Origin: a virus
Taxonomy: Duplodnaviria; Caudoviricetes
Reading direction: 5' to 3' (one strand)
IMG/VR virus record: IMGVR_UViG_2706795039_000001
Location: 1 to 64,000 of that record
DNA length: 64,000 nucleotides
Below, piece by piece: positions 1 to 64,000 of this stretch. Numbering within the stretch: the first letter of the stretch is position 1; each line of letters starts with the position of its first letter. The notes beneath the pieces were generated by a model that ran no database searches, was not told the origin of the DNA, and saw nothing but the letters and a program-made list of their open reading frames with translations. Both the position numbers and the translations under genes were made by a program.

Positions 1-31
1 ACGTGAGGGTGGGTCTATAGGTGGATGCAAG

Positions 32-46
32 TGATAATTAGTCTCA
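32..46. promoter_or_regulatory. Fur-box-like 7-1-7 inverted repeat
   Basis: TGATAAT-T-AGTCTCA, 2 mismatches to TGATAAT-N-ATTATCA. Confidence 0.45.
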
Positions 47-65
47 TTACCGCCCTACCCTATGA

Positions 66-101
66 GCTGTACAGGTATTTGCTACCTGTACAGCTTTTTT
101 A
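66..101. terminator. Intrinsic terminator-like hairpin downstream of dmp
   Basis: GCTGTACAGGTA/TACCTGTACAGC perfect stem with adjacent T run. Confidence 0.6.
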
Positions 102-132
102 TTGCTTTTAACCTAGAAGCTGTACAAACAGT

Positions 133-762
133 TTATAGGTTATCGACGAACTCAGGGAACAAAACGCAGTTCGCAGTGAGCGCATCCTCAATAAGCGACT
201 CGTACAGTTGAACGGTATCTTCTTCACCTTGGCGGTACATGTCGGATAGTTGCATCTCTAACACTTGGTTTAAGATTTTGGCATCAATCACCGTGATACC
301 CATGTTAGCCGCTTCACGTAGTACACCGTTATGATCATCAAATAGGTGGTACTCAGCATTGGGGAAGGATTTAAAAACATGCTCGAACCAAGCGCGCTTG
401 TATTCGGCATCGCCTAGCCCGTACAGCTTTTGTCCTTGTTCGATTCCGAATACATCGCACAAACGATCACGACTTAGGTGGATGTTAGCGCGTAATCCGT
501 TTTTGCGTAGGTAGTAGTAATCACTCTCCCCACAATGGCGAGCTGTCACAGTGATCACCGTTTCACCTTCTGCGATAAGCTTACGCATATACTCGGCGAG
601 AGGTAACAGGCTATCGCCCATTATCTTTTCATGTGTACAAGCTTCCGCTACATACTTAGCAAGGTCTAAGTCGCCATTAGGACGCTTGCAAGGATCAACA
701 CGGTGATCGGAATTGATAACGGTTTGGTCAAGATCAAACATGTAAACAATTTTCTTTTTCAT
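133..762 (-). CDS. dmp: Deoxynucleoside-5'-monophosphatase (HAD family), T5 pre-early
   Basis: HAD motif FDLDQT and C-terminal FDDH; first gene of the T5-like FST region. Confidence 0.8.
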   Translation of the reverse strand: MKKKIVYMFDLDQTVINSDHRVDPCKRPNGDLDLAKYVAEACTHEKIMGDSLLPLAEYMRKLIAEGETVITVTARHCGESDYYYLRKNGLRANIHLSRDRLCDVFGIEQGQKLYGLGDAEYKRAWFEHVFKSFPNAEYHLFDDHNGVLREAANMGITVIDAKILNQVLEMQLSDMYRQGEEDTVQLYESLIEDALTANCVLFPEFVDNL

Positions 763-820
763 TGGTACTTTCTCTCAATTAGTGAGGTTAGGGGTTAAAG
801 CGCCCGAAAGCGCTTTTCAG

Positions 821-836
821 TGTTTCACGTGGAACA
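821..836. promoter_or_regulatory. parS (chromosomal parS1-type) site
   Basis: TGTTTCACGTGGAACA, intergenic. Confidence 0.8.
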
Positions 837-1112
837 CTACTCAGTGAAGGTGATAGAGCAGTTGACCGGACGGGTTAAGACAATGTTGTCAGGTAGATCG
901 CCGTAGTTACCTGCGTAATCAATCTTACCGCTTGACGCATCGAATATAATCAATTCGTCTTCGTCTGCCGCAAATACAGCGAAAGCGTTGTTATCTTGGT
1001 AGATAGCTAGGTAAGCGCGATTGCTGCACTCACGGGGTACACCACTTGCGCAAGTGATTTGGATCGGAGTAAATCCTTTTTTAACATCAATAGTGTTTTC
1101 GACCTTAATCAT
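837..1112 (-). CDS. Hypothetical pre-early protein
   Basis: ORF with GGAG SD in the pre-early operon. Confidence 0.75.
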   Translation of the reverse strand: MIKVENTIDVKKGFTPIQITCASGVPRECSNRAYLAIYQDNNAFAVFAADEDELIIFDASSGKIDYAGNYGDLPDNIVLTRPVNCSITFTE

Positions 1113-1168
1113 TTCTTAACTCTCCTAATATCTCAGGGTTAAGGGCTAGGGACTACCTAGCCCGATTG

Positions 1169-1183
1169 ATTTACAGTGTAAAT
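1169..1183. promoter_or_regulatory. parS2 (Vibrio chromosome II-type) site
   Basis: ATTTACAGTGTAAAT matches NTTTACANTGTAAAN. Confidence 0.75.
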
Positions 1184-2896
1184 TTATGAACGGGTTAGCG
1201 CTTGCACTTTCAGCAATTGCACCGCACCATTAGGATGAATGATCATGTTAGCCTGATCCCAGCTAGAAGCACCGCCACGGTTATAACCTTGATCAAGCTT
1301 CGCCATAACGCCGACCACAAAGCAGAAGTCAAGGATCATAGGTGAGTGAGTATGACCTGAGCACATAAGAACTAGCCAACGGTTAAACAGTGCCGCCCCA
1401 CCGTGAGATCCGTTCTGGCCTTTGTGACCATGTTGCGATAGCTCAATACCGTACTGCGTGAAGCTTTGAGCCATTGAGCCGAAAACAATATTATCGGCCA
1501 TTGGTGGCAGGTCTAACATTGAGATCGCATCTTTGAAGGCTACTTCTAGCGCTGTTTTGTCGATACCAGAATCTAACGCCTCACAGATAAAATAGTTAAG
1601 GAGGTAGTATAGTTTGCTGTTTTCTGGATCGTGTTTTGGCGAGTAACTAGAATCATCAAGCCAGTTGTCGAGCGCTGAATTGTGATTAGATTCTACAATG
1701 TAGACCATATCAGTTAACTCTGCTAACTCGTTCAATTGGTCGATCACTTTGAATAGGTCATCAAGGACACTCGCACCGTTTATATGCATCTTGTACAAGT
1801 GTTTGCCTGACTTGCGGTTATGGTGGCTGCGAGTTTCGAAGTGTAGAATATCGTGAACAGCAATAACTACCGGCTTTTGACCAATATCGATCAAGTTGCT
1901 GATCATGTGGCAAGTGGTATCGAAAGCGTGTTCGTCTTGCATTTCACAATGCAAATCACCAAGCACCAAGCACGGACGGTTAGCCAGTAGGTTAGGCGTA
2001 GCTGCTACGTTGTACAGGTTGACGCCATCATCATTAAACACGTTGTTATCAATGAAAAGGGATAGAGAGCCGTCTACGCCTTCACGGAGGTTAGTGATAT
2101 TGATGAAATCGCCTTTAATCTCTACTAGAAGCGCTCCGAATACGTGAGCTTTTTCGGCGTCAACGCCTGCACCGCTTTGCAGGTAGTTGTATTTCGTACA
2201 ACTGCCAGTTGTCCACGCTTGGCTGATTGGCTGATTTGGTAGACGTGGGCGCGTTTTCATCTGCTGCTTAGGGCTTGCCAGTACCGTTGCCAGTTCGCCC
2301 ACACCTAGTTGCTCCGCTTTGTTAACTGGCAGTTTCACAGTAGGTAAAACGTGGGCACTAGCCATTAGGCGCACACCATACTCGAACCCTAACCATACAT
2401 CATCCTCGATTAGATAGGGCTTAACCTTCGCGTCGAAGTATGCTTTTTCGTCTTCTACCGCTGCACTGAAAGCCGCTTTATTGTAGTAGACAGGCATAAC
2501 AACCAATGCCGCATCGATCTGATTAGCTAGCGCTTCGAGCTTGTCAAAGAATGCCGCCGTTCCTGTATTGTTTTGCGCTGAGGTGATCAGGAAGCGAGAT
2601 CCGGTTATGGTTTCCATTGCTGCGATCCGCTTCTCGGCATCGCCTAGCATGGCGTCAGCTTCTAGCTTGTTGCTAGGCTGCTTTTTGTCTGCCGACTTCG
2701 CCTGTTTGATAGGGCGGTTTTCTTCTAGCCAGTTAACTAGATCCGCGCTAGTTAAGTCGTTCTGAGTTAGACCTAACTGGCCTAGAATCTTATCAGCAAC
2801 GGCTAATTTTGATTCACGCTTGAACTTGCCCCAGAAATTGTCGTCTTTTGCAAGGCGGATCAAGTTGTCGTGTTGTGCTTTAATAACTTTGTTCAT
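1184..2896 (-). CDS. A1: A1 protein (host DNA degradation / second-step transfer; metallophosphoesterase-like C-terminal half)
   Basis: ~570 aa from likely ATG 2896; motifs GDLH, HD, SNH, HGH, GHTH; position between dmp and A2. Confidence 0.85.
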   Translation of the reverse strand: MNKVIKAQHDNLIRLAKDDNFWGKFKRESKLAVADKILGQLGLTQNDLTSADLVNWLEENRPIKQAKSADKKQPSNKLEADAMLGDAEKRIAAMETITGSRFLITSAQNNTGTAAFFDKLEALANQIDAALVVMPVYYNKAAFSAAVEDEKAYFDAKVKPYLIEDDVWLGFEYGVRLMASAHVLPTVKLPVNKAEQLGVGELATVLASPKQQMKTRPRLPNQPISQAWTTGSCTKYNYLQSGAGVDAEKAHVFGALLVEIKGDFINITNLREGVDGSLSLFIDNNVFNDDGVNLYNVAATPNLLANRPCLVLGDLHCEMQDEHAFDTTCHMISNLIDIGQKPVVIAVHDILHFETRSHHNRKSGKHLYKMHINGASVLDDLFKVIDQLNELAELTDMVYIVESNHNSALDNWLDDSSYSPKHDPENSKLYYLLNYFICEALDSGIDKTALEVAFKDAISMLDLPPMADNIVFGSMAQSFTQYGIELSQHGHKGQNGSHGGAALFNRWLVLMCSGHTHSPMILDFCFVVGVMAKLDQGYNRGGASSWDQANMIIHPNGAVQLLKVQALTRS

Positions 2897-2933
2897 AATT
2901 ACAAGTCTCACTATTTAAGTGGTTAGGGTTTAG

Positions 2934-2949
2934 TGTTTCACGTGAAACA
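2934..2949. promoter_or_regulatory. parS (chromosomal parS1-type) site, perfect palindrome
   Basis: TGTTTCACGTGAAACA. Confidence 0.85.
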
Positions 2950-2953
2950 CTTG

Positions 2954-2968
2954 ATTTACAGTGTAAAC
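2954..2968. promoter_or_regulatory. parS2-type site
   Basis: ATTTACAGTGTAAAC. Confidence 0.75.
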
Positions 2969-2982
2969 TGATACCAGAAACA

Positions 2983-2997
2983 ATTTACACTGTAAAT
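2983..2997. promoter_or_regulatory. parS2-type site
   Basis: ATTTACACTGTAAAT. Confidence 0.75.
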
Positions 2998-3032
2998 CAC
3001 TGGCAGGGCTAACCCTGCCAGTGAACCGGATG

Positions 3033-3524
3033 TTAGGCTACTTGTTCGCTGAGAGCTTCGCCTAAGTCGTCAAAGTCAACGCCATGATAGGCCATAAAGC
3101 GCTGTACTAGCTCGACCTTGCTGATAGTGTAGCCCTTAGCCGCAGATCCCATAACGTCAGTGACCCCGAAAGCCTTAGTTACGGCGTCAAGGCTGTCAAC
3201 CTTGGAATTTTTGAAGCTGTCTAGAACTTCTTCGTCTAAGCCTAGGCAATTAGACAGGGCACGCAGGTAATGCTCTTTGCGCAACTGGTTGCCTTTTGGT
3301 AGGCTTGCCGTCACTTCTGGCTTGACGTAGACGCCCAAAATCGCCAATTTACCACGGACTGACTTGTCAGAAGGCGCACCAATTTTCTTAGCTAGGCTAG
3401 TAAGAAAATCGTTATCGGCTGCCGCTGCCGCCCCTTCCGCTTCGAGCTTCTCTTTGTAAGCTGCGACCACAAGCGCGGTGTTCTCTTCTGACCATACTTT
3501 TGCTTTTTTATCTTGTGTAGACAT
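3033..3524 (-). CDS. A2: A2 DNA-binding protein (second-step transfer)
   Basis: Likely start ATG 3524 after GAGG SD; WSEENT...SVRGKL...GVYVK and RKEHY motifs as in T5 A2. Confidence 0.8.
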   Translation of the reverse strand: MSTQDKKAKVWSEENTALVVAAYKEKLEAEGAAAAADNDFLTSLAKKIGAPSDKSVRGKLAILGVYVKPEVTASLPKGNQLRKEHYLRALSNCLGLDEEVLDSFKNSKVDSLDAVTKAFGVTDVMGSAAKGYTISKVELVQRFMAYHGVDFDDLGEALSEQVA

Positions 3525-3613
3525 AGTTTCATATCCTCTATTAGATAGGTTAGTGTTGTTGAGAGTGATTCTCAAATAAGGCATTCTATAGAATGCCTTA
3601 TTGGATACCACTA

Positions 3614-3910
3614 TTAATTAACGGTAGTACCTTTGTTTTCATCCGTCCAACGTGATTTTACACGGGCTACATCTGACAGGGGATAAGAGTAAACGCAAAT
3701 ATCACCGCTATTGTCAAGCGCTTTCGCTACGACGTCCACTGTACCTTCGCTGATATGATAATCATATGGCGCGTCAAAGGTTTGGCCTTCTGTATCGAAG
3801 GTTGGAGACAATTCCAGACCACGGGTCTTTGCCGCAGCTTTGATTTGCTCGCGCGCTTCTGGCTTAAACAGGATAGAGACAGAGACTAGGATCTTGTTGC
3901 GCATATTCAT
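3614..3910 (-). CDS. Pre-early hypothetical protein
   Basis: ORF with GAGG SD upstream of A2; YSYPLSDVARVK C-terminus. Confidence 0.75.
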   Translation of the reverse strand: MNMRNKILVSVSILFKPEAREQIKAAAKTRGLELSPTFDTEGQTFDAPYDYHISEGTVDVVAKALDNSGDICVYSYPLSDVARVKSRWTDENKGTTVN

Positions 3911-4038
3911 GTTGTATTTCCTCTATTGATTAGGTTAGTTGAGAATGTTTCTCAAATAGGGCACTGTCGTTAATCAATGCCCTAACGGATAACACTAGGA
4001 ACGTAAGCAATGAGTCACAAAGCAACATCTTTCCAAAT

Positions 4039-4085
4039 TGTTAAAGAACGGTGGGAAGAGTAACGGATAACTAAACTACTGTCAA
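4039..4085 (-). promoter_or_regulatory. Pre-early sigma70 promoter followed by boxA
   Basis: TTGACA(4085-4080)-17 bp-TACTCT, then CGTTCTTTAACA (4050-4039). Confidence 0.65.
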
Positions 4086-4295
4086 CCACTTTTTTCTACC
4101 CTATCGAGCTAGGCCGTTGCCCCTCTCGATGTAAGAAATATTAAGATAACCGGACTAACTATTCTAATCGTTTAAATCTATTAGTTAAGTCGATTTTGCA
4201 AGGTTTTGCCTATCACCAATTTTTGGCCTTAATTATAAGGAACGGGCGCACGCGATAACATAAAAACAAAGTCCTGTCAAACATTTTTAAAAATA

Positions 4296-4311
4296 CTGTA
4301 TAAATATACAT
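4296..4311. promoter_or_regulatory. LexA (SOS) box, 1 mismatch
   Basis: CTGTATAAATATACAT. Confidence 0.55.
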
Positions 4312-4414
4312 GCCCCTAAAACGCTCTAGGAAGCGTTTTAAGCGATTTTAGGGCTAAGCCCTACCTTAGCATTAAAAACATTATTTGGCGATTTTACAAT
4401 TTTTTAACAAAAAT

Positions 4415-4430
4415 TGGCACGCTCCTTGCT
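4415..4430 (+). promoter_or_regulatory. sigma54 (-24/-12) motif
   Basis: TGGCACGCTCCTTGCT = TGGCACG-N4-TTGC. Confidence 0.6.
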
Positions 4431-4530
4431 AGAAGAAAATGGTTATATCTTATAGCTTTTTGTTATTTGAAAAGGTATTAAAAGGGGGTATAGTTACCTT
4501 ACTTGAGAACGGGCTAGGGAGCTAACCAAA

Positions 4531-4602
4531 ATGGAAGAGATCATTTTATCAGGGGTATTCTTGATTGCTGTATTTATCGGGCTATACCCTCATTTTAAAT
4601 AA
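4531..4602 (+). CDS. 23-aa hydrophobic peptide
   Basis: GGAG SD; MEEIILSGVFLIAVFIGLYPHFK; below the ORF-track cutoff. Confidence 0.5.
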   Translation: MEEIILSGVFLIAVFIGLYPHFK

Positions 4603-4614
4603 GAGGTTGACACT

Positions 4615-4734
4615 ATGTATAGAGTCGTCTATTATTGCGGAGCTTGGCAGGTAACACACCGAGCAACAGGAAATACCACTGTTAGGGTATCTTTACATGA
4701 TGCCCTATCTAGTATCATTGACCAATTGAATTGA
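4615..4734 (+). CDS. 39-aa hypothetical protein
   Basis: GAGG SD; MYRVVYYCGAWQVTHR... Confidence 0.55.
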   Translation: MYRVVYYCGAWQVTHRATGNTTVRVSLHDALSSIIDQLN

Positions 4735-4745
4735 GGTTTTAAATC

Positions 4746-5105
4746 ATGGCTAAAGTAAGCTTCACCAAACAAACCACTTCCTACACTACTGATGAGATAG
4801 TGCAACTAGTTGCGGATCGCTTCGATGGTGGTGATAACATCATCCGCATGGCTGCTGTATGGGAGAACGAAACGATCCTCTTGCTGGCTGACAGCACTGA
4901 CGCGGTACTGATCAACCTAGACGACACTCAGCCAGTTTTTAGCGTTAGCTCTGACTGTCTGACCTCGCAGGTTAGAAACTCAACGGTTTTGGGGGATGAC
5001 CGTAAGCATTATATTTGGGAAGCTTTCAATGAGTCATACCTAGGCAATTGTCCGCTAACTTGGCAGCCGGTCGAGCTAGTAGCTTGTGAATTGCGTTATA
5101 TTTAA
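4746..5105 (+). CDS. Hypothetical pre-early protein
   Basis: ORF with GAGG SD. Confidence 0.75.
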   Translation: MAKVSFTKQTTSYTTDEIVQLVADRFDGGDNIIRMAAVWENETILLLADSTDAVLINLDDTQPVFSVSSDCLTSQVRNSTVLGDDRKHYIWEAFNESYLGNCPLTWQPVELVACELRYI

Positions 5106-5119
5106 GGGAGTGCAACAAG

Positions 5120-5560
5120 ATGCATAACTTAGCTAACATCTTAGCAGATCTAGGCTATAAACCTAGTATCACATCCGTGGTGGTTGAGGTCGAGTATTCA
5201 ACTGGCTACTGTCAGGAAGACAGAACCGAACTAGATCACCTACCCGTGGAAGATGTAGAGCTACATCCAGACCACGGATCGGATGTGATCACCGTTAGCC
5301 CTTCCGGTGCAGTGTACCTACAGGAGACAGCTAATAGTCACGCTGAATCATACGGACACTATGTAGGCTCTCCCGATGAGGACGAGGAAGACGGGGAAGA
5401 GTACGAAGGCGGCGACTGGCACGCCAAACTGTACACCAATTCAGAGACGCCCAACGTTGTGGGTGATAGCCTATGGCATACGCTAGAACATCTACCTAAA
5501 GAGGAGTCAGGTCTGGCCTGTGACCTCTGGCTTGTGCTAGGGACAGAAATTGTGGATTAG
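5120..5560 (+). CDS. Acidic hypothetical pre-early protein
   Basis: ORF with SD; very D/E-rich. Confidence 0.75.
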   Translation: MHNLANILADLGYKPSITSVVVEVEYSTGYCQEDRTELDHLPVEDVELHPDHGSDVITVSPSGAVYLQETANSHAESYGHYVGSPDEDEEDGEEYEGGDWHAKLYTNSETPNVVGDSLWHTLEHLPKEESGLACDLWLVLGTEIVD

Positions 5561-5576
5561 GTCACAAAAATAATGC

Positions 5577-5605
5577 TTGCGTTATTTTTGGTAATGACCT
5601 ATTAT
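5577..5605 (+). promoter_or_regulatory. sigma70 promoter
   Basis: TTGCGT-17 bp-TATTAT. Confidence 0.5.
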
Positions 5606-5661
5606 TCGTCTTGTGGGATGCAATACCGCATCCCACTAACCACCGCTAGGAGATAGCGAGA

Positions 5662-6159
5662 ATGAGTAAGATTAAAGTTGGTGATCTATGTTTTGTTCGT
5701 GGCCGCTGCAAAGACAGCAACGGCAAGCTAGTAACCGTGTTACGCCGAGAGTTTTCGGAATTTTACGTTAGTTCGCCCGACCTATACGCAGGGGAGGAAC
5801 TACATTGCTATGAAAACGAACTGGTTTTAGCTAATTGGGCGGTCTGGACTAAGGAACCACCAATCAGTGACTTCTACAAATGCGATCAGACCACCGCCGC
5901 AAACGTGCGTCTTTTAAAGGCTGTTACCTTCCTGAAAAATCAGGAACTACAGTTTCCGATTCTTAACACTATTAGGGGTTATGATGTAGTAGAACAGCAC
6001 TTTAAAAATAAGGTTGTCACCTACGCTGCCGCTTTTGTCGAAGGTGCGGCAAATGCTGGGGGACTGTACTATGACGCTAGGCTTCAACTTCTAACGTGGT
6101 ACGCCATTTTTAACGGTGCGGTATTCCGTAACGGTTATTTAGTGGGGTTAGGGGAATGA
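5662..6159 (+). CDS. Hypothetical pre-early protein
   Basis: AGGAG SD; N-terminal KVGD SH3-like start. Confidence 0.75.
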   Translation: MSKIKVGDLCFVRGRCKDSNGKLVTVLRREFSEFYVSSPDLYAGEELHCYENELVLANWAVWTKEPPISDFYKCDQTTAANVRLLKAVTFLKNQELQFPILNTIRGYDVVEQHFKNKVVTYAAAFVEGAANAGGLYYDARLQLLTWYAIFNGAVFRNGYLVGLGE

Positions 6160-6536
6160 AAACAATTATCATTCAGTACCTAGAAGCGATCCTTGCCAAT
6201 CGTGCAACGATTGAACAGATCGACGCTGATATTTTTAGCGGTAAGCTTGACTACGACCAATACCTGACCCAATTGGGAGGGGATTTCTTCTTGGATCGTG
6301 ACGTTGGTCTATGTAATAATATAGGGCTACAGCTCACGGAGGAACATCATTTTACAAACCTGTTTTATTGGTTTGTAAAATCCCACGACTTAGATCCTCA
6401 CTATCCGGTGTATCATCCTAGCGGTAATCGCTTCGCCTATACTAAGTCATGTTTGCCAAAATGGTCGGGCGAGTACGGGAATACCCGCTTCCAATTTGTT
6501 GAGAATTTTCTCAATTGGTTAAAGGAGTGTGCTTAA
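6156..6536 (+). CDS. Hypothetical pre-early protein
   Basis: ATGA-coupled ORF. Confidence 0.75.
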   Translation: MKTIIIQYLEAILANRATIEQIDADIFSGKLDYDQYLTQLGGDFFLDRDVGLCNNIGLQLTEEHHFTNLFYWFVKSHDLDPHYPVYHPSGNRFAYTKSCLPKWSGEYGNTRFQFVENFLNWLKECA

Positions 6537-6748
6537 TGAGCTTGCTAGAAGGTCTACAGGATGTAGCGGAAGCGCTGCGCGAGGGCGCTTACATCCACGC
6601 CCAACAAGATCTAGAATCATTGGTCTGTATGGCCAATGATCAAACAATCCGTCAATGGTTGGTCAACGCTATCACTAGTGCAAGCGTTGGCGATTGTTCA
6701 ACAGCGCTAACCTATGTTAGCGCTGCTATACGTAAGCTAGGGGGTTAA
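6536..6748 (+). CDS. Hypothetical pre-early protein
   Basis: TAATG coupling; start ATG 6536 with AAGGAG SD. Confidence 0.7.
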   Translation: MSLLEGLQDVAEALREGAYIHAQQDLESLVCMANDQTIRQWLVNAITSASVGDCSTALTYVSAAIRKLGG

Positions 6749-6750
6749 GT

Positions 6751-6996
6751 ATGCTTACTAACCGTATTATTAGCGCCACCGCCAACGCATATCTAGATGC
6801 CGTGGCACGTGAAGTGGATCAGGGGCAGTATCACATAAAGTATCGTGGTGTCTTTGTTGACGATATAATGAAACTTGAGGATCACAAATACGTGATCTAT
6901 CTAGCCTACCTGAACGACGAAGAGATCCGAACTGAAGGGATGACAGTCGGGGAGCTGGTTAGCTTAATGGGCGACTTCTCAGTGGTGATAGAGTGA
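6751..6996 (+). CDS. Hypothetical pre-early protein
   Basis: ORF in operon. Confidence 0.7.
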   Translation: MLTNRIISATANAYLDAVAREVDQGQYHIKYRGVFVDDIMKLEDHKYVIYLAYLNDEEIRTEGMTVGELVSLMGDFSVVIE

Positions 6997-7097
6997 GTTG
7001 GCTACTCTTCACTAGCGACCACGGCCTAACTAGCTTCTTCTATATCTGGTTAGGTTTGATGGTGGTTGTGGGGATTTATGAAAGTGTTACAGGGTAA
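6993..7097 (+). CDS. 34-aa membrane peptide
   Basis: GTGA-coupled; hydrophobic FFYIWLGLMVVVGIY. Confidence 0.45.
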   Translation: MSWLLFTSDHGLTSFFYIWLGLMVVVGIYESVTG

Positions 7098-7117
7098 CGG
7101 AAGTTACCCTGTTTTTT
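7090..7117 (+). terminator. Intrinsic terminator of the rightward pre-early operon
   Basis: CAGGGTAAC-GGAA-GTTACCCTG + T6. Confidence 0.8.
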
Positions 7118-7228
7118 GCCCACTACCTAGAAAGCCCTTACTTTAGTACCTGCCAAACACTAAAACCTCTCACAAGCGCTTACAGCGCGTTTTAGGGGGT
7201 ATCAGAATATCCATCTACCCAATAACCA

Positions 7229-7244
7229 CTGTATAAATATACAG
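7229..7244. promoter_or_regulatory. Perfect LexA box
   Basis: CTGTATAAATATACAG; 1-mismatch copy at 7300-7315. Confidence 0.7.
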
Positions 7245-7266
7245 TGGTATAACCCTGTTAACTAAT

Positions 7267-7325
7267 TGTGGATAACCTTGTATAGAGCGTTTTAGAGGCA
7301 TGTATAAATATACAGTTGTGGATAA
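7267..7325 (-). promoter_or_regulatory. Two perfect DnaA boxes
   Basis: TGTGGATAA (=TTATCCACA) at 7267-7275 and 7317-7325. Confidence 0.75.
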
Positions 7326-7335
7326 CTTTTCGCTA

Positions 7336-7351
7336 TGCAATATCTGTGCCA
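7336..7351 (-). promoter_or_regulatory. sigma54 motif
   Basis: Reverse strand TGGCACAGATATTGCA. Confidence 0.55.
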
Positions 7352-7362
7352 TATTTTATTCT

Positions 7363-7489
7363 ATTAGCTAGAACTAATAAAGGTAAGGCTAAATTAGCTA
7401 GAACTAATAAAGGTAAGGCTAAATTAGCTAGAACTAATAAAGGTAAGGCTAAATTAGCTAGAACTAATAAAGGTAAGGCTAAATTAGCT
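7363..7489. repeat. 30-bp tandem repeat x4 plus partial
   Basis: ATTAGCTAGAACTAATAAAGGTAAGGCTAA. Confidence 0.95.
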
Positions 7490-7604
7490 GCGCGGGATAC
7501 CCGTCCCGCGCCAGTGCGAAACCGATGTGCAAAACCGACCCCATTTTACGTGTGCGCCAGTGCAAAACCGAGGTGCAAATCCGATTTTAAATTTTCTGGG
7601 GGTG

Positions 7605-7851
7605 TAGGTGCAAAACCGATATAGGTGCAAAACCGATATAGGTGCAAAACCGATATAGGTGCAAAACTGATATAGGTGCAAAACTGACACGGGGGTCGCG
7701 TCCAAGTTAGCCGCTTGCGGCGTGTAGGGACGCTAGCTGGGGATGTAGGTGCAAAACCGATATAGGTGCAAAACTGATATAGGTGCAAAACTGACACGGG
7801 GGTCGCGTCCAAGTTAGCCGCTTGCGGCGTGTAGGGACGCTAGCTGGGGAT
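7605..7851. repeat. 17-bp iteron-like repeats and a 107-bp-period duplication (injection-stop-like region)
   Basis: TAGGTGCAAAACYGATA x5 then x3; 7639-7744 repeated at 7746-7851. Confidence 0.9.
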
Positions 7852-8123
7852 ACTAGTTTGGGACGCTGTTTAGAGATGCTAGTTGGGGGACGCTAGTTGG
7901 TGGACGCTAGTTTGGGGACGCTAGGGCGGTTTTATTTGTATGGAAGGTTTAGGCAGTCTTGGTGAGGTTTGGGGCAGACTCATTTTATCTCTGCGCCCCC
8001 GGCCATTCGGGCCGGAGCCAGGATTGAAATTTTTTGGAGTTTTTGGGGGAATTTGCTGGTTTTGGTGGGTTGGGGGCAGGGTAGCAGAACTTAAAAATAC
8101 TTTTTTGCTGTTAGGTGGGGTTA

Positions 8124-8204
8124 GGGTATTTTGAAAATTGGGGAAAGTAAAATTGGGTATTTTGAAAATTGGGGAAAGTAAAATTGGGTATTTTGAAAAT
8201 TGGG
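8124..8204. repeat. 31-bp tandem repeat (~2.6 copies)
   Basis: GGGTATTTTGAAAATTGGGGAAAGTAAAATT. Confidence 0.9.
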
Positions 8205-8300
8205 TAAATAAAAATTGAATAAATGAAAAACTGACACGGGGATTTGCCAAAACATGTGCTAAAGCACAAAGCATGGCATAAGTGGTAATTCGATATTTGA

Positions 8301-8465
8301 TAAAATGCTAGAAGTGAAAAAAGGGTAAGTGGTAAAATGCTAGAAGTGAAAAATGCTAGAAGTGAAAAAAGGGTAAGTGATAAAATGCTAGAAGTGAAAA
8401 ATGGTAGGTGGTAAAATGCTAGAAGTGAAAAATGGTAAGTGGTAAAATACTAGATATGAAAAATG
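8301..8465. repeat. AAAATGCTAGAAGTGAAAA repeat array (~6 copies)
   Basis: Repeated unit with GGTAAGTG-type spacers. Confidence 0.85.
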
Positions 8466-8608
8466 GTGGGAAGCTAGGAAAAGACGAGGTGGGAGTGGTG
8501 GGCGGCTTGTTCATATTAAGGATTAGGATCTTTTCCTTCTCTTTATAGAAGACTCGGAAATTAACGTAAGCTTAAAAATTTTAAATAGACCCTCCCTTAT
8601 ATCTAGTC

Positions 8609-8720
8609 CAATCTAGGGTGGTTTTGCGAAGGTGACTCAGAATCTTCCTTTCCCCCTGCTACCTAACGTTCGTAGGGGTCATGGAATCTTGTTCGCCATG
8701 CTCGCAACCACCCTAGATTG
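8609..8720 (-). ncRNA. Putative ~110-nt structured RNA
   Basis: 15-bp perfect closing stem CAATCTAGGGTGGTT/AACCACCCTAGATTG, internal hairpins, upstream TTGACG-18-TATAAT. Confidence 0.45.
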
Positions 8721-8770
8721 TTTATATTCATTAACTCTAGATATATTATATCCGATTTTTTGTCAAACCG

Positions 8771-9133
8771 TCAAGCAATTTCTAGTATAGTTTTTATTGC
8801 TTCCTTGGTGTAGGCAATAGCTTGGCGGAAATCGCTGAAGCTTTGCACGGACTTGTGAAGAAACTTGGCTTGTTCTTTTGTAAGTTCTTTCACTACTAGG
8901 TGCTTAACTGTCTTATTGAATGTTTTGTAATACTTAGGGTTTTTTGAATACGTGCTGAACCAGCGGAGTTCGCCATTTTCTTCCGTAGTTAGAATAAAGA
9001 AGTAATGGTCTCTCTTACCCATATTTGTTAGGGCGAATAGTCGATTTATTGTATTACGCTTGATACAGGATTCGAATTCTAGTTTGGGGACTTCGTAGAG
9101 TCCCCCTAAATACCTGAACTTAGTTAATTGCAT
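8771..9133 (-). CDS. Hypothetical early protein (basic)
   Basis: ORF. Confidence 0.7.
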   Translation of the reverse strand: MQLTKFRYLGGLYEVPKLEFESCIKRNTINRLFALTNMGKRDHYFFILTTEENGELRWFSTYSKNPKYYKTFNKTVKHLVVKELTKEQAKFLHKSVQSFSDFRQAIAYTKEAIKTILEIA

Positions 9134-9145
9134 CTTGTATGCCTT

Positions 9146-10204
9146 TTAGAATAGCCACTGTTTTGCACTGTTGTTTCTAAAGAAGTCTAGGTGTGGTAAT
9201 ATCTGCGGGGATACTAGCACGTTTAGTTGGTTATACAGATGAATAGCTATATTGGTATAGTTCCACTCATCCTTAACTGGGTCTATATAGAAAGGCTGTA
9301 CTGTAGTTACTACCTCTAACAACTTGTCTTCCCCAATTCTATTTGTTGCGGTAGCATAAGAATTTCTAGCCTCAACCCATGCATCAACTTTTAGGATAAT
9401 ACTGTCGTCACCCTTCTGCATAACGCACTCAGTCAGGCTTTGATGTACAAGCTTATACCCACTCAATTCCAGTCTTACTAAATGATTGCCTTCCGTTGGT
9501 AGTTCGTAGATAGGAGGCAGCGCATAGAATGCTAGCTGTTTATTAAGATGCTCTCTTACCTCAACTAACCTAGCCAGCTCTGCCTCTGTAGCTTCAATGG
9601 CTCGTTCAATTAAGTCTAGATCTTCAATAGTGGCGTTTTCTAAGGAAAAGCCAGTTCCTGACTTGGCTGCTTTACTCTTTTTCCTAGTAGGTGCCTGCTC
9701 CGCCCCCTGTACCCTCTGAGTTTTAGCAGCTACAGGCTTCTCCGTAGTTTCAGCAGGTTTTTCTACATACCTCTTAACCACCTCTATGTGTACCGTCAGT
9801 CCTAGCTTTTCGTAGACGGCTACCACGGCTTCTTTAGGGTCTTTTAAGGTCTGGACGATCTCTTTTGCTTCCTTAGTAAACTCGTCAAACTGCTCCACAA
9901 ACTCCTTCTCTAGAGAGGTGCCTTTAAGATTGTCTAATTTTGCTGAATACTTTGGCATACTCTTTTTCAAAGATGAAATAGAGAAGTCCCAGTACTTTAA
10001 TCTCATAGCCTTACGTTCTTTGTCGGTTTTATCCGAATACTCTAGTAACCCCATCCAATCCAACACAACACTGTCACGGTAATACTTAGTGTGCTGCGCT
10101 AACAATAAGTACCCTTCTTCGCCTATCTCATCCTCCCCAGCGTTGCACATAGCTAGTTGGAACGTGTTAATTATTTTAACCACTGTTTCTTTTGTTAATT
10201 TCAT
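9146..10204 (-). CDS. Hypothetical early protein with central linker and coiled coil
   Basis: 352-aa ORF with GAGG SD. Confidence 0.8.
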   Translation of the reverse strand: MKLTKETVVKIINTFQLAMCNAGEDEIGEEGYLLLAQHTKYYRDSVVLDWMGLLEYSDKTDKERKAMRLKYWDFSISSLKKSMPKYSAKLDNLKGTSLEKEFVEQFDEFTKEAKEIVQTLKDPKEAVVAVYEKLGLTVHIEVVKRYVEKPAETTEKPVAAKTQRVQGAEQAPTRKKSKAAKSGTGFSLENATIEDLDLIERAIEATEAELARLVEVREHLNKQLAFYALPPIYELPTEGNHLVRLELSGYKLVHQSLTECVMQKGDDSIILKVDAWVEARNSYATATNRIGEDKLLEVVTTVQPFYIDPVKDEWNYTNIAIHLYNQLNVLVSPQILPHLDFFRNNSAKQWLF

Positions 10205-10215
10205 ATTTACCTCTA

Positions 10216-10716
10216 TTAATTAAAATAACCCAGTCTTAACATGGACTTTACCAGAATGTCTCCATGTAGGTTCTTTTCCGTCAAATTCTGCGAAAGACCA
10301 CTGCCTTCCACAACAACCACAGTAATATTCTTTAACAGGTATTGTTTCCCGACACACATGTCGTCTAGGTATTGTTTACCTGAGTCGTAATATCTAGTTT
10401 GAGCATACACAAGAGAGTCTTCAGTACACTCACATTGTGCTAGCAAATCTTCATATGCCTTAGCTGCGTCTCTATAAGCCTTGGCTGCAGCTAGAATCCT
10501 TAGATAGTGCTCTGCCTGTTGTTCATCGTGTAAAGTAAGGTTGCCTACTTTATACACTTGCTTGATTTCTTTCTTCATATCCGATTCCTCAGCAACTCTA
10601 GCTGCTTTTCCAAACTTATACATGGACTTCAGGGCAGGAGCGCTGGCGCGACCTGCCCTAACTTTTTCTATGAAGTTGTCATAGTTTGCATGTATTTCAT
10701 CCTTTCTCTTACTCAT
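10216..10716 (-). CDS. Hypothetical early protein
   Basis: ORF. Confidence 0.7.
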   Translation of the reverse strand: MSKRKDEIHANYDNFIEKVRAGRASAPALKSMYKFGKAARVAEESDMKKEIKQVYKVGNLTLHDEQQAEHYLRILAAAKAYRDAAKAYEDLLAQCECTEDSLVYAQTRYYDSGKQYLDDMCVGKQYLLKNITVVVVEGSGLSQNLTEKNLHGDILVKSMLRLGYFN

Positions 10717-11090
10717 TTGTAGTTGTCCAACAGTTTAAACAACAACTTGACTTGAGATATAACGTTCTTTTCATCCACGTATAGTAGGTAGAATGAGGCA
10801 AACGCAACCTTCAGATTCTTTTCGTTTGAGTAGTCTAATAAGTTATGTTCTCTAGCACATCTCGCATAACGTTCAAGGCTACTGCTCCAGGATTTTTCTC
10901 AAATACCTCTATTAGTTTGCGAATTTCTTTAGCAATCTCTAGCATCCCCGCCTTACGCAGCTTATCTCTCACTTCATAGATACTATAGGTAAAAGGCATA
11001 GTAGAGCCTCGGTGCAGTGCAGTGACTGCGCTTGAAATAGATCATATATTCTCCTAACCCAAAGGTTATTGTATCTCTTCTTAGCTACTC

Positions 11091-11330
11091 TTACAAGAAG
11101 TATTTAAGAAATTTTTGTAAGTCTTCAACGGAATCGAAGGTTAGCGGTTTGGTAATATCTTCCCCAGATTCGTCAGTAACTACTAGTGTACCTTCTTCAA
11201 CAACTGCCCGAAATAGGAGGCCTTCGTCACTAACTGCTTCTACCCAATAGCATTTGCCATTCATTTGCTCTGGGAAGCTAGACTTAGCCGCTTTCCATAT
11301 TTCATGGATAATATCTTTAGTACTTAGCAT
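11091..11330 (-). CDS. Hypothetical protein
   Basis: GAGG SD. Confidence 0.7.
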   Translation of the reverse strand: MLSTKDIIHEIWKAAKSSFPEQMNGKCYWVEAVSDEGLLFRAVVEEGTLVVTDESGEDITKPLTFDSVEDLQKFLKYFL

Positions 11331-11338
11331 ATGCTACC

Positions 11339-11536
11339 TCACATTACTACTACGTCGAGAGTTGTTACTATAGACAAGTTCCACCATGCTACCCTGCCGT
11401 TATAGTCACCCTCTAAGATTTTAACTTTTACTTTGCCTCTCTCTTTATCCACTTCAAGAACAACGTAGTATACCGGATATTCACCATCCGGAATCATCCG
11501 TACCTGCCCAACTTCTAGTTTTCTTGTGTTTTTCAT
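11339..11536 (-). CDS. Small SH3-like hypothetical protein
   Basis: GAGGAG SD; LEVGQ..YVVLEV..KVKV pattern. Confidence 0.7.
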   Translation of the reverse strand: MKNTRKLEVGQVRMIPDGEYPVYYVVLEVDKERGKVKVKILEGDYNGRVAWWNLSIVTTLDVVVM

Positions 11537-11541
11537 TTGGA

Positions 11542-11766
11542 CTACTCCTCATCATCTGGGTAGGTAGTGTCTAGTTGTTTATTAGGGAACACAATAGTGT
11601 TGTCATCTGTAAGCTTAGCAAGTGCTAGAACATGCAGATTATCAGTTTCTAGTGATTTTAGTAATAGGTATTTACCGCAAGCAGATATTCTTTCTACTTT
11701 GGCCAATACAGCAGTGTAACCTAATACGTGGGTGCATCGAATAATATTACCGATCTCAATTTTCAT
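11542..11766 (-). CDS. Hypothetical protein
   Basis: Likely start MKIEIG at 11766. Confidence 0.65.
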   Translation of the reverse strand: MKIEIGNIIRCTHVLGYTAVLAKVERISACGKYLLLKSLETDNLHVLALAKLTDDNTIVFPNKQLDTTYPDDEE

Positions 11767-11770
11767 AGTA

Positions 11771-12226
11771 TTACCAGTCATAAGTAAATCCTGCATCGCC
11801 TTCTGCCAAAATAGCCTCGGCCAACTCGCTAAGTAGTGGGTGCATTTCGATAAGTTTGGCTGTTTCTAGATCGTGTTTGCTAGCCAGTTCTTCATCGTCT
11901 TCTAGGATTGTGTCTACCATTCGATAGAGAACGTCAGAGTAACTTACTTTTGCGTAACGATCAATGTAAAAATCGTCATACATAGAAACCTCGTCTTCTT
12001 CTGGGTCTTTACCTAGAATCTTGCAAATAACGCTATCAATCTCCTTAGGGAAGCTACTCTCTGTCTGACCGCTGGGTAGCAGCCCCTCTGGTTGATTCAT
12101 GAAGGCTTCAACTCGAACGTGTAACGGAAGCTTTTCGTCAGTAATGAACTCTTTAAACTTCTGGCGTACAGCTTCGAACTCTAGGAACATTTCCATGTAA
12201 AAATCGCTATTAGCATCAACAAGCAT
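11771..12226 (-). CDS. Hypothetical acidic protein
   Basis: First gene after an early promoter; GAGG SD. Confidence 0.75.
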   Translation of the reverse strand: MLVDANSDFYMEMFLEFEAVRQKFKEFITDEKLPLHVRVEAFMNQPEGLLPSGQTESSFPKEIDSVICKILGKDPEEDEVSMYDDFYIDRYAKVSYSDVLYRMVDTILEDDEELASKHDLETAKLIEMHPLLSELAEAILAEGDAGFTYDW

Positions 12227-12240
12227 ATCTATATCCTCTT

Positions 12241-12297
12241 CTCAATTTATATAAATATTATAACAAAAAAGGCTTGCCGAAGCAAGCCTTTAATTTC
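12241..12297 (-). promoter_or_regulatory. Fused terminator/early promoter
   Basis: AGGCTTGC-TTCG-GCAAGCCT-T5 overlapping TTGCTT-17-TATAAT. Confidence 0.8.
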
Positions 12298-12861
12298 TTA
12301 ATTTGTCAGTTTAATAGCTGATTGAATACCTGTTTTAAAGGCTTCCTTAGTAGTGCTGTCGCTGACTACCTTACACACATCGGCTACTGAGTTCTCGTCT
12401 TTGCCAATAAAGCCTGCAAAGATTAGTGTTGGGAACTTCTTGACGTATGCCTTAAACTCTTCGCAAACCTCGATTTTCGCAGTTTGAGTCAGTCGGAACT
12501 CGTCACGTCCAGCCTCCATAGCTGCTTGGAGATTAGTGTACAACTTAGAGTCATGTGGTAAGTTCTTTTCCTGAATCCACTGGAAAGTGGCCTTACTACC
12601 GTCTTGGCCGTAACGGCCTTCAAATGTTGCCTTGATCAAGGATTTCAGGTCTTCAGTGTACATTGATGGAACCTGAGCCATTTCCTGAATCTTCAGAGTA
12701 TAGTTACTGAGTACGTTCTCAGAATCTTGTGCTCGTTTGTTGATAACCTTTTCGTGGTTTACGATGGTGTTATAGACGCTTACACCATATAGTAGAGGCG
12801 TTCCAACACAGCCGCCCAAAGTTAGTACAATCAGTAGTGTTACTAGTTGCCAAGTTTTCAT
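12298..12861 (-). CDS. Membrane-anchored LemA-like protein
   Basis: N-terminal TM, helical body, FPT..FAG C-terminal motif. Confidence 0.55.
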   Translation of the reverse strand: MKTWQLVTLLIVLTLGGCVGTPLLYGVSVYNTIVNHEKVINKRAQDSENVLSNYTLKIQEMAQVPSMYTEDLKSLIKATFEGRYGQDGSKATFQWIQEKNLPHDSKLYTNLQAAMEAGRDEFRLTQTAKIEVCEEFKAYVKKFPTLIFAGFIGKDENSVADVCKVVSDSTTKEAFKTGIQSAIKLTN

Positions 12862-13973
12862 TTATATCTCCGATTCCCTAATGGGTATTTATACACTGGT
12901 TTAATATTTGTATCCTGATTCGTTACTAGGTAATGAACAAAGGCTACGTTAAGGAAAAAACATATTACAAAGAACCACACCAACATGCTAAATGATGGCT
13001 TGATATTTTCTGCCATATCAGCAAAATCAGAGTTGGGTATTCTGGAGAACTTCTCTAGCACTAGAGCTAGTTGTTCTTTCAAAATTTCCGTACTCCACTC
13101 CTTTTCTATAGCAGCGTTTCTGAGATGGACGTGAAGTTCTCTGTTGTTCATACCATCCGCGAAGCTGGTAGACCTGAACCACGCTACTTTGTTGCCACTC
13201 ATACCATACATTAGTAGGACGTCATTCTTTTTAACACCGCCCCACCTAGCTTGCAGCATATCGAAGTACTCAGTACCTTCTTCAGTAAACACTGCTATAA
13301 TGTTTACTTGCTTAGTACCACCGTACTCTTTAAGCCACTCTAAGATAAGGGTCTCAGCATCCTGTGTACTCACCTTAGAGAAGTTAAACACTTTAGAGTT
13401 TCGATAGTAATCGTACACTCTAGGGTACGCTGGGATAATGCCTTTGTAGTTTTCGGCAGCCTCTCTATTCTTATAGAACAGAGAGTCTTTATTCGCTTTT
13501 AAGTAGTTTTTGTAATTATTCTCTCTAGCGAAGTACTCACCTATTTCCACTTTGGTAAATCGTGGAGGCTCCTTTAAACCTCGCCTGTCAACTCGGTCAA
13601 TTTTTACTGACCCTACAGTTGACTCCACGAACCAACTAATATCCCAAGGGTGCTCGTCGCAGTAAATAGGTACACACGTTTTGTTGCCTTTTGAGTCCGA
13701 GGTGCATGTTTCACCACATTTGTATTTATGTGAGCAGGAAACCTTTTTGGAATACTTGGAAGTAACCTTGCCATTCCACACCTCAGTATCCCACATATTG
13801 CTGTGCATACCCACGTAAATCCCCACACAAGCAAGGGCAGCAAGTACGGATGCAAAAGCCCCGCCTAGAGTGAACTCGGGGTCAGTTACCTTTTCTTTCC
13901 ACACCAATTTGGCCAAGACCAGGGCTATAAGCCCAGGTATGGCCATCAACATAAAGTAAAGCAAAAAGCCCAT
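12858..13973 (-). CDS. Multi-pass membrane protein with Cys-rich extracytoplasmic domain
   Basis: 2 N-terminal TMs, CSHxYxC..C..C..YCDEH, C-terminal TM; coupled to the LemA-like gene. Confidence 0.75.
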   Translation of the reverse strand: MGFLLYFMLMAIPGLIALVLAKLVWKEKVTDPEFTLGGAFASVLAALACVGIYVGMHSNMWDTEVWNGKVTSKYSKKVSCSHKYKCGETCTSDSKGNKTCVPIYCDEHPWDISWFVESTVGSVKIDRVDRRGLKEPPRFTKVEIGEYFARENNYKNYLKANKDSLFYKNREAAENYKGIIPAYPRVYDYYRNSKVFNFSKVSTQDAETLILEWLKEYGGTKQVNIIAVFTEEGTEYFDMLQARWGGVKKNDVLLMYGMSGNKVAWFRSTSFADGMNNRELHVHLRNAAIEKEWSTEILKEQLALVLEKFSRIPNSDFADMAENIKPSFSMLVWFFVICFFLNVAFVHYLVTNQDTNIKPVYKYPLGNRRYK

Positions 13974-14011
13974 ACAATATCTCCTTTTAATTTATAAAGA
14001 TATTATACTAA

Positions 14012-14359
14012 CTATTTAGTCGCTTTGCAATTACTATTTTGCTTTTTATGGAAGGTGGTGTCCCAAGAAAACTCAATCACTGGAATCTCAACTGATATTG
14101 AGCCAAATCTTTTAGTAACTGCATCACTAGACTCCCAAACTCGTGGGTTATTTTCGGATTGGAAGAACGTACCAACACCAGAAACGAATACGTCGTCTAG
14201 TCCTCGATACATAATCGCCTCAAACATCTGAGATACCAGGTCTAGTGTGAAATCTTCAATATCTTTGAAGAAGTCCGCCATGATTGTCATTACCTTAGTT
14301 TCATCTTCGTATGAAACTTCAGGTTGGTTACTATCCACTACTAGTCGTACTAATGTCAT
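14012..14359 (-). CDS. Hypothetical protein
   Basis: ATGA-coupled ORF. Confidence 0.7.
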   Translation of the reverse strand: MTLVRLVVDSNQPEVSYEDETKVMTIMADFFKDIEDFTLDLVSQMFEAIMYRGLDDVFVSGVGTFFQSENNPRVWESSDAVTKRFGSISVEIPVIEFSWDTTFHKKQNSNCKATK

Positions 14360-14829
14360 TCTTCAATCTCCTGCTCTAGTTTAGCACGTCGTGCCAATAC
14401 TTCTTCCATCTTCTTGTCCAGCTCTGCAATCTGGCGTCGCTTATCTTCAACAATTTGTTGACGGTACTTGTTAATTCTGGCCTGAGTGAAAGCTTCCTCG
14501 TTTTCAAGCCAGTCTAGTGGGATTAAGATTACTCTAGAGTCGTACTTGACTCGGATCGCATTCTTAGACTTAGATACTGTTACCTGAGCAATTGCAAAAG
14601 ACCTAATCTTCAGGTCTAGGAAGCTCCAATCCTTGTATAGAGCTTCGTACTTTTTGCAATAGCGCTGGAACTTTACCAAAAGAACTGCTGTGTCCGTTTC
14701 CAGCGGCTCAGAAAGCTTGGAGGCTTCTTGGTGGAGCCTTGCAGCCTCTTTGTACATGTTTCTAACCTTGATTGCGTTTTCAATAACATTTTTAGCAATC
14801 TTTTCGGTCATTAGTTCATAGTCATTCAT
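14356..14829 (-). CDS. Hypothetical coiled-coil protein
   Basis: ORF. Confidence 0.75.
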   Translation of the reverse strand: MNDYELMTEKIAKNVIENAIKVRNMYKEAARLHQEASKLSEPLETDTAVLLVKFQRYCKKYEALYKDWSFLDLKIRSFAIAQVTVSKSKNAIRVKYDSRVILIPLDWLENEEAFTQARINKYRQQIVEDKRRQIAELDKKMEEVLARRAKLEQEIEE

Positions 14830-15314
14830 AGACTCACTCTCACTACGTCATTAGCCTTAGCCAAGTAGTCTTCTAGCTCTTCACGATTAAGCTGCTCGAA
14901 CTTAGAGACATGATTAATCTCTACTAGGTGGCTATCCACAACGTATTTATGTTGTTTGCTAGACCACTTAATCTTGGCACTCCGAATTTTTCGGAAATGA
15001 ATTAGCGCATACATGATGTTTTCATCTGACAGGATTGCACTATTCACTTCCGAAATACCCAACATCTTACGGATGCGTGGGCCATACACACTAGCCGTAT
15101 TCTTTTGGTTAGTGTACATGTTAAAGTTGTAGATGTTAACCATTGTGTTAAAGCTTACCGTGTACTTTCGGTTCATAAACACAGGTCTTGAGTTAATAGC
15201 CCATACTGGTGTGGCATATGAGGTCATGGAGTAACGGAAACCTAATGCCCTAGCAAATTCTACAACGGCGTCTGCTTGATACTTTAGTGTATCTTTGATT
15301 GCTGGCAAAGTCAT
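14826..15314 (-). CDS. Hypothetical protein
   Basis: First gene after promoter; GAGG SD. Confidence 0.75.
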   Translation of the reverse strand: MTLPAIKDTLKYQADAVVEFARALGFRYSMTSYATPVWAINSRPVFMNRKYTVSFNTMVNIYNFNMYTNQKNTASVYGPRIRKMLGISEVNSAILSDENIMYALIHFRKIRSAKIKWSSKQHKYVVDSHLVEINHVSKFEQLNREELEDYLAKANDVVRVSL

Positions 15315-15322
15315 TTATACAA

Positions 15323-15387
15323 TCCTCTTCATTCAATTTATAAACATATTATAAAAGAAAAAGGGCTGCTTAGCAACCCTTAATTTT
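15323..15387 (-). promoter_or_regulatory. Fused terminator/early promoter (direct repeat of 19178-19242)
   Basis: AGGGTTGCTAAGCAGCCCT-T run overlapping TTGCTA-17-TATAAT. Confidence 0.8.
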
Positions 15388-15388
15388 A

Positions 15389-15661
15389 TTAATAAATGTC
15401 TCGGCTTAGAAAATCAGGCCACTTAGCTAGTAGTGCTTGCTTGAGTTCTGGTCTTAAATCCCATAGTTCAGTAACCAAGAACCTGTAACTATCGCTAGAG
15501 GTTATTCTCTCAGTACGTCCATGTGGTAACAGTTTCACTAGTACCCAATTATCACAAGTACACGTCTCAGGGTGGCACAGATAGTGGCCAGACTCGATAC
15601 GGTATCCTGGGGCGTACTCTTTAATGTACGCATCAATTTGTAGTCTGTACACGGGCTGCAA
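15389..15661 (-). CDS. Hypothetical protein with C-HPETC-C motif
   Basis: ORF; possible metal-binding motif. Confidence 0.65.
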   Translation of the reverse strand: MQPVYRLQIDAYIKEYAPGYRIESGHYLCHPETCTCDNWVLVKLLPHGRTERITSSDSYRFLVTELWDLRPELKQALLAKWPDFLSRDIY

Positions 15662-15866
15662 AATCCTCTAACATACCTACGAAGGCTACCTTAACCCTAT
15701 TTTTGATAAGGTCATCCCTAACCACAGACTCTAGAACCTCACTACTATCGGAGAAAAACACGAATCTATCTCCAGTGTATAGAGTTGGGTAATAGTTACC
15801 AACATGCCCAGCAACATAAACGGTGAAGCAATAAACTCCACCTTTTACAAATTCAATCTCACCCAT
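15633..15866 (-). CDS. Hypothetical protein, tandem paralog 2
   Basis: Shares MGEIEFVKGGVYCFT and FVGMLEDFA with 15871-16107. Confidence 0.75.
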   Translation of the reverse strand: MGEIEFVKGGVYCFTVYVAGHVGNYYPTLYTGDRFVFFSDSSEVLESVVRDDLIKNRVKVAFVGMLEDFAARVQTTN

Positions 15867-15870
15867 AGCA

Positions 15871-16107
15871 CTACTCCTCGTTAATTTCTAGCGTAGTGGG
15901 TACGTAGGATGCAAAATCCTCTAACATACCTACGAAATTTACACCAATTAGCTCTTTATCTAAGTCAGCACGTACTATAGACTCTAGTATCTCACTCTTG
16001 TTTGCGAAGAACATGAACCTATCGCCAAGATAGAGAGTAGGATACGAGTCTCCTGTGTAAGAGGTGAAGCAATAAACTCCACCTTTTACAAATTCAATCT
16101 CACCCAC
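15871..16107 (-). CDS. Hypothetical protein, tandem paralog 1
   Basis: Shares N- and C-terminal motifs with 15633-15866; GTG start. Confidence 0.75.
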   Translation of the reverse strand: MGEIEFVKGGVYCFTSYTGDSYPTLYLGDRFMFFANKSEILESIVRADLDKELIGVNFVGMLEDFASYVPTTLEINEE

Positions 16108-16111
16108 AGCA

Positions 16112-17725
16112 CTACCCTTTAAAGTAAGAGTCTACTTTTTCACGGATTTCATTCAACGTGGTTAGTCGAACAAAGTTACCGTCTTCGTAGATAGTCTTTA
16201 ACAAGTTGCCTTCAGAGGCTTCCTGTTCTGGAGTAACATCCGCGACTAGCTTCAGCAGACCAGTTTCAGTATCTTCAACCACCATCAGCAAACCACGTGC
16301 AGACTTCTTGCTAGAGTCTGTTTTAGGGTCTTTAGAGATTGGGTAGTGGTTACCAGTCCCTAGCTGAATGTCAGTAGCTTTGACAGCAGTACCGTGAGTA
16401 TCACGAGTGACATACTGGTAAGTAAAGCTACCAATACCCAATACTACAGCAGGTACAAAGCGTTTCGCTAACAAGCGGCTGATGATCTTGTCTTGGCGCT
16501 CTAGAGTAATAGAGTCGCCATAGATTGCCCCAACGTGAGAATCTAGACGTTTCAATCCGTTCTCGATTGTACCACCAAAAGTATCCCACAAACACTCAAT
16601 CAAGCCTTTGACTTCGTGTTCTTCTAGTGGGTGATACGTACAGTTAGTTAACCCGTTAGTCTCTTTGAACAAGCGGTAGAATTTACCCTCTACTTTAGCT
16701 ACTTCTGGCATGTTGCTAGCAGAAACTTCATCGTACTTCTCAAATACCTGCTCGAAGTTAGTGTAGTTCACGCCGTCCCACGTATATCCTGTTAAGATAT
16801 GTACAGGGTCGCCAGAATCTGGGCGAATAACTAAAGTACCTTCACGAGACATAATTACGTCTTTCAGTTTTGGTAAGTATTTAGTCACCAGCTTCCAGAA
16901 GTCCCAGGTATCTGAAACTACAGACAGAATCCCTGTAGGAGTCACCTTAGTCATTAGGTGTTCTAAAGACTCCAGCTCACCTTCGTTACCATATGAGCAC
17001 ATGACCGAGTGTTCAGTGGCGTCTACAGAAGCAAACACCAGCTCTTGGTCGATTTTAGCACCGTAGTATTGCTCAGCAAATAGTGCTGCCGGAATAGTGT
17101 CTGATCCATAGAAACTACACAAATGGCCAAAGCCAGACATAGCCGCTGCGTGGCGTCCAGGCATTCCACGGTAAGAGAAGTCGTGGCCTAGGAACTTAAT
17201 CATGCCAGTGTCGCGTAAGCTTTGTTCTTGCTCAAAACGAGCACGGTACGCGAACGCAGTAGTAGCAGATGTGATCGTCAACCAAGTTTCTGAAGACGCA
17301 TCTGTTTCCAGCATGTTAGTAACCCAGCCGAAACCTTCCACAGTGTTTACGATAGTGTAGAATGGTACACCATATGGTACTAGAGTACCTTCCGGCAGTG
17401 CCTTTACACGAATAGGTAAATAGCCTAGGTCGTGTAGTGCTTCAAAATGATCAGTAGGTACTTTTTTACCCAGCATTGCTGACACGACTCGACTGTACTC
17501 TTTTGTCGCATACTCTTTAGGTAGCGAGAAGAATACATCCCAAGCGGCCTTGGTTTCAATTAGCCAAGCTTGTAGACCTGCAAAAAGTACGAACTTACTA
17601 TCTTTTACATTACTGTGCTTACCAAAGCGAGGTGTCATGTTTGAGTAAACATGGGTAGTACCTGGACGGTAAGCGAATGGGTGGTATACTTTGTAACCGT
17701 CTTTACGTAGTGGTGCAAAATACAT
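16112..17725 (-). CDS. nadV: Nicotinamide phosphoribosyltransferase family protein (NadV / Namat-like)
   Basis: DGYK..H, HDFSYRG, ATEHSVM, SVVSDTWD, RPDSGDP, IYGDSIT, KDPKTD..KKSARG; start ATG 17725 after own promoter and AAGG SD. Confidence 0.9.
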   Translation of the reverse strand: MYFAPLRKDGYKVYHPFAYRPGTTHVYSNMTPRFGKHSNVKDSKFVLFAGLQAWLIETKAAWDVFFSLPKEYATKEYSRVVSAMLGKKVPTDHFEALHDLGYLPIRVKALPEGTLVPYGVPFYTIVNTVEGFGWVTNMLETDASSETWLTITSATTAFAYRARFEQEQSLRDTGMIKFLGHDFSYRGMPGRHAAAMSGFGHLCSFYGSDTIPAALFAEQYYGAKIDQELVFASVDATEHSVMCSYGNEGELESLEHLMTKVTPTGILSVVSDTWDFWKLVTKYLPKLKDVIMSREGTLVIRPDSGDPVHILTGYTWDGVNYTNFEQVFEKYDEVSASNMPEVAKVEGKFYRLFKETNGLTNCTYHPLEEHEVKGLIECLWDTFGGTIENGLKRLDSHVGAIYGDSITLERQDKIISRLLAKRFVPAVVLGIGSFTYQYVTRDTHGTAVKATDIQLGTGNHYPISKDPKTDSSKKSARGLLMVVEDTETGLLKLVADVTPEQEASEGNLLKTIYEDGNFVRLTTLNEIREKVDSYFKG

Positions 17726-17790
17726 GTTATTTCCTTCTGTCTCTTCAAATTTATAAAACAATTATAAAGCAAAACAAGCTGTGTAGCAAA

Positions 17791-18264
17791 TCACTTTTTT
17801 ATAAAAAGTGTTACTTCAATGCCAAAATCCGCTTCTAGCTCCTTGATGAACTGCTCAACAATCTTCCAGTCCCCACCGGCTAGACCACAGCCGATTAGTG
17901 GAATCCCTAACGTTTTTAGCCTGTTAGCAACCATATCTTCCATTACCCTTGCCATACCTTTTCGTAACGCCCCATAATCAGTGTTACGTCCTGGAACCAC
18001 TTGATATTTTTGCCAATGGTATTGGCCATAAACATTATACACCCTAGCACCTGACTTGGCATTAGCATAAGTAAAAGTACCCATCTTGCTTCTATTACCC
18101 TCACCAGAAGCATAGTCCGCTTCCCGGAGACCCGGCACGACTGCTGCAAGCAGCGGAGCAATGCCGCGACCCATCCTAGCAAAGCAATTACACTGGTGGG
18201 CATATGCATCCAGGTGTTCTGCACTTTGCAGGTGCAGAACCATGTCTTTATACACAGTTTTCAC
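17791..18264 (-). CDS. Macrodomain protein (ADP-ribose binding/hydrolase)
   Basis: HQCNCF..MGRGIA and P.IGCGLAGGDW motifs. Confidence 0.9.
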   Translation of the reverse strand: MKTVYKDMVLHLQSAEHLDAYAHQCNCFARMGRGIAPLLAAVVPGLREADYASGEGNRSKMGTFTYANAKSGARVYNVYGQYHWQKYQVVPGRNTDYGALRKGMARVMEDMVANRLKTLGIPLIGCGLAGGDWKIVEQFIKELEADFGIEVTLFIKK

Positions 18265-19170
18265 TTATTTAGCTCTCCGAAAAGGATACAAACTAACTTC
18301 TTGACTGGTCACATAACTACCTACTAGGTTGCCAGTGTAGATATGGTCAATATGACCCTCAAATACTCCCAGCCCCTTAGAAAAGATGCCGTGGCTTACA
18401 TACAAAGCAATCTTCTCGAACCCACGTTCCCGTAGTGCTTCTGCGATACCTACGAAAGTTGCTCCGCCATCACAAATATCATCTACAATAAGAACTGACT
18501 TGGTTGATACTTCTTTAGGCAGTAGCTCACTCTTCACAATCCGACCAGTTTGCACATCACGAATTTTGATTGCCTGAACGTAATCTACATTTAGGTCTTT
18601 GGCAACTTCTTCGATCTTCTTAGCTGCTCCAAGATCCGGAGCACATAGTACGAAGTCAGAGCCTAGGGCTTGACGAATTTGTCCCATAACCCAACGTACC
18701 CCGTGATTTTGCTTGAGTACGCTCACATTATTGATTAACCCTTCCACAACATCTGAATGAGGGTCTAGCACGGTCACTTTTGAGAAACCCATTGAGTTAA
18801 TAAAGCTGGCCACAACCTTTAGGTTGTGAGAACCACCTTGCTCAAAACGTCTATCAGCTCGTGCATCAGGAATGTATGGCAAAAACACGTTAACTGGTGC
18901 AGGGGAGTGGTTACTTTCCCTTACTAGAGCATCAATAGCTTCTTTAATAAGAGCCAAGAGCACTAGGTCTTTGTGTGCATCTATAATTCGGAAATCAACT
19001 GAGATGTAGCTTATCTGGTTGAAGTTATGTAGTCCAGGTTGTGGGTCTAATACTACTGAACGACAACCATCTGAGAAGTTGATGACCTTTACCCCAATCT
19101 CAGACGACTCATATTGCTTGATACCTACCTCACGGTAGCCATACGCAGAGATTCTAATAAAATTTTCCAT
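18265..19170 (-). CDS. prs: Ribose-phosphate pyrophosphokinase family protein (Prs / Adps-like)
   Basis: FSDG, PYIPDARADRR, DPHS, APDLGA, IVDDICDGGATF, SHGIFSKG; likely ATG 19170. Confidence 0.9.
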   Translation of the reverse strand: MENFIRISAYGYREVGIKQYESSEIGVKVINFSDGCRSVVLDPQPGLHNFNQISYISVDFRIIDAHKDLVLLALIKEAIDALVRESNHSPAPVNVFLPYIPDARADRRFEQGGSHNLKVVASFINSMGFSKVTVLDPHSDVVEGLINNVSVLKQNHGVRWVMGQIRQALGSDFVLCAPDLGAAKKIEEVAKDLNVDYVQAIKIRDVQTGRIVKSELLPKEVSTKSVLIVDDICDGGATFVGIAEALRERGFEKIALYVSHGIFSKGLGVFEGHIDHIYTGNLVGSYVTSQEVSLYPFRRAK

Positions 19171-19177
19171 AAGGTGT

Positions 19178-19242
19178 TCCTCTTCATTCAATTTATAAAC
19201 ATATTATAAAAGAAAAAGGGTTGCTAAGCAACCCTTAATTTT
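19178..19242 (-). promoter_or_regulatory. Fused terminator/early promoter
   Basis: Near-identical to 15323-15387. Confidence 0.8.
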
Positions 19243-19243
19243 A

Positions 19244-19705
19244 CTAAAAATTGTACCCAACGGCTAAACTAATAAACGTACCCCCGAAGACTAGAGTAGG
19301 CTTCCAATTACCAATCGAGTAGGAGGCTGTGGGTACTACTGCTAAACAAATTTCCTTATAACAGGGAAGTATGTCCATAAGCTCCCCTTCCCTATATCCA
19401 GACACTGCTCCAACCATTGCCCCTAGCTCTACTCCAGAATTGCTGGTACTAAACTTTTTAGCTGCTAGGAAGGAGTCTCTATAGTAGCTGTTCTCAAAGT
19501 ACCCTACAACATAATTGGATTCTGTAGTGTACAGAACTGTAGGGTTTAGGTTATTGTATTTCTCGTTGCTACTAAAGTGGTAACTAATACTACCCATTGT
19601 GATCTCGCTAGCAGTAGCTTTAGCAGAACCAAATACTAGGAACCCTACTAGAAATGATACCAAATACAGAAGTACAGATAGAATCACTAGGTTCGTTTTA
19701 TTCAT
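19244..19705 (-). CDS. Putative small outer-membrane beta-barrel (PagP-like)
   Basis: Hydrophobic N-terminal signal/anchor, SYH..N..NP, GYFENS, GAVSGY, C-terminal VGYNF. Confidence 0.5.
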   Translation of the reverse strand: MNKTNLVILSVLLYLVSFLVGFLVFGSAKATASEITMGSISYHFSSNEKYNNLNPTVLYTTESNYVVGYFENSYYRDSFLAAKKFSTSNSGVELGAMVGAVSGYREGELMDILPCYKEICLAVVPTASYSIGNWKPTLVFGGTFISLAVGYNF

Positions 19706-19715
19706 ACTCTAGCCT

Positions 19716-20330
19716 CTAAAATACATTAATACCGAAGGTAAGTATTGCAAGGAGGTACAACACGTATGGGAACCACATCATAAATGATTGGAAGTCATAC
19801 GCCTGCTTAAACGAGATATAGACTGGGTACTTTTTAGTAGTAGTACCAAAGATTCTACTTACTTTTGTAGCCTCTTCGTAATGGTCTATAGAGACCTTAT
19901 TTACCAGTGCTCGTGTTGCAACACCTCCAATTATGATGAACAGTAGAAAAGACACCCATGCCTGAATATCTTCTCCTAGTACTTTCCACATCACAATACC
20001 TACAGTTAGTTTGCCAGCAGGGGTTGCTATAAACTCATTGGTCGCCACACCAAGCTCCCGTGCAGCCACTCCGAGAGCCTCTGCAAAGCCCTTAGAAGCT
20101 TCAGCGTACTTTGAGATCTTTTCTACAGTAACATCCGTTTGTGGTGTTTCAGGTGAGCTTAGTTTTGCTTGCTCACAAGCCACGATCATAGTTTGCTTAG
20201 TCTGTGCATCTAGGCCAGAGATTCCGTTGATTCTGGTAGCACACCCGCCCTGATTGGTGTTAGCCATAGCCAACCCGCTAGAGATAACTAAAGTAACCGC
20301 CAGAATAACTTTTGATAATACTTTCATCAC
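19716..20330 (-). CDS. Membrane protein with signal peptide
   Basis: Signal peptide, 2-3 TMs. Confidence 0.75.
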   Translation of the reverse strand: MMKVLSKVILAVTLVISSGLAMANTNQGGCATRINGISGLDAQTKQTMIVACEQAKLSSPETPQTDVTVEKISKYAEASKGFAEALGVAARELGVATNEFIATPAGKLTVGIVMWKVLGEDIQAWVSFLLFIIIGGVATRALVNKVSIDHYEEATKVSRIFGTTTKKYPVYISFKQAYDFQSFMMWFPYVLYLLAILTFGINVF

Positions 20331-20343
20331 TTAGGTTCCTATA

Positions 20344-20925
20344 TTAATCACAAGAGCTGGAAGAAGAACTAGATGAGCTTCCAGAGTCATAAGAGCTAGA
20401 GCTGCTAGATTCGTGTGAATCAGAGCAGTCACTTCGATCCTTGTACGAGTAATGGCTATGGGAGTGAATCAATTCTTGTTCTATCACATTCCCTCTGTAG
20501 TCGTGACGACGGTGTGCTCCCCCACTACTACGCCCTGAAGAGGTGCTGCGACGTGCAAACATATCGCTTCGCAAACCGCCCCCATCAGGCTGTCGTCTTG
20601 CTGCTGCAGCGTCCCTGCGCTTCTGCTCCAGTTTTTCACGCCAAACAGCTTCAGGGATGACAGAGTACGTTTTAGTTTTACTACAGTACTCTGTCCTGGC
20701 TCCCATACCTAGGTCAACTCCAACAAGTCCTATCGCTGGAGTTACTTCCCGTTTACCCTGACGAGGTCTATCAATGGACACTTGAAAGTAAAACGCCCAA
20801 GTTTCTGTGCTTGAATCAAAATACTGCCACTCGCCTTCTGCGAGCCTTACTTGGGTAATGTTCTCTTGCTTGAAGACATGAGCGCTACCAAAAAGCTGCA
20901 ACATTAATTTTCTAAACATGTTCAT
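20344..20925 (-). CDS. Hypothetical protein with Ser-rich tail
   Basis: C-terminal SSSSSYDSGSSSSSSSSCD. Confidence 0.7.
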   Translation of the reverse strand: MNMFRKLMLQLFGSAHVFKQENITQVRLAEGEWQYFDSSTETWAFYFQVSIDRPRQGKREVTPAIGLVGVDLGMGARTEYCSKTKTYSVIPEAVWREKLEQKRRDAAAARRQPDGGGLRSDMFARRSTSSGRSSGGAHRRHDYRGNVIEQELIHSHSHYSYKDRSDCSDSHESSSSSSYDSGSSSSSSSSSCD

Positions 20926-20929
20926 AGAA

Positions 20930-21040
20930 TTAGTCCTTTTTATGGTGATCTTCTATTTCTAGATCTGTTACTTTCAACATACGATTAACTGCTACTTCCA
21001 GTGGTACAATTTTCCCTAGACTATCAAAGCCCACATCCAT
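20930..21040 (-). pseudogene. C-terminal remnant of a probable metallophosphoesterase gene
   Basis: (RS)MDVGFDSLGKIVPLEVAV...EDHHKKD in a frame shifted from the ligase. Confidence 0.5.
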
Positions 21041-21513
21041 AGACCTTCTTCCTCCTCCACAACATGTGGGTCTGACTTATCGCAGACCTCAAACATGTAG
21101 GTTACCCCATACTGTAGGGGTATAGTCTCAACTTCACGATATTTCTTCTCTAGTAGCTTTGATAACTCAGAGTCTAGAGTGCCGGTTGTGCTAAATAGCA
21201 TCCCGTATTTTTCTGTATTAGTAACACAGCCTAGGAAACCATTTACTTTGTAAACCACACGAACTAAGCATTGTGGATGTAGTTCCTTGCCAGCCCCCTG
21301 CTCTAAGTAGTTAAACACCTTTGCAAATGGGTTTACTACTACGTTCCAGTCTGCATCTACTACTCGACCACGGCATTCTAGTAGACGTGGGTCAGTATTC
21401 CATAAAGACTTGAAGAATACTTCTTTTGAGTACTTCAGTACTTTTAACCCGTTTGGGTATTCTTTTGCTACCACTAGGCCAGCGTCAATTAAGTCTTGAA
21501 CATTAAATTTCAT
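21016..21513 (-). pseudogene. Truncated Rnl1-like RNA ligase (N-terminal half)
   Basis: LKY, ECRG, PFAKVFNY, motif I KVNG, TTGTL, FE; stops before motifs IV/V. Confidence 0.7.
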
Positions 21514-21587
21514 TATCAGTCCCCTATCAACTTTATGCAAGTATTATATAATAAAAAAGGCTTGCATAGCAAGCCTTAAAATACGAA

Positions 21588-22331
21588 TTAAACTAGTTTG
21601 TATCTGTTTGCTTTACCAGCCAGCGGGTCTAGAACTACCTTATGAGTCACGAACTCTTTAGTTTCTCGATTAAACTCTAGAATAGTAAGCCCATACACTT
21701 CGTCTCCACAGTCAAATACGCCACCCGTATCAAACCAGATTTGGTTCTGAATTTTAGTAATGGTTTCTTTGACAGTATGCCCATGTAAGGTAAAATCCGC
21801 CCCAACTACTGGGAGTCTAGCTTCTGCTTCAATAGCACGTCTACCCCAGATTGCATGCTGGTCTAACGCATGGTTATTACCCGCCACCCGTTTGTATGTC
21901 TCGAAGTCCCCATTAGGTACTTCAGCGTGTACCACAGCAATTTTAGTGTTTTCTACTTGAACTTCTAGGTAGTAAGGGAAATTGATGTTCATTTGGCGTA
22001 CCAGACCATCAATCATCACCGTAGGATAGTCATCCGCCCAAGCCCCACCGTTCATTCGCCACATTGCGTAGTTACGACGATCTTTGCCTAGGACGGCATC
22101 AATAGCCATTTGCTCGTGATTCCCACGCACAGCGTAAGCATTATCCGCTAGTAGGAAGAAATTGACAACCTCTAGGTTCTTATCCCCACGGTCAATCATA
22201 TCTCCTGCACAAACTATAGCATCACGGTAATTGAAACCAACTTCATTGAGGAAGAAATTGAGTTTGTCCCACTCACCATGTACATCTGTGCAAAAGTAAA
22301 TATTTCTACGGTCTGTTAAGTCGATCTTCAT
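21588..22331 (-). CDS. Ser/Thr protein phosphatase (PphA / lambda NinI family)
   Basis: DVHG, GDMIDRG, RGNHE, HGHT, DTG. Confidence 0.9.
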   Translation of the reverse strand: MKIDLTDRRNIYFCTDVHGEWDKLNFFLNEVGFNYRDAIVCAGDMIDRGDKNLEVVNFFLLADNAYAVRGNHEQMAIDAVLGKDRRNYAMWRMNGGAWADDYPTVMIDGLVRQMNINFPYYLEVQVENTKIAVVHAEVPNGDFETYKRVAGNNHALDQHAIWGRRAIEAEARLPVVGADFTLHGHTVKETITKIQNQIWFDTGGVFDCGDEVYGLTILEFNRETKEFVTHKVVLDPLAGKANRYKLV

Positions 22332-22414
22332 GTGCTGTGCCTCTTTTTTTTTTCAATTTGTATGATAATTATACAACAAAAAAGGCTTGCATAGCAAGCC
22401 CTTTATTTAATAAT

Positions 22415-22819
22415 CTACTTTTTACCCTGCATCTTTGAGACGATCTCTCCAGCTTCTTTCTCCAGAACTTCAACCACCTTGTCAATGGCTTCTTCTAGAG
22501 GGATAGACTGAGAAAGTTGCAGACCTGAGTACACGATGCCCGCTTTTGCTACTTCACGCACATTCTCGTTTTCAACACCGCGAAGTTCGATGATCAACTG
22601 AACCAGTTGAGCACAGAAGACGTCTGAAACCGCAGATTTCAACGCTACGTCTACTGGATTTTCCATCTTGAAAATCTTCATGCCTAGCTTTTGCACGAAA
22701 GTTGGCTGGAACATCAAGTTAAGCAGTGGGCGGCACGCTTCCTTGATTACTTTGTTTGATGCACGGCCAGCGTTTAGATAGCCTACTTCTTTTAGAGCAT
22801 CTTTGTTTACATTGATCAT
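22415..22819 (-). CDS. Hypothetical protein
   Basis: ORF. Confidence 0.75.
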   Translation of the reverse strand: MINVNKDALKEVGYLNAGRASNKVIKEACRPLLNLMFQPTFVQKLGMKIFKMENPVDVALKSAVSDVFCAQLVQLIIELRGVENENVREVAKAGIVYSGLQLSQSIPLEEAIDKVVEVLEKEAGEIVSKMQGKK

Positions 22820-22827
22820 GTTTGTTG

Positions 22828-23337
22828 CTACTGATTTTTCATTTCTTCTGTCTCTTCTGTAGTTTGTTTGATTGGGCTGCCTGTTAGCGGCTGTTCAGGT
22901 TTTGACACCTTAGTGATGTTTTGTGCAAAATAGTCTACTTCTTCAGCCGACTTGCTGATTGGCTCCTTAGTAGTGTTTATTAGATGCACTAGCTCATTGT
23001 ATGCACGAAGCATGCCATCCGTAGTCAAGGAGTTAGGGAACACTGGCATTAGGTTGTAAATACTAACTGCGTAAGACTTCATATCAACTAGACTTACAAC
23101 TGTAGCGCGATTTCCATCCCTGCTAGTAGGGATGCATAGCACTGGGTCTTCCTCTTCGTCTATATGCATAAAGAGGACTTTACCCCTACTGCTTGTGTTT
23201 GTGAAGCCAGCCCAGTAGTCAAACCTTTGTGGGTATGAAAACCCGTGTTTTGATGGGGCTGTTTTAGCCCATCTGTAGAAATCAGAATCTGTCCACAGAT
23301 TAGTAGGTGCTGTGATAGACGCAGCTATCTTTTCCAT
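22828..23337 (-). CDS. Hypothetical protein
   Basis: ORF. Confidence 0.7.
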   Translation of the reverse strand: MEKIAASITAPTNLWTDSDFYRWAKTAPSKHGFSYPQRFDYWAGFTNTSSRGKVLFMHIDEEEDPVLCIPTSRDGNRATVVSLVDMKSYAVSIYNLMPVFPNSLTTDGMLRAYNELVHLINTTKEPISKSAEEVDYFAQNITKVSKPEQPLTGSPIKQTTEETEEMKNQ

Positions 23338-23416
23338 ACTCTGTCAAAGTCGGCTAGGATGCTGTTCGTCAGATATAACGCGCGCTTCCTCATTTCTACG
23401 TTAGTTACTGTATTAC

Positions 23417-23791
23417 TCAATTTCTTTTTTCCTTCTTCTCTAAAAAATCTGAGATTATTTTATCAGATTCTATAGGCTCACGCAAAACAAAAAATATATT
23501 TTTTGCGTTTGGGAACGCATCAGAGAATGACCAGACATTTGTATTAAATACTAAAGTTACTTTATCTGGATTTAGCTCTGCTAGGCACTGACGGTAGTAA
23601 ACCTCTTCTAGTTGTGGTCGCTCCCACAGTATTGAGGATACTAACGCCTCTCTGTAGCACAAAGTATCTAGCTGGTTAGCAATATCTCTAGCAAGGGCTA
23701 TTCTTGTAAATGCAAAGAATAGTAGCCCTACTAGCACAGCAACTGATGCAGCCCAGCCAAGATCGATTTTAAGATTCAAGGAACCTTTCAT
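23417..23791 (-). CDS. Membrane-anchored hypothetical protein
   Basis: N-terminal TM; GGAGG SD. Confidence 0.7.
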   Translation of the reverse strand: MKGSLNLKIDLGWAASVAVLVGLLFFAFTRIALARDIANQLDTLCYREALVSSILWERPQLEEVYYRQCLAELNPDKVTLVFNTNVWSFSDAFPNAKNIFFVLREPIESDKIISDFLEKKEKRN

Positions 23792-23974
23792 ATATTTATT
23801 TTAGTCCTCCAGCTCTGCTTCGTCTTTACACTTATAGGATAGTTCTCTTTCACACTGTACTCCGTCCCTGTACCCCTGGGAATAGGCTCTACAGTACGTG
23901 GCTAATAACGCCATGAAAACAAGGATTATAAGTATTAGGCAAGCTATTCCAACCCATGACATGACCTACACCGC

Positions 23975-24205
23975 TTACGCTTTATTTAAAGTACAGAAGG
24001 TAACACAAGCGTAATACAATGTAGCCTGATTGATGGCAGTTCTTTCCCACGAGTCTGGGATTAGCCAATGCCACTTTCCTTCCAACAATTGTTCTGCGAC
24101 AAGAATAATGTTGTCTCTATGTGTAGACTCCAAAAATTCCGCCACTTGTTTTGCATCAAGAGTTATTGGGTTTTTTACCAAACCTACCTGCTCGTTCATA
24201 AACAA
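23975..24205 (-). CDS. Hypothetical protein
   Basis: AAGGAG SD. Confidence 0.65.
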   Translation of the reverse strand: MFMNEQVGLVKNPITLDAKQVAEFLESTHRDNIILVAEQLLEGKWHWLIPDSWERTAINQATLYYACVTFCTLNKA

Positions 24206-24306
24206 CGGTCTCCTTTCTGCTTTTTCTCGCCTCTATAGTTCTCAGGGTGAGCTGCTGAGTAGAGGTAGCCTCAGCAGACCCTTGCTTGTTTAGTTTTGGT
24301 ATGTAA

Positions 24307-24687
24307 CTAATTGTTGATATTACTAACAATCCAATTAAGAATAGTCTCACGTTTAGCTACTTTCCCCGTCTTGTTAAATGCTATCAAAACCCATTCTCGG
24401 CAATGACGAGCACCGCCAAAACGATACACAGTACCAAAGAACTCTTCTCTAGATAGAGTCTCAACTACCGGCTGTTTAGCAAAATCAACGGTACCAAACA
24501 CCTGTTTTACTGACTTGCGGAAGGTATTATTAGATACCGTGATTCCTAGCAAATCCGAAATGAAGGCTTTATCTAACCAGCCGCTGCTAGTAAGGTAAGC
24601 CTCCTGGATATGAGGCGGAAAGGTCATTTCATGACCCAAGTAGGGCTTGATATTGTCTTCAAGGAACTTTTCTACTACGTTCGCCAT
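24307..24687 (-). CDS. Hypothetical protein
   Basis: ORF. Confidence 0.7.
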   Translation of the reverse strand: MANVVEKFLEDNIKPYLGHEMTFPPHIQEAYLTSSGWLDKAFISDLLGITVSNNTFRKSVKQVFGTVDFAKQPVVETLSREEFFGTVYRFGGARHCREWVLIAFNKTGKVAKRETILNWIVSNINN

Positions 24688-24896
24688 CCAGATACCCCCT
24701 TGGTATCGTATTCATAATCTTGAAGCAACCTACTTGCTTCAATATAAGCGTTAACACATGAAATGTATATATACATTGACCCGACATTCCAGCTTAGCAA
24801 CTCTACTAATCCAAGGATAAACCAGCTAATTAGTAGTAGTCTATCCATTAATACCATTACAGGTATATACTTCTTACCGTACTTTTTGTTTGCCAC
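24675..24896 (-). CDS. Small membrane protein
   Basis: Hydrophobic core; overlaps neighbours. Confidence 0.5.
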   Translation of the reverse strand: MANKKYGKKYIPVMVLMDRLLLISWFILGLVELLSWNVGSMYIYISCVNAYIEASRLLQDYEYDTKGVSGWRT

Positions 24897-25176
24897 GGGA
24901 CTTCTCCATAGTACGAACCTTACGCTCAGCCATTACGAGCTTAGTACGAGTATCCAGAAGCTCTTTCTGAGCCTTGCGCAGCTCGTCTTCTAGGCTTGCG
25001 AACGCATTGCCACGCTCTTTGATTTGGTCGAACAAGATCCATAAAGCTGGTTTGGTAAACTTATTCAACTCTTGAGAGTGGTCTTGTAGGTTAAGCATTA
25101 GAGCTAGGGTATATACTAACTCTTCTTTGCTGTAGTCATGTTCTGAAACAATTACATCGTCTTTTTGTTTAGCCAT
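24874..25176 (-). CDS. Hypothetical protein with A2/D3-like helical module and coiled coil
   Basis: SKEELV..L..ML......LNKFTKPAL; first gene after promoter. Confidence 0.7.
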   Translation of the reverse strand: MAKQKDDVIVSEHDYSKEELVYTLALMLNLQDHSQELNKFTKPALWILFDQIKERGNAFASLEDELRKAQKELLDTRTKLVMAERKVRTMEKSRGKQKVR

Positions 25177-25244
25177 GTTTCTGTCCTTTCTTTTACTTTA
25201 GAAAACAATTATACCGAGTTTTTAGTTAAAAAGCAATTTCTAAA

Positions 25245-26285
25245 TTAAGAAAATAGCTCAATAAGTTGCTTTAAGCCTACGATGGTTAGCTTATTCCAGT
25301 CAACATCGCAGGTTAACTGAGACGAAATTGCATCAATATAAGGTTTTTTGAGTCTGCCAGAAGGCATCTCAATTACTACTTCTTGCTCTACCAGTGAAGG
25401 TAGGAACATACGTAACTTGACTAAATCTTCAGCAGTTAGCTTTAAGAGGTCGTCTAGCCCGTCAGAAAGACCAAACATATCTCGAATTTCTAGCAAGTAG
25501 TCAGCTTTGGTTGCTTTTTTCTTAGGGGCAGAAGTGGCTGTGCCAGATTTTTTGACTCCCATCTTCTTTTCAAGCTTAGCTCGCAACTTGATGGCTTCTT
25601 CTGAGTCTGGGTGTCTAGCCAGATTCAGTAGTTCTGCTGACTTAATACCAAAGTGGTCACACATTTGTCTGTAGAATCTATCGCCCATAAAAGGTGGCTC
25701 CCCTCGTTTTGTCCAGATACTGTAAGCGTCCCACTGAACCTTGCCTAGCTTGTGGGCATCTTTGTAGTGGATGTTTAACTCTTCAAACCACACATCTGTC
25801 ATGTGTCGTTTATCTACTATGTAGTAGAGTCGATAGACGTCCACAATAGTTAGCGTCGTAAACGACGCTGGTACATCCCAGTTAGCACCAGACTTCAACC
25901 AATCTGCTGTAGCGTTGGCGAAAGGTGTTCTAGTAGGTGGCTGATGGTACTTTTCCGGAGTTCTTGGTAGCTCACCAGAACGTAACAGGGACGCTATATG
26001 ATACTCACCACCAAAGCGGAACTCCGCCTCTTCCACCAGAGCCATAGTTAAGTCCCATAGCCATTGGTAGTTTAGTAGCCCTTCAATCACCCACTTAGTA
26101 CAAGGGTGATTGGGGTACGCTTCTTTATACTCAGAACCACTAGCATTGATAGGCACTGGATTGCCATAGTACATCAAAGCTGTGCAAAGCATTTGCACAC
26201 TCTCTTTCATTTGAGAGATTACATGTTTATCGCAATGATATTGCGCTGCTAGTTTTGGGTTTGTGTCTAGAACAAAAATATTCAC
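25245..26285 (-). CDS. Pyrimidine-dimer DNA glycosylase (DenV-like family) with C-terminal extension
   Basis: MNIFVLD..P..AAQYHCDKHV, E..QML, NHPCTKW, YR.YY..DK. Confidence 0.75.
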   Translation of the reverse strand: MNIFVLDTNPKLAAQYHCDKHVISQMKESVQMLCTALMYYGNPVPINASGSEYKEAYPNHPCTKWVIEGLLNYQWLWDLTMALVEEAEFRFGGEYHIASLLRSGELPRTPEKYHQPPTRTPFANATADWLKSGANWDVPASFTTLTIVDVYRLYYIVDKRHMTDVWFEELNIHYKDAHKLGKVQWDAYSIWTKRGEPPFMGDRFYRQMCDHFGIKSAELLNLARHPDSEEAIKLRAKLEKKMGVKKSGTATSAPKKKATKADYLLEIRDMFGLSDGLDDLLKLTAEDLVKLRMFLPSLVEQEVVIEMPSGRLKKPYIDAISSQLTCDVDWNKLTIVGLKQLIELFS

Positions 26286-26351
26286 TTAAAGTCTCCTTTA
26301 ATTTATAGACTTATTATAGCGAAATGTGTGCATTTTGGCAATATTTTATTT

Positions 26352-26816
26352 TTACCCGCCAGCCGCTAAGACCTCTAATACTTTTAAGTATTTTTCCACC
26401 TTACCATACTTCCTAGTAATCATAGACTGTCGCAGGTTGCAAAGTGCGTCACATCTTTTCACTATAGTTGCTAGACGATCTAGACTTACTCGTCTGATAT
26501 AAGTTTCGTATGGAACTTTATCAGATTTTGTCAGGTAATCTACTGACGTGGCAATTTCATCTCCAAAAGACTCACGAATATACTCTATGGTTACAGGAGT
26601 ATCTTCTACAATATCGTGTAACAAAGAAACTATCCTAGCTTTGAGAATATCGTTGATTCTGTATAGGTCTAGTGGCATCTGCCTCATCACCTCAGCTTCT
26701 ACTTCTAAAATATGTGCTGTAAAATAACACTTTCCAGCGTATTTTTGCCCTTTATGTTGCATTTTTGATAGCTGATAGGCTATTTCATATAGTTTTTCTA
26801 AGTCTTCTAGTAACAT
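26352..26816 (-). CDS. HD-domain hydrolase, SpoT/Mesh1-like
   Basis: H.GQ, Y..H, LLHDIVEDT, LTK, VK.CD...N. Confidence 0.8.
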   Translation of the reverse strand: MLLEDLEKLYEIAYQLSKMQHKGQKYAGKCYFTAHILEVEAEVMRQMPLDLYRINDILKARIVSLLHDIVEDTPVTIEYIRESFGDEIATSVDYLTKSDKVPYETYIRRVSLDRLATIVKRCDALCNLRQSMITRKYGKVEKYLKVLEVLAAGG

Positions 26817-26903
26817 AAATAATTCTCCTATTTAAAATCCTATTTTAACACATTTTATAGCCTATAGTCAAAAAGAAAAAGGAGCCAATTGGCTCCTTTA
26901 GTA

Positions 26904-27287
26904 TTACCAACGCCTTGGGGCGTCGTCTTCTATGTCTATGTGTGTAAATGTATCGTACCTACCTATACCATACTTATTAGGGTATGTTTTTTCTAGATAG
27001 TCAGCAACTTTACTTGGTGCAACTCCAGAAACTTGAATATCTGCAGCTACCCCCCACAAGTGCTTAGACCCGGAGTACCTTTCCCCGGCTTTTCTTGGCC
27101 TACCACCTACTTTCTTGTTGTGTTCTTCACACCTACAGCCAGACGCTATCTTTACAGTAGCACCGTTAAAGTGCTCCTTTAAAGTTACTAGAACTTCTAG
27201 CAATTCTGCATCTACTGTAGAGTAGCCACACCCACACTTACACGCAAACTCTTTCCTAGAGAACCCTCTATTCCAAAGATTACTCAT
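26904..27287 (-). CDS. lys: Endolysin, peptidase M15A family
   Basis: EF.CKCGCG, SGCRC..HN, SKH..G.AADI, FTHID; adjacent to holin. Confidence 0.85.
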   Translation of the reverse strand: MSNLWNRGFSRKEFACKCGCGYSTVDAELLEVLVTLKEHFNGATVKIASGCRCEEHNKKVGGRPRKAGERYSGSKHLWGVAADIQVSGVAPSKVADYLEKTYPNKYGIGRYDTFTHIDIEDDAPRRW

Positions 27288-27955
27288 TATTTTGCCCTCC
27301 CTAAGGCTCTAGCCTGTGGCTCACATATTCTTTCAAGATACTCTTCAAGAGCTTCCTCTTCCTTAGCATCCTGATAAGGAAGTTCTACCCAAGCAATACC
27401 CACATATCCAGCATAGCTGTTATCTAGGTTGAATATTGGGCAAGTGAACATGTAAGACACATTAAGAGTCTTATATTCTTCTGCATTTGTAACGAACTCC
27501 CCTCTGTACGTTATCTCATTGAACTTTACTGGGTATGTTTTACCTAGTAAATGTTGTTGATACGCTGTACTGCTTCTATCCACAACCCTGTTGGTTAGTT
27601 TGGTAGGGTCTACATTTAGTTTACCTTCCCAAGCTATAATGTTTTGATAGTTGTTAATAAATTTAGGGGTATACTCGGCTATAAATACTGCATCAGAGTT
27701 AGATTGGACGTATAGTATTGCGGCCTTTTCCTTGGATACTTTTGGGTATTGTGCCTCCTGCTCCCCCCGTAGCTGTTGTGCTACAGTGGATTTTGAGAAG
27801 TTTTTAGCAAAGTCCAGGAAAGTGCCCTGATTGGTTATTACTAGGTATGACAGGACTAGTATGAAAGCAGTTGAAACCCTTATAAGGAAAACTTTAGGGT
27901 CTTGAACGTCTTTTAGTAGTGCCAGTAATACGTCTAGTATGGCAAATTTGTTCAT
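27287..27955 (-). CDS. hol: Holin (T4 T / T5-type)
   Basis: Single N-terminal TM plus periplasmic domain with TCPIFNL..YAGYVGI; coupled to endolysin. Confidence 0.8.
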   Translation of the reverse strand: MNKFAILDVLLALLKDVQDPKVFLIRVSTAFILVLSYLVITNQGTFLDFAKNFSKSTVAQQLRGEQEAQYPKVSKEKAAILYVQSNSDAVFIAEYTPKFINNYQNIIAWEGKLNVDPTKLTNRVVDRSSTAYQQHLLGKTYPVKFNEITYRGEFVTNAEEYKTLNVSYMFTCPIFNLDNSYAGYVGIAWVELPYQDAKEEEALEEYLERICEPQARALGRAK

Positions 27956-28154
27956 ACCAGTGTACCTCCAACTACCTAGTATATATTAGGTGCATTTAAA
28001 ATGCAAGATATTTCATATAGTTGTTACACATATGCTAATCAATCATCTCATATCACTTAACATCTAGAGAAGTAATAGAGTATCTACTAGTACATCAAGG
28101 CCGAGATGCCTTGATAGGGCTAGAAGCCCTATCATTATTAGAAGTGTTGTCATA

Positions 28155-29855
28155 CTAAAGCCCTAGGTAAATAAACTCATACTTGCCAGAATACGCAGGT
28201 TCATTATCTGTTTGGGTAACGCCCCCGTTCATACTAGCAGTGTTCCCACTATAAGTATGGTTATGGGCGGGAAGTGACACAGTGTGGGTATGCCCTGGTA
28301 GAGTAAAGGTATGGTTGTGCTGTAAAGACTGTGAGTCCAGAGATTCATCGCTTGAGCGTCCGACTAAGAATAGGTTTCGCGGCGCTATCATGGCAGCACC
28401 ACTTCCCCCGGATAAGAACCCAGTACCTACATAACATTGATATATGCCCCAGTTATTATCGGAAGAAGCCCACTGAGGTACTTTACCGGCATCGAAACGT
28501 GTACTAGTTGTTCCACCTATATCAGGACTGCCTCCAGTATTACCACTAGTAGCTGCAGAGTTTACCACGGTTCCACTATAGCTTAATGTAACGTTAGGTA
28601 ACGCTGTTCGTGGTAGCTTGAAGTCGCCACCCAACCCAAGGCCAGATCCGCTACCTTGTAACGTTCCCCCAGCAGCCCTAGCGTACCTACCCTGTGTATT
28701 AGGTAGGCTCCCTGATAATCCCAACCAAGTGGCTGCAGTTCTAGCGAAGGCTGGTAAGGTAGATATTGCACGACCATTTAACCTGTACCACCCATCATGG
28801 TCTGCCGATTGGTACGAGAACTTAGTATCTCCAATTGCCAAAGATACACAGTTTTTATCTACGTTAGCATAATCACCATTTACTCTTCGGCATGCTTTTG
28901 TGTTTAAACACAACCAATACCAGCCAGACCCCTGACCCTCATTAGACTCCTTATAGAAGAAGGTAAAGCTATCTCTAGCTTGGCGAAGGTGAAAGACACC
29001 TTGATTATGTGCCGTAAAGTCAATAGCAATTCTATCAGTTAAACCTAGCTCGGAGCCGTCTGTAAAAGTGAAGCTGTCCTTGAAAGTACTTGGTATAATA
29101 AACTGTGGTGGTGTTGGGCTGCTCCAATCGCCGTACCACAAATAGTCACACCCAATAAATATAGTTTGGCCTTCTTTAACTACTTCTGTGTGTTTGTTTA
29201 GTGTTACTTCTTTGTAAGGAAGAACTTTACTACGGAACCAAGGTAGCGTACTACTACCTTTTAGGTCTACTCCAGAGAAGCGAACAAAAAGCTTACTACC
29301 TTTTGCTAGTATGTAGAAGTTTGACTCTACCACCACAGGTTGACCAGAAGCCACTTCGTCTTCTGTAATGTCTCTATGGAAGTCAACCACCGGAGCACCT
29401 GTATCATCGTCACCGATCCAATATTGAGCACGTAGTCTCCCAGAGCTGGCTGGTTTTACCTCAAATGAGTAGGTTAACTTATCTCCAGCAGTGTAGCCTA
29501 CTTGCACTGGCTCCGTGAGTATTGTAGTGTCTATTAAATTAACGTTTAGTACACTGGATTGCCCTAACGCTATAAATTTAGGGTTACTATAACTACCGCC
29601 ATCCTGGTCGAACCTATTTACTAAACATAGAGCATCAGTACCGTCTGCAAGCCTAAAGCCTATAGCCTGAACGGCGTTACTCATACCAAATGCTGACCCT
29701 AGATATACAGTACTTGGTTTAACTTGCAGAGATGCGTCTCCTATAATCATATCCCTAACAGGGTCATACGAAAGCTTCTTTGCCAGTATATCTAGGTTCT
29801 TTTCATCAACTGGAGGCCTATTACCCCCTGATCCATACGCTGGTCCAAATCCCAC
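28155..29855 (-). CDS. Tail-collar-domain protein (fibre/spike-like)
   Basis: IGDTK.S.....GW...NG..IS..LPN..GRY collar motif; HNHT/HTHT repeats; EPAY C-terminus. Confidence 0.7.
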   Translation of the reverse strand: MGFGPAYGSGGNRPPVDEKNLDILAKKLSYDPVRDMIIGDASLQVKPSTVYLGSAFGMSNAVQAIGFRLADGTDALCLVNRFDQDGGSYSNPKFIALGQSSVLNVNLIDTTILTEPVQVGYTAGDKLTYSFEVKPASSGRLRAQYWIGDDDTGAPVVDFHRDITEDEVASGQPVVVESNFYILAKGSKLFVRFSGVDLKGSSTLPWFRSKVLPYKEVTLNKHTEVVKEGQTIFIGCDYLWYGDWSSPTPPQFIIPSTFKDSFTFTDGSELGLTDRIAIDFTAHNQGVFHLRQARDSFTFFYKESNEGQGSGWYWLCLNTKACRRVNGDYANVDKNCVSLAIGDTKFSYQSADHDGWYRLNGRAISTLPAFARTAATWLGLSGSLPNTQGRYARAAGGTLQGSGSGLGLGGDFKLPRTALPNVTLSYSGTVVNSAATSGNTGGSPDIGGTTSTRFDAGKVPQWASSDNNWGIYQCYVGTGFLSGGSGAAMIAPRNLFLVGRSSDESLDSQSLQHNHTFTLPGHTHTVSLPAHNHTYSGNTASMNGGVTQTDNEPAYSGKYEFIYLGL

Positions 29856-29865
29856 CTTAATCTCC

Positions 29866-30195
29866 TTAGGTTAGGTTCTGTACTACTTTTAGTTGGTACG
29901 TCTCAGCACCAACTATAGCCGTAAGTATAGACACTTTAACCTCTGTTACGTTCCCGCCCCAGTTGGCTTCCCCACTAGTGGTAACGTCTATAGTACCATT
30001 TACAGTGTCAGAGTACCTATTGTTAGTTAGATGTTTGGCCTCAATTTTAACAGAGCCTGCTGTTGGGATTACTTCATCGCCGTTTGTATTGAAAAAGCTT
30101 ACTCCAGCGAAACAATGAGTGTTCTTGGGGCTTACCTGAAGGATTACAGGCAATGATACCAATTGTTTTGGGCTGGTAAATATTAAATAAGACAT
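29866..30195 (-). CDS. Hypothetical beta-rich protein co-transcribed with the collar protein
   Basis: GGAGG SD; own promoter upstream. Confidence 0.7.
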   Translation of the reverse strand: MSYLIFTSPKQLVSLPVILQVSPKNTHCFAGVSFFNTNGDEVIPTAGSVKIEAKHLTNNRYSDTVNGTIDVTTSGEANWGGNVTEVKVSILTAIVGAETYQLKVVQNLT

Positions 30196-30315
30196 ATATT
30201 ACCTCCAGATTTATTTTTCTATATTATATCAAACACCTGGTCATATGTAAAATATGTTTATAAAATGTTACATGGTATTGTAATGAAAAAGCCCTGCTCA
30301 ATGGCAGGGCTTTTA

Positions 30316-30969
30316 TTAAGCACAATTCAGAGATACGAACTCCCTGACTTTCTCTATATACTCTTCTCTCGATCCGTCGTTGATTATTTTATAGTCTATC
30401 AACTCTTCCCGTATCCCTTTTTCACTGGCGTGCTCAGTACCTAGGGGCGTGAATAAAGGCCTGGAAACAGATAGTAATATAGCTCCGCTACTTTTAAACC
30501 ATTCGGCTTCATTGTCGAACCTAATATCCGGTATAATAACTCCACTACTGGGAGCCACTTTTAGCCAAATATCATTGTCGATGTGTCTACCCCACTCAGT
30601 ACCAAAGAGTTGGAAAGCTTTCCTAGGAGAGATATAACAAAATACTTGGGAACGTTGCTCATCATAACGTATGTCAAAAAGCTCTATTAACTTTTCCCAA
30701 CAGTCGTGGAAGGCCTCGTACTGGTCTAGTCCGTAATCGTTGTAAAGCATCCCAGCAGCTTCTAGGCTCTCTACTGTAATAGGGTAGAGTAGTACAATTT
30801 CCTTATACGCCCCCTCTCTCCTAGATTCATCCCAGTTAAATAGAGCGCACATTATGTCTTTTATAGGTTTTGCTAATGGCCACTGCTCCATACCAGTTAG
30901 ATTACTTATTTCTTCAGCGGCTGTAGATTTGCCACAACGACCTAGCCCGTTAATTATAATAGACCTCAT
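30316..30969 (-). CDS. dnk: Deoxynucleoside monophosphate kinase
   Basis: G.GRCGKST, LA.PIK, SPR...Q..GTEWGR, DIRFDNE, HASE. Confidence 0.9.
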   Translation of the reverse strand: MRSIIINGLGRCGKSTAAEEISNLTGMEQWPLAKPIKDIMCALFNWDESRREGAYKEIVLLYPITVESLEAAGMLYNDYGLDQYEAFHDCWEKLIELFDIRYDEQRSQVFCYISPRKAFQLFGTEWGRHIDNDIWLKVAPSSGVIIPDIRFDNEAEWFKSSGAILLSVSRPLFTPLGTEHASEKGIREELIDYKIINDGSREEYIEKVREFVSLNCA

Positions 30970-31250
30970 TTATTCTCCTTACAAAAATCATACGAAGGCT
31001 CGTAAAAACATACAATACCTTGCAACTCTTTAATATATCTGATAGTGTCTACTGACTGCTCTTTTAATCTTACACCGTCCTCCACATGTAACAAAAGGTA
31101 AGGCTCGTTTGTTGGATGCGGCAGGAACTTAATTTTATGAGTGACTATTGGTGTAGGTTTTTTAGGTGGAACTGGTTTTGGAAGTTCAAGAGGTGCTGGA
31201 GGAGTGGAGGTACACCCAACCAACAGCAGCAATAAGGCTAGTCTTTTCAT
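30966..31250 (-). CDS. o-spanin (Rz1-like lipoprotein)
   Basis: Lipobox LLVGC, Pro-rich. Confidence 0.75.
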   Translation of the reverse strand: MKRLALLLLLVGCTSTPPAPLELPKPVPPKKPTPIVTHKIKFLPHPTNEPYLLLHVEDGVRLKEQSVDTIRYIKELQGIVCFYEPSYDFCKENK

Positions 31251-31603
31251 TTACTCACCTTCTCTAACTCAGCTAGCAGCTTTTCATAGTCTTCGTTAAC
31301 TAATTTGACATATAATGTTGCTCGTTTTTCAGCAATAGCTGTAACTCTAGTCAGGTCTTTTGCAGCTCTCTGCCTAGACCTTAAGGCGTCCTCTTCTAAT
31401 CGCTGTAGCTCCTGGTAATAGTCGCTAGCTTTTTGCTTATTAGCTTCCACCGCCTTAGACATTGTTGAGATAGTGTCCTCTAATGAAGTTACTTTCTCGT
31501 TTAATCTACCAACTTCTTTTGTTTGAGTGTAGGCCGCATACCCTGCGCCCGCCAGCAAAAGGAGAAGAACTCCAATAATTACGTATGTGTTAGGCATTTT
31601 CAA
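31247..31603 (-). CDS. i-spanin (Rz-like)
   Basis: N-terminal TM plus coiled coil, upstream of the lipoprotein. Confidence 0.75.
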   Translation of the reverse strand: MKMPNTYVIIGVLLLLLAGAGYAAYTQTKEVGRLNEKVTSLEDTISTMSKAVEANKQKASDYYQELQRLEEDALRSRQRAAKDLTRVTAIAEKRATLYVKLVNEDYEKLLAELEKVSK

Positions 31604-31853
31604 TTATCTCTACTAGTTTGTCACCATGACACGGTTGTGGCTTACAGTGACAGCCTAGCCTTTTACCTTTTAGACTTTTTAAGTAGTCTAAACTGATTCT
31701 ACCAGACTCTATCATAGCAGGTAAGTATTGCTCGTGATAAAGTCTAATATTTTCTAGCCTACCGTAGCTTGAGAAGGGGTTCCCCAAAGGAGACCCCCTA
31801 CCGATATAAACATCGTACTCTTCTGTTTTTACATTTACAATCTTAGTACTCAA
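31590..31853 (-). CDS. DUF4326 family protein
   Basis: YDVYIGRGS..GNPF, LGCHCKP.PCHGD. Confidence 0.85.
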   Translation of the reverse strand: MSTKIVNVKTEEYDVYIGRGSPLGNPFSSYGRLENIRLYHEQYLPAMIESGRISLDYLKSLKGKRLGCHCKPQPCHGDKLVEIIENA

Positions 31854-32025
31854 CGCTGTAATCTCCTGTAGCAGCTAGCTCCTTGAACAGCTCTTTTGAT
31901 ATAAGGTCTACTATATCGGACTGGAGGGAAGACAGATAAGCATCAAGCTCTTCCTCAGATAGAACCATTCTCCAGATGCTGTCACTACCATCATGTCTAA
32001 AGTAGTAGGACTTTTTCTTGCTCAT
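31843..32025 (-). CDS. Hypothetical protein
   Basis: ATGA-coupled. Confidence 0.6.
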   Translation of the reverse strand: MSKKKSYYFRHDGSDSIWRMVLSEEELDAYLSSLQSDIVDLISKELFKELAATGDYSVEY

Positions 32026-32471
32026 TTTCTACCTCTGCCAAGCAATAGGAAGTAGGTGTAAGGACTACCTAACATCTCGTAAACGGAGTCTATATCTTTA
32101 CTAGATAAGAAACCTGGTTCGTCAATTATAACAAGTGATAATGGCCTAGTTCCAAGGCCGGACAGCCTAACCTTGTTGTCACAGGTACTTACTGACTTTG
32201 CAGGTAGTTCATACTGCTTAATGATGTGTTCTACCATCTGGTAGGAGTGCGGAATAATCAGCCTATTGTCAGGGTCTGCCGAAACTAGTGATGCTGCGAA
32301 GGTAGTCTTACCAGTCTGACGTCCAAAGTCTAGATGAATAGTATTGAACTGCTTACAGTACTCTACTACACCTGCATTGTAGAACCACTCTTCTACATTT
32401 GCCCTGCGTTTTAGTTCGTTGTTTGCGGATAATGCGGCGTCAAGCGCCATACCGTAGTAGGATATATCCAT
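32022..32471 (-). CDS. Small P-loop NTPase-like protein
   Basis: GRQTGKT Walker A, VIIDE Walker B. Confidence 0.65.
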   Translation of the reverse strand: MDISYYGMALDAALSANNELKRRANVEEWFYNAGVVEYCKQFNTIHLDFGRQTGKTTFAASLVSADPDNRLIIPHSYQMVEHIIKQYELPAKSVSTCDNKVRLSGLGTRPLSLVIIDEPGFLSSKDIDSVYEMLGSPYTYFLLLGRGRK

Positions 32472-32532
32472 TATAATTACCTCTTGGTGTTACTATACTC
32501 CTGTTTCAATACAAACATAAGGTTCTCCAACC

Positions 32533-32608
32533 TGGCGCAGTGAGAGGGATTCGAACCCTCGCTACAAGCTTAGAAGGCTAGTGTTCTATCCGATTAAACT
32601 ATCACCGC
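32533..32608 (-). tRNA. tRNA-Arg(UCU)
   Basis: Cloverleaf, loop CT-TCT-AA, GTTCGAAT, encoded CCA. Confidence 0.9.
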
Positions 32609-32614
32609 AAAATT

Positions 32615-32968
32615 TTAACTTTCGGCGTATTCCACTACTGGGTTACCATTTAGTGTCATAGCTACAGCATCAAAACGAGGATCAGTGCCTAGTAGCTTTT
32701 CAGCAGCAGATTGTAGTGAGTAAGCAAAAGTGCCACCGAGCCTGTGAAGTTCTCCACCTACTTCCACACATACTATGTATGGTCGGGAAGCTGCTCTTCG
32801 CATGTTAGCCAGTATCTCTTCCATTTCTTTGTACTGAGCTGACTCACTGCCCAGGTTTTCTTTAGTAGAAAGCATACATAGCTGTACATAGGCTTGTTGA
32901 GCGTCAACGTCACCACTTAGAGCTTTTAATACATTTTGATTAATCATCTGTACTCCAAAGAGCTTCAC
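32615..32968 (-). CDS. Hypothetical protein
   Basis: ORF. Confidence 0.65.
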   Translation of the reverse strand: MKLFGVQMINQNVLKALSGDVDAQQAYVQLCMLSTKENLGSESAQYKEMEEILANMRRAASRPYIVCVEVGGELHRLGGTFAYSLQSAAEKLLGTDPRFDAVAMTLNGNPVVEYAES

Positions 32969-33143
32969 GCTCTACTACAAAACTATGGAGACTAGGCTCT
33001 TGGAACGGAGCGCTGAACAGCATCGTCTTTCCAATCTTGCCTAGAAATGCCCTATTACCTTTATGGTCAGGAAAGCACATATCAGCTTTCTGGAAAATCC
33101 ATTTTAGTCGCTTGTTATTGCGAGCTTTCAACTTTCGTTTCAT
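32940..33143 (-). CDS. Basic hypothetical protein
   Basis: MKRKLKARNNKR; N-terminus resembles 35330-35632. Confidence 0.6.
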   Translation of the reverse strand: MKRKLKARNNKRLKWIFQKADMCFPDHKGNRAFLGKIGKTMLFSAPFQEPSLHSFVVEREALWSTDD

Positions 33144-33159
33144 ACATACCTCGTGTATC

Positions 33160-33236
33160 TGGGGTGATCGACGGGAATTGAACCCGTTTCCTCAGGGTCA
33201 CAACCTGAACATCATCCTGATAAATGCTTCGACCAC
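33160..33236 (-). tRNA. tRNA-His(GUG)
   Basis: Loop TT-GTG-AC, C73, CCA. Confidence 0.9.
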
Positions 33237-33237
33237 A

Positions 33238-33403
33238 TTAAAATACTCTACACAGTACACTACAAGGCGGCCACTCCTTGCGTATGACCTGACCTCATTT
33301 ATTCAGGCTTTCATGAAGCATCGTTTCTAGCGTTAAACGTGCTACAAAGGCTTTCTGTTAACAGCAACCTGCTAGGGAGCTACTGTCTTCAAGAGCATTT
33401 TAA
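33238..33403 (-). ncRNA. Putative structured RNA 5' of tRNA-His
   Basis: Closing stem TTAAAATGCTCT/AGAGTATTTTAA, inner ACAGTA/TACTGT. Confidence 0.45.
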
Positions 33404-33520
33404 TGTGTAAAGTCGAGAAAGGTTGTTCGTTCACTCGGACTACTTATTCGTCTCTCGCCGTTTTTTCTTTCTCAACTTTATTTAAGTATTATACGCTAAA
33501 ATATAGCTTTTAGCAATTTA

Positions 33521-33901
33521 TTATTTTAACGAATACGAGGAAGGGAAGTTGCTTTGAGCATCCAAGTCCTCGATAACTTGAACCTTGCCCATAAAGTCTA
33601 CAAACATGGCGTTCACAACATACGGGCAGAAACCAGGTTTAGGTTCGATAAACTTTGCAATAGCAGAGCACTGCTCTTCTGGTTCTTTGTCAAAATCAAC
33701 AAACTCTTCCAATCCTAGATAGAACTGTGATTGGTTGATGAAATCAACCACGTACATCTCCGACACCACAATAGTTTCTGGTGAGGGCATCTCATCTGCT
33801 AGAGACGTAGTGTTTTCATAGTCAGGCTTATACGCGATAGTTACAACTAGCGACTGTAGCATACCTACAGGCATATATCCATTGATTTCTTTGGCCATCA
33901 C
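33521..33901 (-). CDS. Hypothetical protein
   Basis: ORF. Confidence 0.7.
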   Translation of the reverse strand: MMAKEINGYMPVGMLQSLVVTIAYKPDYENTTSLADEMPSPETIVVSEMYVVDFINQSQFYLGLEEFVDFDKEPEEQCSAIAKFIEPKPGFCPYVVNAMFVDFMGKVQVIEDLDAQSNFPSSYSLK

Positions 33902-33924
33902 ATTACTCTCTAGTCAGTAGATTT

Positions 33925-34001
33925 TGGAGGAGGATACCGGACTCGAACCGGCTAATTCAGGATTTGCAATCCAGTGCCTCGACCACTTCAGCTTATCACC
34001 C
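33925..34001 (-). tRNA. tRNA-Cys(GCA)
   Basis: Loop TT-GCA-AA, U73, CCA. Confidence 0.9.
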
Positions 34002-34214
34002 TATCGAATTTATTTGATTATTATACTAAATAATCACGCTATTAGCAAATACTATTTTTTAGCTTCTGCTAAACTTCTCAACTTAGCGGAGGCTTCCGCA
34101 TAGTTTTTAGCTGCATTTCTGCTAGCTACTTCGGCACGCTTAATATCCTTTCTAGCCTTCTGCAAGAGAAGGAAAGCGTTATGTGTTACTTCTTCTAGCG
34201 TCATGGAAGCTCTC

Positions 34215-34487
34215 CTACCGGCTAATTAGCTTCATGTTGACAAGTTTATCGAGAAGCTCATAGTCCTCGTCACAAGGATATTGGATATTAGCTATGACCT
34301 GTTGGAAATCTTTCGCCAACTGCTCGGCATCAGGTCTTTCCAAGATAGACCAATTATCATGAGAATCCGCTATTTCTTTTTCTACTGCCCCTACAACAGA
34401 TACAACCTCCTCTCGGTCTTCAGTACATTCAGTAGATACTAGTTCCAGCAGAGTGTGGAGTAAAGATAGTTCAATAGCTACTTTCAT
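34215..34487 (-). CDS. Hypothetical protein
   Basis: First gene after promoter. Confidence 0.7.
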   Translation of the reverse strand: MKVAIELSLLHTLLELVSTECTEDREEVVSVVGAVEKEIADSHDNWSILERPDAEQLAKDFQQVIANIQYPCDEDYELLDKLVNMKLISR

Positions 34488-34545
34488 CTTCTAAGTTCCT
34501 TTTTCAAACTTTATGAAACTATTATAAAGGAATAATACCTGTTTA

Positions 34546-34740
34546 TCAAGAAGAAAATTTAAGAAAATCAGTAACAAACTCTTGAGAAGTTGGTTTTCCT
34601 TTTTCTTCACAGGACTCGCAAACTACCTCACTGGTAGTTATCCACCGATCACGGGAACCGCGCGGCTTTACCGCTACGCGGTATGGAAAGCGCGGTTCCC
34701 CGAATAGAATCAATGAATTACAGTGTTTGCACTTCGACAC
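34546..34740 (-). CDS. Small CxxC..CxxC protein
   Basis: CKHC ... CESC. Confidence 0.6.
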   Translation of the reverse strand: MSKCKHCNSLILFGEPRFPYRVAVKPRGSRDRWITTSEVVCESCEEKGKPTSQEFVTDFLKFSS

Positions 34741-34961
34741 TCTTCTTCCCGCAATAACCTAAATTGACACTCCGTAGCTAGGACGAAACGTCCGTCACTG
34801 AGCTGGATTATTAGCACTCCTGGCGCTTCATTGTCCTCTCGAACAATCACTCCACGAACAACTTTAGTCGTATCGTGGTTGAAACACACATCAACGCTCC
34901 TTCCCAGCCAAGTACCCTGCTCAGGGAAGGTATCAAAACCTACATTTTTTACAACACCCGT
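34710..34961 (-). CDS. Unannotated hypothetical protein with apparent ACG start
   Basis: Open frame (T/M)GVVKNVGFDTFPEQG..LG..V.VCF..D...G.IVRED...PG..IIQL.DGRFVLATECQ directly after the upstream stop. Confidence 0.6.
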   Translation of the reverse strand, partial: TGVVKNVGFDTFPEQGTWLGRSVDVCFNHDTTKVVRGVIVREDNEAPGVLIIQLSDGRFVLATECQFRLLREEECRSANTVIH

Positions 34962-34962
34962 A

Positions 34963-35328
34963 CTACACCATGACCTTAGCTGTTATTGCCCACATTATTG
35001 GCATGGTTTCATCCATAGTGGAGTAACCTTTACCTTTTAACCAAGCAATACACTCCGAAAATGGTGCTACTAAGTGTACCCGTTCGGGGGCGTCATACTC
35101 TACTACACGATACATATCTTCACCAGAAGGACTGGTTAAGGCCTCGCTAGCCTGCTCCATCTTCATCAAATGAGAGACTACGATTTCTGTGTCCTTAGAG
35201 GTGTATGCCTTTAACTCAGATAATACTGAGTCACCGTTTTCATAGTCAATATACTCTAAGCAAAAGTCTAGCAGGTCTGCTCCATCTCGAATCACACTTA
35301 CTGGTACTACCACATTTTGATAACCCAC
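34963..35328 (-). CDS. Hypothetical protein
   Basis: AAGGAG SD, GTG start. Confidence 0.7.
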   Translation of the reverse strand: MGYQNVVVPVSVIRDGADLLDFCLEYIDYENGDSVLSELKAYTSKDTEIVVSHLMKMEQASEALTSPSGEDMYRVVEYDAPERVHLVAPFSECIAWLKGKGYSTMDETMPIMWAITAKVMV

Positions 35329-35329
35329 C

Positions 35330-35632
35330 CTAGACTCCTTTTAGCTTCGCTACTTCTGCGTCTGTTAGAGATACGTAACCCGAACATATAGGCCTACGAT
35401 TTGGCCTGTTTACCATTACTGGTACAAAGAACATATCTAGTATGTCGTTTTTCTCGATCCTACAGTAGTCGTAGTAGATACCAAACCTTTTTGCTGCGCG
35501 TGATATACGCTTGTGTTGCTTAATCGCTTTTTTGATTTCCAAAACGTGAAAAAGCTCTAGATCGTTTCTTTTTGCTAGGAGCAGTAGAGACGTAATTTTT
35601 GCTTTATTTCGTTTCGTCAGTTTTCTTTTCAT
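35330..35632 (-). CDS. Basic hypothetical protein
   Basis: ORF. Confidence 0.65.
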   Translation of the reverse strand: MKRKLTKRNKAKITSLLLLAKRNDLELFHVLEIKKAIKQHKRISRAAKRFGIYYDYCRIEKNDILDMFFVPVMVNRPNRRPICSGYVSLTDAEVAKLKGV

Positions 35633-35891
35633 GCTTATACTCCTGTTGCACTAGGGCAACATACCCACCTTCTACAGGGGTTACAAAGGCGTTTACGACA
35701 CGTTCACCCAAGTATGTTTTAATTGGGGGAGTTAATGGCAGTAACGCGCTAGCAATAGAGCAAAATTGGTCAAACGACACCCCAAATACTTCCTGAAGCT
35801 CTTCTTCAACCAGCTCTTCATCACTGTTCTCGTCCATACCTAGAACAGCTTCTGCTACACTATAGTATTCCCACCAGTCTGCTTTACTCAT
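35604..35891 (-). CDS. Hypothetical protein
   Basis: ORF; LLPLTP motif. Confidence 0.7.
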   Translation of the reverse strand: MSKADWWEYYSVAEAVLGMDENSDEELVEEELQEVFGVSFDQFCSIASALLPLTPPIKTYLGERVVNAFVTPVEGGYVALVQQEYKHEKKTDETK

Positions 35892-36148
35892 AGGATAATC
35901 TCCTTGTCTAATGCATTAATTGTGCTTCCCAAGAGAGCTATAGCCCATACTAGGGCGAAGCTATACAGAGGCACTGCTGTAACTGCACTAATATAAGTTA
36001 GTGCGCATGTCAAGAGCGTAGACACTGCCACAGCGGCTCTACGGTCTTTCTGCACAAAGTGCACATAAATTTTTTGGTATAAGAACATGCGCTCTATAAC
36101 TTTATTATGTGAGGTTGATTTCTTCATGTAATTAAGTCCTCTTTTCAA
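35888..36148 (-). CDS. Small membrane protein
   Basis: Two hydrophobic segments. Confidence 0.6.
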   Translation of the reverse strand: MKRGLNYMKKSTSHNKVIERMFLYQKIYVHFVQKDRRAAVAVSTLLTCALTYISAVTAVPLYSFALVWAIALLGSTINALDKEIIL

Positions 36149-36189
36149 TTTATAAGTAAATTATAAACTAAAAAGAGGATAGTTTCAAG

Positions 36190-36645
36190 TTAGAATTTTA
36201 CTAATCTAAACTCTAGGGTCACACCTTCTTCATAGACTAGGTGACTTGAAATTAGCTTGGCGCTATTTATCTTATCCATCACTCTTTGAGATAGGTAAAC
36301 GTCCCCTGAGAAAGTACCATGAATAAGAGTTATAAACCCGAACTCACATAAATCTATTCCAGACTCTATTAACTGAGCACCACCAATAAGGTAGCAGTCT
36401 TTCTTGTAGTGAGGAAGAGTCTTCCAAGTATCGAAGCCTGGGTATAAAGCTCTACTCGTGGTTACTACAACGTTTCTTCTGTTAGGTAAAGGGAAAGCTG
36501 GATGTTTAGCTGTGTTGCTTCCCATGATAATTGTGGAACCCTCAGTTAGATTCTTGAAGAACCTAAGGTCACTTGGGAAGTGCCAGGGCAGGCCGTTACC
36601 GGCCCCAATAAGGCCGGTAGGTGTCATTGCAATCACTAAATGCAT
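36190..36645 (-). CDS. frd: Dihydrofolate reductase
   Basis: IG..NGLPW..PSDL.FFK..T, IMG..T, PLPNRRNVV, IGGAQ. Confidence 0.95.
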   Translation of the reverse strand: MHLVIAMTPTGLIGAGNGLPWHFPSDLRFFKNLTEGSTIIMGSNTAKHPAFPLPNRRNVVVTTSRALYPGFDTWKTLPHYKKDCYLIGGAQLIESGIDLCEFGFITLIHGTFSGDVYLSQRVMDKINSAKLISSHLVYEEGVTLEFRLVKF

Positions 36646-36654
36646 AAAAGTACC

Positions 36655-37530
36655 TTACACACTAAATGGAATATCAATATGTTCTTGTGGAAAATAATCT
36701 GTAACAAGGAAATTGCTGGTCGTTACCCACGCCTCTAGATCTTCTAGAGATTCAATTGCTGGGTCAATCCAGAAAGTAGGAGGCTGTCGCTCTTCTCTAT
36801 CTAACATTTCCATAACTGCTGGTATTTGGTCTTCATAAATGTGCGCATTTACTATCTTATGAAACGCTCTGCCAGGTTCTAGTCCAGTTATTTGAGCAAC
36901 TATAGCTAGGAATGCGTACACTTGTACCATGTTGAAGTTAAGTCCTAACGGTACGTCACAAGAGCGCTGAGTAGCGTTAAGGTACAGTTTACTATTTAGT
37001 ATAGAGAACTGGAAGTTGTACATACAAGGGCGTAGGCAGCCCTGGTCGAACTCGCCTGGATTCCAGTAGCTTAGAATTTCGCCACGGTCGTCAATCCCCT
37101 TTGAGAGATTATTGATAATCTTTTCTAGTTGGTCTACTGACCGTAGCCCACCATAGCCGTCGGGTGACGTCCAATTCCTTCCCTGTACCCCGTAAACACG
37201 CCCCATGTCGTCTTCACCGCGCCTGTGAGGGTTTTTCAACCAAGCCTCATTGATGTTCGCGTTAGCATCCCAGGTCTTCGTACCTAGGTTTCTGAAGTCT
37301 TCTGCGTTAGAATAGCCTCTAATGTACCCTAGCAGCTCTGCTACTGCGGACTTCCAGAAAGATTTTCTAAGGCTAAGCAAGGGGAACTCGCCCGCCCCTA
37401 CATTATACTCTAGGTCATAGTTAATTACTGTTAGACAGCGCTTACCTGTGCGTTCGTTGTACACCCACTCACCATTTTCTAGGATGTGGCGTAGCAGCTG
37501 TTTATATTCGTAATCCATATTTTGCTCCAA
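36655..37530 (-). CDS. thyA: Thymidylate synthase
   Basis: [25 protein letters not shown]. Confidence 0.95.
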
Positions 37531-37543
37531 TAAAAATGGGAGC

Positions 37544-37750
37544 TTATCGCTCCCATTGATGTCTAACCTTTCTCTGGTCTTTCCAAGATCTGCTTACTGT
37601 CCTAGCTGGGCAGTCGTAGTAAGCTAAGTCAGAAGTATATACGTCTGAGTTCTTAAAAGGTCTTCTTGTTATACCATACTCTTTACATACTTGGTCATTT
37701 ATTAGGTAACGATGCCAAGATGCTTTCAAGTTGTGACGTCTGTACGCCAT
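37544..37750 (-). CDS. Basic small protein with C-terminal RSWK..RK..HQW motif
   Basis: GGAGG SD embedded in a long hairpin. Confidence 0.65.
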
Positions 37751-37843
37751 AGTTGCCTCCGTTTATCGTCGAATCAAGACCGTAGACGTTACGGTCTATA
37801 TTCGAATAGGAGGCTTCAAGTGTCTCTTATTCAAGGCTAGTCC

Positions 37844-38119
37844 TTAGTTAGAGGAGTTTGAAAATTCTGCTACCATTTTACCAGCCGAGTTCATTACTCG
37901 GATTACAGTAGAGCCTGTGAGTGGCCATGAATACTTTCCACCATCTGGGTCAACGCAGCTAAACTGATGGAACTTGAACTCTACTTCGTTCTCGTCTTCT
38001 GAACCTTCTTTCTGACCAACTACTGGTACAGTAGAAAAGTTTACCGCCTCAACGCAGAATAGTGCATCTAGGGAAAGCTCTGGGTACTTGTCTCTATTGG
38101 TTACTGTTACTGTGAACAT
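37844..38119 (-). CDS. Hypothetical protein
   Basis: ORF; VMNSAGK motif. Confidence 0.65.
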   Translation of the reverse strand: MFTVTVTNRDKYPELSLDALFCVEAVNFSTVPVVGQKEGSEDENEVEFKFHQFSCVDPDGGKYSWPLTGSTVIRVMNSAGKMVAEFSNSSN

Positions 38120-38124
38120 TTAAA

Positions 38125-38349
38125 CTACCGATATACGGGGTCTTTCCCGTCTTTGAAATGAACTTCATGCTTGCAAGCATATACAAAACCTGCCATACCT
38201 GGGGCATGGTACAGTATATCTTGTTCTGCTAATTCTTTACAGACTGGGCACTCGTCATATACGATCTTACGAAGTATAGGTAAACGCATGTTTTCTTCCA
38301 CATCTACGTCTACGATGCCTTGATTGAAGGTTATCACTTTATGTATCAT
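38125..38349 (-). CDS. Small Cys/His protein
   Basis: CPVC..CKH. Confidence 0.6.
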   Translation of the reverse strand: MIHKVITFNQGIVDVDVEENMRLPILRKIVYDECPVCKELAEQDILYHAPGMAGFVYACKHEVHFKDGKDPVYR

Positions 38350-38367
38350 ACGATTGACCTTATAAAT

Positions 38368-38455
38368 TGGCAGAGAGCAGCAGAATCGAACTGCAACCGT
38401 TTCCAGTCACTTCGCTTAGCAGGCGAGCCTAACCACCTTGGCTAGATTACTCTCT
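38368..38455 (-). tRNA. tRNA-Ser(GCU)
   Basis: Loop CT-GCT-AA, long variable arm, G73, CCA. Confidence 0.9.
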
Positions 38456-38490
38456 AAAAGTAAAGCCAGATAGATTCTGGCTTTAGTATA

Positions 38491-38566
38491 TGGCGCGGCT
38501 ACTAGGATTCTAACCTAGACGAACTCCTTCGTAGGGAGTCATGCTATACAGTTACATCATACCCGC
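38491..38566 (-). tRNA. tRNA-Arg(ACG)
   Basis: Loop CT-ACG-AA; atypical T loop TTAGAAT; CCA. Confidence 0.85.
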
Positions 38567-38572
38567 AAGAAT

Positions 38573-38648
38573 TGGTGCAGAGGACTGGAGTTGAACCAGT
38601 GACACCAGGATCTTCAATCCCGTGCTCTACCTACTGAGCTACCACTGC
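38573..38648 (-). tRNA. tRNA-Phe(GAA)
   Basis: Loop TT-GAA-GA, CCA. Confidence 0.9.
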
Positions 38649-38822
38649 ATTGTCACGTACACAACGGAACATTACTTGTTCGTTGGTTTTCTCTACTTCT
38701 TGAAGTCTGCCAGACTTTACTAGACGATAGCATTGCTGGCGCAGCTTATCTTGAGATTTCTTAAAACGGTTTACTACAAACACTTTATCAGTGGCTAGTT
38801 TTAGAAGTTTCTCAGTTTTCAT
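38631..38822 (-). CDS. Basic hypothetical protein
   Basis: GGAG SD; 3' end runs into tRNA-Phe. Confidence 0.55.
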   Translation of the reverse strand: MKTEKLLKLATDKVFVVNRFKKSQDKLRQQCYRLVKSGRLQEVEKTNEQVMFRCVRDNAVVAQ

Positions 38823-38948
38823 ATATACTTATACTCCAAGTAGTTTATTTTTAATGAGGCCGAGTTACTACGATCCTTTGGTGTTATCCGGCGAATTACG
38901 ATTCTTATCCGGTACTCGGCAAGCAGTAAAGGCGCTGCTATCGCGATT

Positions 38949-39025
38949 TGGTGCACCTTGCTGGGCTTGAACCAGCGACCTCACCCTTATGAGGGGTTTG
39001 CTCTAACCAACTAAGCTAAAGGCGC
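38949..39025 (-). tRNA. tRNA-CAU (elongator Met or Ile2)
   Basis: Loop CT-CAT-AA, paired 1-72, CCA. Confidence 0.85.
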
Positions 39026-39031
39026 TAAATA

Positions 39032-39107
39032 TGGTTCCCATGACTGGACTCGAACCAGTGACGCGGCGATTATCGGTCGCCTGTTCTACCAACTGAACTA
39101 CACGGGA
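39032..39107 (-). tRNA. tRNA-Ile(GAU)
   Basis: Loop CC-GAT-AA (C33), CCA. Confidence 0.85.
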
Positions 39108-39195
39108 AGAGATTGCTAGGACAGGAGTGTGCGACTCCAAGGTATTTTAATGCCTACCAAGGCTCACGACATTTTTTAATGCCCTAGCAAAATTT

Positions 39196-39342
39196 TTAAT
39201 CTGGATCTACATTTCTTGTGCCGTCTTCGTTAAACTCATTTGGGGAGTATTCTTCCCCACAATTGTGGCAACGAGCTTCATCTTCAAGGATCCAAACTGT
39301 ACCATCACAGTACCAACAGGGCGCTTTCTTACAAGTGTTCAC
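39196..39342 (-). CDS. 48-aa zinc-ribbon-like peptide
   Basis: GTG start; CWYC...CHNC; below the track cutoff. Confidence 0.5.
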   Translation of the reverse strand: MNTCKKAPCWYCDGTVWILEDEARCHNCGEEYSPNEFNEDGTRNVDPD

Positions 39343-39733
39343 GTGCCACCTTCGCTGCTAGTTTGGCATCGTATTGACCTGTGAAGTCATTTCGCAGTAG
39401 CTTCATGAACTCACCTACGTTAGTTACACCATGATCTACCATAATAGCTACCAAGTCTTGTTCAGACAGGAACTCCGGCAAAAGACTTTCTAGGAAGTCT
39501 GCTTCTGCATCATACTCTTTTGCTTTTTCAGCATCAGTAGTGCATAAACGAGAGTTGTCTCGGCAAGTGTCAATGGCTTTCTTGATCTTACCAATTACCA
39601 TGTCTTCGTTAACTTCTTTGTTCTGACGCACAAAGTCTTCAAAAGAAGCAATAATCACACCAACTGCTTTTGCATAAGGTGAACGCTCTTTACGTAGACC
39701 CATGTGAATTTCTTTTAGTGCTTGTAAGCGCAT
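39329..39733 (-). CDS. GatB/YqeY-domain protein
   Basis: E...L...LP..LSE..L and G..MK.L....GQYD.K motifs; within tRNA cluster. Confidence 0.8.
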   Translation of the reverse strand: MRLQALKEIHMGLRKERSPYAKAVGVIIASFEDFVRQNKEVNEDMVIGKIKKAIDTCRDNSRLCTTDAEKAKEYDAEADFLESLLPEFLSEQDLVAIMVDHGVTNVGEFMKLLRNDFTGQYDAKLAAKVAREHL

Positions 39734-39753
39734 CTTCTTTCCTTCTTCATTAT

Positions 39754-39907
39754 TACCATTTAAATAACACTCTCTGTCAGCTACCTACATTACCTAGTGT
39801 TGATACTGTAAGCACCTTCCCCAGGGTCACTACCCCCTATAGAGTGATTGCGTATTGCAGCATGACCTGTACTAATAAGCAACCATAAGAGTGCAAATTA
39901 AATGGTA
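39754..39907 (-). ncRNA. Putative ~150-nt rod-like RNA 3' of tRNA-Val
   Basis: TACCATTTAA/TTAAATGGTA, CACTCT/AGAGTG and G-U-rich inner stems. Confidence 0.45.
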
Positions 39908-39980
39908 CTCGGTACTGGAATCGAACCAGTTTCTAGCCTCCGTGTAAAGGAGGTGCAACGCCAAATTTTGCTAACCGAGT
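39903..39980 (-). tRNA. tRNA-Val(UAC)
   Basis: Loop TT-TAC-AC, CCA. Confidence 0.9.
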
Positions 39981-39985
39981 ATTTT

Positions 39986-40185
39986 TGAGGATTCACGTAC
40001 CTCAGTAAGGTGTACCCTCCAGCGGTACACTCAACGACTATTCTGACTTAGGCTCCGATAGCTCGGAGGGTGTTTCACTCTGTGGTCACTACTGATTGCA
40101 CTGAGTGGGAGTTCTTGCCACCGAGAATCGAACTCGGTTCTGCTGGGTGCAAGCCAACTGTTTTATCCACGTAAACTACAGCCCC
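39986..40185 (-). ncRNA. tRNA-Ala(UGC)-like domain with interrupted acceptor plus 3' structured extension
   Basis: GGGGCTG 5' end, D arm, CT-TGC-AC, CCGAG-TTCGATT-CTCGG, then TGGC-AAGAAC-TCCCA and further hairpins. Confidence 0.6.
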
Positions 40186-40189
40186 AAAA

Positions 40190-40396
40190 GTTATTTAGTT
40201 AAACTCACACTAGAAAGTGATCAGCTTTCGGCAAATACCTAGCTAGACATTAGCATTCCTCAATAGGTGATTGCAATCTTTGTGCTACCAGTAGCACAGA
40301 GTGAACCTTGGAGGCTTCCGGTTACATTATACACTCTTAGTAACCTGTCGCTACATTCTAGCGTCGATAGCACTGAATGTGAGTTTATTAAATAAC
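40190..40396 (-). ncRNA. Putative ~200-nt multibranch RNA
   Basis: ~20-bp closing stem GTTATTTAATAAACTCACA/TGTGAGTTTAACTAAATAAC with several internal hairpins. Confidence 0.5.
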
Positions 40397-40406
40397 TCTT
40401 TAGTCT

Positions 40407-40503
40407 AGAATCATGTGTACCAATAAGTTTGCATCTTATTGCGTACAAAAGCATATACACCAACCAAGTTGACAGCCTGGTTCTGGAAGCCATCCCAGAT
40501 TCT
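40407..40503 (-). ncRNA. Putative ~100-nt multibranch RNA
   Basis: AGAATC/GATTCT closure, TGTAC-CAATAAG hairpin, AACCA/TGGTT hairpin. Confidence 0.35.
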
Positions 40504-40513
40504 TTGCCTGAAC

Positions 40514-40600
40514 GTTACTCTTTAATGCAGCGGGACTCGAACCCACAACCACCACGACAGAGGGAAGCTCTAACCAGTTGAGCGTTATGCATTTAGTAAC
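40514..40600 (-). ncRNA. tRNA-like RNA (pseudo-tRNA) lacking CCA
   Basis: Intact D arm GCTC-AACTGGTTA-GAGC and T arm GTGGG-TTCGAGT-CCCGC; weak anticodon arm; extended acceptor. Confidence 0.6.
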
Positions 40601-40662
40601 TAGTATATGTTGGCAACGTGTTATATGTCACTGGCCTACTCATGACTCTAGCTAAAGAGCTA

Positions 40663-40739
40663 TGGCGTCCTAGAGAGGATTTGAACCTCTGACCTCTCCC
40701 TTAGGAGGGGAGCGCTCTATCCTGCTGAGCTACTAGGAC
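40663..40739 (-). tRNA. tRNA-Arg(CCU)
   Basis: Loop CT-CCT-AA, CCA. Confidence 0.9.
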
Positions 40740-40755
40740 TCTTTACTTGCTTACC

Positions 40756-41277
40756 CTATACAAGGGTAAGCAAAATTTCTTTTACTTCCTTTAGTGGAAG
40801 ATTAACCCACTCGTGAGTGAACCCGCTTATACTGTGGAACTGTTTCTCCAGCTCTTTGTAATTAGTGCATGGCATATACCACTCCAGCCTAAAATCCCTA
40901 AAAGGGGAGGAGGTCTGGTAAGTTATTAGACGGGTTTCTGCATCTTTGGCAGCCCCCACCTTAAACCACCCAGGGTACGCTGGATTTGATACTATATACA
41001 CATACCCAATATTAGAGTTTATTCCTAATCTATGACATAAGATGTTCATCGTCATAGTAGCAAATAGCCTCTGCCTACTTAACTGGGTATTAAAGTATTT
41101 TAGGCTCCTATCAACCTTACCATACTTTTTTGTACATGCCGCACGTGTCATGTGCATAGCATACCCAGATATAGCACGCTCTATAGTGCTAGGAAGTCCA
41201 TCAAATAAACCAGAGGCTCTTAACCACTGCAGCATGTGGGAGACTCTATCATCTCTATTATTAGATTTAGTCTTCAC
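40756..41277 (-). CDS. T5orf172 / GIY-YIG-like protein
   Basis: GYVYIVSNPA.PGWFKVG...RL..YQTSSP..E...H..EW. Confidence 0.8.
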   Translation of the reverse strand: MKTKSNNRDDRVSHMLQWLRASGLFDGLPSTIERAISGYAMHMTRAACTKKYGKVDRSLKYFNTQLSRQRLFATMTMNILCHRLGINSNIGYVYIVSNPAYPGWFKVGAAKDAETRLITYQTSSPFRDFRLEWYMPCTNYKELEKQFHSISGFTHEWVNLPLKEVKEILLTLV

Positions 41278-41366
41278 CTAATAGTATCCTAATATTATTT
41301 GGTTAGCTAGGCACCGTATACTAGCTAATTACCAATGTGTATTGTCGGGTCACATTGAACCAAATT

Positions 41367-41442
41367 TGGTAGCGGGTGTTGGAGTTGAACCAACCTACAA
41401 GGGGATATGAGCCCCTCAACAACACCGGTTGTCTTACCCGCA
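41367..41442 (-). tRNA. Initiator tRNA-fMet(CAU)
   Basis: GGGG/CCCC anticodon stem, unpaired 1-72, CCA. Confidence 0.85.
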
Positions 41443-41448
41443 CAGAAC

Positions 41449-41604
41449 CTAATTGCGTAATTTAAAGCCATTCTCGTATAAATCTTTGGCTAGAGTTTTT
41501 ACTCTACGAAGCCCTAGGCCTGATTTTGTCGAAGCCAAGTTTACACTAGAACCGTATGCTAAAGCAAACGTTGCTGTTTTTAACATTTTTCCGCGTTTTT
41601 TCAT
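41449..41604 (-). CDS. 51-aa basic peptide, probably leaderless
   Basis: TTGCTA-17-GATAAT-6 nt-ATG; KTATFALAYG. Confidence 0.5.
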   Translation of the reverse strand: MKKRGKMLKTATFALAYGSSVNLASTKSGLGLRRVKTLAKDLYENGFKLRN

Positions 41605-41706
41605 GTGATTATTATCTCATTAATTAGCGTTATTAGCAAGACTTTATTTTAAGTTTTTGTCTTAACCTATTGTTTCGTGGTTAGACGTTTTCTTTAATTT
41701 AGATGA

Positions 41707-41931
41707 TTATTTTACAACTTTTTTCATCTAAAGGCAAATCTTAATTTCTAAGAAGTGCCTATCCGGTGGATCGGGATACCGCGTGTTAATAAGCTGCTTA
41801 AGCTCACCCACTCTCATAGATAGGTCTTTGAGATAAACTGTTTGGTTGCAATTTATTTCAAAGAACTATTATCAATTTAGAATACTATTCTACAACTTTT
41901 TTCATCTAAGAGCAAGTCTTAATTTCTAAGA
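41707..41931 (-). promoter_or_regulatory. Duplicated strong promoters feeding the tRNA cluster
   Basis: TTGCCT..GTTGTAAAAT and TTGCTC..GTTGTAGAAT within ~40-bp near-identical repeats. Confidence 0.65.
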
Positions 41932-41955
41932 CTTGCTCGAAGCACCTACTTATTA

Positions 41956-42273
41956 CTACGCTGGGACAGCGTAGAACTTTAAGCCGTCTTCTGTGACGTC
42001 ATAATCATAGGAGATCTTGCCAGATTTAAGATCTTTGTACACACGCTTTACTGAGCCTTCTGGGTAAGCTAGCGTCTCAGTGGTTACTGACATTCGCTTA
42101 TCTAGGCTGTTGCGAACTCGCTTAGTAGAGATTGGAGCGTTGTGAGAGCCGAACGTTTTCGGCTCTAGTTTAGGCAACAGATTACCCTTTTGAGATTCAA
42201 CAATCGCTACAGCGATAAAACGCAAGGTCTTAGCTTGTTTTCCATTCATCCTGGAGTCTCCATTACAAGCCAA
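41956..42273 (-). CDS. Hypothetical protein
   Basis: Likely start MNGKQAK (42249). Confidence 0.65.
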   Translation of the reverse strand: MACNGDSRMNGKQAKTLRFIAVAIVESQKGNLLPKLEPKTFGSHNAPISTKRVRNSLDKRMSVTTETLAYPEGSVKRVYKDLKSGKISYDYDVTEDGLKFYAVPA

Positions 42274-42445
42274 ATACGGAAGCAGTATATTCTACTGCTC
42301 GCGGATGTTTTGAAACGTAACCGTCCGTCGCCTTAGACAGTAAGCCTAGCACTTTGGTTAAGCCAGCACGACGAGCTTCTAGTAAGGTGAAGCCAAAGCT
42401 ACCTTCGATCTTGCGAGTACGTGCAGATAGTTTCTTGCCAGTCAT
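42263..42445 (-). CDS. Hypothetical protein
   Basis: ORF after promoter. Confidence 0.55.
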   Translation of the reverse strand: MTGKKLSARTRKIEGSFGFTLLEARRAGLTKVLGLLSKATDGYVSKHPRAVEYTASVFGL

Positions 42446-42517
42446 GTCTTTCTTTTTTCATTCTCTATTTCCTTTGGTTTTCTCAGTTTAGGAATATATT
42501 ATAAATCGTTTTTAGCT

Positions 42518-43039
42518 TTAGAGCAAATCAATTATTTTCAAATCAACCCCTTTACCACAGTAAAGAGAACGCTTAGAGGCAATCTCTACAGCTTTAGTAG
42601 CTACTTCTTCAACAGATAGGTTCTTGTCGGAGTATAGTACTTCCAATGCTCCAGTAGCAATATCATTGCCACAACCTTCAGCTATGAATGTCTCAGAACT
42701 AATAAAACACTGTACAGAGCTAATACTGTAAATCTTTGAGCCTACTCCAATGACTAGGAGGGCTACAGTACCTTTACACTCTTTTTCTTTTAGAAGCTTG
42801 CGAATTGCTTCACAAATATCGGCAATATAAGAGTCGTCGGTATGGTCTTCGTGACGTGGAGGTAGCTCCAGAAAATGTTGGATAACCTGCCCTTCACGCA
42901 GTCCACCTGTAAACGCCATGTGGATTTTTCTTTTTGAGGCCATCTTGTCTACTGAAAAAGACCAGTGCCAACAGGACGCCATTTTATCGGCAGCTAGCAC
43001 TGCCTTGTTATCGCGGATTACTCCGACCAATACTGTCAT
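42518..43039 (-). CDS. HslV / proteasome-subunit-like Ntn hydrolase
   Basis: M-T start, AADK, K, AEGCG..A.GAL; ATGA-coupled start 43039. Confidence 0.7.
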   Translation of the reverse strand: MTVLVGVIRDNKAVLAADKMASCWHWSFSVDKMASKRKIHMAFTGGLREGQVIQHFLELPPRHEDHTDDSYIADICEAIRKLLKEKECKGTVALLVIGVGSKIYSISSVQCFISSETFIAEGCGNDIATGALEVLYSDKNLSVEEVATKAVEIASKRSLYCGKGVDLKIIDLL

Positions 43040-43728
43040 TGTTTGTTCTCCAGACCACCACAAATCAGGTTATAGATCGTTACTAGGTAACGAATTTCGT
43101 GCTTACAATCGTCTAGACCGTAATGTTCGATGCCACGGAAGTCAGACCAGAACGCTTGTTTGACTGAAGGTGCAAGCCCACAGTAAGTCCTGGCGTCTCG
43201 TTCTGCGCTGTAATTCCAAATATCATTACCGTGAACAGAGCGAATTAGGGAATGAAGCTTGCCTAGGTCAAAAGTAATACCGTTGCCCCATACTAGTGGT
43301 TGTGGATTACGTTTTTCCAAGTCTTCTGCTGCCCAAGCTTGGCTGGTAGTTTTCAGGAAGTCAGCTAGCTGAATCACGAAGCCGCCTACTGGTAAGGGCA
43401 TCGGTAAACCGTTTCGCTTACAATACTCACTAGAGGCGTGTGCTACTTTCTCCCTTGCTTCCTCGCTTTGCATTAACCAAAATGCAATAGTTCCACCACT
43501 AACTACTCTACCGAGTTGTACCTGACAATCAATATCTAGGTGCCAGGTCTTTTCAGCTACGATCTCTCCAGATAGTAGGTTAAACCCTACGGCAGACACC
43601 TCTGTCACAATGGAGTTTGCTTCCGTAGCAAGAGTTTCTAGGTCGAATACCCAGTTTAGGTGTAAATGGTCTGTTGGGCTTAAGTAGAGCTTGGTTTTAT
43701 CTACGTTACCCAAAATATTTTCTAACAT
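43036..43728 (-). CDS. DEDDh 3'-5' exonuclease (Rv2179c / ExoVIII-like)
   Basis: DLETL, WGNG..FD, RD.RT, H..LDD. Confidence 0.85.
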   Translation of the reverse strand: MLENILGNVDKTKLYLSPTDHLHLNWVFDLETLATEANSIVTEVSAVGFNLLSGEIVAEKTWHLDIDCQVQLGRVVSGGTIAFWLMQSEEAREKVAHASSEYCKRNGLPMPLPVGGFVIQLADFLKTTSQAWAAEDLEKRNPQPLVWGNGITFDLGKLHSLIRSVHGNDIWNYSAERDARTYCGLAPSVKQAFWSDFRGIEHYGLDDCKHEIRYLVTIYNLICGGLENKQ

Positions 43729-43958
43729 ACTCTCTCCTGTACAAATAAATCTATACCTTGTACACAGGGCATAGATTTATCCTCTCTTTTTTGAGAGGAT
43801 ACAGGTAGTACATCCTCAAAACCCCAATCTTCCTCGTCGAACTCAGGCTCGTATAATTCGTCGGCCAATTTTGAGGAAGCCCGGTGATACTTAGTCTTGT
43901 CTCTGTGCACATTAGCCCTGTTGAATTTGGCTGCGTGCTTTGCTACGAAATTTCTCAT
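43722..43958 (-). CDS. Hypothetical protein
   Basis: MRNFVAKHA.KFNRA.VH.DK motif. Confidence 0.65.
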   Translation of the reverse strand: MRNFVAKHAAKFNRANVHRDKTKYHRASSKLADELYEPEFDEEDWGFEDVLPVSSQKREDKSMPCVQGIDLFVQERVC

Positions 43959-44094
43959 TGTTGTACCTCACAAATAAGTTGGCAGCACGGTACCGTGCTA
44001 AGGCTAGCCTATTAAGTTTATTTGACTTTTTCGGCTGCCCTTCGATTATAATCCTACAGGGTGGTGGCACTGGCACTAGCAGCGTATCATACAT
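43912..44094 (-). CDS. Hypothetical protein
   Basis: AAGG SD. Confidence 0.45.
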   Translation of the reverse strand: MYDTLLVPVPPPCRIIIEGQPKKSNKLNRLALARYRAANLFVRYNNEKFRSKARSQIQQG

Positions 44095-44139
44095 AACTGT
44101 TTCCTTGGGGCACTATTCTTAGTAGTGCCCCCAGTAACA

Positions 44140-44424
44140 CTATTGATCAGCTTTCTCGCTAGCTTTAAAGGCTGGCGCACCTAGGATGTGACCAGCTTCG
44201 TCGCGGTACATCTTATGGCGGTTTTTAGGCGCGTGAGCACCTTTTTTAAGCGGCGCTTTACGAACACCTAGTGGCTTGCCCACTTTAGAAGCTGATTGCA
44301 GGTCTTCTGGATGTGCTTTAACGTGACGAGCCAGACGACGTGCTTTGTTTTTTGCTGTGCGTGATACGGCCTCTGCCTTACGTGATGCTTTCGGGTCTTG
44401 CTTAGTTGCTTGTACTTTTGACAT
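44140..44424 (-). CDS. Highly basic hypothetical protein
   Basis: NKARRLARHVKAHPED. Confidence 0.7.
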   Translation of the reverse strand: MSKVQATKQDPKASRKAEAVSRTAKNKARRLARHVKAHPEDLQSASKVGKPLGVRKAPLKKGAHAPKNRHKMYRDEAGHILGAPAFKASEKADQ

Positions 44425-44629
44425 TTTTCAGATACTCTCTTTTTAGTTTATCGACTTGTTCTTTAGCTTGTTCGTCTAGGTTTTCTGGATGGTAGTACCC
44501 TGTCCAGTTATCAACACCTTCGTTCTCAAGGTGTTGAAGTAATAAAGAATCGTGGACAAGGCTATACAGATCATCTAGACGAATCATTGTCCATACAGCT
44601 TTTTTGCTCATTACGCTACAGTGATCCAC
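44402..44629 (-). CDS. Hypothetical protein
   Basis: L..LE..GVDNW.GY motif. Confidence 0.65.
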   Translation of the reverse strand: MDHCSVMSKKAVWTMIRLDDLYSLVHDSLLLQHLENEGVDNWTGYYHPENLDEQAKEQVDKLKREYLKNVKSTSN

Positions 44630-44886
44630 TGTGCAGGCAGGAGCTTAGTGCCTTCCTTGGTTTTGATTTCCAGCTCAGGTTTGAGCAAGCGGATCTCAAA
44701 CACATCGCCTTCTTTGGAACGCACACGACCATCTTCGTATACCGCTTCGATGGTGGTTTTTGGCTCAAACCCCTTAGCAGAGGTTGAGAATACTGGCTTA
44801 CCTGCTCGGTTTAACCCGCGCAACACTTTGCCGATCAATAGTACGTCGCCTGCTACTGGTTTTGAAACTACGGTGTTCTTGTTCAT
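44611..44886 (-). CDS. Hypothetical protein
   Basis: Start MNKNTVV after AAGG SD and promoter. Confidence 0.7.
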   Translation of the reverse strand: MNKNTVVSKPVAGDVLLIGKVLRGLNRAGKPVFSTSAKGFEPKTTIEAVYEDGRVRSKEGDVFEIRLLKPELEIKTKEGTKLLPAQWITVA

Positions 44887-44979
44887 AGCGTTTTCCTTCT
44901 GTTGTTCGCTTTTCAAATTTATGAAACTATTATAAATGAATTGTACTCTTTTGGCAAAAACTTAATTTAAAATTTTAAG

Positions 44980-45252
44980 CTATTGCTTGGTTTTGAAAGT
45001 TAGGGTAATATCTAAGGCCAGAAGCTGGGTTACGTACTCTTCACCTGGTACTTGGCGGTAAAAATACGCCACGGACTTTTCGTAGTTAATCTCTAAGTCT
45101 AGCACGTAGGTATCCCACAGACGGTCTACCTCTGTCAACATCTTAGCTACTGCATCTGTTGGTTGCACGTTATAGAAATAGAACGCAGCTGTATCAAGCT
45201 GATCCCAACCTAGACCTTCTTCTGGGATTTTTATCAAACACGATTTAATCAT
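44980..45252 (-). CDS. Hypothetical protein
   Basis: Start MIKSCL after GAGG SD and promoter. Confidence 0.65.
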   Translation of the reverse strand: MIKSCLIKIPEEGLGWDQLDTAAFYFYNVQPTDAVAKMLTEVDRLWDTYVLDLEINYEKSVAYFYRQVPGEEYVTQLLALDITLTFKTKQ

Positions 45253-45333
45253 TGTCTTGTTCCTCTCGAACAATTTATAAAACAATTATAAACTTCAAAC
45301 ACCGTTTTAACAAGCATTTTATTTATTAAAACG

Positions 45334-45810
45334 CTACACCATCACCTTGTTCTGCAACTCCCAAGCATCCATTTCACAGTTACACAGGTTATCCGCCATT
45401 TCGTTACCTTCTAGTCCTGAATGCCCCTTTACTTTTACTATTTGAATAGTAATACCTTTTGCTATAAGGTCTTTATTGGTAAAATAAAGATCCTGCCATA
45501 GCTTCAGGTTTTTGATTGTGCCGTTCGTTGAGTTACGCCAGAGATTTTTAGCCCACTTATGCATCCAGTCATTGAAGCCTTTGCATACGTAAGCTGAATC
45601 AGTGTGAATAGACACAGATTTTCCTAGACGCAGTGCCCATTTAGCTGCTTCTACTGCGGCTGTCAATTCCATTTCGTTGTTGGTAGTAACCTCGGAGAAC
45701 CCTACCTTCTTGCCTTTATACATATGGCCTTCGTAAACTACCATAGCCCACGCACCAATCCCTGGGTTGCCTCGACAGGCTCCGTCAGTCCATACTGAGA
45801 TGTTACTCAT
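45334..45810 (-). CDS. rnh: Ribonuclease HI
   Basis: TDGAC.GNPG, TNNEMEL, TDSAY, VKGHSG..GNE.AD. Confidence 0.95.
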   Translation of the reverse strand: MSNISVWTDGACRGNPGIGAWAMVVYEGHMYKGKKVGFSEVTTNNEMELTAAVEAAKWALRLGKSVSIHTDSAYVCKGFNDWMHKWAKNLWRNSTNGTIKNLKLWQDLYFTNKDLIAKGITIQIVKVKGHSGLEGNEMADNLCNCEMDAWELQNKVMV

Positions 45811-46018
45811 TGTTGTTACCTCTGGCATCTTTGGCAGTATTGAGCATTGTCAGTGGGTTAAGTACTATGTTGTCGAATTTTACAACATAGCCTATACCCA
45901 GGCTATCACAAAGTTGGATAATCTCTTTTATCTGCTCGTCTTTCAGGGTTGCAGTATGGATTAGCCTAGTAATGTGTGGCTCTGCCCAGATTCTATTTTT
46001 GAGCGCTTCGATATTCAT
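45803..46018 (-). CDS. Hypothetical protein
   Basis: ORF. Confidence 0.6.
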   Translation of the reverse strand: MNIEALKNRIWAEPHITRLIHTATLKDEQIKEIIQLCDSLGIGYVVKFDNIVLNPLTMLNTAKDARGNNNE

Positions 46019-46433
46019 CTCTTAACCTCATTAAGATCTTGCCTAGATTGTTTTGACCCTCTAAGGTTTCGTAGTCTACTCCCCAGAAACGATCCTTCCA
46101 CCAATTACCTTCTAGCAACTCTGCATCGCCTGTTTCTAGCAGTTTTGCTTTTAAGATAGGATGTTGGTCAAATTTGGCTTTGACAGCTATGTACATGTAG
46201 TTAAGCCTTTCTTTGAAGAAGTTAGGGCATCTTACTGGTGCTGTCTTCCAGTAAGATTTAGCTTGCTTAGGCTCTATTTTCGCTAACATCCGAACTTCTG
46301 CGTCAATATTTGACTTGAACGATTGATACAGGTTCTCAGAGCTTGCATACACTATGCCATTATACTCAACAGGTACTAGGTACATGTTAGATAGGAAACT
46401 GTATTTTCCTCTAAAGGAAGTTATTTGTTCCAT
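45993..46433 (-). CDS. NADAR family protein
   Basis: FLSN.Y, Y.SSE..YQ..K, KF.QH..L...L..TG...L.E, D.FWG, GQNNLGKILM..R. Confidence 0.9.
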   Translation of the reverse strand: MEQITSFRGKYSFLSNMYLVPVEYNGIVYASSENLYQSFKSNIDAEVRMLAKIEPKQAKSYWKTAPVRCPNFFKERLNYMYIAVKAKFDQHPILKAKLLETGDAELLEGNWWKDRFWGVDYETLEGQNNLGKILMRLRDEYRSAQK

Positions 46434-46522
46434 AGTCGTCTCCTTTGATTTTTAATATTATACGATAGTTTTAGCATAATATCAATTAATAAAAAAGAAA
46501 AGGAGGCCGTAGCCTCCTTATT

Positions 46523-47176
46523 TTACTTTTGACGTTTAGCAGTATAGTCTTCCCAAGCTTCAAAGCACTCTAACCAGTGCTTACACTCTTCAGACCTTAC
46601 ACAGTCGTCTAGTGTTAATTCTATAATGTTACACCTAACATCCATTGTCCTGACCATTCGTACTAGCTCATATAAACCTGAGTTCTTGAACTTTTCTGAT
46701 GTCTGCCTAATGTCTCCACAAAGTACAGTTTTGCTGTATACACCTTGTCTACCTAGGAATATTTTCAATTGTTCAAACGAGGCGTTTTGGCACTCGTCTA
46801 GGATAATCATTGAATGGTCAAATGTTAGACCTTGAATATGTTCAAATGGGAGGAATTCTATTACCTTCTTCCTGACTAGGTCTTCGTATTGGGCGAAGCT
46901 CATAAACTGAAGGAATAAATCCCTGACTGGTCGAATCCAAGGTTCTAGCTTTTCCTGATCGGTACCAGGAAGAAAGCCAAGCGTCTCAGCAAAAGGTACG
47001 TTTGGTCTGGATACAACGATTCTACGAATCTTTCTATTCTCCAATCTCTTCACTGCTTCTTTTACTGCCCCATATGTTTTACCAGTACCTTGACTACCAA
47101 TACATACTACTGGCATCTGGTTCTCTAGCATTACTCTATAGGTTGCGTGGTTTTCTGTGGTTTTTGGTGCTGACAT
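46523..47176 (-). CDS. phoH: PhoH-like ATPase
   Basis: G..GTGKT, LGFLPG...EK, G.TF, DE.QN, GD..Q. Confidence 0.9.
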   Translation of the reverse strand: MSAPKTTENHATYRVMLENQMPVVCIGSQGTGKTYGAVKEAVKRLENRKIRRIVVSRPNVPFAETLGFLPGTDQEKLEPWIRPVRDLFLQFMSFAQYEDLVRKKVIEFLPFEHIQGLTFDHSMIILDECQNASFEQLKIFLGRQGVYSKTVLCGDIRQTSEKFKNSGLYELVRMVRTMDVRCNIIELTLDDCVRSEECKHWLECFEAWEDYTAKRQK

Positions 47177-47194
47177 ATGTTAAGCCTCCAAGAC

Positions 47195-47671
47195 TTAATG
47201 CTGCTTCTCAAGATAGATTATCCGCTGATTAGAGCTGCCCCTGAATGCTAGTGAAGGGTCTCTTAGCGACTCCTCATACCTACCATCCACAAGCACGTCA
47301 ACATAATCTAATATCTCTCTGAAGTTACTGTCTAATACCTCTTCAAAGGTGTATCCGGTGTATAGCCAAATATCCTTTGTAGGGCACTCTGATTTTATAC
47401 GCTTACACAAGCGTAAAACCGATGCAAAATTCCTTTTATGGAGTGGGTCTCCTCCACTAAGGGTTATACCTTTCCTAGGTACTTTAGTATCCAGGAGGTC
47501 GGAGATTATCTTATCTTCTAGCTCTTTGGTAAATGGAAACCCTGAAGAAGGGTTCCAGGAGCTTTGGTTGTAACACCCCTTACATCCATGAGAGCAACCT
47601 GATACGAATAATACGCACCTAGTGCCCTTGCCATTTACTACATCAATTGGCAGATATTTGAGATAATTCAT
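47195..47671 (-). CDS. nrdG: Anaerobic RNR activase
   Basis: NG.G.R..LFVSGC.H.C.GC, SGGDPL, FRGSSNQ. Confidence 0.95.
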   Translation of the reverse strand: MNYLKYLPIDVVNGKGTRCVLFVSGCSHGCKGCYNQSSWNPSSGFPFTKELEDKIISDLLDTKVPRKGITLSGGDPLHKRNFASVLRLCKRIKSECPTKDIWLYTGYTFEEVLDSNFREILDYVDVLVDGRYEESLRDPSLAFRGSSNQRIIYLEKQH

Positions 47672-47788
47672 TTGCCGTTCTTTTTTAAGAATGCTCTAGA
47701 GACTCTAGCGTTGTGTTTCCTTCTTGCCCGTTCATCCTTGGATAGGAGGTGGTACCGAAGTACCTCCTCTCTAGTTATGTAGAACACC

Positions 47789-49486
47789 CTACTCACAGGC
47801 GATACACCCTACTTCTTTGGAAGCCTGTAGTCCTGCCATAGTACGTAGGTAGTAGATCTGCTTGATATTCTCGTCCTTGAACGCTGCTTGGAATACTTTG
47901 GCTATAACTGCTTCGTCTTCTTCTGCTCTAAAGAAGAGGTTTAGAGACTGCCCCTGACAAATTCTTGGTTGTCTAGCAGCGGCCTTTCTGAGAATGGCCA
48001 TCTGGTCTATCTCATAAGCAGTTTTGAATACTAGCTTCTCTTCATCACTCATCCAATCTAGGTGCTGTACTGAACCTAACTTGTCGTTGATAGAGTTGAT
48101 TAGCTTACGGTCTACTGGTACTTCCTTACGTTCACAGAACCTGATAAAGGAGCTATTTAGGCGTACCAGCTCTCCTGCTGCACTTGGTTGAATGTAACAG
48201 TTGCCTGGCAGTGGCTCAATACCTTGAGATACTCCGCCACATAGCAAGGAACTGCTAGTATTAGGTGCTATAGCTAGTCTATGGGTGTTCCTTACGCCAT
48301 AACCCTTACACCACTCAGGCTCACCTAGCTCCTTGGCCATCCACTCTGACGCCCTCAAAGACTCCTTATTCAGGTGCTCGAAGATTTCTAGGTTCTTCAT
48401 ATGTGCTTCGAAAGACTCGAAAGCAATCATATTATCTTGTAGATAAGTATGGTATCCTAGAAGCCCTAGACCCAGTGCCCTGGAGGCCTCAGTAAACCTT
48501 ACTGCTTTACTTAGACCAGGGATCTCTTTAGCCCTAATTATGAAATCCTGAGCTACACAGTCTAGGAATACGGTGGCTGTGAATACAGCGTCTGTATCTT
48601 TCCACTCGTCGTACTTAGCCCCATTCATAGAGCTTAGTACACAGGTAAATGTGTGCATGTGATCGGAGAATAGGTTAATTTCAGTACATAGGTTAGAGCC
48701 TTTTACAGTAAGACCCCTGTCTTTGTACATTGGCGGGTTAGCCCTATTTACTTTATCAGGGAAGAAGAAGTAGCCCTTACCTGTAATTAGCTTAGTGTGC
48801 AGGGCTTTAGAGAAACGTCTACCTAGCTCAGGGTCTCCGCTGTCTAACGCAACTACATCTTTATCATATACGTTCCAACCTAAGTTTAGGTCGTCTGGTG
48901 TGTTTTTAAGGTAGGTAACCACTTCGTCAAAATCCCCGTGAGATAGAGGTAAATAACCTGCCCAGGCTCCCCTACGGGTGTTGCCTTGCGCCACGTCCCG
49001 CATACATTGAACGTAGTCTGCGATAACTGGCATAACCCCGGCTGCCTGCCCACCAATGCGGATTGGCGCTCCTCTAGGGCGAATATCTCCTAGGTACGCG
49101 GAAGTACCAAACCCATTCTTAGTCAGCATAGCTGTCTCGTGCAGGGTAGAATAGAATCCGTCAATGGAGTCGTCAATGTACCCACCTGAGCAACTTACAG
49201 GGAGTCCTTTATCTGTCCCCATATTTGCCATTACGGGTGTAGATGCCGCTAACCAACCTTTCCAGAAAAGTTCAAAGAACTTTGGTTCCCAGTAAGAAGG
49301 GTCTGGCATGTGGGAGGCTGCTGTCTTAGCAATTACCTGGTATCTGTTGAGAACAGTTTGACCTTTATCCATATACTTTTGCGTTAGAAGCTGGTAGCCC
49401 TCAGTGGTCATCCACTCGGGCACTGTTCCCTCTTTCTGCCCCTTTAGCCTATCGAACTCTAGTTGCTCAAATATATTTTTATGCAT
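47789..49486 (-). CDS. nrdA: Class I RNR alpha subunit (short, no ATP cone)
   Basis: VSC, SNLCTEI, AIAPN.SS, GIEP, QSLN, YY, C-terminal CIACE. Confidence 0.9.
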   Translation of the reverse strand: MHKNIFEQLEFDRLKGQKEGTVPEWMTTEGYQLLTQKYMDKGQTVLNRYQVIAKTAASHMPDPSYWEPKFFELFWKGWLAASTPVMANMGTDKGLPVSCSGGYIDDSIDGFYSTLHETAMLTKNGFGTSAYLGDIRPRGAPIRIGGQAAGVMPVIADYVQCMRDVAQGNTRRGAWAGYLPLSHGDFDEVVTYLKNTPDDLNLGWNVYDKDVVALDSGDPELGRRFSKALHTKLITGKGYFFFPDKVNRANPPMYKDRGLTVKGSNLCTEINLFSDHMHTFTCVLSSMNGAKYDEWKDTDAVFTATVFLDCVAQDFIIRAKEIPGLSKAVRFTEASRALGLGLLGYHTYLQDNMIAFESFEAHMKNLEIFEHLNKESLRASEWMAKELGEPEWCKGYGVRNTHRLAIAPNTSSSLLCGGVSQGIEPLPGNCYIQPSAAGELVRLNSSFIRFCERKEVPVDRKLINSINDKLGSVQHLDWMSDEEKLVFKTAYEIDQMAILRKAAARQPRICQGQSLNLFFRAEEDEAVIAKVFQAAFKDENIKQIYYLRTMAGLQASKEVGCIACE

Positions 49487-50522
49487 ATGTCTCTACCACC
49501 CATTTTAAATCATTCTCTGACCAGCTTCTGTGGTACTCTGATCCAGTACCAGTAAAGAAGTCATGGAACTTCAGACCGTTAATATTCTCGTAGAACCATT
49601 CAGCTATAGGATTTTTACCCACCTCAAACAACGCGGGCACTTTCAGGTTAGCTAGACATAGATTCAACCTAGACTTAACGAAAGTTTTAAGGTCTTCAGC
49701 ATTGATGTTCTCAATATCCCCTTGACTGAATAACATGTCGATAATATAAGACTCATGTTCTAAGATTTGCCTAGCGCAAACATGTAGCTTCACTACCAGC
49801 TTGTTGTAATCATTGCCAGACATTAGACCCAGAGCTTCTTTTTCTCGTAGTAACGTCAGAAACGCCCATGCCCCGCCTTCACAGTGCAGGTTTTCATCTC
49901 TCACACTAAAATTGATTCCACGAACCACATTAAGCAGCTTGTTTTTGCCCAGAGTTTGGAAGTGCTTGAGGTATGCAAAGGCGCTGTAAAGGATTCCGCC
50001 CTCAACCATAGAGAATGCCCCTAGAGATACTAGGTCGTCCTTATCATTAACTATGGACTCTACGAACTCCATCCGTGCCTTTAATACTGGGTCATTGACG
50101 TAACTGGTGTAGAACTCGTCAGTGTTCAGCATTAGGGCTTCGTTGATCTTATTGTAGAATGGTGCGTGGATGTTTATTTCAGCAAACGAAAATGAGTTGC
50201 CCATCTGACGGAAGTCATGCCTAGGGAACATTCTCTTGAAACGACCGCCCCAATACTCGTTACCTGCAACTAGCTCATATAATGTGAATAGTTTTAAGGT
50301 TGTGATTACCCCATGAGCCTCAGCTGGTGTCATATTAACTCTAATGTCTTGAATATCCTTCTCGACATGAATTTCGTGGTGGTACCACTGAACTGAGTTT
50401 TGGGCATCAGCAAAAGCAATAGCTTCCGGATAGTCGAAAGTGTAGGCTTCTTTCTTGGTTTGGCAGCGAGGTACAGGAGAGGCTACGGCCTCTCCATTAG
50501 TAGTTATATATTTACTTGACAT
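49479..50522 (-). CDS. nrdB: Class I RNR beta subunit
   Basis: E..H..FY, EG..L.S.F, RDE.LH, DFF..Y. Confidence 0.9.
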   Translation of the reverse strand: MSSKYITTNGEAVASPVPRCQTKKEAYTFDYPEAIAFADAQNSVQWYHHEIHVEKDIQDIRVNMTPAEAHGVITTLKLFTLYELVAGNEYWGGRFKRMFPRHDFRQMGNSFSFAEINIHAPFYNKINEALMLNTDEFYTSYVNDPVLKARMEFVESIVNDKDDLVSLGAFSMVEGGILYSAFAYLKHFQTLGKNKLLNVVRGINFSVRDENLHCEGGAWAFLTLLREKEALGLMSGNDYNKLVVKLHVCARQILEHESYIIDMLFSQGDIENINAEDLKTFVKSRLNLCLANLKVPALFEVGKNPIAEWFYENINGLKFHDFFTGTGSEYHRSWSENDLKWVVETYA

Positions 50523-50742
50523 GGTTAGATAGGTACTCCATGATAGCAGCAGACTCTATCATTACTGTGCCATCCTCTTTTACTAGAGCGGGTATTTGTT
50601 TGATATTGTATTTTTTGGCAGCTTCGAAGTTGAGGTCAATGTCAAGAATATCGACATGCATACCCTTTTCTAGGATTAGCTGCTTTACCGGCTGGCAGTA
50701 CTTACACCAACTAGCCATAAATAGAATCATTGTTTCTCCCAT
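50512..50742 (-). CDS. Thioredoxin / glutaredoxin-like redoxin
   Basis: WCKYC, IP; directly upstream of nrdB. Confidence 0.85.
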   Translation of the reverse strand: MGETMILFMASWCKYCQPVKQLILEKGMHVDILDIDLNFEAAKKYNIKQIPALVKEDGTVMIESAAIMEYLSNHVK

Positions 50743-50745
50743 AGT

Positions 50746-51249
50746 CTACTTACCTCTCATTAGGACTAAGTTAGGCACCCAACAGAAGTTATCCTCTGTG
50801 AATACCTTAATAAATAATTCTGGGTTTGGCCCGAAGTAGGTAAAACACTGACCCCTACTGCCCTTACCCTTAGGTGTTAAATCTGGTTGTAAAAAGGATA
50901 TACGCCCATTAGTATATGCTTGGACTCCGCCTTGGAGAGCTATGTTCCATTGGGTATCTGTCCCAGAGTTAGTCAGCATAATGCCCTCAGTCATGACACC
51001 ACGCTTATACTCTTCTGCGAAATATTTTGTGAACTTCTTAATAAGCGCTGCTGAGTAAGGTGGGTTACACCACACCTTACCAAGCCACGGGTAGTTTAAC
51101 CCATTCTGTTCTTTTGTATAGTAGGTTTTAGCCCTTACTATAGTGTTCGCAGTAGGGTTAGATGCAGGGTCTAGGTCTATTTCCCCTAGTACCCTGCGAA
51201 CCTTGTCCATAATGAACTCTGGTGTGTACCACTCATCATTACTGTTCAT
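50746..51249 (-). CDS. Phage DNA N6-adenine methyltransferase
   Basis: DEWYTP, DLDPAS, NGL...W, WCNPPYS, GRISF; ATGA-coupled start 51249. Confidence 0.85.
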   Translation of the reverse strand: MNSNDEWYTPEFIMDKVRRVLGEIDLDPASNPTANTIVRAKTYYTKEQNGLNYPWLGKVWCNPPYSAALIKKFTKYFAEEYKRGVMTEGIMLTNSGTDTQWNIALQGGVQAYTNGRISFLQPDLTPKGKGSRGQCFTYFGPNPELFIKVFTEDNFCWVPNLVLMRGK

Positions 51250-52280
51250 AGGTGCTTGACCCTCTTCTGCATTTCTGCCTGTTTTCCCGCGTTGAATGGT
51301 CTGGCATCCGGGTTTCCTAAGTAACCACAAACCCTGCGAGTGACAGAGCAGCTTTCTTTGTCGTTATTACCACACTTAGGGCACTTGAAACCTTCCGAGG
51401 TGCATAGGAACTCTCCTTTATACCCGCACTTAAAGCACTCGTCTATTGGGGTGTTAGTACCATAATACGGTACTTGATAGTACGCGTAATTCCACACATC
51501 TTCCAATGCTTCTATGTTATTAATCATAGAAGGGAATTCCCCGTAACATATGTGGCCGCCCGCTGAGTAGGGTACGAACTGCGCTTCAAAATCGATCTTC
51601 TCGTAAGGTGTTACTTTCTTGGCTACGTCTAGGTGGAATGAGTTGGTCAGGTATCCTTTATCTGTGACACCTTCAAACTCCCCATACTCACGAACAATGG
51701 CTTTGCAGAAGCGATGACATAGTGACTCACTAGGAGTACCATATACAGAGTAGTTAATACCCTCTGCCTCTTTCCACTCACGTACCTTAGCATCTAGGAA
51801 TTTCAGAATATCTAAGCAAAACTCCTGCTTTTCTTCCGCATCATAGGTGTGAATTAGAGAACCCAGCATTGCATTTGCTGCTTCCTCTAGACCGATATAC
51901 CCTAGGGAGATAGAAGCTCCTCGCGCAATAAGGTGAGGCAGCACCAAGTCGTCTGGCTTCAAGCGTAATCCTAGGGCTCCTTCCATGTACATAATTGGAG
52001 CTGATTTAGCTGTGACTGTTGAGAGCCTTTCAATACGATATTGAAGCGCTCTGTGAGCAACTTCACAGTATTTATCCAGCAATTCCCAAAATTTATCGTA
52101 ATCACCTTGAGCTTCCAGTACGTATTTTGGTATATTAAGAGAAACTACGCCTAGGTTGTTGCGTCCCGCGTAATACTCGTTCCCTTCCGCATCGTATGCA
52201 GGGGATAGGAAGGACCTGCAACCCATAGGGGCTTTCACGCCACCAGTAATCTCTAATGTTTTGTGGTAGTTCAAAATATC
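51246..52280 (-). CDS. nrdD: Anaerobic RNR, exon 2
   Basis: DILN.., MGCRS, NLGVVSLN, TP.ESLC, TNSFH, CxxC..CxxC, RVCGYLG. Confidence 0.9.
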   Translation of the reverse strand, partial: DILNYHKTLEITGGVKAPMGCRSFLSPAYDAEGNEYYAGRNNLGVVSLNIPKYVLEAQGDYDKFWELLDKYCEVAHRALQYRIERLSTVTAKSAPIMYMEGALGLRLKPDDLVLPHLIARGASISLGYIGLEEAANAMLGSLIHTYDAEEKQEFCLDILKFLDAKVREWKEAEGINYSVYGTPSESLCHRFCKAIVREYGEFEGVTDKGYLTNSFHLDVAKKVTPYEKIDFEAQFVPYSAGGHICYGEFPSMINNIEALEDVWNYAYYQVPYYGTNTPIDECFKCGYKGEFLCTSEGFKCPKCGNNDKESCSVTRRVCGYLGNPDARPFNAGKQAEMQKRVKHL

Positions 52281-53123
52281 CGTGTTACCCATACTTTCAT
52301 ATGGCACTGACTATATCATTATCCTATGTAGGATCTCTGCACTTCGAGTGGTAGTTACTTCCACCCTACTCCCTGTCGGGATAGTCGATACACCTTCTAT
52401 TAGCTTCAAAGTAAGAATTAATCTTTGTTAAACTCTACTTGCCAAACCCCTTTATAGAGGGCATTACGTTTATAGGCACCGTGTACCCCAGTAGAGGAGA
52501 ATCTGCGGTCGAGTTTTTCTTTAGAAATACTAAAGAAACTTGGAAAATACACTACTTCTCCTGTTTCTTTGTTTGTTAGTTTTAGCGGTTTAACGTTAGG
52601 TTTGTTTCGCAGGTTTTCTTTCATGCTCACAAAACGTATGTTCCCAGGCTGGTATGGTATCTTACTATCCTTTCTATCTATAGAAAGGTCATCCAACCCA
52701 TACTTATCTAGCCCTAGTAAAAACTCATTAAAACAGGTGTTATAGTATTCTACAGTATCTGCAAAGTTCCACATACCTGAGTACCTAGGATAGTCCTTGC
52801 AGTTAGGGTTACAGCAGCGCTCTTTTGCGTATCGGTAGGAGTTTCTGAACTTATGCCATACCTCAACGCCGAACTCTTCTGTAACGTTTAATCTTATCTT
52901 TGTTATCTCTTGCATATAACCTCCAATATCTATTTACTAAATATTGAAGCTAATAGCTTGGCACGGGATTGCCACCTACTAATAATACAAAATATATCTA
53001 TCGACATTTCTTATATTACCTAGCTGAGGTTCCCCCGTTAGCCGCCAATTGGCGACACCTCGGAACTACCGAGTTCACAGAATTTTTCGACTAGGATTAC
53101 TCCTAGAAGCCCCAATAATTCTT
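52281..53123 (-). mobile_element. Group I self-splicing intron (843 nt) in nrdD
   Basis: Exon ends ...CCU, P1 CCCUAA/UUGGGG with U-G, P7 GACUA/UAGUC, P9 GAAA hairpin, terminal G; splicing restores RMYP-DIL. Confidence 0.9.
52418..52915 (-). CDS. Intron-encoded HNH homing endonuclease
   Basis: RC.NP...Y..Y, SIDR.D....Y.PGN.R......N..NK. Confidence 0.85.
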   Translation of the reverse strand: MQEITKIRLNVTEEFGVEVWHKFRNSYRYAKERCCNPNCKDYPRYSGMWNFADTVEYYNTCFNEFLLGLDKYGLDDLSIDRKDSKIPYQPGNIRFVSMKENLRNKPNVKPLKLTNKETGEVVYFPSFFSISKEKLDRRFSSTGVHGAYKRNALYKGVWQVEFNKD

Positions 53124-54263
53124 AGGGTACATTCTCTTACTAGCACACTCTAAGGCAAGAACCTTTATATCGTAGTTAGGGTCTTCTTTGTCTAAGTTAA
53201 GACCCTTTTTCAGGGTGAATACCAGTTTGGGAAATACTGGGGTTATCTTATCCTCACCTAATCCCTGTATTCTGGTGCGTAGTATGCCTTCTTGAATTAG
53301 TTTGGCTTCCCAAGTTTCCCCTAGACCGAAGCCAAAAGTGAGGAAGGGTGTTTGGCCATTAGTACAGTAAATGGTATTTACCTGATACTCTAAGGTTTGG
53401 CAAGCATCCATAACTGCCTTTTTGGTAGCTATCTTTGCTTCGCTCTCTATAACTGATAGAGCTAGAGGGTCTACGACCACATCTGTACCGGTAAATCTGC
53501 GGTACATATTCATAGCCCTTTTATATTCCTTCTTAAAGGTTCTAGCTACATAAGGCGCTAGAACTTCATCTAGCCTATCGAAACTTGTTCCACCAAACTG
53601 TTGGCTAGCCACAGCTGCTGCTACTTGAGACACTACTGTTGCTGCAGTCTGGATGGACTTTGGTGGCTCAATTCTGGCGTTACCCATTTTGAAGCCTCTT
53701 TCCAACATCCCTTTCAAATCTACTAGACAACAGTTGGTCAATCCCATCATTGGGCTGTAATCTAGGTCGTGAAAATGAATGTTTCCAGCTATATGCTCTC
53801 GTGCCGTTTCACGCGGTAGCAGATAGTTCAGAGCGTAGTGCCGAGATATTTCCCCTGCCAAGAGGTCTCGTTGCACATGGAATAGCGCCGACTCCTTGTT
53901 GGCATTCTCGTGCAGTAAATCAGGGTTTGTCTGGTTTACCAGACCAATTATGTTTTGGTGTAGAGAAGAGCGCAAATCCCGCGCCTGCTGACGATCATGG
54001 CTATACTCAATAAACTTACGTGCCACCTGCTTCCAGCAAGAGGACATTAGCGTATCTTCGATAAGTTCCTCGATCTCAAAAATGGTAACTGAAGACTTAT
54101 TGGAACTAAGTAGTTTGTTAACTACTAGCGTAGTTACGTCTTCTGCTACTTGATTAGCTTCGTTATACTCAAAGTCAGCATCACTTGCAGCCATGAAGAC
54201 CGCTTCAAAAATTTTGTCAGGTATTAGTGCCTGCCTTGTATTGTCTTTCTTGATGACCAGCAT
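53124..54263 (-). CDS. nrdD: Anaerobic RNR, exon 1 (ATP cone)
   Basis: VIKKD, ENANK, H..G.IH.HDLDY, NCCL, GQTPF, FPKL, KRMYP. Confidence 0.9.
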
Positions 54264-54524
54264 CTAAATGTCCTCCTAAGGAATACTATTCACAATTAGA
54301 TGGATATTATAACAATTAGCCCGGATCACGTCAAGAAAATTTTTTAGGGATCCTCCGACCTATGGCCTATTTAGAAAAATAATATCTTGCTGTCAAGTCG
54401 GGTGTCATGGTACTAGATACTCATTTATATACGCGCACGCGCGAGAGCTTTTTGGGTTAAAAAACTATTTGCTAAAGAGGTGGAAATTATAATAGAATGT
54501 TTAGGTAATTTTGGGAGACTGTCT

Positions 54525-54854
54525 ATGACACACGAAGAAAAACTGCTATTTATAAAAGAAATGGTTCAACACGTAGAACCCTATGTAACTAACCTGTACG
54601 TCTTAGGTAACGACGCTAGGATTAGGGTTTGTCCAGAGCAGCCGGAAAGCCTAGCTAAAGTGCTAGAGGAAGGTGCTCAACTAGAAATGTATTTTACCTA
54701 CAACGGAATCAGCCATCTGGTAATAGCACAAGTACCCTACGCTGTGCTCAGCAACAGAAACTACTCTAAGGAAGCAGCTGTTAGTGCAGGTAATTCCCTT
54801 CTAAAACAAATAGCTTGCAAGCTATTCAATCTCCCTCCATCAATCATGATGTAA
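54525..54854 (+). CDS. Hypothetical protein
   Basis: GGAG SD before MTHEEK; promoter TTGCTA-17-TATAAT upstream. Confidence 0.65.
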   Translation: MTHEEKLLFIKEMVQHVEPYVTNLYVLGNDARIRVCPEQPESLAKVLEEGAQLEMYFTYNGISHLVIAQVPYAVLSNRNYSKEAAVSAGNSLLKQIACKLFNLPPSIMM

Positions 54855-54863
54855 AAACCTTGA

Positions 54864-54892
54864 TTGACATTGATAATAAAATGTAATATACT
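54864..54892 (+). promoter_or_regulatory. Strong sigma70 promoter
   Basis: TTGACA-17-TATACT. Confidence 0.75.
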
Positions 54893-54898
54893 TATTAC

Positions 54899-55940
54899 TT
54901 AACTCAAAAGGCTCTGAAGAGCCTCTACTACTATTGCTCTTGTATACGCCAGGGGCAATAATAGTAGCATGCAGGAAAGCTCACCGAGGGTGGTGACTCC
55001 CCAACACACAAGTTATTTCGCAACGAGTATTTTGAGGCAGGTATAGTCCGTGAGGGCTAATTTACCTGATGGAAGGTGCGTAGCCCAGAGAGGTCTTGTT
55101 AACTTGGTAGTGTATGGACAAGAGAAGATACACTTGTGTAAGTAGCCGGGCTACTTACACGCCTAAGCCAAATAGCTAGGAGCTACGCGAGCCGTAGACC
55201 TAACCCACCAAAGTACGACACCAATGACGTCGGGCTATTAGTAAAGGTCTTGGAGAGTGAGTAAGCGAGCGAAGACGCATCCGGGGGGTACAGGCTAATT
55301 CCCCTCTGCCCAGTTGGTAAGCTGGCAAGGCGCTGATATGTGGTGGTAACTGGTCCGAGAATGACCCGCAAATGCCATAGCGGAGGTATGAAGCCCATAT
55401 CGCGAGCTGACGGAAGCCCCTAAAAAGGCTTTATGCAGGTCGAGCGTGAGACACAAACAGGAGGCCGGGCCCATGCAATGATGTCGTGACGAAGTGTGGG
55501 GGATATGGTTTGTTGTCGGATCGATGTAAGAGTGTAGTAGTAAATGCCGTAGGAAGCAAGTGTTATTTGAACGGTACTCACAGCCGGGGTGGAACTCCCG
55601 CATATCTAGGGATATGCATCAGATAATCTACGTACCTGCCCACCTAACGCGGGGGTAGCAGTATGGGAAGCGAAGCAGAGGAAGACCATTCAGGACGTAA
55701 CGAGCCTGAAACAACAAGCACCAGCGGATAAGATCCCTGGGTAGTAGCTGCGGTGAAGCTTGGGGTGACTAACCAACCGGGATAAAGGACTTTCCGGAAT
55801 AATCTTTTCATACGTAGAGAGAACAGCTATGAAGCGCGTCGAATTCCTATGAAGTCTTGACGGAGGAGGGCGCGATAAGTAGTGTAGACTCGGTACTAGG
55901 ATGTTGGCCTACAACGAAACACTGGAAAAATTCTTTTAAC
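54899..55940 (+). ncRNA. Candidate large (~1 kb) structured RNA / leader
   Basis: No + strand ORF in the track, looks GC-richer than its flanks, >15 hairpins, G-U pairs favouring the + strand. Confidence 0.55.
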
Positions 55941-55957
55941 TTAACTTGGAGTCTATA

Positions 55958-58750
55958 ATGCTAACGTTTATCGAAGGCATATTTAAGCCATACTTCTCTG
56001 GCTCGGAGTATATCGCTCCTGCTAGTATGGAGAAAGTTAGGCTTGCTAAGGTGTTTGACTCTCAAGGCAACTCAGTTGACCCGATTATGCCAAAGTTCTT
56101 TAACGTGGTAGAATCAGTTAACCCTAATGCTTTGGATCAAGCATTCAAATTAATCTCAGACTACCAAACCAACCCAGAGGTGGCGCTTGTGCGTGCAGCT
56201 CCGGTTGGCGCTATCCGTAGCATACGTAGGAACGCTGAGACATTTAACTGCTCTGTTAGGTCTAGAATTATTCACATGGACATAGATGGTATTTTTGAGG
56301 ATAGGGCACCTGTATCTCTAAAGGAGCAGGCTTTGATCTGCCTGGAATTCCTTAATGAGTTAGAGCCGGAAATCTTTCCTCTTGAAGCTGGATACATAGC
56401 AAAGGCTAGTGGTAGCTCAGGTATCAAGAAAGGAATCCGTCTTCACATGTACATGCAGAATGAGACGGCAGTCTCCAACGCTCAACTCAAGTATCTAGCA
56501 TACCGAGTGAATAAAAAATCTATGGAAAAACATGGATTTGAAATTCTCGATACATCTGTATATGATAAAGTTCATTTGATGTACACTGCTAACCCTGTTT
56601 TTGAAGATCCTCTTTTAGATCCATATAAGGACAAAGAGCGCTCTATCTATGTCGCAGGAAAATCTACTTTAATTCCAGATATAATGCCAGAATACAGAGG
56701 TATGGCTTCGTACACCCTGAAAAAAGAGCATTTCGACTTTATTACCGATATTGAAGGCTTCCATAGCTTCCCTAGCGAAGATTTTGAGAGGCGTATCGAC
56801 GTTCTACGAAATGCAAAAGACAACGTATTTATGCGGCATAGTATTTCTGTATACTGTGCTGCCTTAGAACAGGGTGTAGATATTAACTGGCTTGATGCAG
56901 AAGTAGAGAAGATTCTAGACGGATACGCTAATAGGAAGCGTTCATCAAAAATCTACATTAGCAACGCAAAGCAAGCAGCTTTAAAAATAATCCTAGCAAG
57001 GAGTCTGAGAAAGGTCGATTCAGATATAAGAATCTCTTCAGACCCTACTCATGGTAGTAGCCTACCTATAACTGAGCAGGAGACTAATAGCGCTGAAGCT
57101 GATAGATTCTTGAAAATTAATAGTCTACCCCCAGAAGGAGCAGTCACATTCATAAAAGCTAGCCTAGGGACTGGCAAAACAACTACTGTTCAATCATGGT
57201 TGAAAAGTGGCAAGTTCGAAGGAAGGTTCCTAGCTGTAACTAACACTGTCTCCTTAGTTGAAGGTAACGCCAAGAAGCTAGAGTCTGGCTGCTACAACAA
57301 GCTCAAAGACTTTACTGAATTTAGGGATGGTCAGACACATCGTATGTCAACCACTATTCACTCCTTGCATAGATTTTATGATACCATCACGCAGCGAGGT
57401 ATTGATATGCTATTCATTGATGAATGTGACGCAGTTATGAATGACATTTTATTTAGCGACTTAATCAAAGAAAGGGATAAGTGTATCAAGACACTTAAAC
57501 TTATCTTACAAGAAGCTAAGTATGTTGTACTATCTGACGGAGATATATCATCGGAAACAATAGAAGCTTATGCTAGGTTGTGTGACCCAGTAAAACCTGT
57601 GGTGATCTACAAACATGAACGTAGGATGCTAGAAGGGGCTAGGGCAATAGAGTTGATTGACGAAAACTCTGTGTGGGCTGCTTTACAAGGTTCGCTTGAT
57701 ATTGGCGAAAAGTGTCTGCTAGTTTCAGACTGCTCCCCAGATGAACTCAACGAAAAAGGTATTGCTCTGCGTGCCTCCACAGGTAGGAATATCAAAGAAG
57801 TGCATAAGAACTCTTCGCAAGATGCGGATATTAAGGAGATTCTTATGTATGGCAACGCTGCTCTTATTGGTCAGAATATCCAAGGATTATTATGTAGTCC
57901 TAGCGTGACTAGTGGCGTTGACTTTAATTACTTTGACTCCGTTTTCATTCTTACGCGGGATTCAGGCATCCACGCCCCAAACTTGCGCTTCCAAGCGCTA
58001 AGGCGCGACCGTGGCGCGAAGAATATCTACTACTTCACCAGCCCAATGACTGAAGGTTTCAGGGCTGGTGCGGATAAGTATGATGAAACACTTGGTTGGG
58101 CTTCACGTTGCAGAAGGATTTTTGCCAGAAGAAGGGAGAACGAGTGCCAGAAATACCGTTCTACCTTCAGGATGCTCTTAGTTGACCAGGGCTGTAAAAT
58201 CTCAATCGACCCTAGTCCTTGGGGTAAGATAGAAAGTGCAGCCTCTGTGTACAAAGAAGAGAGGATAAATGCAATCCTATCCGCAACACCATCCTTCTCA
58301 CTTCAACGTCACAACGATGCTTGGGAAATAAAAACCTTCATCACTAAATACTTTGACGATGTTGATGACATTGGGGACATTACTGCAAACCATGTAGAGA
58401 TGTGGCTGGAACTGAAACCACACGACAGAGCTAAGTTCTTCCACCGAGTGTTTAAGGATTATTGGAAGATTCTTAAACAGTGTACGCACTCATTTGAGCC
58501 TTTTGTAAAAGAGCTTAAAGAGAACCCTAACAAGTGGTATCAGTGTACGGGAATGGATGTACGTACTGAGAAGTGGCGTATAGCAAAAAACTTAAAGGCT
58601 ATGGGTATTGATGTAAAGCACCCAGGTAAATTCGACACTATTATTTCTTGGTATCGTACCTATTGCCAAATTGAGGGAATACAAATCCCGAAAGAGTTCA
58701 TGACCGAATCCGAGCTTTTCTTAGCAGGAGATAAAGATGCGTTGTTCTAA
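55958..58750 (+). CDS. obp: Replication origin-binding protein (primase-like N-terminus + SF2 helicase)
   Basis: ~930 aa; DID, S.S.G...RLH; ASLGTGKT, IDECD, SPS.TSGVDF, Q...R.R; T5 gene order. Confidence 0.85.
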   Translation: MLTFIEGIFKPYFSGSEYIAPASMEKVRLAKVFDSQGNSVDPIMPKFFNVVESVNPNALDQAFKLISDYQTNPEVALVRAAPVGAIRSIRRNAETFNCSVRSRIIHMDIDGIFEDRAPVSLKEQALICLEFLNELEPEIFPLEAGYIAKASGSSGIKKGIRLHMYMQNETAVSNAQLKYLAYRVNKKSMEKHGFEILDTSVYDKVHLMYTANPVFEDPLLDPYKDKERSIYVAGKSTLIPDIMPEYRGMASYTLKKEHFDFITDIEGFHSFPSEDFERRIDVLRNAKDNVFMRHSISVYCAALEQGVDINWLDAEVEKILDGYANRKRSSKIYISNAKQAALKIILARSLRKVDSDIRISSDPTHGSSLPITEQETNSAEADRFLKINSLPPEGAVTFIKASLGTGKTTTVQSWLKSGKFEGRFLAVTNTVSLVEGNAKKLESGCYNKLKDFTEFRDGQTHRMSTTIHSLHRFYDTITQRGIDMLFIDECDAVMNDILFSDLIKERDKCIKTLKLILQEAKYVVLSDGDISSETIEAYARLCDPVKPVVIYKHERRMLEGARAIELIDENSVWAALQGSLDIGEKCLLVSDCSPDELNEKGIALRASTGRNIKEVHKNSSQDADIKEILMYGNAALIGQNIQGLLCSPSVTSGVDFNYFDSVFILTRDSGIHAPNLRFQALRRDRGAKNIYYFTSPMTEGFRAGADKYDETLGWASRCRRIFARRRENECQKYRSTFRMLLVDQGCKISIDPSPWGKIESAASVYKEERINAILSATPSFSLQRHNDAWEIKTFITKYFDDVDDIGDITANHVEMWLELKPHDRAKFFHRVFKDYWKILKQCTHSFEPFVKELKENPNKWYQCTGMDVRTEKWRIAKNLKAMGIDVKHPGKFDTIISWYRTYCQIEGIQIPKEFMTESELFLAGDKDALF

Positions 58751-58979
58751 CCCAATAGATAAAGATGTTATAGGGCATGTAGAGTTCTTATTAAGAACTA
58801 GAAAATACTCGCCTCACGAGTTGAGGCGTATTATTGACTCTATAAACGGCCTATATGGTACTATGTATGACTACGGAGCCAAGAAGTTTAAGATGAAAGT
58901 CTGGAACTACTTTCCCACATACTCCTACCTTTGGGAAAACTGTATAGAGGTGGCTGATGAAAAAAGATTTATTATGTAG
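58737..58979 (+). CDS. Hypothetical protein
   Basis: AGGAG SD; follows obp. Confidence 0.7.
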   Translation: MRCSNPIDKDVIGHVEFLLRTRKYSPHELRRIIDSINGLYGTMYDYGAKKFKMKVWNYFPTYSYLWENCIEVADEKRFIM

Positions 58980-59230
58980 GGTTGTGCCACCTATCGTTGC
59001 TAGACACCCTGAGATACTTGACTTACCAAAGCGGACTCAAATAGCCTCAAACGTGGTACTCGCCAACAAATTAATAAAACAAAGAATTGCAGAACTGGTA
59101 GAGAGTAAGATATTATGTTCAAACTGACTTTACTTCAAATAGTTTTAGCAATTTTATGCGCGTTACTTACTGGTTACTCACTAACAGGGAAGCCTACGCT
59201 AGACTGGTCATTTATTAGAGGAAATACCGA

Positions 59231-59524
59231 ATGCGAATTCCACGAAAGAAACTAAAGAAGCTTTTAGAGCTAGGGTATGTATATGTTGCCCAGGACGGTG
59301 ACGGCGAGGTTGTCGCTTACAAGAATGAACCCACATTCGACGTAGTAGGTAACGGTGACAGTGCTAGTGACCTGTATTTCTGGTGCCCTAATCCTGCAGG
59401 CTCAGAGCAGTACGAAGTACTACCAAAACAATCCGAGTACCTAGAGATCAAAGACTATTTAACTGAAAAGCAGGTCAAAGCCTCACTTCAGAAAATTTCT
59501 GATTTGCTCAAAGATAAAAATTAA
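59231..59524 (+). CDS. Hypothetical protein
   Basis: YVAQD.DG.V.AY..EP motif. Confidence 0.7.
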   Translation: MRIPRKKLKKLLELGYVYVAQDGDGEVVAYKNEPTFDVVGNGDSASDLYFWCPNPAGSEQYEVLPKQSEYLEIKDYLTEKQVKASLQKISDLLKDKN

Positions 59525-59569
59525 TTTATAATAGTTCCATAAATTGATGAACACATAAGGAATCTTGCA

Positions 59570-60412
59570 ATGGCTCCAAGAGTTAAAGCTGACATTAGCG
59601 ACGAGCAATTCAAAAAAGCTATTGAATGGTTGGATAATGGTGGCACTAAGAAAGGAGCTTGCGAGATTCTTGGTGTCTCTAACAACAAAACAATGGAACA
59701 AAGAATAGCCGAGTGGAAATCGTCACAAGAGACTTCTGCTAGACTACGCAAGGAAAAAAGAAAGCAAGCGTGCTCTCCTGAAGAGCGAGCCAACCTTATC
59801 GAAGCGTACTTTGATGGGGACTCGTTCACGGATATTTCGGAACGTTTTTACCGTTCTGTTGCCTACGTTAAACACATCCTGTACCTGTCAGGTGCACTAT
59901 TGCGTGAAAATTCAGCTGAAGCTTCACCTCTGAATGTGCCACTACTACCGGACGAATGTGTTCTGCTAGAAGCAGATTTCCGTGTTAGAGAAAGAATATC
60001 TTTTGAGGCTGAGTCTCTGGCAGTTTTTGAGACTGAGAAGAAAAAGATCTTAGCTGAGCGTGGGTTGAAGCAATCTGATATTGTTGAAGTTCGTTCTCAT
60101 GCAGGTAAGTGGAACCCTCACTGTGCTATTGACATTAAGGGCGAAACCGTATGGCTCCCAGGCTATCAATGCCTAGCAGAAGTGGTTAAAGAAGTACCGT
60201 CAAAACATGGAAAAGCTTTCCGGCTGTATTTGCTAGACCAAGGAAACCACATGTACGTAAATTGCGTATATTGGGATATTGGTTCTTTACGTCACCTTGA
60301 GCTTCTGGGTGCGAAGATCAGTAGTCGGGGTAACTATACTCCAGCTACTCAATGTGTAGAAGCTATGAATGAAGCCTTGAAGAAGGCTAGAACCCAAAAA
60401 GATAACAAGTAA
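59570..60412 (+). CDS. D2: D2 DNA-binding protein
   Basis: FKKAIEWL.NGGTKKGACEILGVS; T5 position. Confidence 0.8.
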   Translation: MAPRVKADISDEQFKKAIEWLDNGGTKKGACEILGVSNNKTMEQRIAEWKSSQETSARLRKEKRKQACSPEERANLIEAYFDGDSFTDISERFYRSVAYVKHILYLSGALLRENSAEASPLNVPLLPDECVLLEADFRVRERISFEAESLAVFETEKKKILAERGLKQSDIVEVRSHAGKWNPHCAIDIKGETVWLPGYQCLAEVVKEVPSKHGKAFRLYLLDQGNHMYVNCVYWDIGSLRHLELLGAKISSRGNYTPATQCVEAMNEALKKARTQKDNK

Positions 60413-60425
60413 GGAATAAAACCTA

Positions 60426-60848
60426 ATGTCAAAGAATATCTGGACAGATGAACTACGAAAAGAAGCTGTAGACATGTACCTAGAGCGTATTGCAGAATAC
60501 GACGAAGATAAGCAGTCGGCTTTCTCAACAGAAGTTGTTGCAGGAATCGCTGAAGAGCTTCAAATGGCTAAAAACAGCGTTCGTGTAATCCTTCAGAAAG
60601 CTACTCGCCCAGACGGTACCCCTGTGTACATCAAGGCTAAGGCAGCTCCTAAAGCCAAAGCTGCTGGTGCTACTTCTGGAGCAGCTGGCAAGAAAGTATC
60701 TAAAGCAGATGCACATGCGGAACTTGTGTCAGCACTAAAAGACCACGGTGCAGAAGTATCTGACGAGCTGATGGAAGTTATTGAAAAAATGACTGGTAAA
60801 GCAGCTCAGCTAATCGCGGAAGCTATCCGTTCTCCAAGTGCCGAATAA
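60426..60848 (+). CDS. D3: D3 protein
   Basis: WTDEL...Y.ERI, VYIK, SKADAHA.L, IEKMTGKAA. Confidence 0.8.
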   Translation: MSKNIWTDELRKEAVDMYLERIAEYDEDKQSAFSTEVVAGIAEELQMAKNSVRVILQKATRPDGTPVYIKAKAAPKAKAAGATSGAAGKKVSKADAHAELVSALKDHGAEVSDELMEVIEKMTGKAAQLIAEAIRSPSAE

Positions 60849-60886
60849 TCGGCACTATCTAAAACCTAGACAAAGGCAGTAATTCT

Positions 60887-61201
60887 ATGAATATCACAGA
60901 AATTTTGGCTCAGGCAGACCAACACGGCGACTTTTACATGTACTACCCTAAGAAGGACTCTAAAGGAACTACTTACCTAGTAGGTACTTTGGATTTCGCA
61001 AACAAGTACATCCAGTCCAAAGTCGCGTCCGACCGCGTGACTCGCGGCACAGATCCGGACGCGCTACAGGCTGACCTCCAGAAACGCAACTCGATTCTGG
61101 TGTTTAGCTGGACTAATGACCGCTTCCGTATCCTGCCAGCCACTTCTGTAAAGAAAATGACTGCACTACGGGCGGAAATCCAAAGTGCGGGAAAACGATA
61201 G
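60887..61201 (+). CDS. Hypothetical protein (T5-like gene position)
   Basis: GTLDF.NKYI, LVFSWTND.FR. Confidence 0.7.
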   Translation: MNITEILAQADQHGDFYMYYPKKDSKGTTYLVGTLDFANKYIQSKVASDRVTRGTDPDALQADLQKRNSILVFSWTNDRFRILPATSVKKMTALRAEIQSAGKR

Positions 61202-61490
61202 CTTTGAAGGTCACGAAGAGCTAATAGAAGAAATAGTTTACGAGAACTTTGAAAAAGGTGAGCAGATCAGGCTCACCGTTACTGAGTTCCGTGATAACTA
61301 CTATTTAGGTCTAAGAAAGTGGGTAATAGATGCTGAGGACGATTGGTGTCCCACCTATCAGGGCTTCTCTTTCCCCTACAACCTTGCTACAACTAGCAAA
61401 CTCTTTTCAGCTCTTACCAAGATCCTGAGTAAGGCTGAAGTTCTACACGAGGTGCTAGATAATTTGAATTACCAAAAGCCGGGTCAGTAG
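61185..61490 (+). CDS. PC4-like ssDNA-binding / coactivator protein
   Basis: QIRLTV.EFR...YL.LRKW.....W.PT..G. Confidence 0.75.
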   Translation: MRENDSFEGHEELIEEIVYENFEKGEQIRLTVTEFRDNYYLGLRKWVIDAEDDWCPTYQGFSFPYNLATTSKLFSALTKILSKAEVLHEVLDNLNYQKPGQ

Positions 61491-61522
61491 ACTCCGGCTT
61501 TTTTATTTTATAGGAGTATACT

Positions 61523-61855
61523 ATGGAAGAAGTAGTAAAGATGGTACGATTCAAGGCAATTGCTGGAAGCGTTTCCGACCTGCCTGAAGAAAGTCAAAAA
61601 CAGTTTGAGTTAGCTGTGCCTCAACCAATTCACATCAACTACAACACGTTCATGGATAGTTGTGGAGAGATTACTCTAGCAAAAGTTCTAGAGAATGGCA
61701 GTGTATATGTGGAAGGTGTGGTAGAGGATCCATTGGTTGGTATTTATGTTGGCTTTTCAATGCGGCTAGTAGATGGTGGGGTAGTTGAACCTCTCTCGTA
61801 TGGGGCTTTCCTGCGTCATAAAGACGCCTGTGCAACAGTCATGGAAGCCATCTAA
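61523..61855 (+). CDS. Hypothetical protein
   Basis: AGGAG SD. Confidence 0.65.
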   Translation: MEEVVKMVRFKAIAGSVSDLPEESQKQFELAVPQPIHINYNTFMDSCGEITLAKVLENGSVYVEGVVEDPLVGIYVGFSMRLVDGGVVEPLSYGAFLRHKDACATVMEAI

Positions 61856-61856
61856 C

Positions 61857-62105
61857 ATGTTGAGAAAACCGAAAGACAGCCTAGTATGGAAAGCCTCAGA
61901 AGCATGTGACTACATTGCTGAAGGCTATCAAGTGGACTTAGTTATCCCAAGCGAAACTGTAATAGCAGCAGTAAGAGCACAAATAGCTATATTTCTCTGT
62001 ACTAGATATGGCTACTCTGCTAGCAATTCTCAGGCGTTGGTTGAAGAGAAGGTTCAATTTATTCGTAATTGCAAAACGCCTAGAAATAATGTTAAAATAG
62101 TCTAA
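61857..62105 (+). CDS. Hypothetical protein
   Basis: Likely start MLRKPK right after the previous stop. Confidence 0.6.
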   Translation: MLRKPKDSLVWKASEACDYIAEGYQVDLVIPSETVIAAVRAQIAIFLCTRYGYSASNSQALVEEKVQFIRNCKTPRNNVKIV

Positions 62106-62122
62106 TATAAATAGGAGGCTAT

Positions 62123-63085
62123 ATGCTAGATAAATTTATTTCACAATGCCAAGCTGCTTACTACCAAGGTGCTCCTATCATTTCAAATGAAGAGTACGAT
62201 GCCCTAGTACGGATAGACCCAGCCTCGGAGCATTTTATTGGGGAAGCGGGAGAAGTACCTCACGTATACCGGATGTACTCTCTTGAGAAGAAGTATCCAG
62301 GTCGCGGAGACGAGTTGCCTAATTTGGGCATCTACCAAGAAACACCTAAGCTTGACGGGTGCGCTGTCTCACATCTATACATTGATGGCAAATATGTTCG
62401 CAGTCTAACTCGTGGCGATGGTATAAAGGGGCGTGATGTTACAGCAAACCTATCTATGTTAGTGCCTGAGAAGCTGGACACGAATATGCACATCGTGCAG
62501 GTTACTGGTGAAGTCTGTACTACTGAAGAAGTGCAAAACCGACGTAATTTTGCTTCTGGAGCCGTAAACCTGAAGGATGTTACAGAGTTCAAAAGCCGAG
62601 TTGTAGAAGGTGGACTGATTTTTGTAGCGTATGGCTTTCAAGGGAATCGTGAAACAGATACCTACATAAACGATATGAGCTGGCTATCCTCACAAAAGTT
62701 CAACACCGTTCTAGATGAGTCTATCACATCTTTAGTCGAGTGTGGAGCCATTCCTACAGATGGCAAAGTCTATCGTATGATTTACAACAATAAATTCTAT
62801 GCTGCTGGGTTTACCTCCAAGTATCCAAAAGGTGCCTTTGCTGTAAAAGAGGACGAAGAAGGTATTTGGACAGTGCTAGAAGATGTTGTATGGCAAGTAG
62901 GTGGCTCGGGTAAGGTGACTCCAGTTGGTATCGTTAAAGAAGTAGTTATCGACGACGCAAAGATCACACGTGTAACACTAAACAACGTTGATTACATGGA
63001 AGCCATTGGGCTTACCCATATTGGCCAAGAAGTGAGTATCATTAGAGCTGGTGGTATTATCCCTAAAGTAATAGGAGTACGTTAA
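62123..63085 (+). CDS. ligA: NAD-dependent DNA ligase subunit A (split ligase)
   Basis: YY.G.P.IS..EYD, MYSL, KLDG, TRGDG..G, RN.ASG, DG.V, WQVG..G..TPV, RAG.IIP; lacks Zn/HhH/BRCT. Confidence 0.9.
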   Translation: MLDKFISQCQAAYYQGAPIISNEEYDALVRIDPASEHFIGEAGEVPHVYRMYSLEKKYPGRGDELPNLGIYQETPKLDGCAVSHLYIDGKYVRSLTRGDGIKGRDVTANLSMLVPEKLDTNMHIVQVTGEVCTTEEVQNRRNFASGAVNLKDVTEFKSRVVEGGLIFVAYGFQGNRETDTYINDMSWLSSQKFNTVLDESITSLVECGAIPTDGKVYRMIYNNKFYAAGFTSKYPKGAFAVKEDEEGIWTVLEDVVWQVGGSGKVTPVGIVKEVVIDDAKITRVTLNNVDYMEAIGLTHIGQEVSIIRAGGIIPKVIGVR

Positions 63086-63086
63086 G

Positions 63087-63308
63087 ATGGAAGATAAAAA
63101 AGAAGCCCCATTCTCTGAGGAAGAAGCCTTAATTATGCATCTACTTGCCGAGGCCTGGAATGCTTTCTGCAAGATAGAGAGTACCCACCCTTGCCACACG
63201 AAAGATTTTGCTGATGGTATACACAAATGTCAAGATATATTGATACACAAAATGGTTCAGAGGGAATACCCAGGAACCTTTCCAACTTACAAAAAGAACG
63301 AAAAGTAG
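63087..63308 (+). CDS. Hypothetical helical protein
   Basis: AGGAG SD; EAWN.F....HP....F..GIH.CQ. Confidence 0.65.
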   Translation: MEDKKEAPFSEEEALIMHLLAEAWNAFCKIESTHPCHTKDFADGIHKCQDILIHKMVQREYPGTFPTYKKNEK

Positions 63309-63919
63309 CTTGTTTAGTTGGTAGCAGGGATATAGACCTTACTGATGTGCGCAGAATAGCCACGATAGGCAAGCTACTAGACCGACTAGGGTATACTGGT
63401 AGGTCTGGAAATGCTGTTGGTAGTGATATTGAGTGGGATAAGCATCTACAGATGTTACACATCCTGCCGCATAATGGGCACAGGTCTTCAGAAGGCCTAC
63501 CTAAAAGGTATCACGACAACGTAAACTACGTGGCACTAGAAGTATGCCCCTTACATATAAGGGAGCAGGCTCTGAGGATTATCCGGCCTATTATCCGTAA
63601 TTTTGATGATAGGCCTGAGTCCCACCGTAACCTACATCTCAGAAACGTGTTCCAGCCGCTAGGCTTGGACTTAAAAGACCACGCTAGGTTAACCGTATAC
63701 ACAGCCCCTGAAACACGCTATGGTACTGTAGCTGGAGGTACCAGGTCTGCTGTCATGATTAGTAGAAACTATGGTATTCCTACCTATAATTTAAGAATCG
63801 ACTCGCAATTTTACCAGTTAAAAGAGATTCTTGAGAATGAATTAAAAACCCAAATTGACAACGATAACAAGTCGTATTATAATACTGATTCAACGTTAGG
63901 GAACTTTTGTTCAACCTGA
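63227..63919 (+). CDS. DprA / SLOG-like nucleotide-binding protein
   Basis: VGSR, RSGNA.G.D, RN..Q.LG, GGT..A......IP.YNL; start uncertain. Confidence 0.7.
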   Translation: MSRYIDTQNGSEGIPRNLSNLQKERKVACLVGSRDIDLTDVRRIATIGKLLDRLGYTGRSGNAVGSDIEWDKHLQMLHILPHNGHRSSEGLPKRYHDNVNYVALEVCPLHIREQALRIIRPIIRNFDDRPESHRNLHLRNVFQPLGLDLKDHARLTVYTAPETRYGTVAGGTRSAVMISRNYGIPTYNLRIDSQFYQLKEILENELKTQIDNDNKSYYNTDSTLGNFCST

Positions 63920-64000
63920 GCAGCTAAGAGTAAAAAAGTGAAAAACTTAATTGCTATGCAGCTTAGTTATTGTTATAATAGTTCCATAAAGTTGAGGAGA

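What the first reader, a model, noticed from the sequence alone, without database searches (positions are those of the whole stretch)
821..2997. First-injected phage DNA carries both host centromeres: 2 parS1-type and 3 Vibrio parS2-type sites
Seen: the intergenic gaps of the pre-early operon hold TGTTTCACGTG(G/A)AACA at 821 and 2934, and NTTTACANTGTAAAN at 1169, 2954 and 2983. Three sit within 65 bp upstream of A1. I noticed no copies elsewhere in the window and no parA/parB gene. Known: these are the consensus sites for chromosomal ParB (Vibrio ParB1) and Vibrio chromosome II ParB2. T5-like phages first inject only this segment and then pause. Inference: a lytic phage may load host ParB clamps on its FST DNA to position or pull it, shield it from nucleases (including its own A1), regulate A1/dmp, or titrate ParB1/ParB2 and disturb segregation of both chromosomes. 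I know of no description of this for T5-like phages.
Basis: partly seen in the sequence, partly recalled or inferred. Interest (0 to 1): 0.9.

Follow-up and report, generated by a model that had tools for sequence, protein, structure and literature searches.

The report
Host centromere sites on Vibrio phage
A T5-like phage of Vibrio cholerae carries exact copies of the centromere sequences of both host chromosomes beside its first-expressed genes but has no partition genes, so it most likely makes the host's own ParB proteins sit on the incoming phage DNA.

Summary
The window is the left end of a 116,138-bp T5-like phage with an exact 7,769-bp terminal repeat. It is 95.8% identical to V. cholerae phages JSF10 and JSF12.

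- **Sites:** two universal parS (ParB1-type) palindromes and three exact TTTACANTGTAAA (parS2-type) palindromes lie in spacers of the dmp–A1–A2 pre-early operon. They occur nowhere else in the genome except the second repeat copy. Chance expectation for the parS2 core is 0.01.
- **No phage ParA or ParB** was found.
- **Motif identity:** I checked empirically that the parS2 motif is the clustered, par-locus-linked motif of Vibrionaceae genomes. Both parS1 variants seen in these phages also occur in Vibrio chromosomal clusters.
- **Conservation:** all eight other Vibrio T5-like genomes scanned keep exact parS2 sites, only in this gene cluster, while the surrounding spacer sequence has turned over. 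E. coli T5 has none. Five uncultured relatives carry parS1-type sites at the same place.

Best reading: these are selected docking sites for host ParB1 and ParB2. What the binding achieves is untested. My preferred guess is cis control of A1/dmp expression.

The nearest precedents are the phi29 parS sites and the DnaA boxes of T5. This scan had already noted parS1 in T5-like phages on other DNA. Conserved parS2 in lytic phages appears to be undescribed.

The parts
1..7769 (.). Left direct terminal repeat (T5-type pre-early / presumed first-step-transfer DNA); an identical copy lies at genome 108370-116138
   Evidence: Exact 7,769-bp prefix-suffix identity. IMG/VR classes the record as having direct terminal repeats.
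821..836 (.). parS1-type site TGTTTCACGTGGAACA (1 mismatch to the universal parS), in the spacer between the 91-aa gene and dmp
   Evidence: The same variant occurs twice in the parS1 cluster of an Aliivibrio fischeri genome.
1169..1183 (.). parS2-type site ATTTACAGTGTAAAT, directly after the A1 stop codon and upstream of the 91-aa gene
   Evidence: Conserved in JSF10.
2934..2949 (.). Perfect universal parS (parS1) TGTTTCACGTGAAACA, 38 bp upstream of the A1 ATG
2954..2968 (.). parS2-type site ATTTACAGTGTAAAC (proximal member of the pair upstream of A1)
   Evidence: The columns are invariant in 8 of 8 aligned spacers.
2983..2997 (.). parS2-type site ATTTACACTGTAAAT (distal member of the pair), starting directly after the post-A2 hairpin
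2998..3023 (-). GC-rich terminator-like hairpin after A2. Its sequence differs in every relative, although a hairpin is kept at this place.
133..762 (-). dmp (deoxynucleoside-5'-monophosphatase homologue), the outermost gene of the repeat
   Evidence: JSF10 annotation note. tblastn matches to the dmp of relatives.
837..1112 (-). 91-aa pre-early gene of unknown function
   Evidence: No family hit.
1184..2896 (-). A1 (DNA transfer protein) homologue; 98% identical to JSF10 A1 and 32-57% identical to the A1 of other T5-like phages
3033..3524 (-). A2 (DNA-binding protein) homologue
3614..3910 (-). 98-aa first gene of the leftward pre-early operon

Best explanation
The five palindromes are selected docking sites for the host's two centromere-binding proteins. 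ParB1 would bind the two parS1-type sites and ParB2 the three parS2-type sites. The sites sit in the terminal repeat of a T5-like V. cholerae phage that has no ParA or ParB of its own.

By analogy with T5, this repeat is the DNA that enters first and is transcribed by the host polymerase, so host ParB dimers would meet the sites as soon as the DNA arrives. By the established behaviour of ParB proteins, they would load there as clamps and spread over the roughly 8-kb segment. After full entry they would load at both genome ends.

The sites are always in the spacers around A1 and dmp. Usually they start 1-3 nt after a terminator-like hairpin, and they are never in the large non-coding regions of the repeat. 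I therefore think the main effect is local: a ParB roadblock or silencing complex that tunes read-through into A1 and dmp. Positioning or anchoring of the injected DNA would be a secondary or alternative effect.

What is shown: the sequence identity, the confinement to the repeat, the conservation and the absence of a phage ParB. What is inferred: the binding, the spreading and the regulatory effect. My confidence of 0.65 is for 'selected host-ParB docking sites'. Given binding, I put cis regulation at about 0.35.
For: 1. The sites are exact and highly non-random and occur only in the terminal repeat.

2. The parS2 motif is the Vibrionaceae one.
- A scan of 185,579 species genomes for one 15-mer listed 80 loci. 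13 of 80 were Vibrionaceae, and all 8 loci with two or more copies were Vibrionaceae.
- Five Vibrionaceae genomes hold 8-14 copies each (reversed-pattern control 0-2), mostly clustered on one contig.
- In one genome a copy lies about 150 bp upstream of a type-Ia parA followed by a plasmid-type parB (TIGR00180, 84.5 bits against a cut-off of 58.45).
- The literature says parS1 equals the universal parS and that parS2 is restricted to vibrios and photobacteria (PMC3141006, passage).

3. The phage's parS1 variant and the JSF10 variant are both natural variants in Vibrio chromosomal parS1 clusters.

4. Whole-record scans of the 8 other Vibrio T5-like genomes found exact parS2 cores in 8 of 8. The records are JSF10, PVo5, Cilsick, GRLPWR, VCPH, 70E37.1, ValS_X1 and the IMG/VR record G006. 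Counts were 1-4 per repeat, every one lay in the A2-A1-dmp cluster, and the reversed control gave 0 everywhere. E. coli T5_ev219 has 0.

5. In an alignment of 8 spacers the only invariant columns (30) are the two 15-bp sites plus two flanking bases. The adjacent hairpins keep their structure but change sequence. Selection is therefore on sequence, as for a protein site whose host binder does not change.

6. Among 80 A1-encoding IMG/VR loci, 8 carry parS2 and 5 others carry parS1-type sites in the same A1-dmp spacers. 67 have neither. The two centromere types look interchangeable at this position.

7. There is no phage ParA or ParB.

8. ParB2 loaded at a parS2 site can silence nearby promoters (PMC3688505, passages).

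9. No sigma-70-like promoter was predicted on the coding strand at the parS1/parS2 sites. The one coding-strand match in these spacers (778-749, 9 of 12) lies downstream of the 821 site, and the strong candidates lie at 4160-4640. In this phage parS1 is inserted between the parS2 pair and the ribosome-binding region, which argues against a spacing-dependent promoter role.
Against: - No binding, expression or phenotype data exist.
- Paired TTTACANTGTAAA also occurs in viral contigs of 59-62% G+C that are unlikely to infect vibrios (5 of the 12 non-T5-like stretches). Other proteins can therefore use this palindrome.
- Site number varies from 1 to 4. GRLPWR has lost the pair before A1.
- E. coli T5 manages without such sites, so they are not essential to the T5 life style.
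- In JSF10 both parS1-type sites carry the same central change (CACGTG to CACATG on the operon strand). I cannot explain this. It is not general avoidance of CACGTG.
- The two parS2 sites upstream of A1 can pair with each other in RNA as an 18-bp stem, so part of their conservation could act at the RNA level.
- The cis-regulatory reading rests on position alone, and shared ancestry could also produce that position.
Confidence: 0.65

Rival explanations
1. Host ParB does bind, but the purpose is phi29-like. The host segregation machinery positions or partitions the phage genome, for example at the pole through ParB1-ParA1 or at mid-cell through ParB2-ParA2. That would let it persist in slowly growing, starved or dividing cells (carrier state), or bring the two repeat-bearing ends together. 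Gene regulation would not be the point.
For: - phi29, a virulent phage, has five host parS sites and uses Spo0J for spore entrapment (PMC2731898, passages).
- The sites are in both terminal repeats, so the full genome carries ten.
- Both centromere types are present, and parS1-type and parS2-type sites substitute for each other in relatives.
Against: - T5-type phages degrade the host chromosome early (general knowledge; bioRxiv 10.1101/866236, passages). That leaves little nucleoid for ParA to work on.
- No replication or persistence module was seen in the repeat.
- If loading anywhere were enough, sites would be expected in the roomy non-coding regions as well, yet in all 9 Vibrio T5-like genomes looked at every site lies in the A2-A1-dmp spacers.
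Confidence: 0.2
2. The palindromes are operators for a phage-encoded DNA-binding protein (for example A2 or a small pre-early protein). They only resemble the host centromeres.
For: - A2 is annotated as a DNA-binding protein.
- A third conserved palindrome (TTGAGAA-N3-TTCTCAA) occupies the equivalent place before A2 and before the 98-aa gene. It is not enriched in host genomes, so phage-specific sites do exist in these spacers.
- T5 has other palindromes at the same places.
Against: - It requires two different operators to match both host centromeres by coincidence (12 of 12 and 16 of 16 specified bases).
- A co-evolving phage protein and its site should drift across phages whose A1 proteins are 35-57% identical. 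Instead the sites are invariant.
- The only pre-early proteins shared by all site-bearing phages (A1, A2, dmp) are also in T5, which lacks the sites.
- No ParB-like protein is present in the phage.
Confidence: 0.08
3. The elements act mainly as RNA or DNA secondary structure, such as RNase III-type processing stems or terminators between pre-early genes, or as conserved linkers for recombinational shuffling of gene cassettes.
For: - The A1 leader folds into three consecutive hairpins (-57.3 kcal/mol, z -8.5). The two parS2 sites pair as an 18-bp stem and parS1 forms an 8-bp stem.
- Every phage pair seen has complementary centre bases, G with C.
- In the uncultured relative L280 the parS1 core is embedded in a 24-bp perfect palindrome followed by a T run.
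- In PVo5 the same 65-bp cassette is duplicated before two genes.
Against: - Structure does not require these particular sequences. The neighbouring hairpins show free sequence turnover with the structure kept, whereas the parS sites show none.
- Single sites (1169 here, and those in VCPH and 70E37.1) cannot form a stable stem.
- The match to the host centromeres would be unexplained.
Confidence: 0.07

Closest known systems
parS sites of virulent Bacillus phage phi29 (host Spo0J/ParB; work cited as ref. 21 in PMC2731898)
   Same: A virulent phage without its own ParB carries several copies of the host chromosomal centromere, and the host ParB acts on the phage genome.
   Different: - phi29 uses only the universal parS, and its function is tied to sporulation (entrapment in the spore).
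- Here the host does not sporulate and two different centromere types are present, including the secondary-chromosome type.
- The sites sit in a T5-type terminal repeat beside A1 and dmp.
DnaA boxes in the injection-stop region of T5-like terminal repeats (Davison, bioRxiv 10.1101/866236)
   Same: - Binding sites for a host chromosome-maintenance protein are conserved on first-injected T5-type DNA.
- This phage also has two consensus DnaA boxes at the inner end of its repeat.
   Different: - They involve a different protein (DnaA, not ParB).
- They lie in a different place (the untranslated iss region, not the A1/dmp spacers).
- That text has no occurrence of parS or Vibrio.
Chromosomal centromeres parS1 and parS2 of Vibrio cholerae (ParAB1, ParAB2; PMC3141006, PMC3688505)
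   Same: - The sequences are identical, including natural variants, flanking-base preference (R before, T after) and a G/C centre.
- Arrangement in close pairs is also seen in host genomes.
   Different: The phage copies are orphan sites on phage DNA: there is no adjacent parAB, no origin, and no role in stable inheritance is expected.
ParABS modules of phage-plasmids (P1, N15 and Vibrio P1-like elements)
   Same: These are centromere sites on a phage genome.
   Different: - Those elements encode their own ParA and ParB and live as plasmids.
- This phage encodes neither and belongs to a lytic family.

Membership tests
Universal chromosomal parS (Spo0J/ParB site; Vibrio parS1) | 16-bp palindrome TGTTNCACGTGAAACA | tested here: met
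   2934-2949 is perfect. 821-836 has 1 mismatch, and that variant occurs in an Aliivibrio parS1 cluster.
Universal chromosomal parS (Spo0J/ParB site; Vibrio parS1) | Specific binding and CTP-dependent loading of ParB1 | not testable with these tools
   There is no protein-DNA assay or model here.
Universal chromosomal parS (Spo0J/ParB site; Vibrio parS1) | Cognate parAB encoded on the same replicon | tested here: not met
   No ParB_N hit over the cut-off (the weak hit is a glutaredoxin-like ORF). No ParA2 or ParB2 relative was found. The sites are orphan copies that can only use the host protein.
   Three exact copies against 0.01 expected.
Vibrionaceae parS2 (ParB2 site of chromosome 2) | The motif is the clustered, par-locus-linked motif of Vibrionaceae genomes | tested here: met
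   (8-14 copies per genome, control 0-2); a copy lies about 150 bp upstream of parA and parB.
Vibrionaceae parS2 (ParB2 site of chromosome 2) | Binding by ParB2 and partition or incompatibility activity | not testable with these tools
   This needs EMSA, ChIP or plasmid-stability assays.
T5-type terminal repeat / pre-early (first-step-transfer) region | Long direct terminal repeat with dmp-A1-A2 at the left end | tested here: met
   A 7,769-bp exact repeat. The gene order matches JSF10, T5 and others.
T5-type terminal repeat / pre-early (first-step-transfer) region | Repeat-rich untranslated region with DnaA boxes at the inner end (iss-like) | tested here: inconclusive
   Two consensus DnaA boxes, tandem arrays and a 34-nt inverted repeat are present. 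This is fewer than the eight boxes described for T5 relatives.
T5-type terminal repeat / pre-early (first-step-transfer) region | Two-step DNA injection with a pause after the repeat | not testable with these tools
   Inferred from homology only.
phi29-type exploitation of host ParB by a virulent phage | Host-type parS copies on a phage that lacks parB | tested here: met
phi29-type exploitation of host ParB by a virulent phage | ParB-dependent segregation of the phage genome (into the spore) | not testable with these tools
   Vibrio does not sporulate, so any analogous persistence route is unknown.

The most novel reading that the evidence does not exclude
The parS sites form a timer that senses destruction of the host chromosomes. 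While the host DNA is intact, most ParB1 and ParB2 is held on the two chromosomes. Once A1-dependent degradation removes that DNA, the freed ParB pool collapses onto the only centromeres left, which are the phage's. It then spreads over the 8-kb first-injected segment and shuts off A1 and dmp (the A1-dependent pre-early shut-off known from T5), and perhaps licenses or organises entry of the rest of the genome. Carrying both centromere types would let the phage read out the loss of both chromosomes.
Probability: 0.1. Interest if true: 0.85.

Novelty: new variant of a known kind. Interest (0 to 1): 0.7.

Why it matters
It would extend the one known case of a virulent phage exploiting the host centromere protein (phi29) to Gram-negative, non-sporulating hosts. 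It would also be the first example involving a secondary-chromosome centromere, conserved across several genera of Vibrio T5-like phages.

It gives a concrete, mutable cis element with which to probe two old T5 questions: how pre-early genes are shut off, and how first-injected DNA is handled.

It suggests ParB1 and ParB2 as host factors for these phages.

The parS2 motif could also serve as a host marker (Vibrionaceae) for uncultured T5-like phage contigs.

Tried and rejected
- **Promoter reading:** rejected. The consensus scan found no coding-strand promoter at the parS1/parS2 sites; its one coding-strand match in these spacers (778-749, 9 of 12) lies downstream of the 821 site. Hand checks of -35/-10 spacing failed. 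The parS1 insertion changes the spacing.
- **Restriction-site avoidance** as the reason for JSF10's CACGTG to CACATG changes: rejected. The JSF10 locus keeps another CACGTG, and the window genome has 10 against 13.7 expected.
- **Third palindrome** (TTGAGAA-N3-TTCTCAA) as a host site: no exact copy in 5 Vibrionaceae genomes, and 1-mismatch hits are near control level.
- **Shewanella phage KASIA:** its A1 homologue sits in a replication module, not in a T5-type repeat, and the record has no sites.
- **Perfect universal parS in IMG/VR:** 0 of the 80 loci listed had A1, A2 or dmp, or a parS2 core. It gave no further relatives. My first 1-mismatch scan of the A1 loci missed the TGTTCCACGTGGAACA sites that later found.
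- **A 41-kb HK022-like contig** with a parS2 pair directly after terL (L149) had no near match among named phages and only about 43% TerL identity to enterobacterial phages. Its host is unresolved.
- **Papers:**
  - Yamaichi 2007 (PMC1951861) is not held, so the consensus letters are recalled and I checked them empirically instead.
  - PMC10287910 gave no sequence.
  - I found no paper describing parS on T5-like or Vibrio lytic phages. The library lacks most subscription journals, and supplements were not opened.
  - JSF12 was matched by megablast only and was not scanned for sites.
Full report
**What the window is.** The window starts at the physical left end of a 116,138-bp virus record whose first 7,769 bases are repeated exactly at the right end. 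Its first 5 kb is 95.8% identical to the V. cholerae phages JSF10 and JSF12 (Demerecviridae, Ermolyevavirinae, Jesfedecavirus). The left end carries the T5 pre-early gene order on the minus strand:
- dmp, 133-762
- a 91-aa gene, 837-1112
- A1, 1184-2896
- A2, 3033-3524
- a 98-aa gene, 3614-3910

Strong sigma-70-like promoters are predicted only in the divergent non-coding region around 4160-4640. None is predicted on the coding strand at the parS1/parS2 sites; the one coding-strand match in these spacers (778-749, 9 of 12) lies downstream of the 821 site. That this DNA is injected first is inferred from T5 and was not tested.

**The observation.**
- The universal parS 16-mer is perfect at 2934-2949 and has one mismatch at 821-836. 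With up to 3 mismatches there are 3 matches against 0.28 expected, and the third is noise.
- The parS2 core TTTACANTGTAAA is exact at 1170, 2955 and 2984: 3 against 0.01 expected, with 0 of 100 shuffles reaching 3.
- Degenerate copies with up to 2 mismatches are not enriched: 9 against 6.2.
- In the whole genome the only other copies are the same five in the right repeat.
- The phage has no ParB or ParA. ParB_N reaches only 12.8 bits, in an ORF that Pfam reads as glutaredoxin/thioredoxin-like and that lies next to the ribonucleotide reductase small-subunit gene. phmmer with a Vibrio ParA2 and ParB2 finds nothing in 951 six-frame ORFs.

**Are these really the host centromere sequences?** PMC3141006 (passage) states three things. 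V. cholerae parS1 is identical to the universal B. subtilis parS. parS2 is restricted to vibrios and photobacteria. V. cholerae has 10 consensus parS2 sites, 9 of them on chromosome II. The paper that gives the parS2 letters (Yamaichi 2007) is not held, so I tested the motif directly.
Of the 80 loci listed, 13 were Vibrionaceae (7 Vibrio, 4 Photobacterium, 1 Aliivibrio, 1 Salinivibrio). All 8 loci with two or more copies were Vibrionaceae.
- Five of those genomes hold 8, 11, 8, 14 and 8 exact cores (reversed-pattern controls 1, 0, 0, 0, 2). Most are clustered on one contig, and the centre base is G or C in 38 of 49.
- In the V. cincinnatiensis genome one copy lies about 150 bp upstream of a type-Ia parA followed by a plasmid-type parB.
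- Host sites share the phage sites' flanks (R before, T after) and also occur as close pairs.
- For parS1, the same five genomes hold 2-5 sites each (control 0). Their clusters include TGTTTCACGTGGAACA, which is the window's 821 variant, and TGTTTCATGTGAAACA, which is the JSF10 variant.

**Conservation.** I scanned ten other records whole.

| Record | Exact parS2 cores |
|---|---|
| JSF10 | 3 |
| PVo5 | 4 |
| Cilsick | 4 per repeat copy |
| GRLPWR | 2 per repeat copy |
| VCPH | 1 |
| 70E37.1 | 1 |
| ValS_X1 | 2 |
| G006 (111,506 bp, IMG/VR) | 4 |
| E. coli T5_ev219 | 0 |
| Shewanella KASIA | 0 |

- The parS2 reversed-pattern control gave 0 in all ten records.
- Every site lies in a spacer of the A2-A1-dmp cluster.
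- Counting the window, 9 Vibrio T5-like genomes were looked at. In 7 of them a site or a pair sits directly upstream of A1. In GRLPWR the pair precedes the gene before A1. In 70E37.1 the site follows A1.
- parS1-type sites within 2 mismatches occur only in JSF10 (2 sites); the reversed control scored once, in 70E37.1.
- In an alignment of eight spacers the 30 invariant columns are exactly the two 15-bp sites plus two flanking bases. The GC-rich hairpin just upstream keeps its structure but differs in sequence in every phage.
- Among 80 A1-encoding IMG/VR loci (928,245 bases), 8 loci from 6 contigs carry 21 parS2 cores, all within about 550 bp upstream of A1.
- Five further loci carry parS1-type sites just downstream of A1: TGTTCCACGTGGAACA twice in L279, L280 and L281, and TGTTCCACGTGAAACC once in L275 and L286. 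The reversed control gave 0.
- The remaining 67 loci, mostly at the 31-34% A1 identity typical of enterobacterial T5 relatives, have neither.

**Interpretation.** Two different palindromes each match a host centromere exactly. They are invariant across phages whose A1 proteins are 35-57% identical. They are confined to one place, absent from T5, and interchangeable with each other in relatives. This is what is expected for sites read by conserved host proteins. It is not expected for operators of co-evolving phage proteins, for promoter parts, or for RNA stems.

What ParB does there is open. ParB2 loaded at parS2 can silence promoters nearby (PMC3688505, passages). Because the sites hug the terminator-like hairpins before A1 and dmp and avoid the large non-coding regions, I favour a local roadblock or silencing role. 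A phi29-like positioning or persistence role (PMC2731898, passages) is the main alternative.

**Results against, or complicating.**
- Paired TTTACANTGTAAA occurs in 20 IMG/VR stretches, of which only 8 are T5-like. Five of the other 12 have 59-62% G+C, so the palindrome is not unique to the Vibrio world.
- The two parS2 sites before A1 can pair in RNA as an 18-bp stem. All phage pairs have complementary centre bases, and in L280 the parS1 core is part of a 24-bp palindrome followed by a T run. An added RNA-level role cannot be excluded.
- Site number varies, and GRLPWR lacks the A1-proximal pair.
- JSF10's two parS1-type sites share one central change that I cannot explain.

**Comparison with what is known, and novelty.** The kind, host parS on a virulent phage that lacks ParB, is known from phi29. 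Host DnaA boxes on T5-type first-injected DNA have been described, and that text has no occurrence of parS or Vibrio (bioRxiv 10.1101/866236, passages).

This scan had already noted universal parS in T5-like phages on other DNA, including a remark about V. cholerae phages (e1-5871851). My searches found no paper on parS in T5-like or Vibrio lytic phages, within a library that lacks most subscription journals.

What appears new is the secondary-chromosome centromere (parS2), conserved in several genera of lytic Vibrio phages, and its combination with parS1 in the V. cholerae lineage. I class it as a new variant of a known kind.

Noticed in passing
window 7180-7800 (inner end of the terminal repeat) and 4295-4328: An iss-like control region. 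It holds two consensus DnaA boxes (7267-7275 and 7317-7325, minus strand). Each lies beside an SOS-box-like palindrome: a perfect CTGT-N8-ACAG at 7229-7244, with imperfect copies at 4296 and 7300. There is a 34-nt inverted repeat (4295-4328 / 7283-7316), a 30-bp tandem array (7363-7500), and a 17-bp GGTGCAAAACYGATATA array that crosses the repeat boundary at 7769.
   Followed up: partly
window 1-7769 versus genome 7770-108369: GATC is 4.7 times denser in the terminal repeat (46 sites, 5.9 per kb) than in the unique region (128 sites, 1.27 per kb). The phage encodes a Dam-family methyltransferase at 50746-51330.
   Followed up: partly
window 3559-3575 and 3939-3955: A third palindrome, TTGAGA(G/A)-N3-TTCTCAA, lies before A2 and before the 98-aa gene. 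It is kept in JSF10 and occurs as CTGAGAAAYACTCTCA before A2 in PVo5, Cilsick and GRLPWR. It is not enriched in Vibrionaceae genomes. The binder is unknown.
   Followed up: partly
window spacers 763-836, 1113-1183, 2897-3032, 3525-3613; also L152 (T5_ev219): Every pre-early spacer has the same layout: hairpin, palindrome(s), a TTAACC-like box 25-35 nt before the ATG (TTAATCCC in T5), then the ribosome-binding site. T5 has other palindromes at these places, for example GGCAATATTGCC before A1.
   Followed up: no
L005 (JSF10) 6821-6836 and 8969-8984: Both parS1-type sites of JSF10 carry the same central change relative to the window (CACGTG to CACATG on the operon strand), although the rest of the region differs by only about 4%. 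The variant is a natural chromosomal parS1 variant in two Vibrio genomes.
   Followed up: partly
L149 7777-7822 (IMG/VR contig of 41,135 bp): An HK022/HK97-like 41-kb viral contig has a parS2-type pair that starts at the base after the terL stop codon and lies before the prohead protease gene. Its host is unknown. Other non-T5 contigs of 35-45% G+C also carry pairs.
   Followed up: partly
L280 7679-7702 and 7974-7997 (IMG/VR metagenome contig): In an uncultured T5-like relative the parS1-type core is embedded in a 24-bp perfect palindrome (GCTT-parS-AAGC) followed by a C/T-rich run. It is repeated before a small gene and before dmp.
   Followed up: partly

What the first reader, a model, noticed from the sequence alone, without database searches (positions are those of the whole stretch)
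54864..55957. ~1-kb promoter-driven, ORF-free, densely structured RNA upstream of the origin-binding helicase
Seen: consensus TTGACA-17-TATACT, then ~1,050 nt with no + strand ORF in an otherwise gene-dense genome. Helices are nearly back-to-back: AGGCTCT/AGAGCCT; CTACTATTGCTCTTG/CAGGGGCAATAATAGTAG; CAGGTA-TAGTCC-GTGA-GGGCTA-TACCTG (GNRA loop); GTGTAAGTAGC/GCTACTTACAC; AGACCT/AGGTCT; GATATG/CATATC; TTCAGG/CCTGAA; TTCATA/TATGAA. G-U pairs indicate the + strand. I could not recognise group I/II, RNase P or tmRNA signatures. Inference: a candidate new large ncRNA class (GOLLD/ROOL size range), or a replication-primer/origin RNA acting with the downstream primase-helicase and phage RNase H, near the point where transcription diverges.
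Basis: partly seen in the sequence, partly recalled or inferred. Interest (0 to 1): 0.85.

Follow-up and report, generated by a model that had tools for sequence, protein, structure and literature searches.

The report
Long leader RNA before phage primase-helicase
The 1-kb gene-free stretch in front of the replication primase-helicase gene of this Vibrio cholerae phage is a promoter-driven untranslated leader, an enlarged and very diverged relative of an undescribed folded leader RNA found at the same place in related phages, and its function is still unknown.

Summary
A near-consensus sigma-70 promoter (54864-54892) is followed by 1,06 kb with no conserved ORF, GC-richer than its flanks, running without a terminator into the obp/D2 gene (55958). 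The window is a Vibrio phage JSF10-like genome, and the stretch is unannotated there. No Rfam family matches.

It is not a free-standing GOLLD/ROOL-type RNA. It is the 5' leader of the primase-helicase mRNA. Positions 55343-55954 are homologous (nhmmer E 2.7e-4) to the shorter leaders of other Ermolyevavirinae, and compensatory changes support folded helices in those leaders. The + strand is the folded one.

For the window itself the structural evidence is only moderate: three stems at conserved anchor points, weak covariance-model hits and four natural variants that keep pairing. Folding energies and one independent mapping test gave no signal.

The leader core is replaced wholesale between near-identical phages, partly together with the N-terminal part of the protein, which I find to have a primase-polymerase (AEP) fold. 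I read it as a cognate RNA partner of the initiator: pre-primer or origin RNA, or an expression operator.

This scan found the T5-type counterpart at least 8 times before on other genomes. New here are the Vibrio-phage version, its size and the cassette evidence.

The parts
54864..54892 (+). Sigma-70-type early promoter TTGACA-17-TATACT; the inferred transcription start is near 54899
   Evidence: 11 of 12 consensus positions. Both hexamers are conserved in all 10 Vibrio-type leaders. The start site is inferred, not measured.
54899..55957 (+). Untranslated leader of the obp/D2 mRNA, about 1,06 kb
   Evidence: There is no + strand ORF over 46 aa, no conserved reading frame, no terminator before the start codon and no Rfam match.
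54910..54923 (+). 5'-proximal hairpin GGCUC-UGAA-GAGCC, about 11 nt from the inferred 5' end
   Evidence: It aligns with the first hairpin GAUUC-GAAA-GAGUC of the relatives (helix 67-74/79-86, second hit 54862-54956, E 0.084).
54957..55342 (+). JSF10-specific GC-rich expansion, including the GUGA-loop hairpin 55038-55068 and the perfect hairpin 55136-55160
   Evidence: It is not covered by the nhmmer alignment to relatives. BLASTN finds it only in JSF10 and JSF12. It holds the strongest local folding z-scores, on both strands. Variants 55059 A>G and 55154 C>U keep pairing as G-U.
55343..55954 (+). Conserved leader body, homologous to positions 201-707 of the Achelous-type leader profile
   Evidence: nhmmer E 2.7e-4 over the whole 64-kb window, both strands, colinear.
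55444..55527 (+). Long irregular hairpin; its core is 55451-55461 ACACAAACAGG paired with 55506-55516 UGGUUUGUUGU
   Evidence: It aligns to the helix AGGUAUAUUGG / UUGGUAUAUUCU of the relatives with several changes on both sides. That structure was predicted with the window in the alignment.
55526..55534 (+). Conserved single-stranded island GUAAGAGUG, which opens the 3' domain
   Evidence: UAAGAGU is invariant in all 10 Vibrio-type leaders, 297-433 nt before the start codon.
55531..55553 (+). 5' strand of the long-range helix that closes the 3' domain (AGUG at 55531-55534; GUAGG at 55549-55553)
   Evidence: It pairs with 55908-55923. In relatives the extension covaries: UGGUAACAAAA/UUUUGGUAUUA, UGGUAAUGAAAA/UUUUUAGUGCUA, UAUUAUU/AGUAAUA and UAUUAUUGUAU/GUACAAUAACA. 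This is my reading of those outputs.
55562..55627 (+). Stem P-a: a 9-bp outer stem (55562-55570 with 55619-55627) enclosing a three-way junction
   Evidence: It lies at the same place between the anchors AAGYG and YWAC as the P-a hairpins of relatives. Only 26 of 20000 shuffles reach 9 terminal pairs. The covariance model R2 aligns it.
55636..55657 (+). Stem P-b, a hairpin after the conserved ACGUACC
   Evidence: It has 5 terminal pairs, reached by 898 of 20000 shuffles. In relatives all 5 pairs show changes on both sides (helix 3).
55880..55898 (+). Hairpin P-z, displaying the conserved loop motif (G/C)UCGG
   Evidence: It has 6 terminal pairs, reached by 911 of 20000 shuffles.
55908..55923 (+). 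3' strand of the closing helix (CCUAC at 55908-55912; CACU at 55920-55923)
55948..55951 (+). Shine-Dalgarno GGAG of obp
   Evidence: GGAG is conserved in the relatives.
55958..58750 (+). obp/D2 gene (930 aa): an N-terminal AEP primase-polymerase-like domain of about 250 aa, a helical region, then an SF2 helicase of the herpes UL9 type
   Evidence: phrog_3712 with E reported as 0. PF02399 covers aa 393-541. The AlphaFold model of aa 1-400 has pLDDT 77.6. The top Foldseek hits are AEP folds. D108, D110, H163 and D198 are invariant in 11 sequences.

Best explanation
IDENTITY (about 0.8). The stretch is the 5' untranslated leader of the mRNA for the T5 D2-type primase-helicase. It is transcribed by host RNA polymerase from its own early promoter. 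It is the largest and most diverged known version of a folded leader RNA that sits at this position in the Vibrio phages of the Ermolyevavirinae.

From 5' to 3' it consists of:
- a conserved 5' hairpin;
- a lineage-specific GC-rich expansion (54957-55342);
- a conserved body hairpin;
- a 3' domain of about 390 nt that begins with GUAAGAGUG and is closed by a long-range helix just before the ribosome-binding site.

MECHANISM (inferred, about 0.35-0.4). The folded core is the cognate nucleic-acid partner of the N-terminal primase-polymerase/helix-turn-helix part of the protein encoded right behind it. Transcription through the leader would give a structured RNA that the initiator recognises to start DNA synthesis. 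This could be a pre-primer or R-loop origin RNA in the manner of ColE1 RNA II or the pSYSA ssr7036 transcript.

What is shown:
- the promoter sequence and the absence of coding capacity;
- homology to relatives;
- covariation in the relatives and folding of the + strand;
- wholesale replacement of the core between near-identical phages;
- the AEP fold of the protein's N-terminal domain.

What is inferred: that the stretch is transcribed, that the window's copy folds like its relatives, that protein and RNA interact at all, and any role in priming.
For: POSITION AND ANATOMY
- Searches give the anatomy.
- The same promoter plus a long ORF-poor gap stands before obp in every Demerecviridae locus with enough upstream DNA. 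The leaders are 665-843 nt in the 9 Vibrio-type relatives. In T5-type loci, 27 of the 30 with a recognisable promoter measure 506-532 nt from promoter to start.

HOMOLOGY
- The Achelous-type profile hits window 55343-55954 at E 2.7e-4 in 64 kb.

STRUCTURE IN RELATIVES
- A model built from 3 leaders (pVp-1, Wyman, KIT04) finds 6 of 6 Achelous-type leaders at the expected place (E 7e-5 to 6e-3) with different stem sequences.
- On the resulting alignment of 9 leaders, 99.5% of cells pair against 29.5-50% when partners are slid. Sixteen of 30 pairs show changes on both sides, against 0-3 when slid.
- For T5-type leaders, 94% of cells pair against 35-45% slid, and 31 of 60 pairs are compensated against 8-14 slid. 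None of 500 shuffles reach the observed values.

STRAND
- G-U cells outnumber A-C cells 131 to 8 (T5 type) and 20 to 0 (Vibrio type).

THE WINDOW ITSELF
- Stems P-a, P-b, P-z and the closing helix stand at the conserved anchors.
- The only hit of model R2 in the whole window is 55525-55665 on the + strand.
- All 4 natural variants that fall in short-range stems keep pairing, 3 of them by creating a G-U on the + strand.

CASSETTE
- Achelous vs Wyman: upstream flank 98%, leader 5' part 99%, leader body 33%, obp first 950 nt 74%.
- VPG01 vs pVp-1: 95, 96, 37 and 72%.
- Within one type the body is better kept than the flank: 93% vs 79% and 89% vs 69%.
- Between Achelous and pVp-1, Obp aa 1-400 are 68-84% identical and aa 400-800 are 92-100%.

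PROTEIN AND PRECEDENT
- The N-terminal domain has an AEP fold.
- T5 D2 has been proposed as a replication initiator (PMC3632103, passages read).
- Precedent for a transcript upstream of a primase-helicase Rep that likely primes replication: PMC9978351 (abstract read).
Against: - No expression data: no RNA run was listed (see Tried and rejected).
- Folding energy is no better than shuffles over 55200-55900, and a coding control scores better.
- With a structure predicted from the 6 Achelous-type leaders alone, the window keeps only 24 of 89 pairs where it differs from them. Slid controls keep 34-43 of 90-99. So there is no independent compensatory signal for the window itself.
- Covariance-model hits on the window are weak: R1 gives 7.4 bits, E 0.037 in 1.1 kb; R2 gives 12 bits, E 1.1 in 64 kb.
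- In T5-type phages the core is swapped with little change in obp: 82-86% against 89-92% for the rest of the gene. The link to the primase domain may therefore be hitch-hiking of adjacent DNA.
- There are no iterons or AT-rich unwinding element in the leader and no antisense promoter, both of which ColE1-type control would lead one to expect.
- No RNase H gene was seen in 58.7-64 kb.
- The alignment behind one search was fitted to the model's structure, which favours that structure.
Confidence: 0.5

Rival explanations
1. It is purely an expression-control leader. The folded RNA sets the translation, stability or processing of the obp/D2 message. One route would be an operator bound by D2 itself, as T4 gp43 and gp32 bind their own leaders. 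Another would be a processing site like the lambda N leader or the T7 early RNase III sites. In this reading it has no role in priming.
For: - It is contiguous with the ribosome-binding site, with no terminator between.
- It stands at the same position in all Demerecviridae examined.
- It has a 5'-terminal hairpin typical of stabilised messages.
- Co-replacement with the N-terminal part of the protein fits a protein-operator pair as well as it fits an origin.
- RNAalifold pairs a 5' pyrimidine stretch with the Shine-Dalgarno in both subfamilies.
Against: - The pairing with the Shine-Dalgarno region is no better than in dinucleotide shuffles in 11 of 11 leaders tested. The fraction of shuffles at least as good is 0.13-0.98, and the best site moves from leader to leader.
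- 0.5-1 kb with nested long-range helices is far more than known translational operators use (recalled, not tested).
- A generic control element gives no reason for wholesale sequence replacement with the fold retained.
Confidence: 0.3
2. It is a free-standing or processed trans-acting large ncRNA, a new class in the GOLLD/ROOL/OLE size range. It would be cut out of the leader and act on something other than obp, for instance as a decoy against a host defence.
For: - Its size, the lack of any Rfam match and the conserved loop motifs (GUAAGAGUG, GUCGG) fit.
- Rapid allelic replacement with the fold retained is what an arms race would give.
Against: - No terminator or recognisable processing signal ends it before obp.
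- It is always tied to this one gene in 40 of 40 loci fetched with the protein.
- No copy is found elsewhere in the window by profile or model.
Confidence: 0.1
3. It is a fast-evolving spacer without function of its own. In this reading it is a promoter plus recombination debris between two conserved recombination points, and the hairpins are incidental.
For: - Folding energies do not differ from shuffles over most of the leader.
- The window shows no independent compensatory signal.
- The leader body is unalignable between close phages.
Against: - Relatives show strong covariation against slid and shuffled controls.
- Within one type the body is better conserved than the neighbouring genes: 93% vs 79% and 89% vs 69%.
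- Colinear conserved islands are shared by all four types.
- G-U cells far outnumber A-C cells.
Confidence: 0.08
4. It is a circularly permuted or degenerate group II (or group I) ribozyme in the leader. This is the reading another first-stage note gave for the same stretch.
For: - The hairpin 55038-55068 looks like domain V: two helices, a bulge on the 3' strand and a GNRA loop.
- A GUGCG follows at 55087.
Against: - No intron model matches at E<=10 on the stretch.
- The hairpin has AGG where the catalytic AGC triad should be, and a 3-nt bulge where 2 nt are expected (my reading; the domain V consensus is recalled).
- The hairpin lies in the JSF10-specific expansion and is absent from all 9 relatives.
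- obp is not interrupted: it aligns from Met1 with its relatives.
- There is no intron-encoded protein.
Confidence: 0.02

Closest known systems
T5-type D2 leader RNA (Tequintavirus, Epseptimavirus and relatives). It is not in Rfam and I found no paper on it. Earlier follow-ups of this scan noted it at least 8 times.
   Same: - Its own early sigma-70 promoter, directly upstream of the orthologous gene.
- A large untranslated leader with nested long-range helices kept by compensatory changes.
- A highly conserved 5' part followed by a core replaced wholesale between near-identical phages.
- Folding of the + strand.
   Different: - No detectable sequence similarity: the T5 profile finds no Vibrio-type leader below E 0.2, and model R1 finds none of the 5 T5-type loci searched.
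- It is half the length.
- Whether the two are homologous or only analogous is unresolved.
ColE1 RNA II pre-primer, and the pSYSA ssr7036 transcript with the primase-helicase CyRepA1 (PMC9978351)
   Same: A promoter-driven, folded transcript of several hundred nt next to or upstream of the replication machinery. In pSYSA it stands directly upstream of a protein with primase and helicase domains and 'likely primes' replication (abstract read).
   Different: - Those systems have an overlapping antisense RNA and RNase E or RNase H processing. Here no antisense promoter was found in the leader, and nothing is known of processing.
- No origin has been mapped.
- This is a lytic phage, not a copy-controlled plasmid.
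Retron and DRT ncRNA-reverse transcriptase cassettes (recalled, no call)
   Same: A structured RNA encoded immediately 5' of the polymerase that uses it, on the same transcript, inherited and exchanged as a pair.
   Different: The polymerase here has an AEP primase-polymerase fold, not a reverse transcriptase. No evidence exists that it uses the leader as primer or template.
Large bacterial and phage ncRNAs of unknown function (GOLLD, ROOL, OLE, raiA, HEARO)
   Same: The size range, occurrence in a phage and ornate multi-helix architecture.
   Different: - None of their Rfam models match.
- This RNA is a gene leader tied to one gene, not a free-standing gene near tRNAs.
Translational operators and processed leaders of phage replication genes (T4 gene 43 and gene 32 operators, the lambda N leader; recalled, with the gene 32 operator as quoted in PMC10690425)
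   Same: A cis element in the 5' UTR of a replication gene. Protein-operator pairs co-evolve.
   Different: Those elements are tens to about 200 nt. Pairing of this leader with its Shine-Dalgarno is not above chance.

Membership tests
Ermolyevavirinae obp/D2 leader RNA (unnamed; types Achelous, pVp-1, Wyman/KIT04) | Lies between a conserved sigma-70 promoter and the obp start, with no ORF | tested here: met
Ermolyevavirinae obp/D2 leader RNA (unnamed; types Achelous, pVp-1, Wyman/KIT04) | Colinear sequence homology of the leader body | tested here: met
   nhmmer with the Achelous-type profile gives E 2.7e-4 at window 55343-55954, the top hit in 64 kb. The pVp-1/Wyman/KIT04 profile alone hits only the promoter region (E 0.25). 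BLASTN finds nothing.
Ermolyevavirinae obp/D2 leader RNA (unnamed; types Achelous, pVp-1, Wyman/KIT04) | Conserved islands GUAAGAGU, AAGYG, ACGUAC, UAGCAG/UAGUAA, ACGUAG, (G/C)UCGGUA and ACACU, in that order | tested here: met
Ermolyevavirinae obp/D2 leader RNA (unnamed; types Achelous, pVp-1, Wyman/KIT04) | Stems P-a and P-b and the closing helix of the 3' domain, scored by a covariance model | tested here: inconclusive
   The stems are present at the anchors. The models score the window weakly: R1 gives 7.4 bits, E 0.037 in 1.1 kb. R2 gives 12.0 bits, E 1.1 in 64 kb, and E 0.044 in 3 kb. Mapping of the structure predicted from Achelous-type leaders alone shows no compensatory excess.
T5-type D2 leader RNA | Sequence or structure similarity to the T5-type core (GAUACGGAACAGU, GGCUUAGCGGCC, nested helices) | tested here: not met
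   nhmmer finds no hit on Vibrio-type leaders below E 0.2.
Group II intron, normal or circularly permuted | Domain V with the AGC triad and a 2-nt bulge; a match to the Rfam intron models | tested here: not met
   No intron model matches at E<=10. The candidate hairpin reads AGG with a 3-nt bulge and is absent from relatives.
GOLLD / ROOL / OLE / raiA / HEARO and all other Rfam 15 families | A covariance-model match | tested here: not met
   The only hit in 10 kb at E<=1 is a group I-like signal outside the finding. On the stretch itself there are 3 chance-level hits at E 5.7-9.9.
ColE1-type pre-primer RNA | The RNA-DNA transition at a mapped origin; RNase H processing; an antisense regulator | not testable with these tools
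   No antisense promoter lies in the leader. No RNase H was seen in 58.7-64 kb. Origin mapping needs experiments.
AEP primase-polymerase superfamily (for the N-terminal domain of the downstream protein) | The AEP fold with the acidic DxD motif and a conserved histidine | tested here: met
   Foldseek gives 5 matches at E<=0.001, all the LigD polymerase domain. Further AEP hits include HSV primase, PrimPolC, ASFV PrimPol, VACV D5 and S-2L PrimPol. TM-scores are low (0.2-0.4). D108, D110, H163 and D198 are invariant in 11 sequences. The motif definitions are recalled. Sequence searches against Pfam and the PDB find nothing.

The most novel reading that the evidence does not exclude
The leader core and the AEP primase-polymerase domain may form an RNA-protein initiation cassette, comparable to a retron ncRNA with its reverse transcriptase. 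The folded RNA, encoded just 5' of the polymerase that recognises it, would serve as specific primer, template or loading scaffold for the first DNA synthesis of the phage. Alternative, mutually unalignable alleles that keep the same fold would circulate among near-identical phages because the pair sets replication-initiation specificity, or is a target of host defence.
Probability: 0.2. Interest if true: 0.85.

Novelty: new variant of a known kind. Interest (0 to 1): 0.6.

Why it matters
- T5 and its relatives are classic model phages and common therapy candidates, yet their replication origin has never been mapped to sequence. The paper on D2 only cites electron-microscopy evidence for multiple internal origins (PMC3632103, passages).
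- An undescribed folded RNA of 0.5-1 kb stands directly in front of the candidate initiator across a whole phage family. Its fold is kept while its sequence is replaced wholesale between near-identical phages. That gives a concrete, testable place to look for the origin or its control.
- The JSF10 copy shows that the element exists outside the enterobacterial T5 group and can double in size.
- The natural allele swaps (Achelous/Wyman, VPG01/pVp-1) are ready-made experiments.
- If the RNA works with the AEP primase-polymerase domain, it would be a new kind of polymerase-RNA partnership.

Tried and rejected
1. FOLDING ENERGY AS EVIDENCE
For the 1000-nt block, z is -2.08 on + and -0.60 on -, but a coding control gives -3.46. 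In the 200-nt profile only 54800-55100 stands out, and on both strands. I do not use energy as support.

2. SHINE-DALGARNO SEQUESTRATION BY A 5' SEGMENT
The candidates were UCUCCU/GGGAGA in relatives, GACUCC 54995-55000 with GGAGUC 55948-55953 in the window, and UUCUUG/CAGGAG in T5. The best duplex is no better than 200 dinucleotide shuffles in 11 of 11 leaders. Dropped.

3. INDEPENDENT COVARIATION TEST FOR THE WINDOW
I mapped a structure predicted from the 6 Achelous-type leaders only onto the window. Overall 93 of 158 pairs can form (58.9%, against 36-43% slid). Of the 89 pairs where the window differs, only 24 still pair, against 34-43 of 90-99 slid. No signal. The test is weak because those 6 sequences are 90-99% alike and the alignment of variable parts is uncertain.
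With the window included in the prediction, 17 pairs change on both sides against 1-5 slid, and 45 of 156 are broken. That count is biased towards the structure.

4. COVARIANCE MODELS ON THE WINDOW
They give weak hits only.

5. HOMOLOGY BETWEEN T5-TYPE AND VIBRIO-TYPE LEADERS
nhmmer is negative. The question stays open.

6. CODING CAPACITY
tblastx of the window leader against 10 relatives' leaders gives nothing below E 0.9. The 102-aa and 71-aa minus-strand ORFs have no conserved counterpart.

7. INTRON OR RIBOZYME READING
Rejected.

8. ITERON-TYPE ORIGIN
There are only two-copy repeats of 11-20 nt and no arrays.

9. MORE JSF10-TYPE RELATIVES
- BLASTN finds 4 records, JSF10 and JSF12 each filed twice.
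- A degenerate pattern of the obp start finds the same 4 IMG/VR contigs.
- The same pattern finds 0 metagenome contigs.

10. EXPRESSION
No RNA holder was listed among the 14 runs that hold part of the stretch. The contigs laid are DNA or of unknown kind.
Of the 6 variants that fall in long-range MFE pairs, 4 break them. I do not trust the long-range MFE pairs.

11. LITERATURE
Searches found no paper describing this leader.
- PMC10690425 ('over ten thousand candidate structured RNAs in viruses and phages') does not mention helicase, primase, Demerecviridae or Tequintavirus in its main text.
- Bourguignon et al. 1976 on T5 origins is not held.

12. N-TERMINAL DOMAIN BY SEQUENCE
The PDB and Pfam searches find nothing. 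The fold assignment rests on one AlphaFold model built from 11 sequences, with low TM-scores.
Full report
WHAT THE WINDOW IS

The stretch 54864-55957 is 99.5% identical to Vibrio phage JSF10 and JSF12 (Demerecviridae, Ermolyevavirinae, Jesfedecavirus). Those are the only 4 records of 50,697 phage records with any BLASTN match, and nothing is annotated under the match.

To the left, the nrd genes run on the minus strand. To the right, a plus-strand replication operon begins:
- obp/D2 (55958-58750, phrog_3712);
- a small helicase;
- a DNA-binding protein;
- a regulator;
- NAD ligase;
- a DprA-like protein.

CHECKING THE OBSERVATION

- Promoter: TTGACA-17-TATACT lies at 54864-54892 and scores 11 of 12.
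- ORFs: the longest plus-strand ORF between the promoter and the obp start is 46 aa.
- Composition: GC rises to 49-54% from about 40%, with G and A excess on the + strand.
- Terminator: no terminator-like site lies between the promoter and obp on the + strand. The RNA should therefore continue into the gene. It is a leader, not a separate gene.

Folding energy does not single the region out.
- The + strand folds better than the - strand (z -2.08 against -0.60).
- A coding block of the same length gives z -3.46.
- In 200-nt windows only the first 300 nt are exceptional, on both strands. The remaining 700 nt fold like their shuffles.

KNOWN FAMILIES

- Rfam 15 gives nothing for the stretch at E<=1 in a 10-kb search. 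At E<=10 on the stretch alone it gives only 3 chance-level matches.
- The T5 counterpart is equally blank.
- Another first-stage note read the stretch as a circularly permuted group II ribozyme. I reject that. No intron model matches. The domain-V-like hairpin 55038-55068 lacks the AGC triad and lies in a segment that no relative has. The obp gene is uninterrupted.

RELATIVES

The protein is found in 907 phage records and 40 IMG/VR loci.

T5-type phages:
- They have a conserved TTGC-N17-TATAAT promoter.
- In 27 of the 30 loci where the pattern matched, the leader measures 506-532 nt from promoter to start. In 3 loci it is 626-629 nt. Four loci had no match.
- On 11 non-redundant leaders RNAalifold predicts 60 pairs. 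Of the cells, 94% pair, against 35-45% when the partners are slid.
- 31 pairs have changes on both sides, against 8-14 slid. None of 500 shuffles reach the observed values.

This is the element that earlier follow-ups of this scan reported at least 8 times on other genomes. My check agrees with them.

Vibrio-type relatives:
- The Vibrio phages closest to the window carry leaders of 665-843 nt.
- They fall into three mutually almost unalignable types: Achelous-like (6 sequences used), pVp-1, and Wyman/KIT04.
- They share a nearly identical first 160 nt. The pVp-1 leader matches 52 records, but 43 of them over nt 5-161 only.
- They also share a set of short colinear islands.
- A covariance model built from pVp-1, Wyman and KIT04 alone finds all 6 Achelous-type leaders at the right place. 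It finds none of the 5 T5-type loci, nor L003 or L028, at a significant level.
- On the resulting 9-sequence alignment, 99.5% of cells pair and 16 of 30 pairs are compensated, against 0-3 when slid. That alignment was fitted to the model, which favours it.
- G-U cells outnumber A-C cells 131 to 8 and 20 to 0. The + strand is therefore the one that folds.

IS THE WINDOW A MEMBER?

Sequence says yes. The Achelous-type profile hits 55343-55954 at E 2.7e-4 as the best hit in the whole window, colinear with profile positions 201-707. The promoter and first hairpin make a second, weak hit. The segment 54957-55342 has no counterpart and holds the strongest hairpins.

Structure gives a mixed answer. 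In favour:
- At the conserved anchors the window forms the same elements as its relatives, with different sequences.
- P-a has 9 terminal pairs, reached by 26 of 20000 shuffles. P-b has 5 pairs (898 of 20000). P-z has 6 pairs (911 of 20000).
- There is a closing helix, AGUG/CACU plus GUAGG/CCUAC. I chose the segment borders after seeing the folds.
- Four natural variants in short-range stems, seen in contigs of public runs, all keep pairing. Three of them create a G-U on the + strand.

Against:
- The covariance models score the window weakly.
- A structure predicted without the window shows no compensatory excess in it.

I therefore hold the identity as a leader RNA of this family at about 0.8. 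The detailed fold of the window's copy is provisional.

THE CASSETTE

Between phages whose flanks are 95-99% identical, the leader body is essentially replaced and the first 950 nt of obp drop:
- Achelous vs Wyman: body 33% identity, obp start 74%.
- VPG01 vs pVp-1: body 37%, obp start 72%.

Between distant phages that share a type, the body is better conserved than the flanking genes: 93% against 79%, and 89% against 69%.

At protein level, Achelous and pVp-1 are 68-84% identical over aa 1-400 and 92-100% over aa 400-800.

In T5-type phages the core is replaced just as sharply (47% against 95-98% in the flanks). The effect on obp is small there (82-86% against 89-92%). The link to the protein may therefore be partly hitch-hiking.

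THE PROTEIN

- The N-terminal 390 aa match nothing by sequence.
- An AlphaFold model (pLDDT 77.6) matches AEP primase-polymerase folds throughout the top of the Foldseek list.
- The residues D108, D110, H163 and D198 are invariant.
- T5 D2 was characterised as a bipolar helicase with the UL9-type domain and a predicted helix-turn-helix at aa 308-329. It was proposed as a replication initiator (PMC3632103, passages read).

MECHANISM

The facts to explain are these:
- a fold kept through wholesale sequence replacement;
- a fixed place directly before a primase-helicase initiator;
- an early promoter;
- partial co-replacement with the primase domain.

They point to a specific partnership between the folded RNA and the initiator. 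I put a pre-primer or origin role first. The precedents are ColE1 RNA II (recalled) and the pSYSA transcript upstream of the primase-helicase CyRepA1 (PMC9978351, abstract). An expression operator comes a close second.

Three results speak against simple versions of both. The leader has no iterons and no antisense promoter. Pairing with the Shine-Dalgarno is not above chance. Nothing here shows transcription, protein binding or priming.

VERDICT

- The element is an undescribed leader RNA, not a known family.
- It is a new, enlarged variant of something this scan has already seen in T5-type phages.
- Its function is open and experimentally approachable.

Noticed in passing
window 51246-54263 (- strand): The anaerobic ribonucleotide reductase gene nrdD is in two pieces (51246-52307 and 53103-54263). 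A 165-aa HNH-endonuclease-like ORF (52418-52915) lies between them, with a sub-threshold group I intron signal at 52288-52494 (RF00028, 22.9 bits, gathering score 50). In phage Achelous nrdD is one 2175-nt gene. This looks like a group I intron with a homing endonuclease, as in T4 nrdD (the T4 case is recalled).
   Followed up: partly
window 55958-57157 (+): The N-terminal ~250 aa of the obp/D2 protein have an archaeo-eukaryotic primase (AEP, prim-pol) fold with invariant D108, D110, H163 and D198. Pfam and PDB sequence searches miss it. The published T5 D2 work that I read describes only the helicase part and a helix-turn-helix.
   Followed up: partly
L006 vs L049, and L051 vs L007 (leader body plus first ~1.2 kb of obp): Near-identical Vibrio phages (flanks 95-99% identical) carry unalignable leader cores. 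There are at least two independent replacements. The first 160 nt of the leader are 92-99% conserved in most pairs compared (82-86% for pairs with KIT04) and may be the left recombination point.
   Followed up: yes
window 54910-54923: On the minus strand, the first hairpin of the leader is followed by UUUUGAGUU. It could also act as an intrinsic terminator for leftward transcription. The feature is not conserved in the relatives.
   Followed up: no
L016, L033 and L042 (T5-type loci), just after the promoter: Three T5-type leaders carry an extra ~100 nt after the first 50 nt of the transcript. This is a variable insertion site, like the one in the Vibrio-type leaders (Ceto, Wyman/KIT04 and the window).
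   Followed up: no
window 32536-40739 (- strand): Ten tRNA genes reach the Rfam gathering score. Other first-stage notes list odd tRNA-like and spacer RNAs in this cluster. I did not examine them.
   Followed up: no
window 54480-54854 (+): The small gene before the leader promoter (124 aa, phrog_38658, unknown function) has a counterpart annotated in the same position in the six Vibrio-type relatives whose annotation was viewed.
   Followed up: no
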